From: Candidatus Faeciplasma sp.
Lineage (GTDB): Bacteria > Bacillota > Clostridia > Oscillospirales > Ruminococcaceae
NCBI GenBank assembly: GCA_048393055.1
Contig: DBFJJS010000013.1
Coordinates: forward strand, 77,916 to 101,915
Direction of reading: 5' to 3'
Length of the DNA stretch: 24,000 nucleotides
Shown here: positions 1 through 24,000 of the stretch, in pieces
How the letters are laid out: every line of letters starts with the position of its first letter
Numbering within the stretch: position 1 is the first letter of the stretch
Position numbers and translations under genes: made by a program
Notes under the pieces: generated by a model
What the model was told of the DNA's origin: nothing
Seen by the model: only the letters and a program-made list of their open reading frames with translations
The model's database searches: none

Positions 1-655
1 CTGATACTCCGACGTTTATAATACAGTCAGGCTCACCAACGCCGTGGTACGCTCCGGCCATAAACGGGTTATCGTCAACCGAGTTGCAAAATACAACGAG
101 CTTTGCGGCGCCGAAGCACGCGCTTCCTGCGGTAGCCTCTGCGGTTTCGCGGACGATCCTGCCCATGAGCTTGCAGGCGTCGAGATTGATTCCCGCCTTT
201 GTAGAGCCGATATTTACAGAGGAGCAGACCCTGTTCGTAATTTTAAGAGCCTCGGGTATCGATTCAATAAGCTCCCTGTCCCCGGCGGCAAATCCCTTTT
301 GCACCAGCGCGGAATATCCACCTATCAGATTTACGCCAACAGCCTGCGCCGCCTTGTCCATCGTCACGGCAAACTTGACCGGGCTTTGTCCGCACGCCGC
401 GCTTATCATAGCTATAGGCGTTACGGATATGCGTTTATTTATAATAGGTATGCCGTATTCCTTTTCAATCTCATTTCCTACTTTTACAAGATCTCTGGCG
501 CAGCGGGTTATCTTATCGTAAACCTTTTGGCACGCCCTGTCTATATCCGAATCAATGCAGTCAAGAAGCGATATTCCCATCGTAATGGTTCGTATATCCA
601 GACATTCGTCCTGTATCATTCGGATAGTTTCCAAAATGTCACTGAGATTTATCAT
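1..655 (-). CDS. UPF0210 / DUF711 family protein, N-terminal part only (rest lies beyond the window start)
   Basis: It is absent from the ORF track because it runs off the window edge. The reverse-strand ATG at 655 translates [33 protein letters not shown]..., the conserved UPF0210 N-terminus. It starts 12 nt after the stop of the ACT-domain UPF0237 gene, its usual partner. The + strand ORFs 44..721 and 84..521 are antisense shadows. Confidence 0.8.
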
Positions 656-667
656 AATACCCGCTCC

Positions 668-937
668 TTAAATATGATGCATGGTGTTGAAGATGTCCTC
701 ATGCATGACATAGATGGATAAACCCATCGACCTGCCAAGCTCTGACATCCTGTCCGACAGCTCGCTGAGCGGGATACTCAGCCCTGTTATATCTACAAGC
801 ATGACCATTGCAAAAACGTCCTGCAAAACGGACTGAGTGACCTCCGTGACATTTGCGTTATACTGCGCGCACATTGCCGATACCTTTGCAAGAATGCCTA
901 CCGCGTCCTTGCCGATAACACTTATTACAGCTTTCAT
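668..937 (-). CDS. ACT-domain protein, UPF0237 family
   Basis: The 89-aa ORF begins MKAVISVIGKDAVGILAKVS..., a typical ACT fold start. Small size and position directly upstream of a UPF0210 gene fit the family. GGAAGGATGG lies upstream of the ATG. Confidence 0.85.
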   Translation of the reverse strand: MKAVISVIGKDAVGILAKVSAMCAQYNANVTEVTQSVLQDVFAMVMLVDITGLSIPLSELSDRMSELGRSMGLSIYVMHEDIFNTMHHI

Positions 938-1015
938 TTTACAACCATCCTTCCGGGTTATCCTTTAGTCTCAGCTGCTTCAGATTATATCAAACTGCAG
1001 CGGAGCATCAGAGGT

Positions 1016-1044
1016 ATTGTAGCACAGTTTTTTCGTTTTGCCAA
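1016..1044 (-). promoter_or_regulatory. Sigma-A-type promoter for the UPF0237/UPF0210 pair
   Basis: Minus strand reads TTGGCA, a 17-nt spacer, then TGc-TACAAT (extended -10). The -35 is at 1039-1044 and the -10 at 1016-1021. Confidence 0.5.
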
Positions 1045-1055
1045 GTAAGACAATT

Positions 1056-2222
1056 CTACTGAGCATATTTAAGCAAAAGCTCCGCAAGGCTCATTCCAAC
1101 AAGCCTGCCGCTGTAAAGCGCCTCCTCAAGAGAATTAGAGCTTGAACCCATCTCTAAAAGAATAGACGCAGGAGTAAGCTCCTGGTTGTAGTTCCTCTCG
1201 GCAAAAAGAATCGGTCTTGTGAGATTTGGGTAGTCAGTCTCAAGCTTTGACTGAAGCTTTGTCGCGAACCTTAAGTTGTACCTGTACTGCGGGACGTTCA
1301 TACATCCGCATATTATCATAACCTGCGCCGCCTGTTCACCGTCTACCTCGCAGACCGGCGCGTATCTCACTCCGTCCGCCTCAATGGCGTCTCGGTGGAC
1401 GTCTAGCACCACCTTTATGGACGGATACTGCTCCAAAAGCTCCTCGACCCTGTCGGAGCTGCGGTCATACGCCCCGGTGTACTTTGGATAATCATGTACT
1501 GTCGTATCGTGTATTACCCCGATTCCCGCGGCCTCAAGCTGCTTGGCTATTTCCTCGCCTACTGCCACGACGCTCTTATCAAGGTCTGTAGTCCTGGAAG
1601 AAAATTCGCTGTCATACCTGTCGCGGCTGTACGGCTCATAGCATTCGGTGGTATGCGTGTGCATTATAAGCACCTGAGGACTGCCGTCGGTCTCTATCGT
1701 CAGATACGGTTCTATTTCCGCCTGCTCCAAAAGATAATCGGTATCTATGTCCGTGCTGTTTCGAAGCATTCCCCCGCCCGGCAAGTCCACAAAGGTAGAC
1801 GATGGACTATAGGAATAGGTCCTGCGTATTATCTGACCGCCGTCGTCGTTAAGTTCATCCGGATAAGGAAGCTCGCTTACCGGAACTTCATTTTCGTCCT
1901 CAGGCTCCTCCGTTTCCTCGGGAGCCTCCTCTATTCCCCATCCGAGCCCTCCGGACAGCTCCATGAGCTTATCTGAAATATGTGCAGAATCACTGTCGGA
2001 TCCAGTCTGATGTACAACATTTCCTTCTTCATACCCTAACACCTCGTCGCTTTGCACCGGAATTTCTCCTGCCGACAGCGACGTCAGCCGCTCAATAAAA
2101 CCGGAAGCGCTGTCTGCACCTACTATAAATACTATAAGTCCGAATATGCAGAACGTTGCAAATGCAAACAGACCGCCCGCTAAAAACTCCGTCATGCTTT
2201 TTCTGAATCCTGAGTTATCCAA
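1056..2222 (-). CDS. spoIIP: Stage II sporulation protein P (SpoIIP, engulfment amidase/endopeptidase family)
   Basis: It has an N-terminal TM helix (LAGGLFAFATFCIFGLIVFIVGA) and an acidic linker. The SpoIIP core follows (IMHTHTTECY, VVLDVHRDA, ILLEMGSSSNS). The TTG start at 2222 has AAAGGA 9 nt upstream; an internal ATG at 2195 has no SD. Confidence 0.85.
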   Translation of the reverse strand: MDNSGFRKSMTEFLAGGLFAFATFCIFGLIVFIVGADSASGFIERLTSLSAGEIPVQSDEVLGYEEGNVVHQTGSDSDSAHISDKLMELSGGLGWGIEEAPEETEEPEDENEVPVSELPYPDELNDDGGQIIRRTYSYSPSSTFVDLPGGGMLRNSTDIDTDYLLEQAEIEPYLTIETDGSPQVLIMHTHTTECYEPYSRDRYDSEFSSRTTDLDKSVVAVGEEIAKQLEAAGIGVIHDTTVHDYPKYTGAYDRSSDRVEELLEQYPSIKVVLDVHRDAIEADGVRYAPVCEVDGEQAAQVMIICGCMNVPQYRYNLRFATKLQSKLETDYPNLTRPILFAERNYNQELTPASILLEMGSSSNSLEEALYSGRLVGMSLAELLLKYAQ

Positions 2223-2276
2223 TGATGATCATCCTTTCTGTAATCCATATGTAAGCGTTTTGTAATATATGAATTG

Positions 2277-2305
2277 TAGACATTCGCGCGGCTTTGTGCT
2301 AAAAT
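2277..2305 (+). promoter_or_regulatory. Putative sigma-A promoter for the VanY-like gene
   Basis: TAGACA (2277-2282), 17-nt spacer, TGc-TAAAAT (2300-2305). Confidence 0.4.
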
Positions 2306-2340
2306 GTGATTGGCAAAAATATTATATAAAGAGGTTACAT

Positions 2341-3276
2341 ATGAAGCTTAAAATTACACTTGCCGCCCTGCTGCTTGTATACGTGCTGCTGCTCGCAGGC
2401 TGCGGCTTTGATAAAATGAATAACGGCAGCCAAGGCGTAAGCTCGGGGACCGTGACCGAACCTGTGACAGAACCTGTAACAGAGCTTGTGACGGAACCTG
2501 TGAAAGAACCTGCAGCTGAAACTGTGACGGAGCCTATGACGGAACCTGTGACAGGATCTGCGACTGAACCTGCAACAGAGCCTGTGACGGAACCCGCAAC
2601 AAAGCCCGCTGTAGAACCCGTAGAAAGCGAAACTACTGTGACCGAAAACACAGAAGAAAGCGAGGTCGAACCAGTGGACAGCGACTACTTCTTCCAAAAC
2701 GAGGACGACTATTTCTTTATAGTAAACAAAGAAATATTCCTGCCGGAGGACTACGAAATAGAAACTGATTATGTCCAAGGCAGCTATGAGCTAGAGAAAA
2801 CCGCCGCATACTATTGCAGACAGATGATAGACGCCGCGGCTGAGGACGGTATCTATCTCAAGGTCCTTTCAGCATACAGGACGGTGTCATACCAACAGAA
2901 ACTGTTTGACAGAAATGTACAGTCGAGAATGGACGATTACGGCATGAGCTATGAGGAGGCGTATTACGACACCTCGATCAACATCGCGCCTCCCGGAGGC
3001 AGCGAGCACAACGCGGGTCTTGCAGTCGACATTGTCACTGAGGACGACTGGGATACCTACATAGGCTTTGAGGATACCGAGGAGTTCGCGTGGCTTCAGG
3101 AGCATGCGGCGGAATACGGCTTTATCCTGAGATATCTCAAGGGCAAGGAGGACATTACAGGCTATATTTATGAGCCGTGGCATTACAGATATGTAGGAGT
3201 TAAATACGCGGCTGACGTTGCAAACAGCGGTCTTTGCCTTGAGGAATACTTTGAAAAATACGTTTGGGGCGCTTAG
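2341..3276 (+). CDS. D-alanyl-D-alanine carboxypeptidase, VanY / peptidase M15B family, lipoprotein
   Basis: I prefer the ATG at 2341 (AAGAGG 7 nt upstream) over the 2269 track start. It has a signal peptide with lipobox LLAGC and a TEPV-repeat linker. M15B motifs are SAYRTVSYQQKLF, SEHNAGLAVDI and EPWHYRYVG. Confidence 0.85.
   Translation: MKLKITLAALLLVYVLLLAGCGFDKMNNGSQGVSSGTVTEPVTEPVTELVTEPVKEPAAETVTEPMTEPVTGSATEPATEPVTEPATKPAVEPVESETTVTENTEESEVEPVDSDYFFQNEDDYFFIVNKEIFLPEDYEIETDYVQGSYELEKTAAYYCRQMIDAAAEDGIYLKVLSAYRTVSYQQKLFDRNVQSRMDDYGMSYEEAYYDTSINIAPPGGSEHNAGLAVDIVTEDDWDTYIGFEDTEEFAWLQEHAAEYGFILRYLKGKEDITGYIYEPWHYRYVGVKYAADVANSGLCLEEYFEKYVWGA
2452..2619 (+). repeat. In-frame 12-nt tandem repeat, about 14 degenerate units (gtgac(n)gaacct, encoding V/A-T-E-P)
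   Basis: Read directly: gtgaccgaacct gtgacagaacct gtaacagagctt gtgacggaacct ... gctgtagaaccc. It forms the linker between the lipobox and the M15 domain. Confidence 0.9.
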
Positions 3277-3314
3277 GACAGTTCCGAAAGCTGAATCATA
3301 ATAAGGAGTCTGAC

Positions 3315-3806
3315 ATGAACATAGCATTTTTTCTCACCCTTAAAAAAGATGTAGCATATCTTTACGACGACTACACTATACGCCAGTCTCTTGAGAAAAT
3401 GAGATACCACGGATATTCCTCAATACCGGTAATATCCCGCACCGGAGAATACATATCTACTGTAACCGAGGGGGATTTTTTGTGGTATATGCTGGACGAA
3501 AGCATAAGGGATACCGACGGGGTTTCAATTTATGATGCAGAGGATTTAAGGCTTCGCGATATTCTGCATAAAAACAGGGCGACTGCGGTAAGGATAACCG
3601 CCACTATGGATGAGCTTTATGAGCTGGCTATGAATCAGAACTTCGTTCCCGTAACGGACGACAAAGGAATATTTATAGGCATAGTCACAAGAAAAAACAT
3701 CATAAAATACTTTGTCGCAAGCAGGACAGGAGAAAGCTTCCCTTCTCTCAGGAAAAAGTATAGCGCTGTAAGAATGCAAAAGCAGTCGGAAAAGGATGTA
3801 CATTAA
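3315..3806 (+). CDS. CBS-domain pair protein
   Basis: The ATG at 3315 is preceded by TAAGGAG (3302-3308). The sequence has the CBS pattern (SIPVISRTGEYISTVTEGDFL..., FVPVTDDKGIFIGIVTRKNII). The track start at 3264 overlaps the upstream gene and has no SD. Confidence 0.8.
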   Translation: MNIAFFLTLKKDVAYLYDDYTIRQSLEKMRYHGYSSIPVISRTGEYISTVTEGDFLWYMLDESIRDTDGVSIYDAEDLRLRDILHKNRATAVRITATMDELYELAMNQNFVPVTDDKGIFIGIVTRKNIIKYFVASRTGESFPSLRKKYSAVRMQKQSEKDVH

Positions 3807-3928
3807 TTTCACATAAATTTTATGTTTGGCACGGTTTATTGATTGTGTTTTATCAGTATTTTTAACAAAAATTATCTCAAATTAATGTGCATAAGTTACA
3901 ATGTTAGCCACCGATTAGGAATAATTCA

Positions 3929-3957
3929 TTGACAACGGTTTAGCATAGAGTTATAAT
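3929..3957 (+). promoter_or_regulatory. Perfect-consensus sigma-A promoter (TTGACA-17-TATAAT)
   Basis: TTGACA at 3929-3934, a 17-nt spacer, TATAAT at 3952-3957, about 75 nt upstream of the lipoprotein ATG. Confidence 0.65.
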
Positions 3958-3966
3958 TGTTTTACT

Positions 3967-4001
3967 ATTCGATTGGATGATCGTATTCGATTGGATAATC
4001 G
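3967..4001 (+). repeat. Two tandem 17-nt direct repeats ATTCGATTGGAT(G/A)ATCG, period 18 nt, at the predicted transcription start
   Basis: Unit 1 is 3967-3983 and unit 2 is 3985-4001, differing at one position. Each contains CGAT-N6-ATCG. Confidence 0.8.
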
Positions 4002-4031
4002 ACTAAATAATTATTCGGGGGATTAATCAAA

Positions 4032-4511
4032 ATGAAAAGATTTGTTTCTTTGGCACTTGTGCTTGCTATTGTACTAGTTTCATTTGTCGCATGCGGTATT
4101 GTTATTCCTGTCGGAACATACGCCGACAGCACCGGAACCTCTATTATTGAGGTTGGTGAGTACGATGAGAGCGCAAAGTCCGGCACGATGAGGATTACCA
4201 ATACTATTAACACCGACCTTGTTTACGAAGGTACCTACACCCTTTCAAAGAACGAAGCTGACGTGTCCAGCATTGTGACATTCACAACGACTGACGGTCA
4301 GGTCATGGAGTTTGTTTATGACATTACTCTTGACGTTATGCAGGATCTTGATTCGCTCATTGCTTACTATGGTCCTAACTACGTTGAGACAACTGTCGAG
4401 GTAACAACAAATGCTCCTGAGGATACTGACGCTCCAGAAGAAACTGAGGCTCCCGAGGAGACCGGCGTTGCTGATGGCGCCGACGCTACTGAAGAGACCG
4501 ACGCTGAGTAA
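4032..4511 (+). CDS. Small secreted lipoprotein of unknown function with an acidic C-terminal tail
   Basis: The signal peptide MKRFVSLALVLAIVLVSFVAC has a lipobox-like FVAC-G. GGGGGA lies 9 nt upstream of the ATG. The C-terminus is APEDTDAPEETEAPEETG...TEETDAE. I recognise no family. Confidence 0.7.
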   Translation: MKRFVSLALVLAIVLVSFVACGIVIPVGTYADSTGTSIIEVGEYDESAKSGTMRITNTINTDLVYEGTYTLSKNEADVSSIVTFTTTDGQVMEFVYDITLDVMQDLDSLIAYYGPNYVETTVEVTTNAPEDTDAPEETEAPEETGVADGADATEETDAE

Positions 4512-4536
4512 TCTTTACAGCGCTAATAATTATTAA

Positions 4537-4568
4537 TACCGACCGCTTGATGCGGTCGGTATTTTTTT
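4537..4568 (+). terminator. Rho-independent terminator of the lipoprotein gene
   Basis: Stem TACCGACCGC (4537-4546) pairs with GCGGTCGGTA (4552-4561), with loop TTGAT, followed by TTTTTTT. Confidence 0.85.
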
Positions 4569-4611
4569 CATAAATTAAGAGAGATTTAAAAACAAATTTC
4601 CGTATGTTGCG

Positions 4612-4657
4612 CATACAAAAGCCCTGCGCGCGGGTTTGTGCCTGTGCGCAGGGCTTT
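4612..4657 (-). terminator. Probable terminator of typA
   Basis: Arms AAAGCCCTGCGC (4618-4629) and GCGCAGGGCTTT (4646-4657) lie just after the typA stop. On the minus strand the stem runs into UUUUGUAUG. The loop is long (16 nt). Confidence 0.6.
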
Positions 4658-4662
4658 GACGC

Positions 4663-6480
4663 TTAAAGCTTTGCGCGGTCTTTTGCGCGCTGCACGTTTG
4701 AAAGCGTCTTTTTCCTGAGCCTTATGGATTTTGGAGTTACCTCGACAAGCTCGTCATCGGCAATAAATTCAAGACTGTCCTCAAGGCTGAGTATCCTGGG
4801 AGGTATTAGCCTGAGAGCGTCGTCGCTTCCGCTGGCGCGTGTGTTGGTAAGGTGTTTTTTCTTGCAGACGTTTACCACAATATCTCCCGCCTTCGGCGAC
4901 GCGCCGACTATCATTCCCTCATAAACCTGCACGCCCGGACCGATAAACAGTGTTCCTCTTTCCTGGGCGTTGTACAGCCCGTATGTCACAGCCTCGCCGG
5001 TCTCAAACGCCACCAAAGAGCCGTTGGAACGCCTCGGGATATCACCCTTATACTGCTCGTAGGCATAGAACACCGAGCTCATTATGCCCTCGCCCTTGGT
5101 GTCGGTCAAAAATTCGTTTCTGTATCCGAAAAGACCCCTTGAGGGAACGTGGAACACCACCCTCATTCTCGAACCGAAGGGAGTCATTGAAACCATTTCG
5201 GCCTTGCGTGAGCCCATCTTCTCTATAACCGCTCCGACGCAGCCCTCAGGCACGTCTACCACAAGCTCCTCAATAGGCTCGCACAGAACCCCGTCTATCT
5301 CCTTATAAAGCACCCTCGGAGTAGAAACGCCAAGCTCATAGCCCTCACGGCGCATGTTTTCAATAAGTATCGAAAGGTGCATTTCTCCCCTGCCAGCGAC
5401 CTTGAAGGAGTCGGTAGAATCGGTTTCCGAGACCCTTAAGGACACATCCTTGAGAAGCTCCCTGAAGAGCCTCTCTCTTATATGCCTTGAGGTGACGAAC
5501 TTGCCCTCTCTTCCCGCAAACGGCGAGTCGTTTACCGAGAATGTCATCTCGACCGTAGGCTCGCTTATTTTAACAAACGGCAGCGGCTCGTACTTTGATA
5601 TATCGCATATCGTATCGCCTATGGTTATATTCTCTATTCCGCTTATGCACACTATATCGCCGACAGTAGCTGTTTCTGCGGGTACTCTCTCAAGCCCCGA
5701 TATCTGATAAAGCGTCACTATCTTGCCGCGGTACTCCTTTTTAGAGCCGTGATAGTCGCCGATTATCACTTCCTCGTTTACCCTTATCGAGCCTCTTTCT
5801 ATCTTTCCTATGGCGATCCTTCCGATATATTCGTTATAGTCTATCGAAGAAACCAGCATCTGAAGCGGCTCGTCCGGCTCGCCCTCCGGCGCGGGGATAT
5901 ACTCTATTATTTTATCAAACAGCGGGACAAGATCCGTGCCCGGCTCGTCCTGAGAATAGGACGCCGTTCCGTCGCGTCCCGAGCAGAAAAGAATCGGGGA
6001 GTCAAGCTGCTCGTCGGAGGCGTTTAAATCCATCAGAAGCTCGTAGCACTCGTCTATTACCTCGTTTACCCTCGCGTCCGGACGATCTATCTTGTTTATT
6101 ACTATTATTACCCTGTGCCCGAGCTCCAGCGCGTGCTGCAAAACAAACCTTGTCTGAGGCATGGGACCCTCCGCGGCGTCTACAAGCAGTATTACGCCGT
6201 CTACCATCTTCAAAATTCTTTCGACCTCTCCGCCGAAGTCGGCGTGACCCGGGGTGTCTACTATGTTTATCTTTATGTCCTTATAGATAACCGAGGTGTT
6301 TTTCGCGAGGATAGTTATTCCCCTTTCCCTCTCTATGGCGTTTGAATCCATTACCCTCTCGTTTACCGTCTGATTCTCACGGAATGTTCCGCTCTGCTTA
6401 AGCATTGCATCCACAAGGGTGGTCTTGCCATGGTCGACGTGTGCGATTATAGCTACGTTTCTTAAGTCGTTGCGTACCAA
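4663..6480 (-). CDS. typA: Translational GTPase TypA/BipA
   Basis: NVAIIAHVDHGKTTLVD, DTPGHADFGGEVER and NKIDR G-motifs, plus full-length BipA-like architecture. I place the start at the TTG at 6480 (AGAGGAAG 4 nt upstream), giving about 605 aa. The 25-aa extension in the track has no SD. Confidence 0.9.
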   Translation of the reverse strand: MVRNDLRNVAIIAHVDHGKTTLVDAMLKQSGTFRENQTVNERVMDSNAIERERGITILAKNTSVIYKDIKINIVDTPGHADFGGEVERILKMVDGVILLVDAAEGPMPQTRFVLQHALELGHRVIIVINKIDRPDARVNEVIDECYELLMDLNASDEQLDSPILFCSGRDGTASYSQDEPGTDLVPLFDKIIEYIPAPEGEPDEPLQMLVSSIDYNEYIGRIAIGKIERGSIRVNEEVIIGDYHGSKKEYRGKIVTLYQISGLERVPAETATVGDIVCISGIENITIGDTICDISKYEPLPFVKISEPTVEMTFSVNDSPFAGREGKFVTSRHIRERLFRELLKDVSLRVSETDSTDSFKVAGRGEMHLSILIENMRREGYELGVSTPRVLYKEIDGVLCEPIEELVVDVPEGCVGAVIEKMGSRKAEMVSMTPFGSRMRVVFHVPSRGLFGYRNEFLTDTKGEGIMSSVFYAYEQYKGDIPRRSNGSLVAFETGEAVTYGLYNAQERGTLFIGPGVQVYEGMIVGASPKAGDIVVNVCKKKHLTNTRASGSDDALRLIPPRILSLEDSLEFIADDELVEVTPKSIRLRKKTLSNVQRAKDRAKL

Positions 6481-6560
6481 AATACTTCCTCTTTTCTGTT
6501 TAACTGTCCAAATTTTCAGTCGCGTTTTTGTGCATATATACAAATTTTTACCCACTATGT

Positions 6561-6589
6561 ATTATATACTGACCGATGCCCAAAATCAA
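6561..6589 (-). promoter_or_regulatory. Putative sigma-A promoter for typA
   Basis: Minus strand reads TTGATT (6584-6589), 17-nt spacer, TATAAT (6561-6566). Confidence 0.5.
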
Positions 6590-6663
6590 TAGCCATTTCA
6601 TCCAACTTAAATCCGCCGTTTTTCCGTTAAGATATTTAAATAGACGATATTGTGCGCTTAAAT

Positions 6664-7383
6664 TTACACATATGCTCTGCCGCCGGCTATATCCTTTATT
6701 ATTTCTGCGGCCATTATTATTCCCATGGCGCTGGGTGCGAACGCAACGGACGCAGGTATATGCCTTCCAAAAGCGTTTTCATCGATATCTCCCAAAGGCT
6801 TTAACGGCTCTTCCTTTGAATACACCACCTTGAGCGACTCTATCCCGCGCTTTCTGAGCTCACTTCTCATGCGCCTTGCCAGCGGGCATATGGAGGTTTT
6901 GTAAATATCGCTGACCTCAAAGCGCGTCGGGTCGAGCTTGTTTCCCGCGCCCATCGCGCTTATTATAGGAACGCCCGCTGCCTTTGCTCTTATGATAAGC
7001 TCGATCTTCGAGGACAGGGTATCTATACAGTCCGCAATGTAATCGTATTTTCCAAGGTTAACGCTGTCCGCATTCTCGGGCGTATAAAACAAATTGACAG
7101 CCTCCACCTGCGCATTTGGATTGATGTCCAGAATCCTGTTTTTCATGACCTCGGTCTTATACATGCCGGTGGTGCTTTCAAGGGCTATTATCTGGCGGTT
7201 GCGGTTTGTTATGCTGACGACGTCGCTGTCGTAAAGAGCTATCCTGCCTACGCCGCTTCTTGCAAGCATCTCGGCGACATATCCGCCCACCCCTCCTACT
7301 CCGAAAACAGCTACGCAGGCTCTGTTAAGACGCTGCATTGCCTCGGCGCCGAGCAGCATTTCCGTTCTTGAAAATATATCCAT
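6664..7383 (-). CDS. tcdA: tRNA threonylcarbamoyladenosine dehydratase (TcdA/CsdL, ThiF/E1-like)
   Basis: The N-terminus MDIFSRTEMLLGAEAMQRLNRACVAVFGVGGVGGY has a GxGxxG Rossmann motif, followed by NRNRQ. The size of about 240 aa is typical. ACGGAGGAA lies upstream. Confidence 0.85.
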   Translation of the reverse strand: MDIFSRTEMLLGAEAMQRLNRACVAVFGVGGVGGYVAEMLARSGVGRIALYDSDVVSITNRNRQIIALESTTGMYKTEVMKNRILDINPNAQVEAVNLFYTPENADSVNLGKYDYIADCIDTLSSKIELIIRAKAAGVPIISAMGAGNKLDPTRFEVSDIYKTSICPLARRMRSELRKRGIESLKVVYSKEEPLKPLGDIDENAFGRHIPASVAFAPSAMGIIMAAEIIKDIAGGRAYV

Positions 7384-7447
7384 TAAGTTCCTCCGTTAAC
7401 TTCAGTTGTTTTATCCTAAATCATTCGCACAGCAGATTAAATTTTGC

Positions 7448-7882
7448 CTAAAGCCTTTTAGCAAAGCATATTATTCTGCCCGCTTCCCTGAAATTTGCCG
7501 CCATATGGAATTTAAAGCTGTCGGCATTGTCTATTTCACAGTCGCTGGCAAACTCTTTACATCCGTTCTCTTTAGCCCACGCCTCGCACGCCGACAACAA
7601 TTCCCTTGCGTACCCTCTTCTGCGAAAATCCTCTTTGACAAATATGCCTTCCAGATATCCTACCGGAGCGGTTTCGGTTCCCTCTACGTAATCATATCTG
7701 AGCTGGCACTGCGCAAATCCAACGGGCTCGCCTTGCTCGCATTTTATGAAAAACTGAGCCTTTCCATTTGACAGGTATTCTGAAAACTCCTTTTCAAGCT
7801 CCTGTACACAATGATCGGGCCAAAGTATCGCCACCAAATTTGCCGCCGTGCCTATGTCCTGCGCTCCTGCTTTACGAACCAT
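7448..7882 (-). CDS. GNAT acetyltransferase resembling aminoglycoside 6'-N-acetyltransferase type I (AAC(6')-I)
   Basis: The 144-aa product has LWPDH, GFAQCQLRYDYVEGTETAPVGYLEGIFV, RRRGYARELL and GCKEFASDCEIDN. From memory these align motif-for-motif with AAC(6')-Iy/Ic-type enzymes. AGGGAGGA is the SD. Confidence 0.7.
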   Translation of the reverse strand: MVRKAGAQDIGTAANLVAILWPDHCVQELEKEFSEYLSNGKAQFFIKCEQGEPVGFAQCQLRYDYVEGTETAPVGYLEGIFVKEDFRRRGYARELLSACEAWAKENGCKEFASDCEIDNADSFKFHMAANFREAGRIICFAKRL

Positions 7883-7964
7883 ATCTGTATCCTCCCTGCT
7901 TTTAATGCCTGCCGCTTTTTTATTTTCAGCTCTTCCCGACGCGCTTGCTTCTGATGCTTACACT

Positions 7965-7993
7965 ACTATACCATGCGCAGCGCTATATTTCAA
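7965..7993 (-). promoter_or_regulatory. Putative sigma-A promoter for the GNAT-tcdA unit
   Basis: Minus strand reads TTGAAA (7988-7993), 17-nt spacer, TGg-TATAGT (7965-7970). Confidence 0.5.
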
Positions 7994-8014
7994 TGCGCCA
8001 AACGCTTTCCGGCA

Positions 8015-8047
8015 GCAAAACGGCTTCCGGAGAAATCCCCGGAAGCC
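8015..8047 (-). terminator. Rho-independent terminator after the cotF-like gene
   Basis: On the minus strand, GGCTTCCGG (8039-8047) pairs with CCGGAAGCC (8022-8030), followed by GTTTTG. Confidence 0.7.
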
Positions 8048-8076
8048 AAAGGAAAATTATTCTTCGTTATCAGGCA

Positions 8077-8538
8077 TTAAACCGCCTGATAAAAGCCGTT
8101 CACGTTCATGAAGGCGTACAGCTTTTCACCGTGCTGCTGTTCCTCCGCCTGAATGTGGTTAAGCACCCTTCTGGCGGCTGGGTCGCCAAACTCGAACACG
8201 CTGGTGTCATACATGGAGGAAACGTGCTTTTCGGTGGCGAGAGTGTCCGATAGAAGGAACTTGTCGATGTTTTTGGACCTCTCATCGGAGTAGTTTACCT
8301 TTTTGCACATATTGTTGTTTTGGCCGCTGAGCCCGCTCGGCACAGATGGGATAGTTCCGGACAGCATGGCGTTTACGGTGTCGAAATGCTTCTGCTCGCA
8401 CTGTGCGATTTCTCCAAACAGGCTCTTAAGCTCCTGAGAGCACGCCTCCTGAGAATACTTTGTATACTTTTCCCAGCAAAGCTTTTCCTGCTCCTTCAAA
8501 TCCTTTAAAAGTCCTGTTTCCTTTTGTGTAAGAGTCAT
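8077..8538 (-). CDS. Spore coat protein, CotF / Coat_F family
   Basis: The N-terminal LTQKETGLLKDLKEQEKLCWEKYTKYSQEA...ELKSLFGEIAQCEQKH and the C-terminal EEQQHGEKLYAFMNVNGFY match the two-repeat ferritin-like Coat_F pattern. AAAGGAGATG is the SD. Confidence 0.75.
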   Translation of the reverse strand: MTLTQKETGLLKDLKEQEKLCWEKYTKYSQEACSQELKSLFGEIAQCEQKHFDTVNAMLSGTIPSVPSGLSGQNNNMCKKVNYSDERSKNIDKFLLSDTLATEKHVSSMYDTSVFEFGDPAARRVLNHIQAEEQQHGEKLYAFMNVNGFYQAV

Positions 8539-8621
8539 AATAACATCTCCTTTTCATAAGATGTCACTATTATTCCATCGCTCGAAGCAATTATACCTTG
8601 ACCTGACTCTTTTGCACGCCG

Positions 8622-9539
8622 TCAGCTTATTTTTGCAACGTCGTAAGGCGTCGTCTGATATACAAAGTAATTGAGCCAGTTTGAGTACAGAAGATTCGCG
8701 TGCGCCCTCCAGCTCACAACCGGGGTTTTCGTATCGTCGTCGTCAGGAAAATAATTTACCGGCACGGCTATATCCAGCCCCTTGGCCTTATCCCTGAAAT
8801 ACTCCTTTGCCAGGGTGTCGCGGTCGTACTCCGAGTGTCCGGTTATAAATATCTGCTTACCCTCGTTTGTCATGCACGCGTATACTCCAGCCTCCCTGCT
8901 TGTAGCGAGTATTTTAAGCTCCGAAACTGCTTCGACGTCCTTTATATCAACCGTAGAATTTCTTGAGTGCGGAGCTAAGAACACATCGTCAAAGCCCCTG
9001 AAAAGTATCGGGTTTTTGTAATCGACGGTATGCTCGAACACGCCGAAGAGCTTTTTGGGCAAAAGCTTTTTCTTTATTCCGAAGTGATAGTAAAGCCCCG
9101 CCTGAGCTCCCCAGCAGATGTGAAATGTGGAGTGGACATGGGTCTTGCTCCACTCAAAAATCTCGCACAGCTCGTCCCAATACTCCACATCCTCGAACTC
9201 AAGGTGCTCCACCGGCGCGCCGGTCACTATCATTCCGTCAAACCGCTGGTCTTTAATATCCTCAAAGGTCTTGTAAAACGCAAACAAATGCTCGGCGGAG
9301 GTGTTCTTTGAAAGATGGCTGACAGTGTGCATAAGCTCCATCTCCACCTGAAGAGGGGTGTTTCCCAAAAGCCTTGCAAGCTGCGTCTCAGTCTCCACCT
9401 TGGTAGGCATAAGGTTTAGTATCAGTATTCTCAACGGACGTATATCCTGCGTCATAGCGCGCGTTTCGGTCATCACGAAGATGTTTTCAGAGGCGAGCGT
9501 CTTGGCCGCCGGAAGCGAGTTTGGTATTTTAATCGGCAT
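8622..9539 (-). CDS. metA: Homoserine O-acyltransferase MetA (probably O-acetyl, given the adjacent metY)
   Basis: [11 protein letters not shown]...[15 protein letters not shown] and the [11 protein letters not shown] catalytic-Cys region are typical of the family. Confidence 0.9.
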
Positions 9540-9590
9540 TGACCGTTTTCCTTTCTTTACAGTATGCAGCGCCGCGTTGGATATCTGCCG

Positions 9591-10868
9591 TCAAACAGAC
9601 TCGAGCGCCTGTTTTAAATCTTCGATAAGGTCCTGCGCGTTTTCAATTCCGCATGACAGCCTTACAAGGTCTCCCGAAACCCCGGCAGCCTTAAGCTCCT
9701 CGTCGTTCATCTGTCTGTGGGTGGCGCTTGCGGGATGCAGGCAGCAGGTTCTGGCGTCCGCAACGTGCGTTTCTATCGCGCAGAGCCTAAGGCGCTTCAT
9801 AAAGTCTTCGGCAGCCTTTCTCCCGCCCTTTACGCCGAAGCTGACTACCCCGCATGAGCCGTTCGGAAGATACTTGCGGCACAGCTCGTGGTCTATATTG
9901 CCCTCGAGATCGGGATAGAACACCCAGCTCACCTTATCGCTTGACTCAAGGAATTTCGCGACCGCCATGGCGTTCTCACAGTGGCGCGCCATTCTTACAT
10001 GAAGGCTTTCAAGACCGATATTGAGAAGATACGCGCTGAACGGCGATTGTGCAGACCCGAAATCCCTCATAAGCTGAGCCGTTGCCTTCGTTATATACGC
10101 GCCCTCGCTGCCGAATCGCTCGGCATAGGTTATGCCGTGATAGCTTTCGTCAGGGGTTGTAAGACCGGGGAATTTGTCCGCATGAGCCATCCAGTCAAAC
10201 TTTCCGGAGTCTACAATGCACCCGCCGACGCATGAGCCGTGACCGTCCATATATTTTGTAGTAGAGTGGGTGACAATGTCCGCTCCCCACTCGAACGGGC
10301 GGCAGTTTACAGGCGTTGCGAAAGTGTTGTCAACGATAAGCGGAACTCCGTGGCGATGAGCGGCTGAGGCAAATTTTTCTATATCGAGCACTCTGAGCGC
10401 AGGGTTCGCAATAGTCTCTCCGAAAACAGCCTTTGTATTCGGCTTAAACGCCGCGTCCAGCTCCTCGGGAGTGCAGTCGGGGGCTACGAATGTAAAATCA
10501 ATGCCCATCTTCTTCATCGTAACGGCAAAGAGATTGAATGTCCCGCCATATATAGAAGCCTCCGCAACGACGTGGTCGCCGCAGTTCGCAATGTTAAACA
10601 CCGCAAAGAAGTTTGCCGCCTGTCCAGAGGAGGTGAGCATGGCAGCTGTTCCGCCCTCCAGCTCGCATATCTTCTTTGCAACCATATCGCAGGTCGGGTT
10701 TTGAAGCCGCGAATAAAAATATCCCGAGGCTTCAAGGTCAAAAAGCCTGCCCATATCCTCGCTGGTATCGTATTTAAATGTTGTGGACTGAATAATCGGT
10801 ATCTGCCTCGGCTCGCCGTTTGAGGGGGTATATCCCCCCTGAACGCATTTTGTTTCAATTCTGCTCAT
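9591..10868 (-). CDS. metY: O-acetylhomoserine sulfhydrylase (PLP-dependent Cys/Met metabolism family)
   Basis: The 425-aa product has TSSGQAA and the PLP-lysine motif HSTTKYMDGHG. The C-terminal LRLSCGIE is typical of MetY/CysD. Confidence 0.9.
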   Translation of the reverse strand: MSRIETKCVQGGYTPSNGEPRQIPIIQSTTFKYDTSEDMGRLFDLEASGYFYSRLQNPTCDMVAKKICELEGGTAAMLTSSGQAANFFAVFNIANCGDHVVAEASIYGGTFNLFAVTMKKMGIDFTFVAPDCTPEELDAAFKPNTKAVFGETIANPALRVLDIEKFASAAHRHGVPLIVDNTFATPVNCRPFEWGADIVTHSTTKYMDGHGSCVGGCIVDSGKFDWMAHADKFPGLTTPDESYHGITYAERFGSEGAYITKATAQLMRDFGSAQSPFSAYLLNIGLESLHVRMARHCENAMAVAKFLESSDKVSWVFYPDLEGNIDHELCRKYLPNGSCGVVSFGVKGGRKAAEDFMKRLRLCAIETHVADARTCCLHPASATHRQMNDEELKAAGVSGDLVRLSCGIENAQDLIEDLKQALESV

Positions 10869-10955
10869 ATATCATGCAAGGTCCGGCAGGAACAACCAAA
10901 CGGGAATTCGCGCCGGACCGTTTCCTTTCTTTAATTTTGTCAATCGGTTTTAAGC

Positions 10956-12023
10956 TTATACAGTCTGTCTCCAGCCCATCGTGTCCGGGCGCTTGCCCCA
11001 CTGGATTCCGGTCAGCTCGTCGTAAAGCCTTTGAGTAAGCTCGCCTATTTTGCCTTCGCCTATAACGAACACCTCATTCTTGTAGCGAAGCTTTCCGACG
11101 GGAGAAACAACCGCCGCAGTTCCGGTTCCGAACACCTCTTCGAGTGTACCGTTGTGCGCGGCTTCTATAAGCTCGTCTACCGAAACCTTCCTCTCCTCTA
11201 CGTCATAGCCCCACTTTCTGCAAAGGGCAAGCACAGAGTCCCTTGTGATCCCGGGGAGAATAGAGCCGTTGAGCATCGGGGTTACTACCTTGCCGGCAAT
11301 TTTAAACACTATGTTCATCGCGCCGACCTCTTCAATGTACTTTCTTTCGACGCCGTCCAGCCACAGCACCTGAGAATAGCCGTCGTCATGCGCCTTTACC
11401 TGCGCCGCAAGCGACGCGGCATAGTTTCCGCCGGTCTTGGCAAAGCCGATTCCTCCCCTGACCGCTCTTACATACTCGTCCTCTATCCATATGCCAACCG
11501 GGGCAAGGCCGCTCTCATAATAAGCGCCGGAGGGAGAAAGTATAATCATGAACAGATAGCTCTTAGAGGGGGCTACGCCTAAGTGCTCGTCTGTCGCAAT
11601 GACAAACGGTCTTATGTAAAGCGAAGTTCCCGGCTCGTCCGGTATCCAGTCCCTGTCTACGTCCACTACCGCCTTGACAGCCTGAACAAAATCGTCCTCA
11701 GGTATCCTGGGTATGCAAAGCCTGTCGTTGGAATTGTTGGCGCGCTTTGCGTTCATGTCGGGTCTGAAAAGATATACCTCGCCGTTATCTCCCTTATACG
11801 CCTTTAGGCCCTCGAACATTGTCTGCCCGTAGTGGAAAACCATTGCGGCGGGTGAAAGAGAAATGTTCTGGAACGGCACTATTCTCGCATCGTGCCAGCC
11901 CTGTCCCTCGTCATAGTTCATGATGAACATGTGGTCGGTAAATATGTGACCGAACCCGAGCTTTTCTCCCTTTTGGGGCTTTGTTTTGGGATTTTGAGTC
12001 TTTTCTATCCTGATATTAAGCAT
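10956..12023 (-). CDS. ilvE: Branched-chain amino acid aminotransferase (class IV)
   Basis: FGHIFTDHMF, YGQTMFEGLKAYK, IRPF and GGNYAASL are family motifs. I place the start at the ATG at 12023 (AGGAG 9 nt upstream). The track start at 12032 is a TTG inside the spacer. Confidence 0.9.
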   Translation of the reverse strand: MLNIRIEKTQNPKTKPQKGEKLGFGHIFTDHMFIMNYDEGQGWHDARIVPFQNISLSPAAMVFHYGQTMFEGLKAYKGDNGEVYLFRPDMNAKRANNSNDRLCIPRIPEDDFVQAVKAVVDVDRDWIPDEPGTSLYIRPFVIATDEHLGVAPSKSYLFMIILSPSGAYYESGLAPVGIWIEDEYVRAVRGGIGFAKTGGNYAASLAAQVKAHDDGYSQVLWLDGVERKYIEEVGAMNIVFKIAGKVVTPMLNGSILPGITRDSVLALCRKWGYDVEERKVSVDELIEAAHNGTLEEVFGTGTAAVVSPVGKLRYKNEVFVIGEGKIGELTQRLYDELTGIQWGKRPDTMGWRQTV

Positions 12024-12042
12024 GTTAATCAACTCCTACCGA

Positions 12043-12582
12043 TTATTTGTCGTAGCGATAGCCTGTCTCAAGCGCGGAAAGATTCAGCTTAAGCATGTCT
12101 GCATGTTTAGCGGAAACAACCTTCTCAAGCGCCTTTTCCACATCCTCAAAACTTACGACGTTGGTCTCTCTTATTATTTTACCCATCATTATCATATTTG
12201 CAAGAGTAGGAATTCCCGAATCAGAGGCAAGCCTTGTCGCAGGGATGTAATAGGTGGCAACGTCCTGCCTTGCGACCTTCCTGTCGATAAGCGCGGAATC
12301 GACAAATATTTTTGCCCCGCTGACTGCGTCATTTTCGTACTTGTCAAGCGACGGAAGATTCATTACGGCAAGTATGTCCGGGTTGGAAACTATCGGAGAG
12401 CCTACCGGAGTGTCCGAAATAATTACTGAGCAGTTGGCGGTGCCGCCTCTCATCTCCGGACCGTACGACGGAAGCCAGCTTATCTCCCTGCCCTCGAGCA
12501 GCCCCTTATACGCCAAAAACTTTCCCGCAAACAGTATTCCCTGTCCGCCGAAGCCGGCTATGAGTATCTGTGTATATGCCAT
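12043..12582 (-). CDS. 2-oxoacid:ferredoxin oxidoreductase, gamma subunit
   Basis: The start ILIAGFGGQGILFAGK...EMRGGTANCSV is typical of the POR/VOR/KOR gamma domain. AAGGAGGA SD; the start is 1 nt after the beta stop. Confidence 0.85.
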   Translation of the reverse strand: MAYTQILIAGFGGQGILFAGKFLAYKGLLEGREISWLPSYGPEMRGGTANCSVIISDTPVGSPIVSNPDILAVMNLPSLDKYENDAVSGAKIFVDSALIDRKVARQDVATYYIPATRLASDSGIPTLANMIMMGKIIRETNVVSFEDVEKALEKVVSAKHADMLKLNLSALETGYRYDK

Positions 12583-12583
12583 A

Positions 12584-13336
12584 TCATCTATCCTCCTTGC
12601 CGGCCGACCTGTCCTTGTAAACGCCGAGCGGGTAGTATGGGATCATATTTGTCTCGACCCATTCCATCGCCTTAGACGGCGTCATGCCCCAGTTTGTCGG
12701 GCAGGTGGACAGTACCTCCACAAGTGAGAAGCCCCTGCCGTTTATCTGGTTCTCAAAAGCCTTTTTGATAGCCTTTTTCGCTGTCATGACGTTTTTAACG
12801 TTATTTACCGCTACTCTCTGGATAAATTCCGGACCATCCAGCGCGGAAAGCAGCTCGCTCACCTTTATCGGGTATCCCACGGTTTTTACATCTCTGCCGT
12901 AGGGAGAGGTCTGTGTGACCTGACCGGGAAGAGAGGTCGGAGCCATCTGCCCGCCGGTCATGCCGTATATCGCGTTGTTTATAAAAATAACCGTTATATT
13001 TTCGTTTCTTGTAGCCGCATGAACGGTTTCAGCCATACCTATCGAGGCGAGGTCGCCGTCGCCCTGATAAGTGAAAACAATGTTCTGTGGCATCGCCCTT
13101 TTAAGTCCCGTTGCGACCGCAGGCGCTCTTCCGTGAGCAGCCTCGACCATGTCGCAGGAGAAATAGTTATATGCCATTACCGCGCAGCCCACGGGAGCTA
13201 CTCCGACGGTGTCCCCCAATATTCCAAGCTCGTCTATAGCCTCAGCCACAAGACGGTGAACAATGCCGTGCGTACAGCCCGGGCAGTAGTGGAGCGGCGC
13301 GTCGGTAAGCGCCTTCGGCTTTTCAAAAACTACCAT
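12584..13336 (-). CDS. 2-oxoacid:ferredoxin oxidoreductase, beta (TPP-binding) subunit
   Basis: HYCPGCTHG cysteine motif and GDGD...NNAIYGMTGGQ TPP motif. Its start overlaps the alpha stop (TGATG). Confidence 0.9.
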   Translation of the reverse strand: MVVFEKPKALTDAPLHYCPGCTHGIVHRLVAEAIDELGILGDTVGVAPVGCAVMAYNYFSCDMVEAAHGRAPAVATGLKRAMPQNIVFTYQGDGDLASIGMAETVHAATRNENITVIFINNAIYGMTGGQMAPTSLPGQVTQTSPYGRDVKTVGYPIKVSELLSALDGPEFIQRVAVNNVKNVMTAKKAIKKAFENQINGRGFSLVEVLSTCPTNWGMTPSKAMEWVETNMIPYYPLGVYKDRSAGKEDR

Positions 13337-14397
13337 CAGTTTTCGCCTCCCATCAAATCGTCAAGCGTTTTAAGTATCTCGCCCGGGTCGGGGATCATTC
13401 CGCCCACTCTCGAGCACAGCGCTACCGGCTTCCTGCATTCCTCCGAAAGCCTTATATCCTCTATCATCTGCCCCATCGACAGCTCCACCGAAATAAACGC
13501 CTTGACCCTGTCCGCGGCGGACGCTATCGCCTTCTTGGGGAAGGGCCACAGCGTAATCGGTCTTATCATGCCTATTTTTATACCCCTTGCGCGGGCCGCT
13601 GTGATAGCGTTCTTCGCAACGCGCGCTGCTATTCCGAACGCAACGACGCAATACTCGGCGTCGTCCATGAGATACTCCTCGTACATTACCTCGTTTTCCT
13701 CTACGAGCTTGTATCTTTCATATCTCTCGAGGTTTTTCCTTTCAAGCTCCTCAGGCACAAGATACAGCGAGTTTACGATATTGTGCTCGCGCCTGCCCTT
13801 TGTTCCTGTTACCGCCCACGGCTTTTCCACGACGGACTCAGTAGGCTCGGGCAAAACTACCGGCTCCATCATCTGACCCATCGTTCCGTCTGCAAGTATC
13901 ATCGCGGGGATGCGGTATTTATCCGAAAGATTAAACGCCTTAGCGGTAAAATCAGCCATTTCCTGAACCGACGCCGGAGCTAATACTATCAGATGATAGT
14001 CTCCATGCCCGCCGCCCTTTGTCGCCTGGAAATAATCCGACTGAGAGGGCTGAATGCCTCCGAGCCCCGGACCGCCTCTTTGCACGTTTACAATGAGCGC
14101 AGGAAGGTCCGAGCCGGCAAGATAGGATATTCCCTCCTGCTTGAGCGAAACTCCGGGGCTTGAGGATGAGGTCATAGCCCTCAGGCCCGCGCTCGAAACA
14201 CCGTAAATCATATTTATCGCAGCTATTTCGCTTTCCGCCTGCAAAAACGTTCCGCCTATCTTGGGCATTCTCTTCGCCATATATGCCGCCACCTCTGTCT
14301 GAGGCGTTATAGGGTATCCGAAATAATGGCGGCAGCCCGCTCTTATGGCAGCCTCCGCTATCGCTTCGTTGCCCTTCATAAGTACCTTTTCAGCCAT
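13336..14397 (-). CDS. 2-oxoacid:ferredoxin oxidoreductase, alpha subunit (VorB/KorA-like)
   Basis: MKGNEAIAEAAIRAGCRHYFGYPITPQTE and QAESEIAAINMIYG. I prefer the ATG at 14397 (AAAGGA 9 nt upstream) over the TTG at 14415. Confidence 0.9.
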   Translation of the reverse strand: MAEKVLMKGNEAIAEAAIRAGCRHYFGYPITPQTEVAAYMAKRMPKIGGTFLQAESEIAAINMIYGVSSAGLRAMTSSSSPGVSLKQEGISYLAGSDLPALIVNVQRGGPGLGGIQPSQSDYFQATKGGGHGDYHLIVLAPASVQEMADFTAKAFNLSDKYRIPAMILADGTMGQMMEPVVLPEPTESVVEKPWAVTGTKGRREHNIVNSLYLVPEELERKNLERYERYKLVEENEVMYEEYLMDDAEYCVVAFGIAARVAKNAITAARARGIKIGMIRPITLWPFPKKAIASAADRVKAFISVELSMGQMIEDIRLSEECRKPVALCSRVGGMIPDPGEILKTLDDLMGGEN

Positions 14398-14417
14398 ATC
14401 ATCCCGTCCTTTCAAAG

Positions 14418-14624
14418 CTATTTTTCAACTGTTATAACGCAGTCGGGGCACATTGTAGCGCAGAACGCGCAGCCTATGCACTTGGACTGGTCGGTTATCT
14501 GTGCAGGAGAATGGCCCTTTTTATTGAGCTTATCCTTGGCGATTGCGATAATTTTCTTTGGACATGCGTCTACGCAAAGACCGCAGCCCTTGCACAGGTC
14601 CTCTTTAAAAGTTACCTTCGGCAT
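14418..14624 (-). CDS. 2x[4Fe-4S] ferredoxin-like delta subunit
   Basis: The 68-aa product has CKGCGLCVDACP and CIGCAFCATMCP. AAGGAGATG is the SD. Confidence 0.85.
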   Translation of the reverse strand: MPKVTFKEDLCKGCGLCVDACPKKIIAIAKDKLNKKGHSPAQITDQSKCIGCAFCATMCPDCVITVEK

Positions 14625-14636
14625 TAAAACATCTCC

Positions 14637-15302
14637 TTAATTTATATCAAAATATCTTTTCTGAAGCGTAAGGGGGAAAACATCCGTCATCTTAAGGCGG
14701 CTCGCGACCTGTCTCTCCACAGATGTAAAAAGTATGGGCAGCCCCGAAAGCTCTGAAAGCATCTGCGCCTCGTGACGGCTGTTTAAAACCGTTTCGACCG
14801 TAGTCTCCCGCCCGAGGTTTGTATTATTTACAACGGCTGTAAACGGCAATCCCGCCGCAGGCTCTATTTCGCGCATGACCTCGAGCGCCTCCCCTGCAGT
14901 TCGGGTAAGCGGACGGCAGAAATTCGCCACGAATATCATCTCGTAATCGTTTTCCTCTAAAATATACGGTGCGAACCTCCCAAGGGCATACGCTCCCCTG
15001 TCGTCTCCGCCTATGTCCAGAACGGCGTGCCTTGAGCGGTTCTGAACTACTCCGTACAGCTCGGACGGCAGCGCCGGAAGGTCTACGTTTGAGTTCGCAA
15101 ACTCGGGCGAAATAATGTCTATTCCGAGCTTTGACATCTCACGCGCGCTGTCCTTTGTCCTGAAATACGGATTTACAATGTCAAGGTCTGCTATCACCAC
15201 ATCCCTGCCCTCGCGCTTAAGATACGCGGCGTAATTGACTGCTATATTGGTTTTTCCGCTTCCGTAATGACCTGCAAGAAGCGTCACTCTCTTTACTCTC
15301 AT
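14637..15302 (-). CDS. P-loop NTPase (SIMIBI-like, MinD/CooC-related fold), function unknown; first gene of the oxidoreductase operon
   Basis: Walker A LLAGHYGSGKT sits at the extreme N-terminus and a Walker-B-like VLDIGGDD follows. There are no TM segments or other domains. Its stop lies 12 nt before the delta subunit start. Confidence 0.7.
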   Translation of the reverse strand: MRVKRVTLLAGHYGSGKTNIAVNYAAYLKREGRDVVIADLDIVNPYFRTKDSAREMSKLGIDIISPEFANSNVDLPALPSELYGVVQNRSRHAVLDIGGDDRGAYALGRFAPYILEENDYEMIFVANFCRPLTRTAGEALEVMREIEPAAGLPFTAVVNNTNLGRETTVETVLNSRHEAQMLSELSGLPILFTSVERQVASRLKMTDVFPLTLQKRYFDIN

Positions 15303-15496
15303 TTACTGCGGATTTCTCCTCAATCTCCATTATGCAAATCCGCCCCAAAGACGCAATATCCTCGAGGCGGAAAATTCTCCAAAGCACCGTATGACTGCAC
15401 CGCGCCGCCCGACCTGTACGGGTCCGCGGCAATTTGTATAGATAGATAATACCGATACGGACAGTTTCCGTCTATGCTTTTATACTTTACAGTGGT

Positions 15497-15525
15497 ATTT
15501 TAGCACACCCCGTCTTAAATGTCAA
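15497..15525 (-). promoter_or_regulatory. Strong sigma-A promoter for the NTPase-oxidoreductase-ilvE operon
   Basis: Minus strand reads TTGACA (15520-15525), 17-nt spacer, TGc-TAAAAT (15497-15502). A leader of about 190 nt follows. Confidence 0.6.
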
Positions 15526-15558
15526 CAATTTCGACGTGTTAAATTTGTACAAATTGCC

Positions 15559-17829
15559 TTACAGCTCGTTGCGCTTAATCTTTCCGCTGATGGTCTTGGG
15601 AAGCTCGTCGCGGAATTCGATAATTCTGGGATACTTATAAGGAGCAGTGTGGCTTTTTACATAAGCCTGTATCTCCTTTTTCAGCTCCTCGCTGGGCGTT
15701 GTTCCCTTTGTAAGGACTATTGCAGCCTTAACCACCTGACCTCTTATCTCGTCGGGCGCTCCGCATACTCCGCATTCCAAAATATACGGCAGCTCCATGA
15801 GCACGCTTTCAATCTCAAACGGACCTATCCTGTAGCCTGACGACTTGATAACATCGTCGATTCTCGAAACATAGTAGAAGTAGCCGTCCTCATCGCGCCA
15901 TGCCGTGTCGCAGGTGTGATACATTCCGTCGTGCCATACCTCAGAGGTTTTTTCAGGGTCGTTATAGTACTCCTTGAACAGCCCGCACGGCACTCCCTTA
16001 TCTGTGCGGATGACTATTTCTCCTACCTCGCCCGCGCCGCAGGACCTTCCCTCGCTGTCAACGATATCGACGTCGAACTGCGGGGTGGGCTTGCCCATCG
16101 AGCCGAGCTTCGGAGCCGTTCCGTTGAGGTTGGCGATGATAAGGGTGGTCTCCGTCTGACCGAAGCCCTCCATGATCTCAAGCCCTGTGCTCTCGGCAAA
16201 CTGCTTTGAAACCTCCGGGTTTAAAGCCTCTCCGGCGGTAGTCATATTTTTTATGGAGGACAAATCGTACTTTGAAAGGTCCTCTTTAATCATCATTCTG
16301 AGCATTGTGGGAGGCGCGCAGAAGGTGGTTATATTGTACTTTGCAAACATGGGAAGGATATCGTGAGCGTCGAATTTATCAAAATCGTATACAAATACCG
16401 CGCCCTCGCAAAGCCACTGACCATAGAGCTTGCCCCACAGCGACTTTCCCCAGCCTGTATCGGAAATCGTAAGGTGAAGCCCGTCCCTCTGGCAGCAGTG
16501 CCAGTACTTCGCGGTCACATAATGACCCAGCGCATAGGTGTGCGCATGCTCCGCCATCTTGGGATTTCCGGTTGTTCCCGAGGTGAAGAACATCAGCGCG
16601 GCGTCCGAGCCGCAGGAGCAGTCGCCGGGACGCTCAAACTTACCCGTAAAGAGCGAATACTCGCTGTTAAAATCATGCCAGCCCTCGCGAGCCCCGTTCA
16701 CCATTATAAGCTGCTTTACGCTCGGGCACTTTTTCGCCGCCCTTTGCGCAATTTCGGCAGTATCTCCGTCCGCTGTGCAGACCAGCGCGGAAACTCCGGC
16801 GGCGTTGAAGCGGTATTCAAAGTCATGCTCCTTGAGCTGATTTGTTGCGGGGATGGCAATTGCCCCGAGCTTGTGAAGCGCTATCATGCAGAACCAGAAC
16901 TGATAATGCCTCTTTAAAACGAGCATTACGCGGTCGCCCTTCTTTATGCCGAGCGATTTAAAATAATTAGCCGTCTGATTGGACGCGCGCTTTATATCCT
17001 TAAAGGTAAATCTTCTTTCCTCATGGTTTTTGCTGATATGAAGCATAGCCAGCTTGTCGGGGTATTTGTCCGCGATGGCGTCTACAATGTCAAACCCGAA
17101 ATTAAAGGTCTCGGTATTTTTAAAATGGATTTTCTTGAGATGACCGTGCTCATCCTCGACCGCGTCTATAAACTTTTCGCAGCATATGAGCTTTTCGGAC
17201 CTGCCCGCCTGTATAACGTTTTCACGGACTACCTCCTCCTTGGTCTCCTCGCCTGGAAGCACTACGGCAACAAAGGTGCAGTCCGTTCCGTCTACAGCTA
17301 TCATGCCGTGAGGAGTAGCTGAATTGTAGTAAATGCTGTCACCCTCGTGCAGAACCTCAGTGTGCTCGCCGACCTGAACCTTCAGGCTTCCGCTTATGAC
17401 AAGGTCAAATTCCTGCCCGCTGTGCGTTGTAAGGTGGATAGGCTGGTTCTGCTGCGCCGCCGAATACTCGTATTTGACCCAGTACGGCTCCGCAATCTTG
17501 CCCTTAAACTTGGGCGCAAGGTTGGAGATGTCTATTCCCTGCTCCTTCGCCGTCTTTTGACCCATTCCCTTTCTGGTCACTGTATATGAGGTTAGCCTTT
17601 GCTCGTTGTTTCCCTCGATAAGGTCGGTAAGGTCTATGTCGAACGCGAGCGCGCATTTATGTATGAACGTAAACGGCAGGTCTGCCTCGGCAGCCTCGTA
17701 TTTAAGATACTCCTGCTCGCTCACCTCTGTTTTTTCCGCCATCTGCCTGGGCGTCCAGCCCATGATCTCGCGCATGCCCCTGATACGGGTCGCAATATCA
17801 ACCAGTCTTGTCTGCGAATTTGTCGCCAT
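15559..17829 (-). CDS. Fusion protein: XRE-family HTH + cupin + AMP-forming (medium/short-chain) acyl-CoA synthetase
   Basis: One uninterrupted ORF. The ATG at 17829 has AAAGGAAG 7 nt upstream; the track start at 17847 lies inside that SD. HTH is about aa 9-71 (17617-17805). Cupin is about aa 105-191 (17257-17517), with THSGQEFDLVISG and GDSIYYNSATPHG. The adenylate-forming domain is about aa 215-756 (15562-17187), with FFTSGTTGNPK, GFGQTETT, YHTCDTAWRDEDGYFYYVSRIDDVIKSSGYRIGPFEIES and PKTISGKIKR. Confidence 0.85.
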   Translation of the reverse strand: MATNSQTRLVDIATRIRGMREIMGWTPRQMAEKTEVSEQEYLKYEAAEADLPFTFIHKCALAFDIDLTDLIEGNNEQRLTSYTVTRKGMGQKTAKEQGIDISNLAPKFKGKIAEPYWVKYEYSAAQQNQPIHLTTHSGQEFDLVISGSLKVQVGEHTEVLHEGDSIYYNSATPHGMIAVDGTDCTFVAVVLPGEETKEEVVRENVIQAGRSEKLICCEKFIDAVEDEHGHLKKIHFKNTETFNFGFDIVDAIADKYPDKLAMLHISKNHEERRFTFKDIKRASNQTANYFKSLGIKKGDRVMLVLKRHYQFWFCMIALHKLGAIAIPATNQLKEHDFEYRFNAAGVSALVCTADGDTAEIAQRAAKKCPSVKQLIMVNGAREGWHDFNSEYSLFTGKFERPGDCSCGSDAALMFFTSGTTGNPKMAEHAHTYALGHYVTAKYWHCCQRDGLHLTISDTGWGKSLWGKLYGQWLCEGAVFVYDFDKFDAHDILPMFAKYNITTFCAPPTMLRMMIKEDLSKYDLSSIKNMTTAGEALNPEVSKQFAESTGLEIMEGFGQTETTLIIANLNGTAPKLGSMGKPTPQFDVDIVDSEGRSCGAGEVGEIVIRTDKGVPCGLFKEYYNDPEKTSEVWHDGMYHTCDTAWRDEDGYFYYVSRIDDVIKSSGYRIGPFEIESVLMELPYILECGVCGAPDEIRGQVVKAAIVLTKGTTPSEELKKEIQAYVKSHTAPYKYPRIIEFRDELPKTISGKIKRNEL

Positions 17830-17849
17830 GGTGCATCTTCCTTTCAAAT

Positions 17850-18155
17850 ATCACATAAAATCGCAACAAAAAGGCCCGTCTCAAATCCAAACGCCTGTGT
17901 TGCGTTCAAATACTTGAGACGAGCCGAATATTTTGACCCGCGGTACCACTCAAATTGCGCTAAAAAGCGCCGCTCAGACTCTAACAAGCCTTATACATTA
18001 ACGCAGTAATCACGTAAGACGCCTACCCGCCCGAGGGCGATCGGATCTTATGCTCGGAAGTGATGGGATTATCTTAACATCTGCCGGCTTCCACCATTTC
18101 CGGCTCGCTGAAAAATGCCGCTCAAGATTCTCCGTCTTCGTCATCGCATTTATTG
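17850..18155 (-). promoter_or_regulatory. T-box riboswitch leader, apparent specifier AUC (isoleucine)
   Basis: On the minus strand the Stem I base is GCGAUGACGAAG...CUUCCGAGCA (K-turn/GA motif). There is an AG bulge AGCGAG and a distal loop UGGUGGAA. The specifier position reads CCC-AUC-A-CUUCCGAGCA (codon at 18062-18064). Stem III is GCGCUUUUUAGCGC. The T-box motif AAUUUGAGUGGUACCGCGG lies at 17938-17956, with UGGU matching an A73 discriminator. A terminator/antiterminator alternative follows. Confidence 0.85.
17865..17925 (-). terminator. T-box terminator hairpin
   Basis: Minus-strand RNA reads GGCUCGUCUCAAGUAUUUGAACGC-AACACAG-GCGUUUGGAUUUGAGACGGGCC followed by UUUUU. Its 5' arm (CUCAAG) can also pair with UUGAG in the T-box motif to form the antiterminator. 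Confidence 0.8.
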
Positions 18156-18161
18156 TTCACA

Positions 18162-18190
18162 ATTATAGCATTGTGTTTTTTGATTGTCAA
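18162..18190 (-). promoter_or_regulatory. Perfect-consensus sigma-A promoter driving the T-box leader
   Basis: Minus strand reads TTGACA (18185-18190), 17-nt spacer, TGc-TATAAT (18162-18167). Confidence 0.7.
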
Positions 18191-18219
18191 GCCGTCGTTT
18201 GCAACAATAATTTAGCGAG

Positions 18220-19056
18220 TTAGTACGGCAGTGCTGTGCAGTTTTCACGCTGCTCCAATCCCAGCCTGAATATCCTGTTTGCATTTTTAAAAAATATAAG
18301 CTCCAGCTCTTCCTCCGTCAGGCCAAGGCTGCGAACCCTTTCGATCTCTTTGACGGGATTCCACATCGGAAAGTCCGTGCCGAAAAGCACACGCCCCGCG
18401 CCGTAGCTGCGGATTATCTCGACGGCCCTTTGAGGCGCCATTGCATACAGGCTTGAAGAGCAGTCCACATAAAAATTGTCATACCCGCAAAGGCGGCTGC
18501 ACGCCTCGTCCCACACCGAATATCCGCCAAGGTGCGCACCTATGACAGTAAGGTTCTTAAATATCTCCACCACAGGCTGAAGGCGGTTGGGGTTTGACAT
18601 ATCAAACCTTGAATCGCCAGCGTGCACAAGGACAGGCAGACCGTTTTGCTCACACAACTCATATATTTTAAGGCAGCGGTAATCGTCAAGCTTAAAGCCC
18701 TGTATGTCCGGGTGGAGCTTTACCCCCTTGAGCCCAAGCTCAATAAGGCGGCTCACATCGCCCCGTATGTCCGGGCTGTTTGGATGAAGCGTGCCCAGCC
18801 CCGCGAAAAAACCGCTGTCCGATTCTGCGGTAGAGGCGATAAACTCGTTTATCGAGCTTGTCTGAGACGGCTTTGTGGCGACGGAAAATATAATCGCTTT
18901 CGTTATTCCCGCCTGAGATGCAAGAGTTTTTACCGTACTCACCCTTCCGTCGTACCTGACCGGCATATTATAAAATCTGCTTATGCCGTCGGACGCCTTT
19001 TGGGCTATGCTGTCAGGGTACACATGGCAGTGACAGTCGACAATAATGCTTTTCAT
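18220..19056 (-). CDS. Metal-dependent TIM-barrel hydrolase (amidohydrolase_2-like)
   Basis: MKSIIVDCHCHVYP supplies the HxH metal ligands, with VKLHP, VLVHAG and LFGTDFP also present. I prefer the ATG at 19056, 14 nt after the GH115 stop. The track start at 19092 would overlap GH115. Confidence 0.8.
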   Translation of the reverse strand: MKSIIVDCHCHVYPDSIAQKASDGISRFYNMPVRYDGRVSTVKTLASQAGITKAIIFSVATKPSQTSSINEFIASTAESDSGFFAGLGTLHPNSPDIRGDVSRLIELGLKGVKLHPDIQGFKLDDYRCLKIYELCEQNGLPVLVHAGDSRFDMSNPNRLQPVVEIFKNLTVIGAHLGGYSVWDEACSRLCGYDNFYVDCSSSLYAMAPQRAVEIIRSYGAGRVLFGTDFPMWNPVKEIERVRSLGLTEEELELIFFKNANRIFRLGLEQRENCTALPY

Positions 19057-19070
19057 ATGGTTTTGCGCCT

Positions 19071-22000
19071 TCAATCGTTTACAATGAGCCACGGAGCGTC
19101 CTTTTGCACAGGCTCTCCCATGAAGCTGTCGTATGTCGGCTTGGGACCGATAAGAGACGGCTCGAGCTTAAGGCTTGAATCCATGATTACAAGCTTTTGC
19201 ACCACCGCGTTCTGGTCCATGCCCCACAGCCTGAGGGTATGGCAGCCCTTTGAAAGGCTCAGCGTTGTCTGCGCGCGCCTGCCGCCCTGCTCGATTGTCG
19301 CGTACCAGCTTCCGCTGACGCCGGAAATATATCCCTCGCCCTGAACGTTGAGCGCGTCTATTTCCCCACCGTCGAGCTGCACGCCGACGTTCAGGTGAGT
19401 TCCGTTGTCAAAGGAGACATTGTTGCCCTGACCGACGTACAAAATAAGATTGTAATCGCCGTCCTTCGGGATTACCATATTGTAATCCACCCACGGTCCT
19501 TTTCCCGCTTTAAAAGGCTCGGTGCAGGTTTTGAGCATCTTAAGAGAAGCCCTTGATTTGCCGTAGCCCTCGAGGACTGTCCAGCTTACGCCGCAGCTTT
19601 CCGATTTGGCGGCATATCCGTCCGCCCGTACACACATTATGCCGTTTGACATAAAGTGAGCTTTGTCCCTGCCGGCAGCGTGAACGTCAACAAGCTTGAC
19701 GTTAAACCTGATGTCCACCCGTTTGTCTGACGAACGCACTATAATAGTGCCGGATGTGTTCTCCCTGACGCGGCTCCAGTCTATTTTTACCGCAAAGCTC
19801 TTCGCGGCAAGGCACTCGCCCTTCGTTTCGCCGTCTATTATAACAAAGTCCTCGAACGCCTCGACGGTATACTCAAACGGCTTATCCGAGCCGTTGGTTA
19901 TGTTTACGACATACGCCTGCTTTTCGCTCGACTCAAAGTCGGGAAGTAAAACCTCTCCGTCCAAAACGCCTTCCGCAATCCCCGGCACATCGACGATAAG
20001 CCTTGGGTTCTTACACGGCTCGATGCGCTTTGGCACAAGCTTTATTGCGGACTGACCGTTCCAGCTCGAATAGTTCATATGCGCCTGGGCGGTGACTCGA
20101 CCGAGTATCGGGTCGGTATACTGCTTGCAGTAGTCTGGCGACGCGATCATCATGCCGTACCACTTGTTCACGCCGTTTAAGCTTTCACCCATGGCGTTAT
20201 ACCTGTCGGTAAGCTCTTCGTCGAGCGCCAGATACCGCTCCACAAGCCCGGCATAGGTGTTTGCAAGGACAGAGCCTCTTTGAGCGTAAAGCTCGTTAAG
20301 ACCAAACATTATCTGTATCCTTACGACGTTAGCGGAAGCCACCGCCGGGTAATATACAAGCTGATAAAACTGCTCGTACCGGCAGGAGTTCTCGCCTATT
20401 TTTTCTGCAATTGCGTCGCAGCGGGAAATTATGCTTTCACAGAGCTTCAGGCGGTCCGCCGCGTCATCGTAGTTTAAAATGCTGTAGCTGCAGTCGCCGG
20501 AGCTTTTAAGCGTTTCCGGCTTGCATACTCCGTTGAGCCAGGTGTAATCGTCCAAAATCGAGCATATTGCGTCCATATCGGAATCATCAAGCTTAGATTC
20601 CGCGCCGAACTGGCTTCTCACCCATTCACTCACGTACTTTTCGGTGTTATTGGGATTTGAAATTCCGTATTTCTCAAAATCATAGGCAAGGTCCATAAAG
20701 TAACTGAGCGGCAGCTCCATCGGTCTTAGGTCTCCGACGTTTACTATCCACGCGTCGTCAACGCCGTACTCATAAGCCTGCGTAAGATTCTCCCATGAGC
20801 GCTGAAGCGGCATGGTGTTTATCCACATCGAGGTCTTCGGGCTTCCAACGTAGTCAAAGTGATAATAAAGTCCCCAGTTGTACTCGTTTTGCTGACCGAG
20901 CTCCGGCAGCGTGCGCAAATAGCCGTTGTTGTCCTCGCAGAGCATTACTATCCTGTTTGTCTGAGCGCCCAAAAGCCCCGCGACCTCCGGGTCGTCCCTG
21001 AGGCCGTTGCCCTTCGCCGCCTCGGGGTTTGCCCTTGAACCTCCGTACCAGCAGTTTTCAACCTCCTTGTACACAGCCAGAAGAAGCGGAGTGTCCTCAA
21101 GCCCGTGCTCGCCCAAAATCCTGTACTGCGTCCTTAAAACCGCCTTCAAAAGCTCGATATTGTCCTTAGTATCAAGGCTTTTGCCCTTTGCGTCTATAAG
21201 GACGGAGTCGTTCTCGCCCCTCATTCCTATTGTCAGAAGGTTATTAAAGCCCCCGTTGCGGTACACGGCGTCGCTCCAGAATGCCTCGATATTATTCGGA
21301 TTTAAAAGGTAATTCCACAGCTTCTGACCCTCGTCTGTTGGTATGGACGGGTCTCGGTAGGTTATTTTATCGCTCCAATAGCCCTGGAGCATTCCCCATT
21401 CGCCGCCGCTTCTTGCCATAGGCTCATGGTGGGAAGCGCCGACCGTTATGCCGTATCTGTCCGCCAAAACCGCATTGGCAAGCGTCATCGGATATTCCCC
21501 CGGCTTTAAATAGCCGGTTTTGTTCCCTTTGCCGTCGGTAACCGGCACATCTATCGGAGCGTTTTCATTTCCGGGCTGATCGCGGTACATAAGTCCGCCG
21601 AGCTTATAGTGATATTTTTTCTCAAGCTCGCAGAACCTGTCCGAATCTCCCACTCCCTCCATGCCGTCGCAGCTGAAGTTGTTCGACCACATCGCGGGCC
21701 ACATATAGTTTCCCTTCAGCCTGAGTATCAGCTTGAATATCTCGTCGTAGAACATATAATTGAGTCCGCCGAAATGGCTGTCGGCAAAGCCGTTTAAGCA
21801 GGGGTTCTCGTCGTTCATGAAGAAGCCTCTGAAGTTTACCGACGGTCTTTTAGAAACGCATTCCAGCTCGCTTATGCCCGCCTCGAGCTTATCGGTTTTT
21901 TTCGGCTTGATATCAGCCCACCATATCCAGGGGCTGACGCCGAATATGTCCTGAGTTATATGGAAAAGTCCATAATATACTCCCCTTTTATCAGAGCCGG

Positions 22001-22346
22001 CAACAATGACCTTGGTCCTTTTCCCGTCATGCCTGACCTTTATCTCATATCTTTCCCACTGCTCCGATTTAAACGAGCCGTTGCTTGGCCATATCTGCCA
22101 ATCAAGTCCCTCGTCCGCTATCGCCTTGTCGTCCACTACACCCGCCATTATATAAACGCCGAAGTCCGGCTCCTTTGTCACTACCTCTGGTCTTGCGCCG
22201 GTAAGAGCCTCTATATCGTCGCATATCGCCTCTGTGACAAGGCATAATCCGTCGTAGGCGGAGCCGCTTTTATCTATGTATATCGGCGCGGCTTCCTTAG
22301 ACGTCGCAAAAACAATTTTCATATCACTGTTACCTGCCATCTGCAT
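19071..22346 (-). CDS. Glycoside hydrolase family 115-like (xylan alpha-glucuronidase family), no signal peptide
   Basis: The 1091-aa product has FRGFFMNDENPCL...LILRLKGNYMWPAMW and later GASHHEPM and IGMRGEND, as in GH115. AGGAGG lies 8 nt upstream of the ATG at 22346. The N-terminus MQMAGNSDMKIVFATSKEAA is not hydrophobic. Confidence 0.8.
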   Translation of the reverse strand: MQMAGNSDMKIVFATSKEAAPIYIDKSGSAYDGLCLVTEAICDDIEALTGARPEVVTKEPDFGVYIMAGVVDDKAIADEGLDWQIWPSNGSFKSEQWERYEIKVRHDGKRTKVIVAGSDKRGVYYGLFHITQDIFGVSPWIWWADIKPKKTDKLEAGISELECVSKRPSVNFRGFFMNDENPCLNGFADSHFGGLNYMFYDEIFKLILRLKGNYMWPAMWSNNFSCDGMEGVGDSDRFCELEKKYHYKLGGLMYRDQPGNENAPIDVPVTDGKGNKTGYLKPGEYPMTLANAVLADRYGITVGASHHEPMARSGGEWGMLQGYWSDKITYRDPSIPTDEGQKLWNYLLNPNNIEAFWSDAVYRNGGFNNLLTIGMRGENDSVLIDAKGKSLDTKDNIELLKAVLRTQYRILGEHGLEDTPLLLAVYKEVENCWYGGSRANPEAAKGNGLRDDPEVAGLLGAQTNRIVMLCEDNNGYLRTLPELGQQNEYNWGLYYHFDYVGSPKTSMWINTMPLQRSWENLTQAYEYGVDDAWIVNVGDLRPMELPLSYFMDLAYDFEKYGISNPNNTEKYVSEWVRSQFGAESKLDDSDMDAICSILDDYTWLNGVCKPETLKSSGDCSYSILNYDDAADRLKLCESIISRCDAIAEKIGENSCRYEQFYQLVYYPAVASANVVRIQIMFGLNELYAQRGSVLANTYAGLVERYLALDEELTDRYNAMGESLNGVNKWYGMMIASPDYCKQYTDPILGRVTAQAHMNYSSWNGQSAIKLVPKRIEPCKNPRLIVDVPGIAEGVLDGEVLLPDFESSEKQAYVVNITNGSDKPFEYTVEAFEDFVIIDGETKGECLAAKSFAVKIDWSRVRENTSGTIIVRSSDKRVDIRFNVKLVDVHAAGRDKAHFMSNGIMCVRADGYAAKSESCGVSWTVLEGYGKSRASLKMLKTCTEPFKAGKGPWVDYNMVIPKDGDYNLILYVGQGNNVSFDNGTHLNVGVQLDGGEIDALNVQGEGYISGVSGSWYATIEQGGRRAQTTLSLSKGCHTLRLWGMDQNAVVQKLVIMDSSLKLEPSLIGPKPTYDSFMGEPVQKDAPWLIVND

Positions 22347-22398
22347 ATTTCCTGCCTCCTGCTGTCATATTAGCGGCATCAACCCGCCTTTTAAGTGT

Positions 22399-22427
22399 AT
22401 TATAGACTATACAGCCGTTGTTTACAA
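22399..22427 (-). promoter_or_regulatory. Putative sigma-A promoter for GH115
   Basis: Minus strand reads TTGTAA (22422-22427), 17-nt spacer, TATAAT (22399-22404). Confidence 0.5.
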
Positions 22428-22430
22428 GGA

Positions 22431-22545
22431 CAAAGCTTTAAAAACCCTCGCCGTTATCAGAAATAACGGCTGTATTTAATATATAAGAACAAAGCTTTAG
22501 AGCACTTGCCGTTATTCTAGAAATAACGGATGTATTTAAATACAT
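22431..22545. repeat. Two tandem copies of a roughly 59-bp unit, each containing a 21-bp palindrome
   Basis: CAAAGCTTTA occurs at 22431 and again at 22490. The palindromes are GCCGTTAT-cagaa-ATAACGGC (22450-22470) and CCGTTATT-ctaga-AATAACGG (22509-22529). Each is followed by (C/A)TGTATTTAA. Confidence 0.85.
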
Positions 22546-22547
22546 AA

Positions 22548-22575
22548 CGAAAAAGCGCGGCTAAGCGCCGCGCCC
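22548..22575 (-). terminator. Rho-independent terminator of the DUF975-like gene
   Basis: GCGCGGC (22555-22561) pairs with GCCGCGC (22567-22573). On the minus strand the stem is followed by TTTTT (22550-22554). Confidence 0.75.
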
Positions 22576-22595
22576 GATTGACATATTCATTAAAA

Positions 22596-23267
22596 TCACT
22601 GAACTACGTTAGTTCCCTCGCTCTGCTCACTGCTGCGATTTTCATAGAAGCTTGCCGAAACAAGTCCTAAGAATATCTGAGAAAGAGCAAGATACAAAAG
22701 CACAAACGCAAAAAGAATAATGCTGAACAGAATTCCTATATATGGGATTGACGCAAAAAGTCCCAAAACAAACACGCATACGGCAAAGCCGATATAAACG
22801 AACACGTCCGCCCAGAACATTCTGCCCTTAATGCCGTTTGTCATCTTCATGGACTCCTTGATGGCGTCTGTAGCGCCGATCTCGGGTCTTGTCATAAGAA
22901 TAAAGGGAGCAAACCTGTAGGAGTATGCCTTAATAATGGCAAAAACGATTCCAACTATCGGTATAAGACCCCAGATAAATATCCAAAGATACATCCATGC
23001 CATTCCTCCGGCGACATGCTTAAAGTTGTTGAAGCCAGTGAAAAGATCCTTCGAGCTTACCTCATTGCCCCTTAAGCCCTTGAGATACAGCATATACAAG
23101 CTCGCTTCAAGGGTAAACGTAAGCGGCAGGCTGATTATCGGTATCGCACCGAATATAGTTGCCAAAGCAATCAACAGGTTGCTCAAAAGCGACAATCCCC
23201 AAAGCAAAACGGGCTTTTTAGACAAAACAGCCATCGCAGCCTTATAATTTGATGTAATTGTATTCAT
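22596..23267 (-). CDS. Integral membrane protein, DUF975-like
   Basis: The 223-aa product has at least four hydrophobic helices. The central soluble loop (FILMTRPEIGATDAIKESMKMTNGIKGRMFW) resembles the DUF975 signature region. AGGGGGA is the SD. The family call is from memory only. Confidence 0.6.
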   Translation of the reverse strand: MNTITSNYKAAMAVLSKKPVLLWGLSLLSNLLIALATIFGAIPIISLPLTFTLEASLYMLYLKGLRGNEVSSKDLFTGFNNFKHVAGGMAWMYLWIFIWGLIPIVGIVFAIIKAYSYRFAPFILMTRPEIGATDAIKESMKMTNGIKGRMFWADVFVYIGFAVCVFVLGLFASIPYIGILFSIILFAFVLLYLALSQIFLGLVSASFYENRSSEQSEGTNVVQ

Positions 23268-23324
23268 AGCTTTTCCCCCTAAACGAATAATTATTTAGTC
23301 GGCCGATTATTTTTAGCCGTATCT

Positions 23325-23353
23325 ATTATATCATTTGAACGAATATGTGTCAA
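23325..23353 (-). promoter_or_regulatory. Perfect-consensus sigma-A promoter for the DUF975-like gene
   Basis: Minus strand reads TTGACA (23348-23353), 17-nt spacer, TATAAT (23325-23330). Confidence 0.65.
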
Positions 23354-23382
23354 TATAAGCTAAAGCAATAAAGCGATTATCA

Positions 23383-23411
23383 TTTACAAATAAGATCGTC
23401 TGTGGTATACT
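23383..23411 (+). promoter_or_regulatory. Putative sigma-A promoter for the aminotransferase gene
   Basis: TTTACA (23383-23388), 17-nt spacer, TGg-TATACT (23406-23411). Confidence 0.45.
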
Positions 23412-23452
23412 TATGCCTGATGGAAACGTTATATTTAAAGGCGGTGCAAAAA

Positions 23453-24000
23453 ATGAATTACAAAATATCGGATAAATTCGTAAACATGAAGCCTTCCGCT
23501 ATAAGGGAGATCTTTAAGAGCCTCGGAAAGCCGGGCTGCATAAGCTTCGCGGCAGGAAACCCCAGTCCGGAGTCGTTCCCGATCGCCGAGATCAAAAATA
23601 TTGCCGAGGACATTCTTACAAACGACCCGGTGACCGCGCTTCAGTACGGCGTGACGGAGGGCTATCAGCCTCTGAGGGAGCTGGTAAAGGCCCGTCTTAA
23701 AAGGGTATATAACATAGGCGGGGAGGACGATGAGACCATAATAGTAACCGGCGGACAGCAGGGAATCGAGCTCACCTGCAAGGTGCTGTGTAACGAGGGC
23801 GACGTGGTAATAAGCGAAAACCCGAGTTTTATAGGAGCCCTGAACGCCTTCCGCTCGCTTGGGGCAAGGCTTGTCGGTGTGCCGCTTAAGACTGACGGCA
23901 TGAACACTGCGGCACTTGAGAACGCGCTTAAGAATAACACGAGGGCAAAGATAATCTACACTATACCTTCATTCCAGAATCCCGCTGGAATCACCTCGAC
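23453..24000 (+). CDS. PLP-dependent aminotransferase, class I/II (PatA/LysN-like), 5' part only
   Basis: It is absent from the track because there is no stop in the window. The ATG at 23453 translates MNYKISDKFVNMKPSAIREIFK...ISFAAGNPSPESFP...LQYGVTEGYQPLRE...IVTGGQQGIEL...ENPSFIGA, a typical fold-type I aminotransferase N-terminus. Confidence 0.8.
   Translation, partial: MNYKISDKFVNMKPSAIREIFKSLGKPGCISFAAGNPSPESFPIAEIKNIAEDILTNDPVTALQYGVTEGYQPLRELVKARLKRVYNIGGEDDETIIVTGGQQGIELTCKVLCNEGDVVISENPSFIGALNAFRSLGARLVGVPLKTDGMNTAALENALKNNTRAKIIYTIPSFQNPAGITS

Follow-up and report, generated by a model that had tools for sequence, protein, structure and literature searches.

A candidate tRNA-sensing gene cluster for making isoleucine from branched short-chain fatty acids in Candidatus Faeciplasma

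Introduction

Why should an isoleucine-type T-box leader precede a gene for a fatty-acid-activating ligase, in a cluster that continues with genes for an NTPase, a four-subunit 2-oxoacid:ferredoxin oxidoreductase and a branched-chain aminotransferase? We addressed this in a window of 24,000 nucleotides from Candidatus Faeciplasma sp. (contig DBFJJS010000013.1). A first-pass annotation had read the locus as a salvage cluster; every sequence-level test that we ran supports that interpretation, mainly through comparison with relatives, and we consider it likely that the cluster is a tRNA-sensing route that turns 2-methylbutyrate, a branched short-chain fatty acid, into isoleucine. Rumen bacteria and methanogens build isoleucine, valine and leucine from branched acids; Allison and co-workers reportedly showed for rumen bacteria that 2-methylbutyrate, isobutyrate and isovalerate are converted to these amino acids, respectively, by reductive carboxylation, and the VOR enzyme of Methanothermobacter is anabolic. 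The use of branched acids for isoleucine and leucine by methanogens is described in a passage of one article (PMC10658910), which there cites Whitman 1982 and Shieh 1988. Literature searches found no published description of a cluster such as the one analyzed here, which, if our reading is right, would assign genes to a pathway previously defined by labelling in the 1960s and by enzyme assays, in gut or rumen Clostridia.

Results and Discussion

Organization of the cluster

All of the features described in the first-pass annotation lie on the minus strand at the coordinates it gave, in the order P1, T-box, ligase, P2, NTPase, delta, alpha, beta, gamma, ilvE (Table 1). With ATG starts at 14397 for alpha and 12023 for ilvE, the intergenic gaps reproduce exactly those reported before: 12 nt between the NTPase and delta genes, 20 nt between delta and alpha, a 1 nt overlap of alpha with beta, 1 nt between beta and gamma, and 19 nt between gamma and ilvE. 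As also claimed earlier, both promoters are strong matches to consensus, and the minus-strand stretch from the ligase gene to the following NTPase gene showed nothing resembling a terminator.

Table 1. Features of the cluster in the direction of transcription (window positions)
Feature	Position	Strand	Description
Promoter P1	18162..18190	-	TTGACA-17 nt-TATAAT; 12/12 consensus matches; extended -10 TG
T-box leader	17868..18153	-	Stem I with K-turn, specifier loop, Stem II/IIA-B, Stem III, T-box motif, terminator, U-run
Specifier codon AUC (Ile)	18062..18064	-	Specifier loop ...CCC-AUC-A, then CUUC, a Stem I base helix strand
T-box motif	17939-17956	-	AAUUUGAGUGGUACCGCG; in the leader
Terminator hairpin	17873-17925	-	GGCUCGUCUCAA...UUGAGACGGGCC followed by UUUUU
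Ligase, Ile-class HTH-cupin-acyl-CoA ligase fusion	15559..17829	-	756 aa; putative 2-methylbutyrate--CoA ligase; Pfam, NCBIfam and PDB 3ETC match
Ligase, XRE-type HTH	about 17602-17796	-	aa 12-76; Pfam
Ligase, Cupin_2	about 17263-17430	-	aa 134-189; Pfam
Ligase, AMP-binding and C-terminal domain	about 15580-17076	-	Pfam
Palindrome	15543..15554	-	ATTTGTACAAAT; perfect, 12 nt; 5 nt past the ligase stop, ~18 nt upstream of the P2 -35 box
Promoter P2	15497..15525	-	TTGACA-17 nt-TAAAAT; 11/12 consensus matches; TG; serves the NTPase-oxidoreductase-ilvE genes
Conserved hairpin	15340..15370	-	CCGCCUCGAGGA...UCUUUGGGGCGG; within the ~190-nt P2 5' UTR
SIMIBI-class P-loop NTPase	14637..15302	-	221 aa; Walker A GHYGSGKT; no conserved Cys
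Delta subunit	14418..14624	-	68-aa 2x[4Fe-4S] ferredoxin; Pfam Fer4 families; two CxxCxxCxxxCP motifs
Alpha subunit, VorB-type	13336..14397	-	353 aa; YPITP motif; NCBIfam NF005507; Pfam POR_N and PFOR_II
Beta subunit	12584..13336	-	250 aa; Pfam TPP_enzyme_C; GDG...NN TPP motif; cluster Cys 18, 21, 51, 212
Gamma subunit	12043..12582	-	179 aa; Pfam POR; NCBIfam matches under cut-off
ilvE, branched-chain amino acid aminotransferase	10956..12023	-	Class IV, type II; NCBIfam

An isoleucine-type T-box leader

Genes under T-box control are switched on by uncharged cognate tRNA, i.e., when the amino acid is scarce. A search with RF00230 matched the leader (18153-17912) over the full model (1-219) with 88.5 bits and an E-value of 7.2e-20; as this lies under the Rfam gathering score of 93, a default Rfam scan gives no match. 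Orthologous leaders in the relatives scored 79-121 bits against the Rfam T-box, the Rfam check was positive in three loci, and a similar promoter stands ahead of each of these leaders (80 loci). The reading register of the specifier is fixed by synonymous codon variation at the aligned position across leaders, and the UGGU in the T-box motif is compatible with a tRNA discriminator A73. The specifier bears out the isoleucine assignment made before, and the leader has the full set of canonical T-box elements, including a strong terminator (-43.9 kcal/mol, z -4.08). Uncharged tRNA-Ile(GAU) would base-pair both at the AUC specifier and at the UGGU bulge and stabilize an antiterminator, so that transcription from P1 would continue into the ligase gene.

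Known T-boxes of branched-chain amino acid genes include that of ileS and the Leu-specific one of Bacillus subtilis ilv-leu. Like them, this leader has its specifier in Stem I, a UGGN bulge that reads the acceptor end and a terminator/antiterminator switch, and it would likewise place an amino-acid supply gene under induction by uncharged tRNA. Its target, in contrast, is a ligase that activates fatty acids and opens the proposed salvage route, not an aminoacyl-tRNA synthetase, a de novo enzyme or a transporter; we did not find this ligase as a T-box regulon member in a T-box survey (PMC2494555) or in literature searches.

The ligase

The first-pass annotation was right in calling this protein an AMP-forming acyl-CoA ligase but had overlooked its fusion to an N-terminal HTH-cupin module. 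The ligase domain shares 54% identity over 522 columns (E-value 4e-194) with MacsMa of Methanosarcina acetivorans (PDB 3ETC), an ANL-family AMP-forming ligase that favours 2-methylbutyrate as substrate (PMC10455477). The Macs-type pocket markers are conserved: a Gly occupies the position of Acs Trp416 (EGFGQTE) and the Macs-specific Trp is kept (AKYW, W443, the equivalent of MacsMa Trp259); the ligase is not of the acetate type. Only one catalytic-domain residue discriminates the two classes of ligase found in the relatives, G459, which is Gly in the Ile class and MacsMa and Ala in the Val class; it sits in the SDTGWGK motif, two residues ahead of the Acs acyl-pocket positions, the smaller residue being paired with the larger predicted substrate. 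By sequence clustering, the ligase of the window groups with all 52 Ile-T-box ligases. Of the substrates proposed earlier, 2-methylbutyrate thus stands as the predicted one for this enzyme, while isobutyrate is probably a substrate of the separate Val-class paralog instead.

Unlike MacsMa and MbcS of Staphylococcus aureus, the ligase carries roughly 215 aa of HTH-cupin at its N-terminus and occurs as two paralog classes, of predicted substrate, tied to Ile and Val T-boxes. The module resembles regulators such as PuuR and PDB 1Y9Q in having a five-helix XRE HTH at the N-terminus and a Cupin_2 barrel after it; 1Y9Q was the best Foldseek match to a low-confidence model (pLDDT 62), and the cupin domain matched that of PuuR weakly. 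Here, unlike in PuuR and 1Y9Q, it is fused to an enzyme; the arrangement is also found in HppE and HEPD, enzymes without DNA binding. The module probably adds a second, paralog-specific sensing layer, as a DNA-binding or an allosteric element; no shared operator for it was detected across the loci. A functional analogy is offered by BirA, an adenylate-forming ligase that doubles as a repressor.

Oxidoreductase, aminotransferase and NTPase

The description of the oxidoreductase as VorDABC-type holds for the alpha subunit, which exceeds the cut-off of the NF005507 VorB subfamily over its full length (553 versus 399 bits) and is the only one of the four subunits to pass a curated family cut-off; for beta, gamma and delta the best NCBIfam models, all below cut-off, are 2-oxoglutarate or generic oxidoreductases. 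IlvE was correctly identified, with scores above two BCAT equivalog cut-offs (NF009897, 501 versus 307 bits; TIGR01123, 408 versus 250 bits). In the proposed route, the ligase would convert 2-methylbutyrate to 2-methylbutyryl-CoA at the expense of ATP to AMP, the VorB-type enzyme would use CO2 and reduced ferredoxin to carboxylate this thioester reductively, giving 3-methyl-2-oxopentanoate, and IlvE would transaminate the 2-oxoacid to isoleucine. The sequence from acid through acyl-CoA and 2-oxoacid to amino acid, by way of a ferredoxin-dependent oxidoreductase, is that of the rumen and methanogen pathway; where the latter is known from labelling and enzyme assays, what we propose here is a gene organization with a dedicated NTPase and tRNA regulation, in Oscillospirales and Christensenellales.

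The NTPase had weak Pfam matches only, all under cut-off. Foldseek searches with its AF2 model (pLDDT 82.7) matched SRP54/FtsY, ATPase-type HypB and the Mrp-like AF2382. It shares with the SIMIBI maturation NTPases (ATPase-type HypB, CooC, Mrp/NBP35) the P-loop SIMIBI fold, small size and a place beside a metalloenzyme that it may serve, but differs from them in a TM of only about 0.55-0.6 and in having no deviant Walker A lysine. An identity as an Mrp-type Fe-S carrier was rejected, there being no conserved Cys or CxxC. Its gene lies directly 5' of vorD in 57/57 loci. The NTPase probably serves in the assembly or maturation of the oxidoreductase.

Two ligase classes follow two T-box specificities

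A scan of species-representative genomes gave at least 594 stretches with a relative of the NTPase, of which the best 80 loci, all from metagenome-assembled genomes, were analyzed. The neighbourhood is conserved: vorDABC is complete with the NTPase in 57/57 loci, an HTH-cupin-ligase lies upstream of the NTPase-oxidoreductase block in 64/65, and ilvE is within the cluster in 35 of the 45 loci with sufficient flank. Most of the genomes have two ligase paralogs, and the ligases form exactly two sequence clusters, one behind Ile (AUC) T-boxes (52/52) and the other, where T-box-led, behind Val (GUA/GUC) T-boxes (41/41), although such counts overstate the number of independent events because the 80 loci share phylogenetic kinship. 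This association between specifier and paralog is our strongest evidence and lay beyond the reach of the first-pass annotation; the pattern is difficult to account for other than by ligases that supply isoleucine and valine synthesis. Across leaders the specifier position reads ATC in 53, GTA/GTC in 42 and one of the Leu codons CTG/CTC/CTT in about 20, the last preceding a LeuA-like gene, which shows that the relatives have some of the classical pathway. Three specificities (Ile, Val and Leu) thus stand side by side in one island, unlike in known branched-chain T-box systems.

In most relatives the Val-class ligase gene adjoins the NTPase gene with a gap of <30 nt and is co-operonic with the NTPase and oxidoreductase genes and ilvE, so that Ile- and Val-specific ligases would supply one common oxidoreductase and transaminase; this valine module is missing from our window. 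The earlier view of a tRNA-Ile-controlled cluster needs adjustment here: the ligase is directly T-box-gated, which would put tRNA control on the committed, substrate-specific step, but a separate promoter drives the oxidoreductase genes and ilvE, which are not strictly gated; together with the NTPase gene they would be transcribed from P2 and by whatever read-through arrives from the ligase gene. In genomes with two ligases, transcription running on from the Ile unit would encounter the terminator of the Val T-box, so isoleucine starvation alone may not raise oxidoreductase expression.

Other explanations

The acyl-CoA could chiefly be a lipid primer, 2-methylbutyryl-CoA serving as starter for anteiso branched-chain fatty acids and scarce isoleucine being thereby spared from breakdown for primers, with the adjacency to oxidoreductase and ilvE secondary. 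MbcS of S. aureus, the best NCBIfam match of our ligase, helps to make branched-chain fatty acids from acids supplied exogenously (PMC10026030, PMC11167679), and the ligase gene is here a T-box unit of its own, separated by P2 from the oxidoreductase genes. The MbcS match is, however, well under cut-off (440 versus 850 bits), conservation extends to the whole cluster, which contains no fatty-acid synthesis gene, and the operon shared by the Val-class ligase, NTPase, vorDABC and ilvE in most relatives is difficult to square with such a role; we regard it as unlikely to be the main one, and both uses can coexist since the acyl-CoA is a branch point. We give still less credence to an oxidoreductase of 2-oxoglutarate or pyruvate type (e.g., for glutamate as amino donor) beside a ligase for another acid, in which case the T-box would be real but the branched-acid reading of the enzymes wrong. 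The sub-threshold models for beta, gamma and delta would fit this, as would the nearest solved structures to alpha, a Pyrococcus 2-ketoacid oxidoreductase and a 2-oxoglutarate synthase; yet alpha itself passes the VorB cut-off and falls far short of that for 2-oxoglutarate synthase alpha (250 versus 579 bits), the enzyme is surrounded by Ile-, Val- and Leu-specific T-boxes in the relatives, and the ligase is close to the 2-methylbutyrate-preferring MacsMa.

A catabolic cluster, in which IlvE and the oxidoreductase would break down isoleucine, valine or leucine to acyl-CoAs and branched fatty acids for energy, is very improbable. Both enzymes are reversible and are used in branched-chain amino acid fermentation by other anaerobes, but a T-box would turn the pathway on just when its amino acid is scarce, and AMP-forming ligases are effectively one-way toward acyl-CoA, so that thioester energy would be wasted; moreover, no phosphotransacylase, kinase, ADP-forming synthetase or CoA transferase was found in the cluster. 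We therefore infer flux toward isoleucine.

The region between the ligase and NTPase genes

P2 is kept in the closest relative (L003) and absent from most others. The palindrome that lies between the ligase stop and P2 is partly conserved in L003, as TTTTATACAAAT. The hairpin in the P2 5' UTR had no match in Rfam; it is conserved in L003, with a U-richer tail behind it.

Cluster anatomy and the T-box leader

All features that the first-pass annotation had described on the minus strand between 10956 and 18190 are present, and they are listed with their flanks in the table of features. It had proposed that a consensus promoter and an Ile-type T-box stand before the first gene, to be checked by an RF00230 search and inspection of the specifier, and both elements were recovered: P1 is a perfect consensus promoter, and the leader matches the full RF00230 model with an Ile specifier and a strong terminator. 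The match scored 88.5 bits against a curated gathering score of 93 bits, a marginal shortfall beside which the E-value (7.2e-20) is decisive. Because of this shortfall a default Rfam scan of the window reports nothing, and the T-box is seen only with E-value thresholds; even with these, Rfam identified no SAM riboswitch or second T-box anywhere in the window. Orthologous leaders from three loci cross-checked with Rfam scored 79–121 bits, some above the cut-off and several at 79–90 bits, and as scores of this kind lie below the gathering cut-off, standard annotation pipelines will miss the whole leader group.

Stem I of the leader carries a K-turn (GCGAUGA...GAGC), a base helix (GAAG/CUUC), a specifier loop with codon plus purine, and the distal AG-bulge and loop motifs (CAGCGAG and UGGUGGAA). 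The last nucleotides of the specifier loop, adjoining the CUUC strand of the base helix, are ...CCC-AUC-A, and the specifier is therefore read as AUC (Ile). The 5' strand of the terminator and the 3' side of the antiterminator overlap, making the two folds mutually exclusive.

Features of the cluster and its flanking genes, in window coordinates
Feature	Position	Strand	Remarks
GH115 alpha-glucuronidase gene	19071-22346	-	1091 aa; 22-nt overlap with the start of the amidohydrolase gene
Amidohydro_2 gene	18220-19092	-	directly upstream of P1
Promoter P1 (before T-box and ligase)	18190-18162	-	12/12 sigma-70 consensus, extended -10
T-box leader	18153-17912	-	Rfam RF00230, model 1-219, full length
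T-box motif AAUUUGAGUGGUACCGCG	17939-17956	-	UGGN bulge
Terminator GGCUCGUCUCAA...UUGAGACGGGCC + U5	17873-17925	-	fold -43.9 kcal/mol, z -4.08
Ligase ORF	17829-15559	-	756 aa: XRE-type HTH aa 12-76, Cupin_2 aa 134-189, AMP-binding, AMP-binding_C
Conserved cupin residues, aa 132-174	about 17308-17436		H132, H136, E140, H174
Ligase-NTPase gap	15303-15558	-	somewhat more stable fold than shuffled sequences, z -2.2
Perfect palindrome ATTTGTACAAAT	15543-15554	-	upstream of the P2 -35 box
Promoter P2 (before NTPase, oxidoreductase and ilvE genes)	15525-15497	-	11/12 consensus, TG
Hairpin in P2 5' UTR	15340-15370	-	conserved with the closest relative, L003
metY (O-acetylhomoserine sulfhydrylase) and metA	8622-10955	-	downstream of ilvE after an 87-nt gap

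Identity of the enzymes

The assignment of the first gene to the AMP-forming acyl-CoA ligases stood up in Pfam (PF00501, E 1.6e-66; PF13193, E 1.6e-21); what had gone unnoticed is its fusion to an N-terminal HTH-cupin module, and public annotation likewise names the fusion only "AMP-binding protein". Among NCBIfam models the ligase fits MbcS, the methylbutyryl-CoA synthetase of S. aureus, best (440.7 bits, below the equivalog cut-off of 850 bits), and we regard the protein as a relative of MbcS rather than an ortholog. The closest solved structure is PDB 3ETC (E 4e-194, 54% identity over 522 columns), which is MacsMa of Methanosarcina acetivorans. A published account of MacsMa gives 2-methylbutyrate as its preferred substrate and describes the roles of Trp416 and an alternate Trp259 in the pockets of Macs versus the acetate-specific Acs (PMC10455477). 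Like MacsMa, the ligase has Gly where Acs has Trp416 (EGFG-QTE) and keeps Trp259 as AKYW (W443), so that the 3ETC alignment shows a Macs-type acyl pocket. Based on the identity to MacsMa and the T-box specifier, we infer a preference for 2-methylbutyrate or isobutyrate.

The VorDABC-type oxidoreductase of the first-pass annotation is present as four adjacent subunits, with TPP_enzyme_C in beta, POR in gamma and Fer4 in delta (Pfam). In the translations, beta has a GDG...NN motif and four Cys, and delta has two CxxCxxCxxxCP motifs (2x[4Fe-4S]). Subfamily assignment held for the alpha subunit, which passes the NCBIfam VorB model NF005507 (553.3 vs 399 bits, positions 2-349 of 352), and did not extend to beta, gamma and delta, none of which reached an NCBIfam VOR-specific cut-off and whose best models were generic or 2-oxoglutarate-type, also below cut-off. 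IlvE was correctly named, passing two BCAT equivalogs (NF009897, 501.3 vs 307; TIGR01123, 407.6 vs 250).

Conservation of the cluster and the match between specifier and ligase paralog

The NTPase alignment was run against one genome per species and gave at least 594 stretches encoding a relative; we studied the best 80 of these at least 594 loci, which belong to Oscillospiraceae, Acutalibacteraceae, Faecousia, Christensenellaceae, other Clostridia and two spirochaete MAGs. A survey of gene co-occurrence had been suggested in the first pass, and its outcome favors a conserved unit: among those of the best 80 with enough flank, vorDABC was complete in 57/57, an HTH-cupin-ligase gene lay upstream on the same strand in 64/65, and ilvE belonged to the cluster, either following gamma or preceding the NTPase, in 35/45. 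Two tandem ligase genes were found in 36 of 55 loci and one in 18 of 55.

Leaders were found by nhmmer in all analysed loci and then aligned. The specifier column is kept across 99 leaders. At this position 53 leaders have ATC and 42 have GTA or GTC; this variation within each amino acid is synonymous only, and the reading register is therefore fixed. The ligase proteins form exactly two sequence clusters, one containing the window ligase and all ligases behind Ile T-boxes (52/52), the other all ligases behind Val T-boxes (41/41) together with nine copies in second position that lack a leader of their own; these counts are not independent events, since the loci are phylogenetically related. 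In the typical layout a promoter, an Ile T-box and an Ile-class ligase are followed by a second promoter, a Val T-box, a Val-class ligase, the NTPase, vorDABC and in some loci ilvE, with gaps of less than 30 nt after the Val-class ligase. This arrangement suggests two activating paralogs, each wired to one branched-chain amino acid tRNA, that would feed a shared oxidoreductase and transaminase.

Nine alignment positions tell the two ligase classes, Ile and Val, apart at ≥90%. The sole one in the catalytic domain is residue 459, Gly in the Ile class, as at the equivalent position of MacsMa, and Ala in the Val class; it lies in the SDTGWGK motif, two residues ahead of positions that line the Acs acyl pocket, and a smaller residue there would be expected to go with the larger acid. 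The other eight positions fall in the HTH and the linker/cupin region (aa 44–115), so that changes in the N-terminal module go along with the amino-acid specificity.

At the opposite side of the island lie about 20 further leaders with the specifier CTG, CTC or CTT. They belong to a third module found beside the Ile unit in relatives (L042, 391-4578 (-); L004, 2351-7320 (+); L005, 1-4695 (+)), in which a Leu T-box is followed by a LeuA-like gene (HMGL-like + LeuA_dimer), a fusion of a xylose-isomerase-like TIM barrel to an AMP-ligase (820–836 aa) and an Amidohydro_2 gene. Of this module the window keeps the amidohydrolase only.

In the window and L003 the Val unit is missing, having either been lost or never been present, and P2 stands where that unit would be in both. 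The second strong promoter had been described in the first pass, as had the lack of a terminator after the ligase; P2 is clearly recognizable, nothing terminator-like follows the ligase ORF, and the six genes packed behind P2 are spaced exactly as that annotation gave. The 256-nt ligase-NTPase gap holds the promoter, palindrome and hairpin, an arrangement common to L003 only, and includes a 5' UTR of ~190 nt. A degenerate Val T-box or a ligase remnant in this gap was considered and rejected, as neither nhmmer with the leader nor Rfam gave a match there. The region, which has no Rfam match, is a possible regulatory element for the NTPase, oxidoreductase and ilvE genes. By this layout, direct T-box gating in the window would be limited to the ligase, with P2 and its UTR predicted to control the remaining genes.

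Seven loci (L009, L022, L065, L069, L072, L074 and L081) have a Val-class ligase without its own T-box ~100 nt after the Ile-class ligase, and both ligases would therefore be under the Ile T-box, a wiring that differs from the two-sensor layout. Two rumen MAGs outside the Clostridia, of Sphaerochaetaceae (L064) and Spirochaetales (L079), have the order Ile T-box, ligase, ilvE, NTPase, vorDABC; their NTPases are 61–65% identical to the Clostridia versions, which suggests either horizontal transfer or an error in binning.

Proposed pathway and alternatives

Isobutyrate, 2-methylbutyrate and isovalerate are required by, or stimulate, many of the anaerobes that degrade fibre in rumen and gut, an effect ascribed since the 1960s to reductive carboxylation yielding Val, Ile and Leu. 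We propose that the cluster serves such a salvage route. Uncharged tRNA-Ile would stabilize the antiterminator and so allow the ligase to be made, the ligase would convert 2-methylbutyrate to its CoA thioester, the VorB-type enzyme would reductively carboxylate 2-methylbutyryl-CoA, and the IlvE step would yield isoleucine. Of this scheme, we have inferred which substrates are used, which way the flux runs and how the leader responds to tRNA; its anatomy, family assignments, conservation and link between specifier and paralog are direct observations.

The pairing of paralogs with specifiers is what the salvage hypothesis predicts, and it appears hard to reconcile with catabolism or an unrelated substrate. 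A cluster running catabolically, as a reversible oxidoreductase next to a transaminase might be read, is further contradicted by the logic of T-box control and by the chemistry of an AMP-forming ligase, and we reject it. For the ligase alone, the relationship to MbcS makes a lipid-primer or sparing role possible, although such a role leaves the co-operonic oxidoreductase and ilvE without explanation. The generic or 2-oxoglutarate-type best models of beta, gamma and delta could be taken to indicate a 2-oxoglutarate- or pyruvate-type enzyme; against that reading stand both the VorB assignment of the alpha subunit and the Ile, Val and Leu T-boxes around the enzyme.

While the chemistry of reductive carboxylation is classical and T-boxes are well known, the literature searched contained no dedicated gene set or regulation for branched-acid carboxylation in Firmicutes. 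Nor did it describe, although an earlier mention is possible, a T-box-controlled cluster leading from branched acids to branched-chain amino acids, a branched-acid ligase under the control of a T-box, an HTH-cupin-ligase fusion or an oxidoreductase-linked NTPase. The salvage reading supplies candidate genes in hundreds of Oscillospirales and Christensenellales species, including these last two uncharacterised components. The T-box specifier acts as a built-in functional label naming the amino acid served by each ligase, and G459 versus A459 are testable candidate specificity determinants. In gut and rumen metagenomes the proteins of the cluster are annotated only "AMP-binding protein" or "hypothetical protein"; predictions of auxotrophy and cross-feeding from such data would improve. 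The cluster also has a bearing on the use of branched-chain volatile fatty acids as supplements in the feeding of ruminants.

The HTH-cupin module and the NTPase

Both N-terminal domains of the ligase pass their Pfam cut-offs (HTH_3, 23.5 vs 23; Cupin_2, 44.5 vs 27.2), giving the architecture of an XRE-HTH/cupin regulator, and the HTH-cupin-ligase arrangement is found in all 120 homologs listed. In the cupin, H136, E140 and H174 are invariant and H132 is nearly so; the three resemble a 2-His-1-carboxylate metal site, which is unexpected in a purely regulatory domain, and could form one here. The PDB contains no sequence relative of the module, and its AF2 model is poor (pLDDT 62, pTM 0.39); Foldseek with this model gave TM values of about 0.3, split between the XRE-cupin regulator 1Y9Q and the enzymes HppE and HEPD, which also have an HTH-like domain. 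HppE and HEPD are enzymes that do not bind DNA. Upstream of the -35 boxes of 91 orthologous promoters, a search for inverted repeats (arms ≥5 nt) identified no shared operator and turned up only A/T-rich, UP-like sequence.

The NTPase (221 aa) has a Walker A motif, GHYGSGKT, that is invariant in 20 homologs. Homologs of the NTPase, where annotated, are hypothetical proteins of Oscillospiraceae. It reaches no Pfam cut-off and falls in no curated subfamily (CbiA, 24.6 vs 25.4; ParA, 20.7 vs 27.1; MrpORP, 19 vs 450). Foldseek with its AF2 model (pLDDT 82.7) matched SRP54/FtsY, ATPase-type HypB and the Mrp-like AF2382 with probability 1.0 and TM of 0.55–0.6 and found no close structural relative; the model thus indicates a SIMIBI fold, with a likeness at the level of the class only. 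Since the 20 homologs have no conserved Cys for an Fe-S cluster, the NTPase would not be an Fe-S carrier or electron-transfer ATPase. Its place in the cluster and the analogy with HypB and CooC lead us to suggest, with low confidence, that it may be an assembly or maturation factor of the oxidoreductase.

We also entertain a broader and rather doubtful reading that joins three elements. The ligase would be a "trigger enzyme" whose HTH-cupin module senses the amino acid, acid or acyl-adenylate in a paralog-specific way and either represses transcription or shuts the ligase off, adding a second layer of control atop the T-box. The NTPase would be the obligatory partner that lets the VorB-type oxidoreductase carboxylate anabolically. 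With the Leu T-box module (LeuA-like, TIM-barrel-ligase and amidohydrolase), the whole would then make up a three-sensor branched-chain amino acid supply island of gut and rumen Clostridia.

Flanking genes

The 87-nt gap between ilvE and metY has an 8-bp hairpin (GGTCCGGC...GCCGGACC) and no clear terminator, and Rfam found no SAM riboswitch or Met T-box near metY-metA. About 10 of the 80 loci (L003, L004, L005, L008, L010, L027, L030, L034, L076) show the same adjacency of ilvE or gamma to metY-metA, which may therefore be co-transcribed with the cluster. On the other side of the cluster, the GH115 gene is consistent with a xylan-degrading, fibre-associated host.

Follow-up and report, generated by a model that had tools for sequence, protein, structure and literature searches.

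BirA, PutA and NadR are known trigger enzymes, and BirA uses its adenylate intermediate as corepressor. The HTH-like alpha-domain of HppE has a role that does not involve DNA, and is thus a precedent for an XRE-like helix-turn-helix (HTH) that works off DNA. Many fibre-degrading bacteria of the rumen and gut need branched short-chain acids (‘isoacids’), and isoacid feeding is an applied practice. The XRE-cupin proteins studied to date are DNA-binding local repressors of neighbouring metabolic genes (PMC7901475). Among the acyl-CoA synthetases, the Macs-type pocket is recognised by a Gly that replaces the acyl-pocket Trp of Acs and by the alternative Trp of MacsMa, an enzyme that prefers 2-methylbutyrate as substrate (PMC10455477), while MbcS selectively activates 2-methylbutyrate and isobutyrate (PMC10026030). 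The conversion of 2-methylbutyrate to isoleucine by reductive carboxylation is classical rumen biochemistry (Robinson and Allison 1969, at second hand through PMC2812497). In addition, published T-box surveys report that the specifier agreed with known function wherever this was tested (PMC2494555).

We analysed a window of 24,000 nucleotides, the whole stretch under study, from Candidatus Faeciplasma sp. (assembly GCA_048393055.1, contig DBFJJS010000013.1, positions 77,916 to 101,915). It includes one uninterrupted gene whose 756-aa product begins with an XRE-type HTH and a cupin and continues, after a disordered linker, with an entire medium-chain acyl-CoA synthetase.

A fused XRE-cupin and acyl-CoA ligase gene

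The fusion gene (15559-17829, minus strand) was defined by the ORF call, Pfam, database relatives and genome loci. It runs from an ATG at 17829 to a stop codon at 15559-15561, with a Shine-Dalgarno sequence (GAAAGGAAG) at 17845-17837; an alternative in-frame TTG start at 17847 would give 762 aa. Pfam matched AMP-binding at aa 252-622 (225.1 bits, cut-off 29.9), AMP-binding_C at aa 672-750 (77.4 bits, cut-off 24.5) and Cupin_2 at aa 134-189 (44.5 bits), and the HTH_3/HTH_19 match at aa 15-76 is marginal (HTH_3 has 23.5 bits with a cut-off at 23, and HTH_19 has 25.6 with a cut-off at 30.2). The best 120 database relatives are 737-767 aa long, share 77-91% identity at a query coverage of at least 98% and have an identical domain string, and all 80 related genome loci that were kept match residues 1-756 or nearly so.

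A preliminary description had read this region as one ORF that joins an XRE HTH and a cupin to a complete adenylate-forming enzyme, and this is confirmed by Pfam and by the uninterrupted relatives. Between the HTH-cupin half and the ligase half there are no stops and no frameshifts; the split by a stop or frameshift, which that description had considered as a possible flaw, is contradicted by the same unbroken ORF in the 120 relatives and 80 loci. How widespread the architecture might be had been left open, and the database relatives and genome loci now show that it is not rare: Clostridia from gut, rumen and digesters commonly have it, as the fused form of an XRE-cupin and ligase gene pair. 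The suspicion that this is simply a common, already annotated family was right in so far as the family is common and automatically annotated (the label of the 120 listed relatives is only “AMP-binding protein”), but our literature searches found no paper on an HTH-cupin-ligase fusion. AlphaFold modelling, which had been suggested at that stage, predicted the HTH fold with high confidence and gave no confident inter-domain packing in the full-length model (pTM 0.59).

In the N-terminal model (pLDDT 89.8), the XRE-type five-helix HTH domain (aa 5-76; 17602-17817, minus strand; Pfam HTH_3/HTH_19 and AlphaFold) has predicted helices at aa 5-23, 27-33, 38-45, 53-63 and 67-72, with pLDDT 91-98 over aa 11-70. 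Its putative recognition helix is SEQEYLKYE (aa 37-45), of which Gln39 and Lys43 presumably align to base-contacting positions of the phage 434 repressor, a point that would speak for DNA binding. The HTH is followed by a cupin barrel (aa 91-191; 17257-17559, minus strand; Pfam Cupin_2; pLDDT 87-99 over aa 91-190) and by a flexible fusion linker (aa 194-214; 17188-17250, minus strand; pLDDT 32-43), which is the least conserved segment.

The remainder of the protein is a medium-chain or branched-chain acyl-CoA synthetase (aa 215-756; 15562-17187, minus strand), assigned by homology to PDB 3ETC and by the NCBIfam model MbcS. It matches MacsMa (PDB 3ETC) at E = 4e-194 with 52% identity over aa 238-755, and MbcS (NF047394) is the top NCBIfam model at 440.7 bits, which is under the equivalog cut-off of 850. 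The core motifs A3 (TSGTTGNPK), A5 (GFGQTE), A8 (RIDDVIKSSGYRIGPFEIE) and A10 (PKTISGKIKR) are present and conserved in alignments. The A7 motif Y-x-x-G-D reads YHTCD and not YHTGD (codon TGC), with its Asp intact; the position is G in 72 of 76 orthologs and in 37/37 Val paralogs, and C in 3 of the 76. A change from G to A at the A7 position cost Acs1Mt more than 200-fold in kcat (PMC3438747). Alignment to 3ETC indicates that the Macs-type pocket is retained, with G557 (in GFGQTE) at the position of the Acs Trp and the alternative W443 (in AKYW), which are conserved. Judged by homology and by the T-box specifier described below, the encoded enzyme is most likely a branched short-chain acyl-CoA ligase, namely a 2-methylbutyrate-CoA ligase.

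The fusion is the joined form of a cassette made up of an XRE-cupin gene and a ligase gene. Stand-alone homologs of the module (183-195 aa) directly precede a ligase gene, which in these split relatives starts at the equivalent of aa 215-219, and the junctions include ATGA stop/start overlaps (L083/L084) and a 12-nt gap (L081). Among 80 metagenome loci, 66 were split and five fused, and none lacked the ligase among those with enough downstream sequence. Distant members (about 30% identity) occur in other operon contexts, including a position after OFOR genes and one between proC-like and OTCase genes beside argR; the ligase is the next gene in five of six, and the sixth contig ends too soon. 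Wherever the downstream sequence was long enough, all sampled loci thus showed the XRE-cupin module together with the ligase, and we regard the XRE-cupin half as an ancestral dedicated partner of the ligase.

T-box leader and proposed isoleucine-salvage genes

The promoter P1 (18162-18190, minus strand) agrees with the consensus at 12/12 positions, having TTGACA at 18190-18185, a 17-nt spacer and a TG-extended TATAAT at 18167-18162. It is followed by a T-box leader (17865-18153, minus strand; Rfam RF00230) with T-box core, specifier and terminator, so that the T-box control mentioned in the preliminary description is correct: the whole RF00230 model (positions 1-219) matches 17912-18153 on the minus strand with 88.5 bits and E = 8e-20. 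A gathering scan is blank at the leader because this score falls just under the gathering score of 93; orthologous leaders in locus L011 are above it (95.6 and 101.6 bits). The specifier is AUC (Ile) at 18064-18062. Rfam placed it at UCC (Ser), which we rejected because that position varies among orthologs, whereas the ATC three bases downstream, at the 3' end of the specifier loop, is invariant in 76/76 orthologous leaders. The leader also has the T-box core (AATTTGAGTGGTACCGCGGG), the tRNA-acceptor-pairing UGGU at 17948-17945 and a terminator with arms at 17925-17914 and 17884-17873 (GGCTCGTCTCAA...TTGAGACGGGCC-TTTTT) and a U-run at 17872-17865; the terminator competes with an antiterminator. 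A T-box core was found upstream of the gene in 76 of 77 loci, and many relatives carry a second fused paralog with a Val-type T-box, the specifier of which is GUA in 34/34 leaders.

On the other side of the gene, a 256-nt spacer (15303-15558) contains the promoter P2 (15497-15525, minus strand; TTGACA, 17-nt spacer, TG-TAAAAT; 11/12 consensus), upstream of the P-loop, VOR and IlvE genes. P2 shares homology with the Val-type T-box promoter of loci L005, L006 and L017, and the adjoining 15464-15496 (minus strand) aligns with the starts of the Val leaders in the same three loci, after which homology ends. Rfam detected no T-box at 15464-15496, and this 5'-end remnant of a Val-type leader is a probable deletion scar. 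The spacer as a whole matched no Rfam family, has a modest folding z-score (-2.5) and is unconserved even among the closest relatives; it is best read as the scar left by deletion of a Val T-box and its paralog.

The first gene of the VOR operon encodes a 221-aa P-loop NTPase (14637-15302, minus strand; weak Pfam CbiA and ParA/NUBPL matches) and is conserved beside VorD in fused and split loci. It is followed by a four-subunit 2-oxoacid:ferredoxin oxidoreductase of the 2-oxoisovalerate type (VOR; 12043-14624, minus strand), which was identified by the POR/VOR subunit families and, for alpha, by NCBIfam NF005507. Its genes, all on the minus strand, are delta (14418-14624), alpha (13336-14415), beta (12584-13336) and gamma (12043-12582). 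The alpha subunit reaches 553 bits against a cut-off of 399 for NF005507 ‘VorB’, and delta, beta and gamma match their subunit families but fall under their own equivalog cut-offs. The branched-chain amino acid aminotransferase IlvE (10956-12032, minus strand) scores 501 bits against 307 for NF009897 and 408 against 250 for TIGR01123. In about 45 of 80 loci the fusion gene has P-loop and VOR genes downstream of it, and IlvE was found in about 13 of those. The set of P-loop NTPase, VOR and IlvE fits the salvage of branched short-chain acids to isoleucine or valine by reductive carboxylation.

We propose that P1, a strong promoter, would fire constantly, and that read-through of the T-box terminator would require pairing of uncharged tRNA-Ile with the AUC specifier. 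In that case the ligase would form 2-methylbutyryl-CoA, the entry step of isoleucine salvage, from which VOR would produce 3-methyl-2-oxopentanoate by reductive carboxylation, and IlvE would transaminate this to isoleucine. The XRE-cupin half may be a sensor or regulatory module working with or on the ligase, with its invariant His-Glu-His cupin site binding a ligand or metal, and would add a post-translational layer above the T-box. Taken jointly, the enzyme, the T-box and the pathway make a reading that we consider quite likely, the substrate and the direction of the pathway being inferred.

Our literature searches found nothing on T-box control of a CoA ligase or of VOR. New here are the AUC specifier in 76/76 leaders, the Val-type paralog, the salvage gene set and the fused or split cassette. 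The locus represents a compact gene set for the isoacid need, with ligase, VOR and IlvE and a tRNA-sensing switch for each amino acid. T-box specifier codons may also be used to predict the substrates of paralogous CoA ligases; if the wider proposal on the XRE-cupin module made below is true, the Ile or Val specifier would tell, in Firmicutes, which branched acid is activated by each ligase paralog.

Possible roles of the XRE-cupin module

A sequence search of the PDB with the N-terminal half returned nothing below E = 0.2, and structural relatives were reached only by the family profile and by fold search. In Foldseek, the closest match of the module is 1Y9Q (E = 6e-14), annotated as an HTH_3 regulator, and HppE ranks directly behind it (E = 2e-13), with Psf4, HEPD and MPnS matching too. 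The family profile aligns with HppE from end to end (positions 8-182, E = 1.3e-11), and the cupin residues H136, E140 and H174, invariant in 60 family members, align with the Fe(II) ligands of HppE. On these matches, the module appears to resemble the enzyme HppE about as well as the putative regulator 1Y9Q.

We searched for an operator in several ways. When 74 Ile-type and 35 Val-type promoters were aligned with the promoter as anchor, conservation was limited to the -35, the extended -10 and A-tracts; in the 74 orthologous P1 promoters, no DNA feature was conserved other than these two elements and an upstream tract rich in A. Exact palindromes that recur in the intergenic DNA of 81 loci were T-box RNA helices only, and a dyad search against shuffles gave only A/T-tract dyads and T-box or -10-region sequences. 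A conserved operator was therefore absent at 109-111 promoter regions and elsewhere in the intergenic DNA, a result that covers the DNA of the loci. Candidate operators were rejected: the palindrome CACAAT-N6-ATTGTG over the P1 -10 and the palindrome AATTTGTACAAATT (15542-15555) are not conserved, and TTGTACAA occurs in 6/84 loci, with near-matches in the window at chance level. In T-box-less split loci the search gave a motif without palindromic symmetry, perhaps a promoter, and no palindrome. The HTH is also acidic, with a net charge of -6 (family mean -6, range -10 to -1) as compared with 0 for PuuR. In view of the missing operator, the acidic HTH and the likeness to HppE, the earlier suggestion of DNA regulation by a protein able to sense its own substrate or product gains no support, and neither of the regions then proposed for EMSA (15420-15560 and 18150-18220) is conserved. 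The gene-pair evidence agrees better with the other possibility raised at the time, that the module may be allosteric or serve for tethering.

We favour a ligase-dedicated sensor or regulatory module, to which we give about an even chance, over a DNA-binding trigger enzyme, which is possible but a good deal less probable. In the latter case, an HTH dimer on DNA would be switched by the cupin ligand or by the ligase, through its catalytic state or its product (acyl-AMP, acyl-CoA). In addition to the T-box, such a protein would control the fusion gene itself, the VOR operon or BCAA genes further away, which would make a second layer of regulation. This would suit the confidently predicted HTH fold, the annotation of 1Y9Q and the fact that the characterised XRE-cupin proteins are all local repressors (PMC7901475), among which PuuR has the same His-Glu-His residues as the module cupin, but it is opposed by the acidic HTH across the family and by the lack of a conserved operator, including the window palindrome at 15542-15555. 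The HTH has a dN/dS of about 0.13, only indicative because dS is saturated above 1.5, and is thus not decaying; it is nevertheless relaxed in the fused form, being less conserved than in split proteins at equal ligase divergence. In the family the HTH surface is variable and the core conserved, which is also expected for a DNA-binding family with diverse operators. Gene order likewise speaks on both sides. In T-box-less split loci, the XRE-cupin gene is divergent from the P-loop/VOR operon across 59-343 bp with no other regulator seen, and in L105, L108 and L109 a pair of ligase genes follows just one XRE-cupin gene, an arrangement that looks less like a stoichiometric subunit and more like a regulator of the operon. 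Distant split members, on the other hand, sit mid-operon with gaps of 5-20 nt and the same enzyme adjacent whatever the operon. A further point in favour of DNA binding is FadD1 of Pseudomonas aeruginosa, an acyl-CoA ligase reported as a transcription factor (PMC12754631).

We do not think that the module is a free-standing promoter-binding repressor. That it is a non-DNA partner of the ligase seems to us an evenly balanced proposition, its role being inferred. We put forward more tentatively, at somewhat less than an even chance, a wider proposal: that the XRE-cupin module is no transcription factor but a metal-centred partner on which one clade of medium-chain acyl-CoA ligases obligately depends, in a regulatory (or catalytic) role. 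It would be kept split or fused in gut and rumen Clostridia, and members with about 30% identity would have it in very different operons, whose contexts suggest other phyla.

The remaining alternatives are less probable. AMP-forming ligases run toward the thioester, one reason why we think it unlikely that the ligase serves catabolism, or mainly supplies branched acyl-CoA primers for membrane fatty acids, rather than amino-acid salvage. The best NCBIfam model is MbcS of S. aureus, whose shown role is the supply of branched-chain fatty-acid primers (PMC10026030), and VOR is not within 6 kb in about 10 long related loci; however, Ile- and Val-specific T-boxes switch the genes on at uncharged cognate tRNA, and VOR and IlvE are co-located. 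Slightly less probable still is that the module is itself catalytic, as a mononuclear metal enzyme like HppE and thus a second enzyme domain that would act on the substrate or product of the ligase, with the HTH-like alpha-domain helping to build the active site. The profile and Foldseek matches to HppE and its relatives and the invariant, aligned metal ligands agree with it, but the salvage route needs no added step, and the same residue triad occurs in the repressor PuuR. The known enzymes of the HppE type act on phosphonates with O2 or H2O2, a chemistry unlikely in strict anaerobes, and a phosphonate context is absent, the neighbours being ligase, VOR, IlvE, arg/pro genes and others. Moreover, no residue inside the cupin is fixed differently between Ile and Val paralogs. 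Finally, a sequencing or assembly artefact that joined two genes has practically no chance and is refuted, because 120 database clusters and 80 independent genome loci carry the same full-length, unbroken ORF and both fused and split forms occur with clean junctions.

The module is either a new kind of enzyme-coupled regulator, with BirA-like logic built from different parts, or it belongs to a large group annotated as “regulator” whose members are not regulators. With either outcome, hundreds of related genes in public genomes and metagenomes would need a different annotation. If the wider proposal above is true, a whole branch of proteins now annotated ‘XRE family transcriptional regulator’ would have put the fold of a transcription factor to new use as a subunit of an enzyme.

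Comparison with known systems

MacsMa of Methanosarcina acetivorans (PDB 3ETC) is similar in sequence (52% identity) and acyl pocket, and its preference for 2-methylbutyrate matches the Ile specifier, but it is without the HTH-cupin extension and has Gly at the A7 position where the window enzyme has Cys. We know of no T-box for MacsMa. The acids of S. aureus MbcS, 2-methylbutyrate and isobutyrate, are those implied by the Ile and Val T-boxes (PMC10026030); in contrast, MbcS is stand-alone and feeds fatty-acid primers rather than amino-acid synthesis, and the window enzyme stays below its cut-off. The leader is of the same riboswitch class as the T-boxes of ilv-leu and other BCAA genes of Firmicutes, which link uncharged tRNA to the supply of the cognate amino acid (PMC2494555). 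The main text of two T-box surveys lists tRNA ligases, biosynthesis genes and transporters, and no CoA ligase or VOR.

The XRE-cupin factors PuuR, PauR, PsdR and ErfA share with the module HTH_3 plus Cupin_2, a length of about 185 aa, the same His/Glu/His and genes that lie beside metabolic genes (PMC7901475). They are free-standing repressors with palindromic operators, whereas the module here is fused to one particular enzyme, or adjoins it as a separate gene in split relatives, has an acidic HTH and has no detected operator. HppE, Psf4, HEPD and MPnS resemble it in the end-to-end profile and fold match and in the aligned metal ligands, but are oxygen- or peroxide-dependent phosphonate enzymes without a ligase partner, and such a gene context is absent here. 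FadD1 of P. aeruginosa is likewise an acyl-CoA ligase, reported to act also as a transcription factor that responds to ligand (PMC12754631); this long-chain enzyme has neither HTH nor cupin, and its DNA binding is ascribed to a leucine-zipper-like stretch in the ligase. BirA differs in its unrelated folds and enzyme class and in its defined operator, none being detected at the fusion locus, but it and the other trigger enzymes too have an HTH and an adenylate-forming or metabolic enzyme in one polypeptide, and a trigger enzyme at this locus would resemble BirA, or PaaX with PaaK.

A fused HTH-cupin-ligase gene and its split relatives

We found the fusion gene to be an uninterrupted open reading frame of 756 aa on the minus strand, running from an ATG at 17829 to a stop at 15559-15561, with a ribosome-binding site GAAAGGAAG ahead of the ATG; called mechanically, the ORF starts at TTG 17847, which is in frame. 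Its Pfam domains are a marginal HTH_19/HTH_3 (aa 15-76; the HTH_3 score is 23.5 bits, just above its cut-off of 23), Cupin_2 (aa 134-189), AMP-binding (aa 252-622) and AMP-binding_C (aa 672-750). Since the identical domain string is present in at least 120 database relatives (the best 120 listed) of 737-767 aa and 77-91% identity, the fusion of HTH-cupin and ligase is real and not an artefact, and the single XRE HTH, cupin and ligase ORF of the preliminary description is borne out. A scan of species-representative genomes gave at least 595 confirmed stretches, and all 80 loci kept from these essentially match residues 1-756. The 80 loci come from gut or rumen MAGs labelled Acutalibacteraceae, Oscillospiraceae, 'Christensenellaceae' or Clostridia, and include one Sphaerochaetaceae bin; the source of the window is a spore former, as SpoIIP and CotF indicate. 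The architecture is common and has automatic annotation only, the few named proteins among the best 120 relatives being called 'AMP-binding protein', and no paper describing the HTH-cupin-ligase fusion was found in the literature searched.

A homolog search with aa 1-209 against 1.84 billion representatives (E <= 1e-3) returned 1,924 matches, the top ones including full-length fusions of 758-768 aa. At about 45% identity and below, free-standing proteins of 183-195 aa align across the whole XRE-cupin module. Their genes adjoin a ligase gene, with a 12-nt gap in one locus (L081) and a stop/start overlap of ATGA in two others (L083 and L084), and the ligases of these split pairs share 48-52% identity with window aa 215-605. 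When metagenomes were scanned with one free-standing XRE-cupin protein, 80 loci resulted, of which 66 are split, 5 are fused, 2 run off the contig and 7 end too early to tell; no ligase-less XRE-cupin locus was found among those with enough downstream sequence. The pair is divergent from the P-loop/VOR operon and without a T-box in 18 of these loci, and 18 others have a readable T-box, with AUC in all. Among members of about 30% identity, a ligase 45-54% identical to that of the window is next in five of six looked up, and the contig of the sixth ends too soon. The operons around these distant pairs vary widely: the pair may follow OFOR genes, adjoin pdxA, or be flanked by proC-like and OTCase genes, in the last case with argR alongside and a T9SS-tail protein close by. 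Because a ligase is next in all sampled loci with enough downstream sequence, the window protein is a fused version of the pair of genes that every such locus contains. This pairing and the Ile/Val split of the T-boxes are new and testable.

The split loci differ in their surroundings. In L173-L175 and L179-L180 (P0262, P0242), the distant pair lies within an apparent arginine/proline operon, after a P5CR-like gene and before an OTCase-like gene; ArgR, ArgC and DUF2007 were found in the operon of L173-L175 only, near which there is also a T9SS-tail protein. In L105 (4001-7859), and likewise in L108 and L109, one XRE-cupin gene precedes two ligase genes in a row, with P-loop/VOR in divergent orientation, an arrangement that bears on the question of subunit versus regulator. 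The T-box-less split loci L087-L103 carry a non-palindromic motif GCTACCTTTTTATTT(A/T)ACC 10-20 nt 5' of the XRE-cupin start codon, and a second motif GTATTACTATTATCGGA is found near the divergent P-loop gene in T-box-less split loci; both may represent promoters from a host outside the Firmicutes.

T-box control and a putative isoleucine-salvage route

No T-box was found at the Rfam gathering threshold in the window. A scan by E-value identified a complete one on the minus strand, at 17912-18153, which covers model positions 1-219 and scores 88.5 bits (E = 8e-20; gathering score 93); a terminator hairpin and U-run come after it, reaching 17865. Two orthologous leaders in locus L011 score above gathering (95.6 and 101.6 bits). 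With this full-length match to the RF00230 model and the T-box core GTGGTACCGCG, every time UGGU, 5' of the fusion gene in 76/77 loci, the T-box control proposed earlier stands. The Rfam alignment places a UCC specifier, which we rejected. Since that position varies among orthologs whereas ATC plus one base, immediately 5' of the stem, is invariant in 76/76 leaders, we read the specifier as AUC, isoleucine (18064-18062). Just 5' of the T-box is P1 (18190-18162, minus strand), a perfect sigma-70 promoter with TTGACA, a 17-nt spacer and TG-TATAAT.

MacsMa (3ETC), whose preferred substrate is 2-methylbutyrate (PMC10455477), shares 52% identity with the ligase half. The best NCBIfam model for this half, although under the cut-off, is MbcS, which selectively activates 2-methylbutyrate and isobutyrate (PMC10026030). 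Codon 640 (15910-15912, minus strand) is TGC, placing Cys in motif III/A7 (YHTCD) instead of the near-universal Gly (YxxGD); this Gly is kept in 72/76 orthologs and 37/37 Val paralogs, and Cys is found in 3/76 orthologs. In Acs1Mt, a Gly-to-Ala change at this position cut kcat more than 200-fold (PMC3438747). In locus L085, a class I/II aminotransferase comes after tandem fusion genes (2111-4420 and 4493-6769; P0162). In the downstream copy the catalytic motifs are degenerate (A3 FLQSYSYGMAKP, A7 YFHTGT, A10 PKDANGVVIR) and the HTH-cupin half is retained, so that this copy may be a pseudo-enzyme. In L004 (8277-8759), and at the same position in L009, a GNAT acetyltransferase ORF separates the fusion gene from the P-loop gene, its start overlapping the fusion gene stop as TAATG. 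Pat/AcuA-type GNATs inactivate acyl-CoA synthetases through acetylation of the A10 lysine.

A P-loop NTPase of 221 aa (14637-15302, minus strand) has weak CbiA and ParA/NUBPL Pfam matches and matched no NCBIfam family. It is the first gene of the VOR operon throughout, in fused and split systems (L001-L080, L083, L089-L109), and may be a maturation factor. It is followed, on the strand of the fusion gene, by the delta, alpha, beta and gamma subunit genes of the 2-oxoacid:ferredoxin oxidoreductase (VOR), the alpha subunit scoring above the NCBIfam 'VorB' cut-off (553 vs 399 bits), and then by IlvE (501 bits, cut-off 307). After a gap of 87 nt come MetY (O-acetylhomoserine sulfhydrylase) and MetA (8622-10868, minus strand), a region in which no riboswitch reached the Rfam gathering threshold. 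P-loop/VOR genes lie 3' of the fusion gene(s) in about 45 of the 80 loci, sometimes after a gap of only 2-60 nt, and about 13 of these loci include IlvE.

Taken together, T-box specifiers, ligase relatives, VOR/IlvE neighbours and rumen biochemistry point to a salvage route, for which we infer substrate and direction from the gene content and specifiers observed. Uncharged tRNA-Ile would open the leader of the fusion gene, the ligase would convert 2-methylbutyrate to 2-methylbutyryl-CoA, VOR would carboxylate the latter and IlvE would form isoleucine from the VOR product; the Val paralog would serve the same route with isobutyrate. For rumen anaerobes, reductive carboxylation of 2-methylbutyrate is named as the classical way to isoleucine (Robinson and Allison 1969, as cited in PMC2812497), and in T-box surveys the specifier agreed with function wherever function was known (PMC2494555). 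An isoleucine-starvation-induced 2-methylbutyrate-CoA ligase that opens this route is the most probable role of the fusion protein, and one we hold with considerable confidence.

Many related loci have two fusion genes in succession, about 65% identical to each other; the second has a consensus promoter and a T-box of its own, whose specifier reads GUA (Val) in each leader that could be read (34/34). The Ile and Val groups show fixed differences at 17 positions: five in the HTH, six in aa 77-118, one (L214R) in the second linker and five in the ligase half, adjoining A3 and the pocket Trp (A411M, M425I, C446V, R448P and G461A); the cupin barrel has none. The window has the Ile-type fusion gene only. 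Its promoter P2 (15525-15497), ahead of the P-loop-VOR-IlvE genes, aligns together with the first ~33 transcribed bases (15464-15525, minus strand) with the Val T-box promoter and 5' end of relatives (L005 8263-8640, L006 8269-8560, L017 8263-8545), after which homology ends. This looks like a deletion scar, the Val T-box body and Val-type fusion gene seemingly lost, and VOR/IlvE seem to have been left behind a strong promoter without a riboswitch. A perfect 14-bp palindrome AATTTGTACAAATT is present at 15542-15555, 4 nt past the ligase stop and 16 nt 5' of the P2 -35; a similar one, AAATTGTACAAAA, is at the corresponding place in L005 only.

Role of the N-terminal half

For aa 1-215, AlphaFold predicted a confident five-helix XRE domain and cupin barrel (pLDDT 89.8), with a disordered linker at aa 194-210. 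Confident packing on the ligase was absent from the full-length model (pTM 0.59), and no solved structure spanning module and ligase was found. Purifying selection appears to act on the N-terminal half: at saturated dS, dN/dS is roughly 0.13 (HTH) and 0.08 (cupin), next to 0.045 in the ligase. At equal ligase divergence, fused proteins show lower HTH conservation than split ones (0.66 vs 0.76). Between HTH and cupin barrel, aa 77-118 (17476-17601) are the best conserved N-terminal segment in both forms and also hold six of the Ile/Val-fixed differences; they are a candidate interface.

The preliminary description envisaged sensing of substrate or product coupled to DNA regulation; no conserved operator was found at aligned promoters or in intergenic DNA. 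Promoters aligned on the -35 have just three conserved features: the -35 itself, the extended -10 and, further upstream, an A-tract, which we take to resemble an UP element. Recurrent palindromes across all intergenic DNA belong to T-box RNA helices. The dyads enriched over shuffles are A/T tracts. The regions suggested for EMSA (18150-18220 and 15420-15560) are not conserved in sequence. The HTH has a net charge of -6 (family mean -6, range -10 to -1), compared with 0 for PuuR, and its helix 3 reads SEQEYLKYE where PuuR has THSAISTIE. For the N-terminal half, we give about an even chance to a sensor or regulatory partner that is dedicated to the ligase and does not bind promoters on its own. 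More doubtful is a trigger enzyme that binds DNA, or a regulator that senses the product, although Gln39 and Lys43 of the HTH presumably occupy base-contacting positions of the 434 repressor, the variable helix 3 surface fits diverse operators, one XRE-cupin gene serves two ligase genes in three loci, and no other regulator is visible in T-box-less divergent loci. In addition, the XRE-cupin proteins studied so far all act as local repressors (PMC7901475).

Foldseek matched the N-terminal module best to 1Y9Q, a structural-genomics 'HTH_3 regulator' (E = 6e-14), directly followed by the enzymes HppE, Psf4, HEPD and MPnS (E ~2e-13). The family profile aligns with HppE in one stretch (positions 8-182, E = 1.3e-11) and with 1Y9Q in two pieces (E = 6e-13). 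Seven residues are invariant in 60 members (R15, H136, E140, G147, G163, D164 and H174), among which H136, E140 and H174 match the HppE iron ligands in the alignment. A second catalytic activity of the N-terminal half is improbable. The His-Glu-His triad is also present in PuuR, a proven repressor, and is therefore not decisive between enzyme and repressor.

Follow-up and report, generated by a model that had tools for sequence, protein, structure and literature searches.

A T-box leader with a predicted tRNA-Ile specifier upstream of a putative 2-methylbutyrate-CoA ligase gene in Candidatus Faeciplasma

Introduction

Anaerobic bacteria of the rumen and the gut form valine, isoleucine and leucine from isobutyrate, 2-methylbutyrate and isovalerate, respectively, which they use or require for this purpose. 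No paper assigning the genes of the enzymes that activate these branched acids, or their specificity, was found in the literature searched. The locus described here lies in a stretch of 24,000 nucleotides, called the window below, from Candidatus Faeciplasma sp. (GCA_048393055.1 DBFJJS010000013.1:77916-101915). An earlier note on the sequence described a T-box leader with an isoleucine specifier in front of a gene for an acyl-CoA ligase fusion. This raises the question of which tRNA such a leader would recognize, and why an acyl-CoA ligase should be placed under its control.

Structure of the leader RNA

The features of the locus are presented in Table 1. The leader matches the Rfam model RF00230 over the whole model (positions 1-219) with a score of 88.5 bits and E-values of 1e-19 for the region and 2.7e-18 for the complete window. 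The gathering score of the model is 93 bits. The leader lies slightly under this value, which explains why a default Rfam scan of the window at the gathering threshold returns nothing and the T-box appears only with an E-value threshold. The shortfall is small and is located in the loop and insert regions; two orthologous leaders, at the loci L015 and L023, score 104.7 and 84.4 bits. Neither a second T-box, nor an S-box, nor any other riboswitch was found in the Rfam E-value scan of the whole window, so that the metY and metA genes and the internal leader of the oxidoreductase genes described below are without a recognised RNA element.

Table 1. Location of the features in the window, counted from its first nucleotide
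Feature	Position	Strand	Basis
Sigma-70 promoter of the leader, TTGACA-17-TATAAT, extended -10 TG	18162..18190	-	12/12 consensus
T-box leader RNA (Stem I, Stem II, IIA/B, Stem III, antiterminator)	17912..18153	-	RF00230
Stem I (K-turn, compact specifier loop, AG bulge, distal loop)	18052..18147	-	model alignment
Specifier AUC (Ile), then A at 18061, then CUUC of the basal helix	18062..18064	-	72/72 orthologues
T-box sequence AAUUUGAGUGGUACCGCGG	17938..17956	-	RF00230 alignment, sequence, fold
Intrinsic terminator: hairpin 17925..17873 and U-run 17872..17868	17868..17925	-	fold, conservation
HTH(XRE)-cupin-acyl-CoA ligase, 756 aa, predicted 2-methylbutyrate-CoA ligase	15559..17829	-	Pfam, PDB, NCBIfam
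Internal promoter-like site, TTGACA-17-TAAAAT, TG	15497..15525	-	11/12 match
P-loop NTPase, weak MinD/ParA/Mrp-like matches	14637..15302	-	weak Pfam, NCBIfam
2x[4Fe-4S] ferredoxin-type (delta-like) subunit	14418..14624	-	Pfam Fer4 families
2-Oxoacid:ferredoxin oxidoreductase alpha subunit, VorB type	13336..14415	-	NF005507 VorB, 553 bits, cut-off 399
Oxidoreductase beta subunit (TPP-binding)	12584..13336	-	Pfam TPP_enzyme_C; NCBIfam PorB_KorB below cut-off
Oxidoreductase gamma subunit	12043..12582	-	Pfam POR
Branched-chain amino acid aminotransferase IlvE	10956..12032	-	NCBIfam equivalogs NF009897, 501 bits, cut-off 307; TIGR01123, 408 bits, cut-off 250

The T-box motif, K-turn, AG bulge, distal loop and Stem III named in the earlier note are all present, as read from the minus strand and the RF00230 alignment. 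The K-turn is GCGAUGA...CGAGC, the AG bulge is AGCGA and the distal loop is AAUGGUGGAAG. The closing pairs of the K-turn and the basal helix are paired in 100% of the 72 leaders compared below. Stem II, Stem III GGCGCUUUUUAGCGC and the IIA/B element, a putative pseudoknot containing the F-box CGUUA, all align to the model. The UGGU reported previously in the bulge is found at 17948..17945, inside the T-box sequence, as the beginning of the antiterminator bulge UGGUACC; it occurs in all LIG1 and LIG2 leaders recovered by the motif pattern. This tetranucleotide would pair with the 3' ACCA end of a tRNA, implying a tRNA with A73. Folded as a single sequence, the whole 301-nt leader gives an uninformative minimum free energy (z -1.9), and no unusual stability is seen for Stem I by itself (z +0.3). 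The structural support for the leader is the covariance model and the covariation, not the folding energy.

The interval 17850-18190 indicated originally corresponds to the minus strand from the promoter through the terminator. The promoter is the best match of its kind within 8000..19500, and TTGACA is found at a similar spacing 5' of nearly all orthologous leaders. The antiterminator, consisting of helix A1, the 7-nt bulge and helix A2, folds with -12.5 kcal/mol, while the terminator hairpin folds with -30.6 kcal/mol (z -6.24; 0 of 200 shuffles as stable) and is followed directly by UUUUU. An equivalent hairpin with a T-run is found in 73 of 76 orthologous leaders. The two structures are mutually exclusive because GGCUCGUCUCAAGU is common to both, and the proposed terminator/antiterminator pair is thus retained. 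The start codon of the regulated gene, ATG at 17829, is located beyond the terminator.

Specifier triplet

The assignment of the specifier was based originally on a manual fold, and it is examined here with 72 orthologous leaders that have a complete Stem I. The triplet at positions -4 to -2 from the basal helix is AUC in all 72, and it is the only invariant triplet in this section. The base on its 5' side varies between C, U and G, while the base on its 3' side is A in 52 leaders (including that of the window), C in 17 and G in 3. The preceding triplet of the loop is also variable: CCC in 41, CCU in 16, CUU in 10 and others in 5.

In this clade the specifier loop takes the form of a compact 2 x 5 internal loop, with AC opposite N-AUC-N. 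The AUC sits in a 5-nt bulge between two covarying helices, and the minimum free energy fold leaves CAUCA unpaired in Stem I. The basal helix GAAG/CUUC shows four compensations to GAGG/CCUC, and in the upper helix GGnn/nnCC both partners have changed in 30 sequences at the third pair and in 24 at the fourth. In these framing helices 95.8% of the cells are paired, compared with 87.6% in shuffled alignments; none of 500 shuffles reaches the covariation score, and shifting the helix partners by one to three columns abolishes the pairing. The S-turn (AGUA/GAA) directly above the codon is absent from the window leader, and the covarying Watson-Crick helix GGnn/nnCC is found instead. An AGAA/UAA internal loop occurs three pairs higher in the window leader and is not conserved. 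The presence of CCC instead of GAA before the codon, noticed earlier as non-canonical, is real and is explained by the pairing of its CC with the conserved GG of ACGG, which forms an extra covarying helix.

Alignment to RF00230 had been suggested as a check of the AUC assignment, and its result is divided. In the window the 3' strand of the loop is UAAUCCCAUCA, and eight model positions are laid on UAAUCCCA; "uca" is treated as an insertion with a posterior of about 0.7, and CCC-A is placed in the specifier-plus-purine slot. In the orthologous leader of L015 the same model sets AUC+A in this slot. We read the CCC of the window as an artefact of insertion placement, with a loop strand of 11 nt laid on a model of 8 positions, because CCC is not conserved among the orthologues. 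At L015 one and the same model slot contains AUC+A in the orthologue (104.7 bits), GUA+G in a paralogous leader (82.5 bits) and CUC+G in a third T-box (114.9 bits).

The paralogous leaders, which share this architecture and precede a second ligase gene discussed below, are useful in fixing the register. At positions -4 to -2 they read GUA (42) or GUC (3), both of which are valine codons. At -3 to -1 they give the stop codons UAG or UAA, and at -5 to -3 the isoleucine-class leaders read CAU, UAU or GAU, codons of three different amino acids. Judged by these sequences, only the -4 to -2 register makes sense in both classes. The specifier AUC claimed for the window is thereby upheld, being invariant in the orthologues and fixed in register by the paralogues. 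With C in its third position, the AUC codon conforms to the "C rule", and the Stem II domain, described as stabilizing A/U-rich codon-anticodon pairs, is present in the window leader (PMC7583486). The tRNA search found no tRNA-Ile gene in the window or in 60 related loci.

Could the leader be a real T-box with another specifier, CCC (Pro) or one of the overlapping triplets UCA (Ser) and CAU (His)? The placement of CCC-A by Rfam speaks for proline, and tRNA-Pro carries A73, as do the tRNA-Ile and tRNA-Val with which the bulge is compatible. However, besides being variable, CCC contributes its two 3' Cs to a covarying helix, and it was rejected. The UCA triplet has in its favour that the orthologues read UCA, UCC or UCG at -3 to -1, all of which are serine codons, but it was rejected in view of the stop codons at this position in the homologous valine leaders. 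CAU was rejected in view of the three amino acids encoded in its register. The discriminator bases of bacterial tRNA-Ser (G73), tRNA-His (C73) and tRNA-Cys (U73) do not fit UGGU. With the AUC+A set by RF00230 itself for L015, another specifier is very improbable. The same applies to the idea that the leader is a decaying or non-functional relic. The score below the gathering threshold, the missing S-turn next to the specifier and the non-canonical loop are what would be expected of a relic, but every module is intact, the promoter is perfect, the terminator is strong, and the compact loop with its compensatory changes is conserved in 72 leaders from many species.

The regulated ligase and its paralogues

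The description of the regulated gene as a fusion is confirmed by its Pfam domains: HTH_19/HTH_3, Cupin_2, AMP-binding and AMP-binding_C. The ligase part has 54.8% identity over 518 residues (E 4e-194) with PDB entry 3ETC, the enzyme MacsMa from Methanosarcina acetivorans. MacsMa prefers 2-methylbutyrate as substrate, adenylates propionate as well, though unproductively, and has a pocket residue, Trp259, described as critical for substrate binding (PMC10455477). The best NCBIfam model for the ligase is MbcS (NF047394), with 440.7 bits; the equivalog cut-off of 850 is not reached, so that the protein is related to MbcS and is not an MbcS orthologue. MbcS is a CoA synthetase of S. aureus selective for 2-methylbutyrate and isobutyrate (PMC10026030). 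These closest characterised relatives suggest that 2-methylbutyrate is most likely the substrate of the window ligase. For the N-terminal HTH-cupin domain no sequence relative was found in the PDB, and the NCBIfam matches are weak ones only (RstR, PuuR).

With the ligase protein, 80 related loci were collected from metagenome-assembled genomes of gut and rumen Clostridia, together with three from Sphaerochaetaceae. A T-box is present upstream of the ligase in nearly all of the 80, when misses of the motif pattern and truncated contigs are allowed for; the T-box of L023, for example, was missed by the pattern and recovered by the covariance model. Among the loci with enough upstream sequence, L037 is the only one without a T-box in front of the ligase.

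A paralogous HTH-cupin-ligase with its own T-box occurs in 47 related loci. It is about 63% identical to the window-type ligase, lies mostly about 350-550 nt downstream of it (further in a few), and has its own promoter, terminator and valine specifier; an example is found at L015 12610-14889. A comparison of 81 isoleucine-class and 43 valine-class proteins gives 14 positions fixed differently, 12 in the HTH-cupin part and 2 in the ligase domain. One of the latter, C446V, is three residues after W443, which aligns with MacsMa Trp259. The other, G461A, is in the GW-x-K motif, with Gly in the isoleucine class and in MacsMa and Ala in the valine class. We take position 461 to be that of the acetyl-CoA synthetase pocket residues Val310 (S. 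enterica) and Ile312 (M. thermautotrophicus). An extra methyl group in the enzyme where the substrate is one carbon shorter is what a division between 2-methylbutyrate and isobutyrate would predict. In the relatives, the second ligase, with its valine T-box and Gly-to-Ala pocket change, probably takes isobutyrate.

A leucine T-box (CUC) is found 4-5 kb upstream in 13 loci. At L015 it precedes genes for a LeuA-like protein, a TIM-barrel-acyl-CoA-ligase fusion and an amidohydrolase. Of the genes behind these three kinds of T-box, the window has only the isoleucine-class ligase and the amidohydrolase.

Downstream genes

The ligase gene is followed on the same strand by genes for a small P-loop NTPase, a Fer4 subunit, the VorB-type oxidoreductase (VOR) and IlvE, with metY and then metA beyond IlvE in the window. 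The P-loop gene is found between the ligase and VOR in nearly all loci of sufficient length, and the complete order is kept in most of them; the two nearest relatives recovered by looking up the exact protein also have this order. The cluster contains no ilvBCD genes, though IlvE is present.

No terminator was seen after the stop codon of the ligase. The internal promoter-like site, within the 256 nt that separate the ligase from the P-loop gene, is conserved in the close relatives L081 and L082. Since VOR and IlvE apparently have their own promoter, the T-box of the window strictly gates only the ligase, whose step is the one predicted to be specific for the substrate. The downstream genes may be expressed both by read-through from the T-box and independently, and VOR and IlvE presumably serve all branched acids.

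Proposed mechanism and alternatives

These observations allow us to propose that a T-box specific for tRNA-Ile controls a ligase feeding the salvage of 2-methylbutyrate to isoleucine. This is the best joint explanation of the locus, with a probability of about 0.75. We infer a transcriptional response in which the specifier AUC would be read by the anticodon GAU and A73 by UGGU. When isoleucine is plentiful, charged tRNA-Ile could not stabilize the antiterminator, the terminator would form and transcription would stop before the ATG. With uncharged tRNA-Ile, the 3' ACCA end would pair with UGGU, the antiterminator would hold and the ligase would be made; read-through would probably raise the expression of the downstream genes too.

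The ligase most likely converts exogenous 2-methylbutyrate to 2-methylbutyryl-CoA. The VorB-type oxidoreductase would carboxylate this product reductively to 2-keto-3-methylvalerate, and IlvE would transaminate the latter to isoleucine. We infer the direction of VOR from its company: an AMP-forming ligase, VOR and an aminotransferase would be coherent only as a route from acid to acyl-CoA, 2-oxoacid and amino acid. In rumen biochemistry, 2-methylbutyrate is converted to isoleucine by reductive carboxylation, and isobutyrate is a precursor of valine (PMC2812497, PMC7356843). A switch that responds to isoleucine starvation and controls the activating enzyme is in keeping with such a route. The suggestion that the T-box gives a functional clue to the ligase substrate has gained from the 2-methylbutyrate-preferring relative 3ETC, the downstream VOR and IlvE, and the valine-specific paralogue.

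It is important to consider other roles for a ligase under a tRNA-Ile T-box. The enzyme might provide 2-methylbutyryl-CoA as a primer of anteiso fatty acids and not for isoleucine, with isoleucine shortage acting as a signal of primer shortage. The similarity to MbcS would agree with this, as MbcS has exactly such a role in S. aureus (PMC10026030), and so would the plausible separate promoter of VOR and IlvE. However, the ligase, VOR and IlvE genes stay linked across most loci, with some gaps downstream of the ligase of only 0-30 nt, their combination would be coherent only anabolically, and the separate isoleucine and valine T-boxes on separate ligases match amino acid demand. We consider the primer role unlikely as a replacement for the isoleucine role, and the two are mutually compatible. 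Alternatively, the ligase could activate propionate, from which VOR would form 2-oxobutyrate entering the normal isoleucine pathway. Anaerobes are known to reach isoleucine from propionate by carboxylation to 2-oxobutyrate. MacsMa does adenylate propionate, though without a productive outcome (PMC10455477). A C3 substrate, however, predicts the opposite of the pocket residues found, as the isoleucine class has the larger pocket with Gly461, like MacsMa, and the valine class has Ala; in addition, the cluster has IlvE but no ilvBCD. This makes the propionate route quite improbable.

The salvage of 2-methylbutyrate to isoleucine could be one part of a larger arrangement, which we put forward tentatively, as a possibility whose parts are taken jointly. 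It would be a modular system for branched acids, with a regulatory HTH-cupin layer, in gut and rumen Clostridia. The paralogous HTH-cupin-ligases would be labelled by their T-boxes, isoleucine for 2-methylbutyrate and valine for isobutyrate, with a leucine T-box on a neighbouring ligase operon, and all the ligases would feed one VOR and IlvE. By analogy with BirA, the ligand sensed by the HTH-cupin part might be the acid, the acyl-adenylate or the amino acid; this part might in turn control either the enzyme itself or the internal promoter of VOR.

Comparison with known systems

The leader consists of the same modules in the same order as the T-boxes of Firmicutes (B. subtilis tyrS and glyQS; ileS T-boxes): K-turn, Stem I, Stem II, IIA/B with F-box, Stem III, UGGN bulge and competing hairpins. 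The differences are found at the specifier and the target. The AGUA/GAA S-turn of those T-boxes is replaced by the Watson-Crick helix over the 2 x 5 loop, and the usual purine 3' of the codon is replaced by C in 17 of the 72 leaders of this clade. Their targets are aminoacyl-tRNA synthetase, transporter or ilv genes, while here it is an acyl-CoA ligase. Apart from its unusual specifier loop, the RNA itself is a transcriptional T-box of the standard type.

The ligase shares with MacsMa the replacement of the acetyl-CoA synthetase pocket Trp by Gly (GFGQTET), the alternate pocket Trp at W443 and the Gly in GW-G-K. MacsMa does not have the N-terminal XRE-HTH and cupin section of about 215 residues; unlike MacsMa, the window ligase is bacterial and regulated by a T-box, and its preference for 2-methylbutyrate is a predicted one. 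MbcS feeds the initiation of fatty acid synthesis and has neither an HTH-cupin part nor linkage to VOR and IlvE, both of which are features of the window ligase. The genes of the window match the steps of rumen reductive carboxylation, namely activation, ferredoxin-dependent carboxylation and transamination. BirA is a biotin protein ligase and repressor with an N-terminal helix-turn-helix. It is likewise an adenylate-forming enzyme, but it serves as an analogy only, and DNA binding by the HTH-cupin part is putative.

No paper was found that links a T-box to branched-acid CoA ligases or VOR, although an earlier mention in a survey is possible; the T-box regulon surveys within the searched literature do not mention acyl-CoA ligase or ferredoxin oxidoreductase targets. 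Nor was a paper found that connects the rumen salvage route with particular ligase paralogues or with control by a T-box. The link of the T-box with the branched-acid ligase and VOR seems to be the new element.

Significance

A practical warning follows from this locus: both the default threshold of Rfam and automatic specifier calling fail on this clade. When read in the correct register, the T-box specifiers label the ligases, one with AUC and its paralogue with GUA or GUC, and together with the Gly/Ala switch in the pocket they allow the acid taken by each ligase to be predicted. This gives a testable assignment of gene and substrate for a long-known pathway of agricultural importance. For uncultured Oscillospiraceae, Acutalibacteraceae and Christensenellaceae it also offers a genomic marker of dependence on branched-chain acids. 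This bears on gut cross-feeding and on the nutrition of ruminants, which are given these acids as supplements.

Ligase paralogues and their T-boxes

The coordinates of the features are collected in the table below. In 47 related loci a second HTH-cupin-acyl-CoA ligase lies 3' of the window-type ligase, to which it is about 63% identical (range L002-L079). This second ligase has its own T-box, with a Val specifier that reads GUA in 42 and GUC in 3 of these loci, and the genes for the P-loop NTPase, the ferredoxin-type subunit (Fer4), the VorB-type oxidoreductase (VOR) and the aminotransferase IlvE follow directly 3' of it. The window, as opposed to these 47 loci, has no Val T-box ligase paralogue.

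The Ile (AUC) T-box and ligase also occur together in three spirochaete MAGs of the Sphaerochaetaceae (L070, L077 and L080), where the IlvE, P-loop and VOR genes are found about 0.85 kb 3' of the ligase. This arrangement looks like a horizontal transfer from Clostridia.

A third T-box, with the Leu specifier CUC and a score of 114.9 bits, stands ahead of the three genes listed below for the related locus L015 (T-box and genes at 4653-9657), and Leu (CUC) T-boxes are also found in L017, L019, L023, L032, L034, L036, L046, L048, L061, L067, L076 and L079. The operon in L015 may represent an isovalerate/leucine branch. The window amidohydrolase corresponds to the final gene in the relatives' Leu T-box operon; in the window it is without a T-box, and it overlaps the 3' end of the 1091-aa gene by 22 nt. 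Additional T-box motifs were noted 3' of ilvE in six loci (L033 19717, L038 10044, L042 15824, L055 13595, L072 19508 and L073 19595), with CUG or CUC (Leu) at positions -4 to -2 relative to the basal helix of Stem I.

Features of the window and of related loci
Feature	Locus	Position	Strand	Remark
metY (O-acetylhomoserine sulfhydrylase family) and metA	window	8622-10868	-	88 nt after ilvE
Ligase/P-loop intergenic gap	window	15303-15558	-	256 nt
XRE-HTH and cupin domain	window	17190-17829	-	ligase residues 1-215
Amidohydrolase	window	18220-19092	-	directly upstream of T-box promoter
1091-aa gene	window	19071-22346	-	counterpart in close relative L082 GH115-like
Second ligase and T-box	L015	12320-14889		example
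Second ligase and T-box	L005	12518-14902		example
Truncated LeuA-like protein	L015			Leu T-box operon; 458 aa
Xylose-isomerase-like TIM barrel fused to acyl-CoA ligase	L015			Leu T-box operon; 817 aa
Amidohydro_2 protein	L015			Leu T-box operon

Annotation of the specifier

The window leader scores below the Rfam gathering score. The Rfam alignment puts the specifier of this clade out of register: at 18061-18071 (minus strand) CCC occupies the specifier slot and 'uca' is treated as an insert. Tools for automatic T-box annotation and specifier calling would probably overlook this leader or label it wrongly as Pro.

Other elements of the locus

The ligase/P-loop gap contains a strong promoter-like site at 15525..15497 (minus strand). 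The leader 3' of this site is GC-rich, about 190 nt long and matches no Rfam family. The promoter-like site is kept in the closest relatives, L081 and L082, where the leader is less conserved.

The order ilvE-metY-metA is also found in L001 and L081, and partially in L023 and L075. No S-box, T-box or terminator was detected for metY/metA after ilvE in the window, and the first strong minus-strand terminator past these three genes is located at 8048..8021. A Gut-1 RNA match without a counterpart in the window lies just 3' of the VOR gamma gene of L015 (19294-19371; 48.8 bits, E 5e-07, gathering score 50). In the window ORF 2269-3276 (plus strand), many (V/A)TEP-like repeats follow one another in a long series close to the N-terminus.

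The HTH-cupin domain

The XRE-HTH and cupin domain of the ligase has no PDB relative by sequence, and its matches to RstR and PuuR are weak. Twelve of the 14 residues separating the Ile-class ligases (behind AUC T-boxes) from the Val-class ligases (behind GUA or GUC T-boxes) are located in this domain, which suggests that it has a class-specific ligand or partner. By analogy with BirA, a combined role as enzyme and repressor is conceivable for the HTH-cupin ligase.
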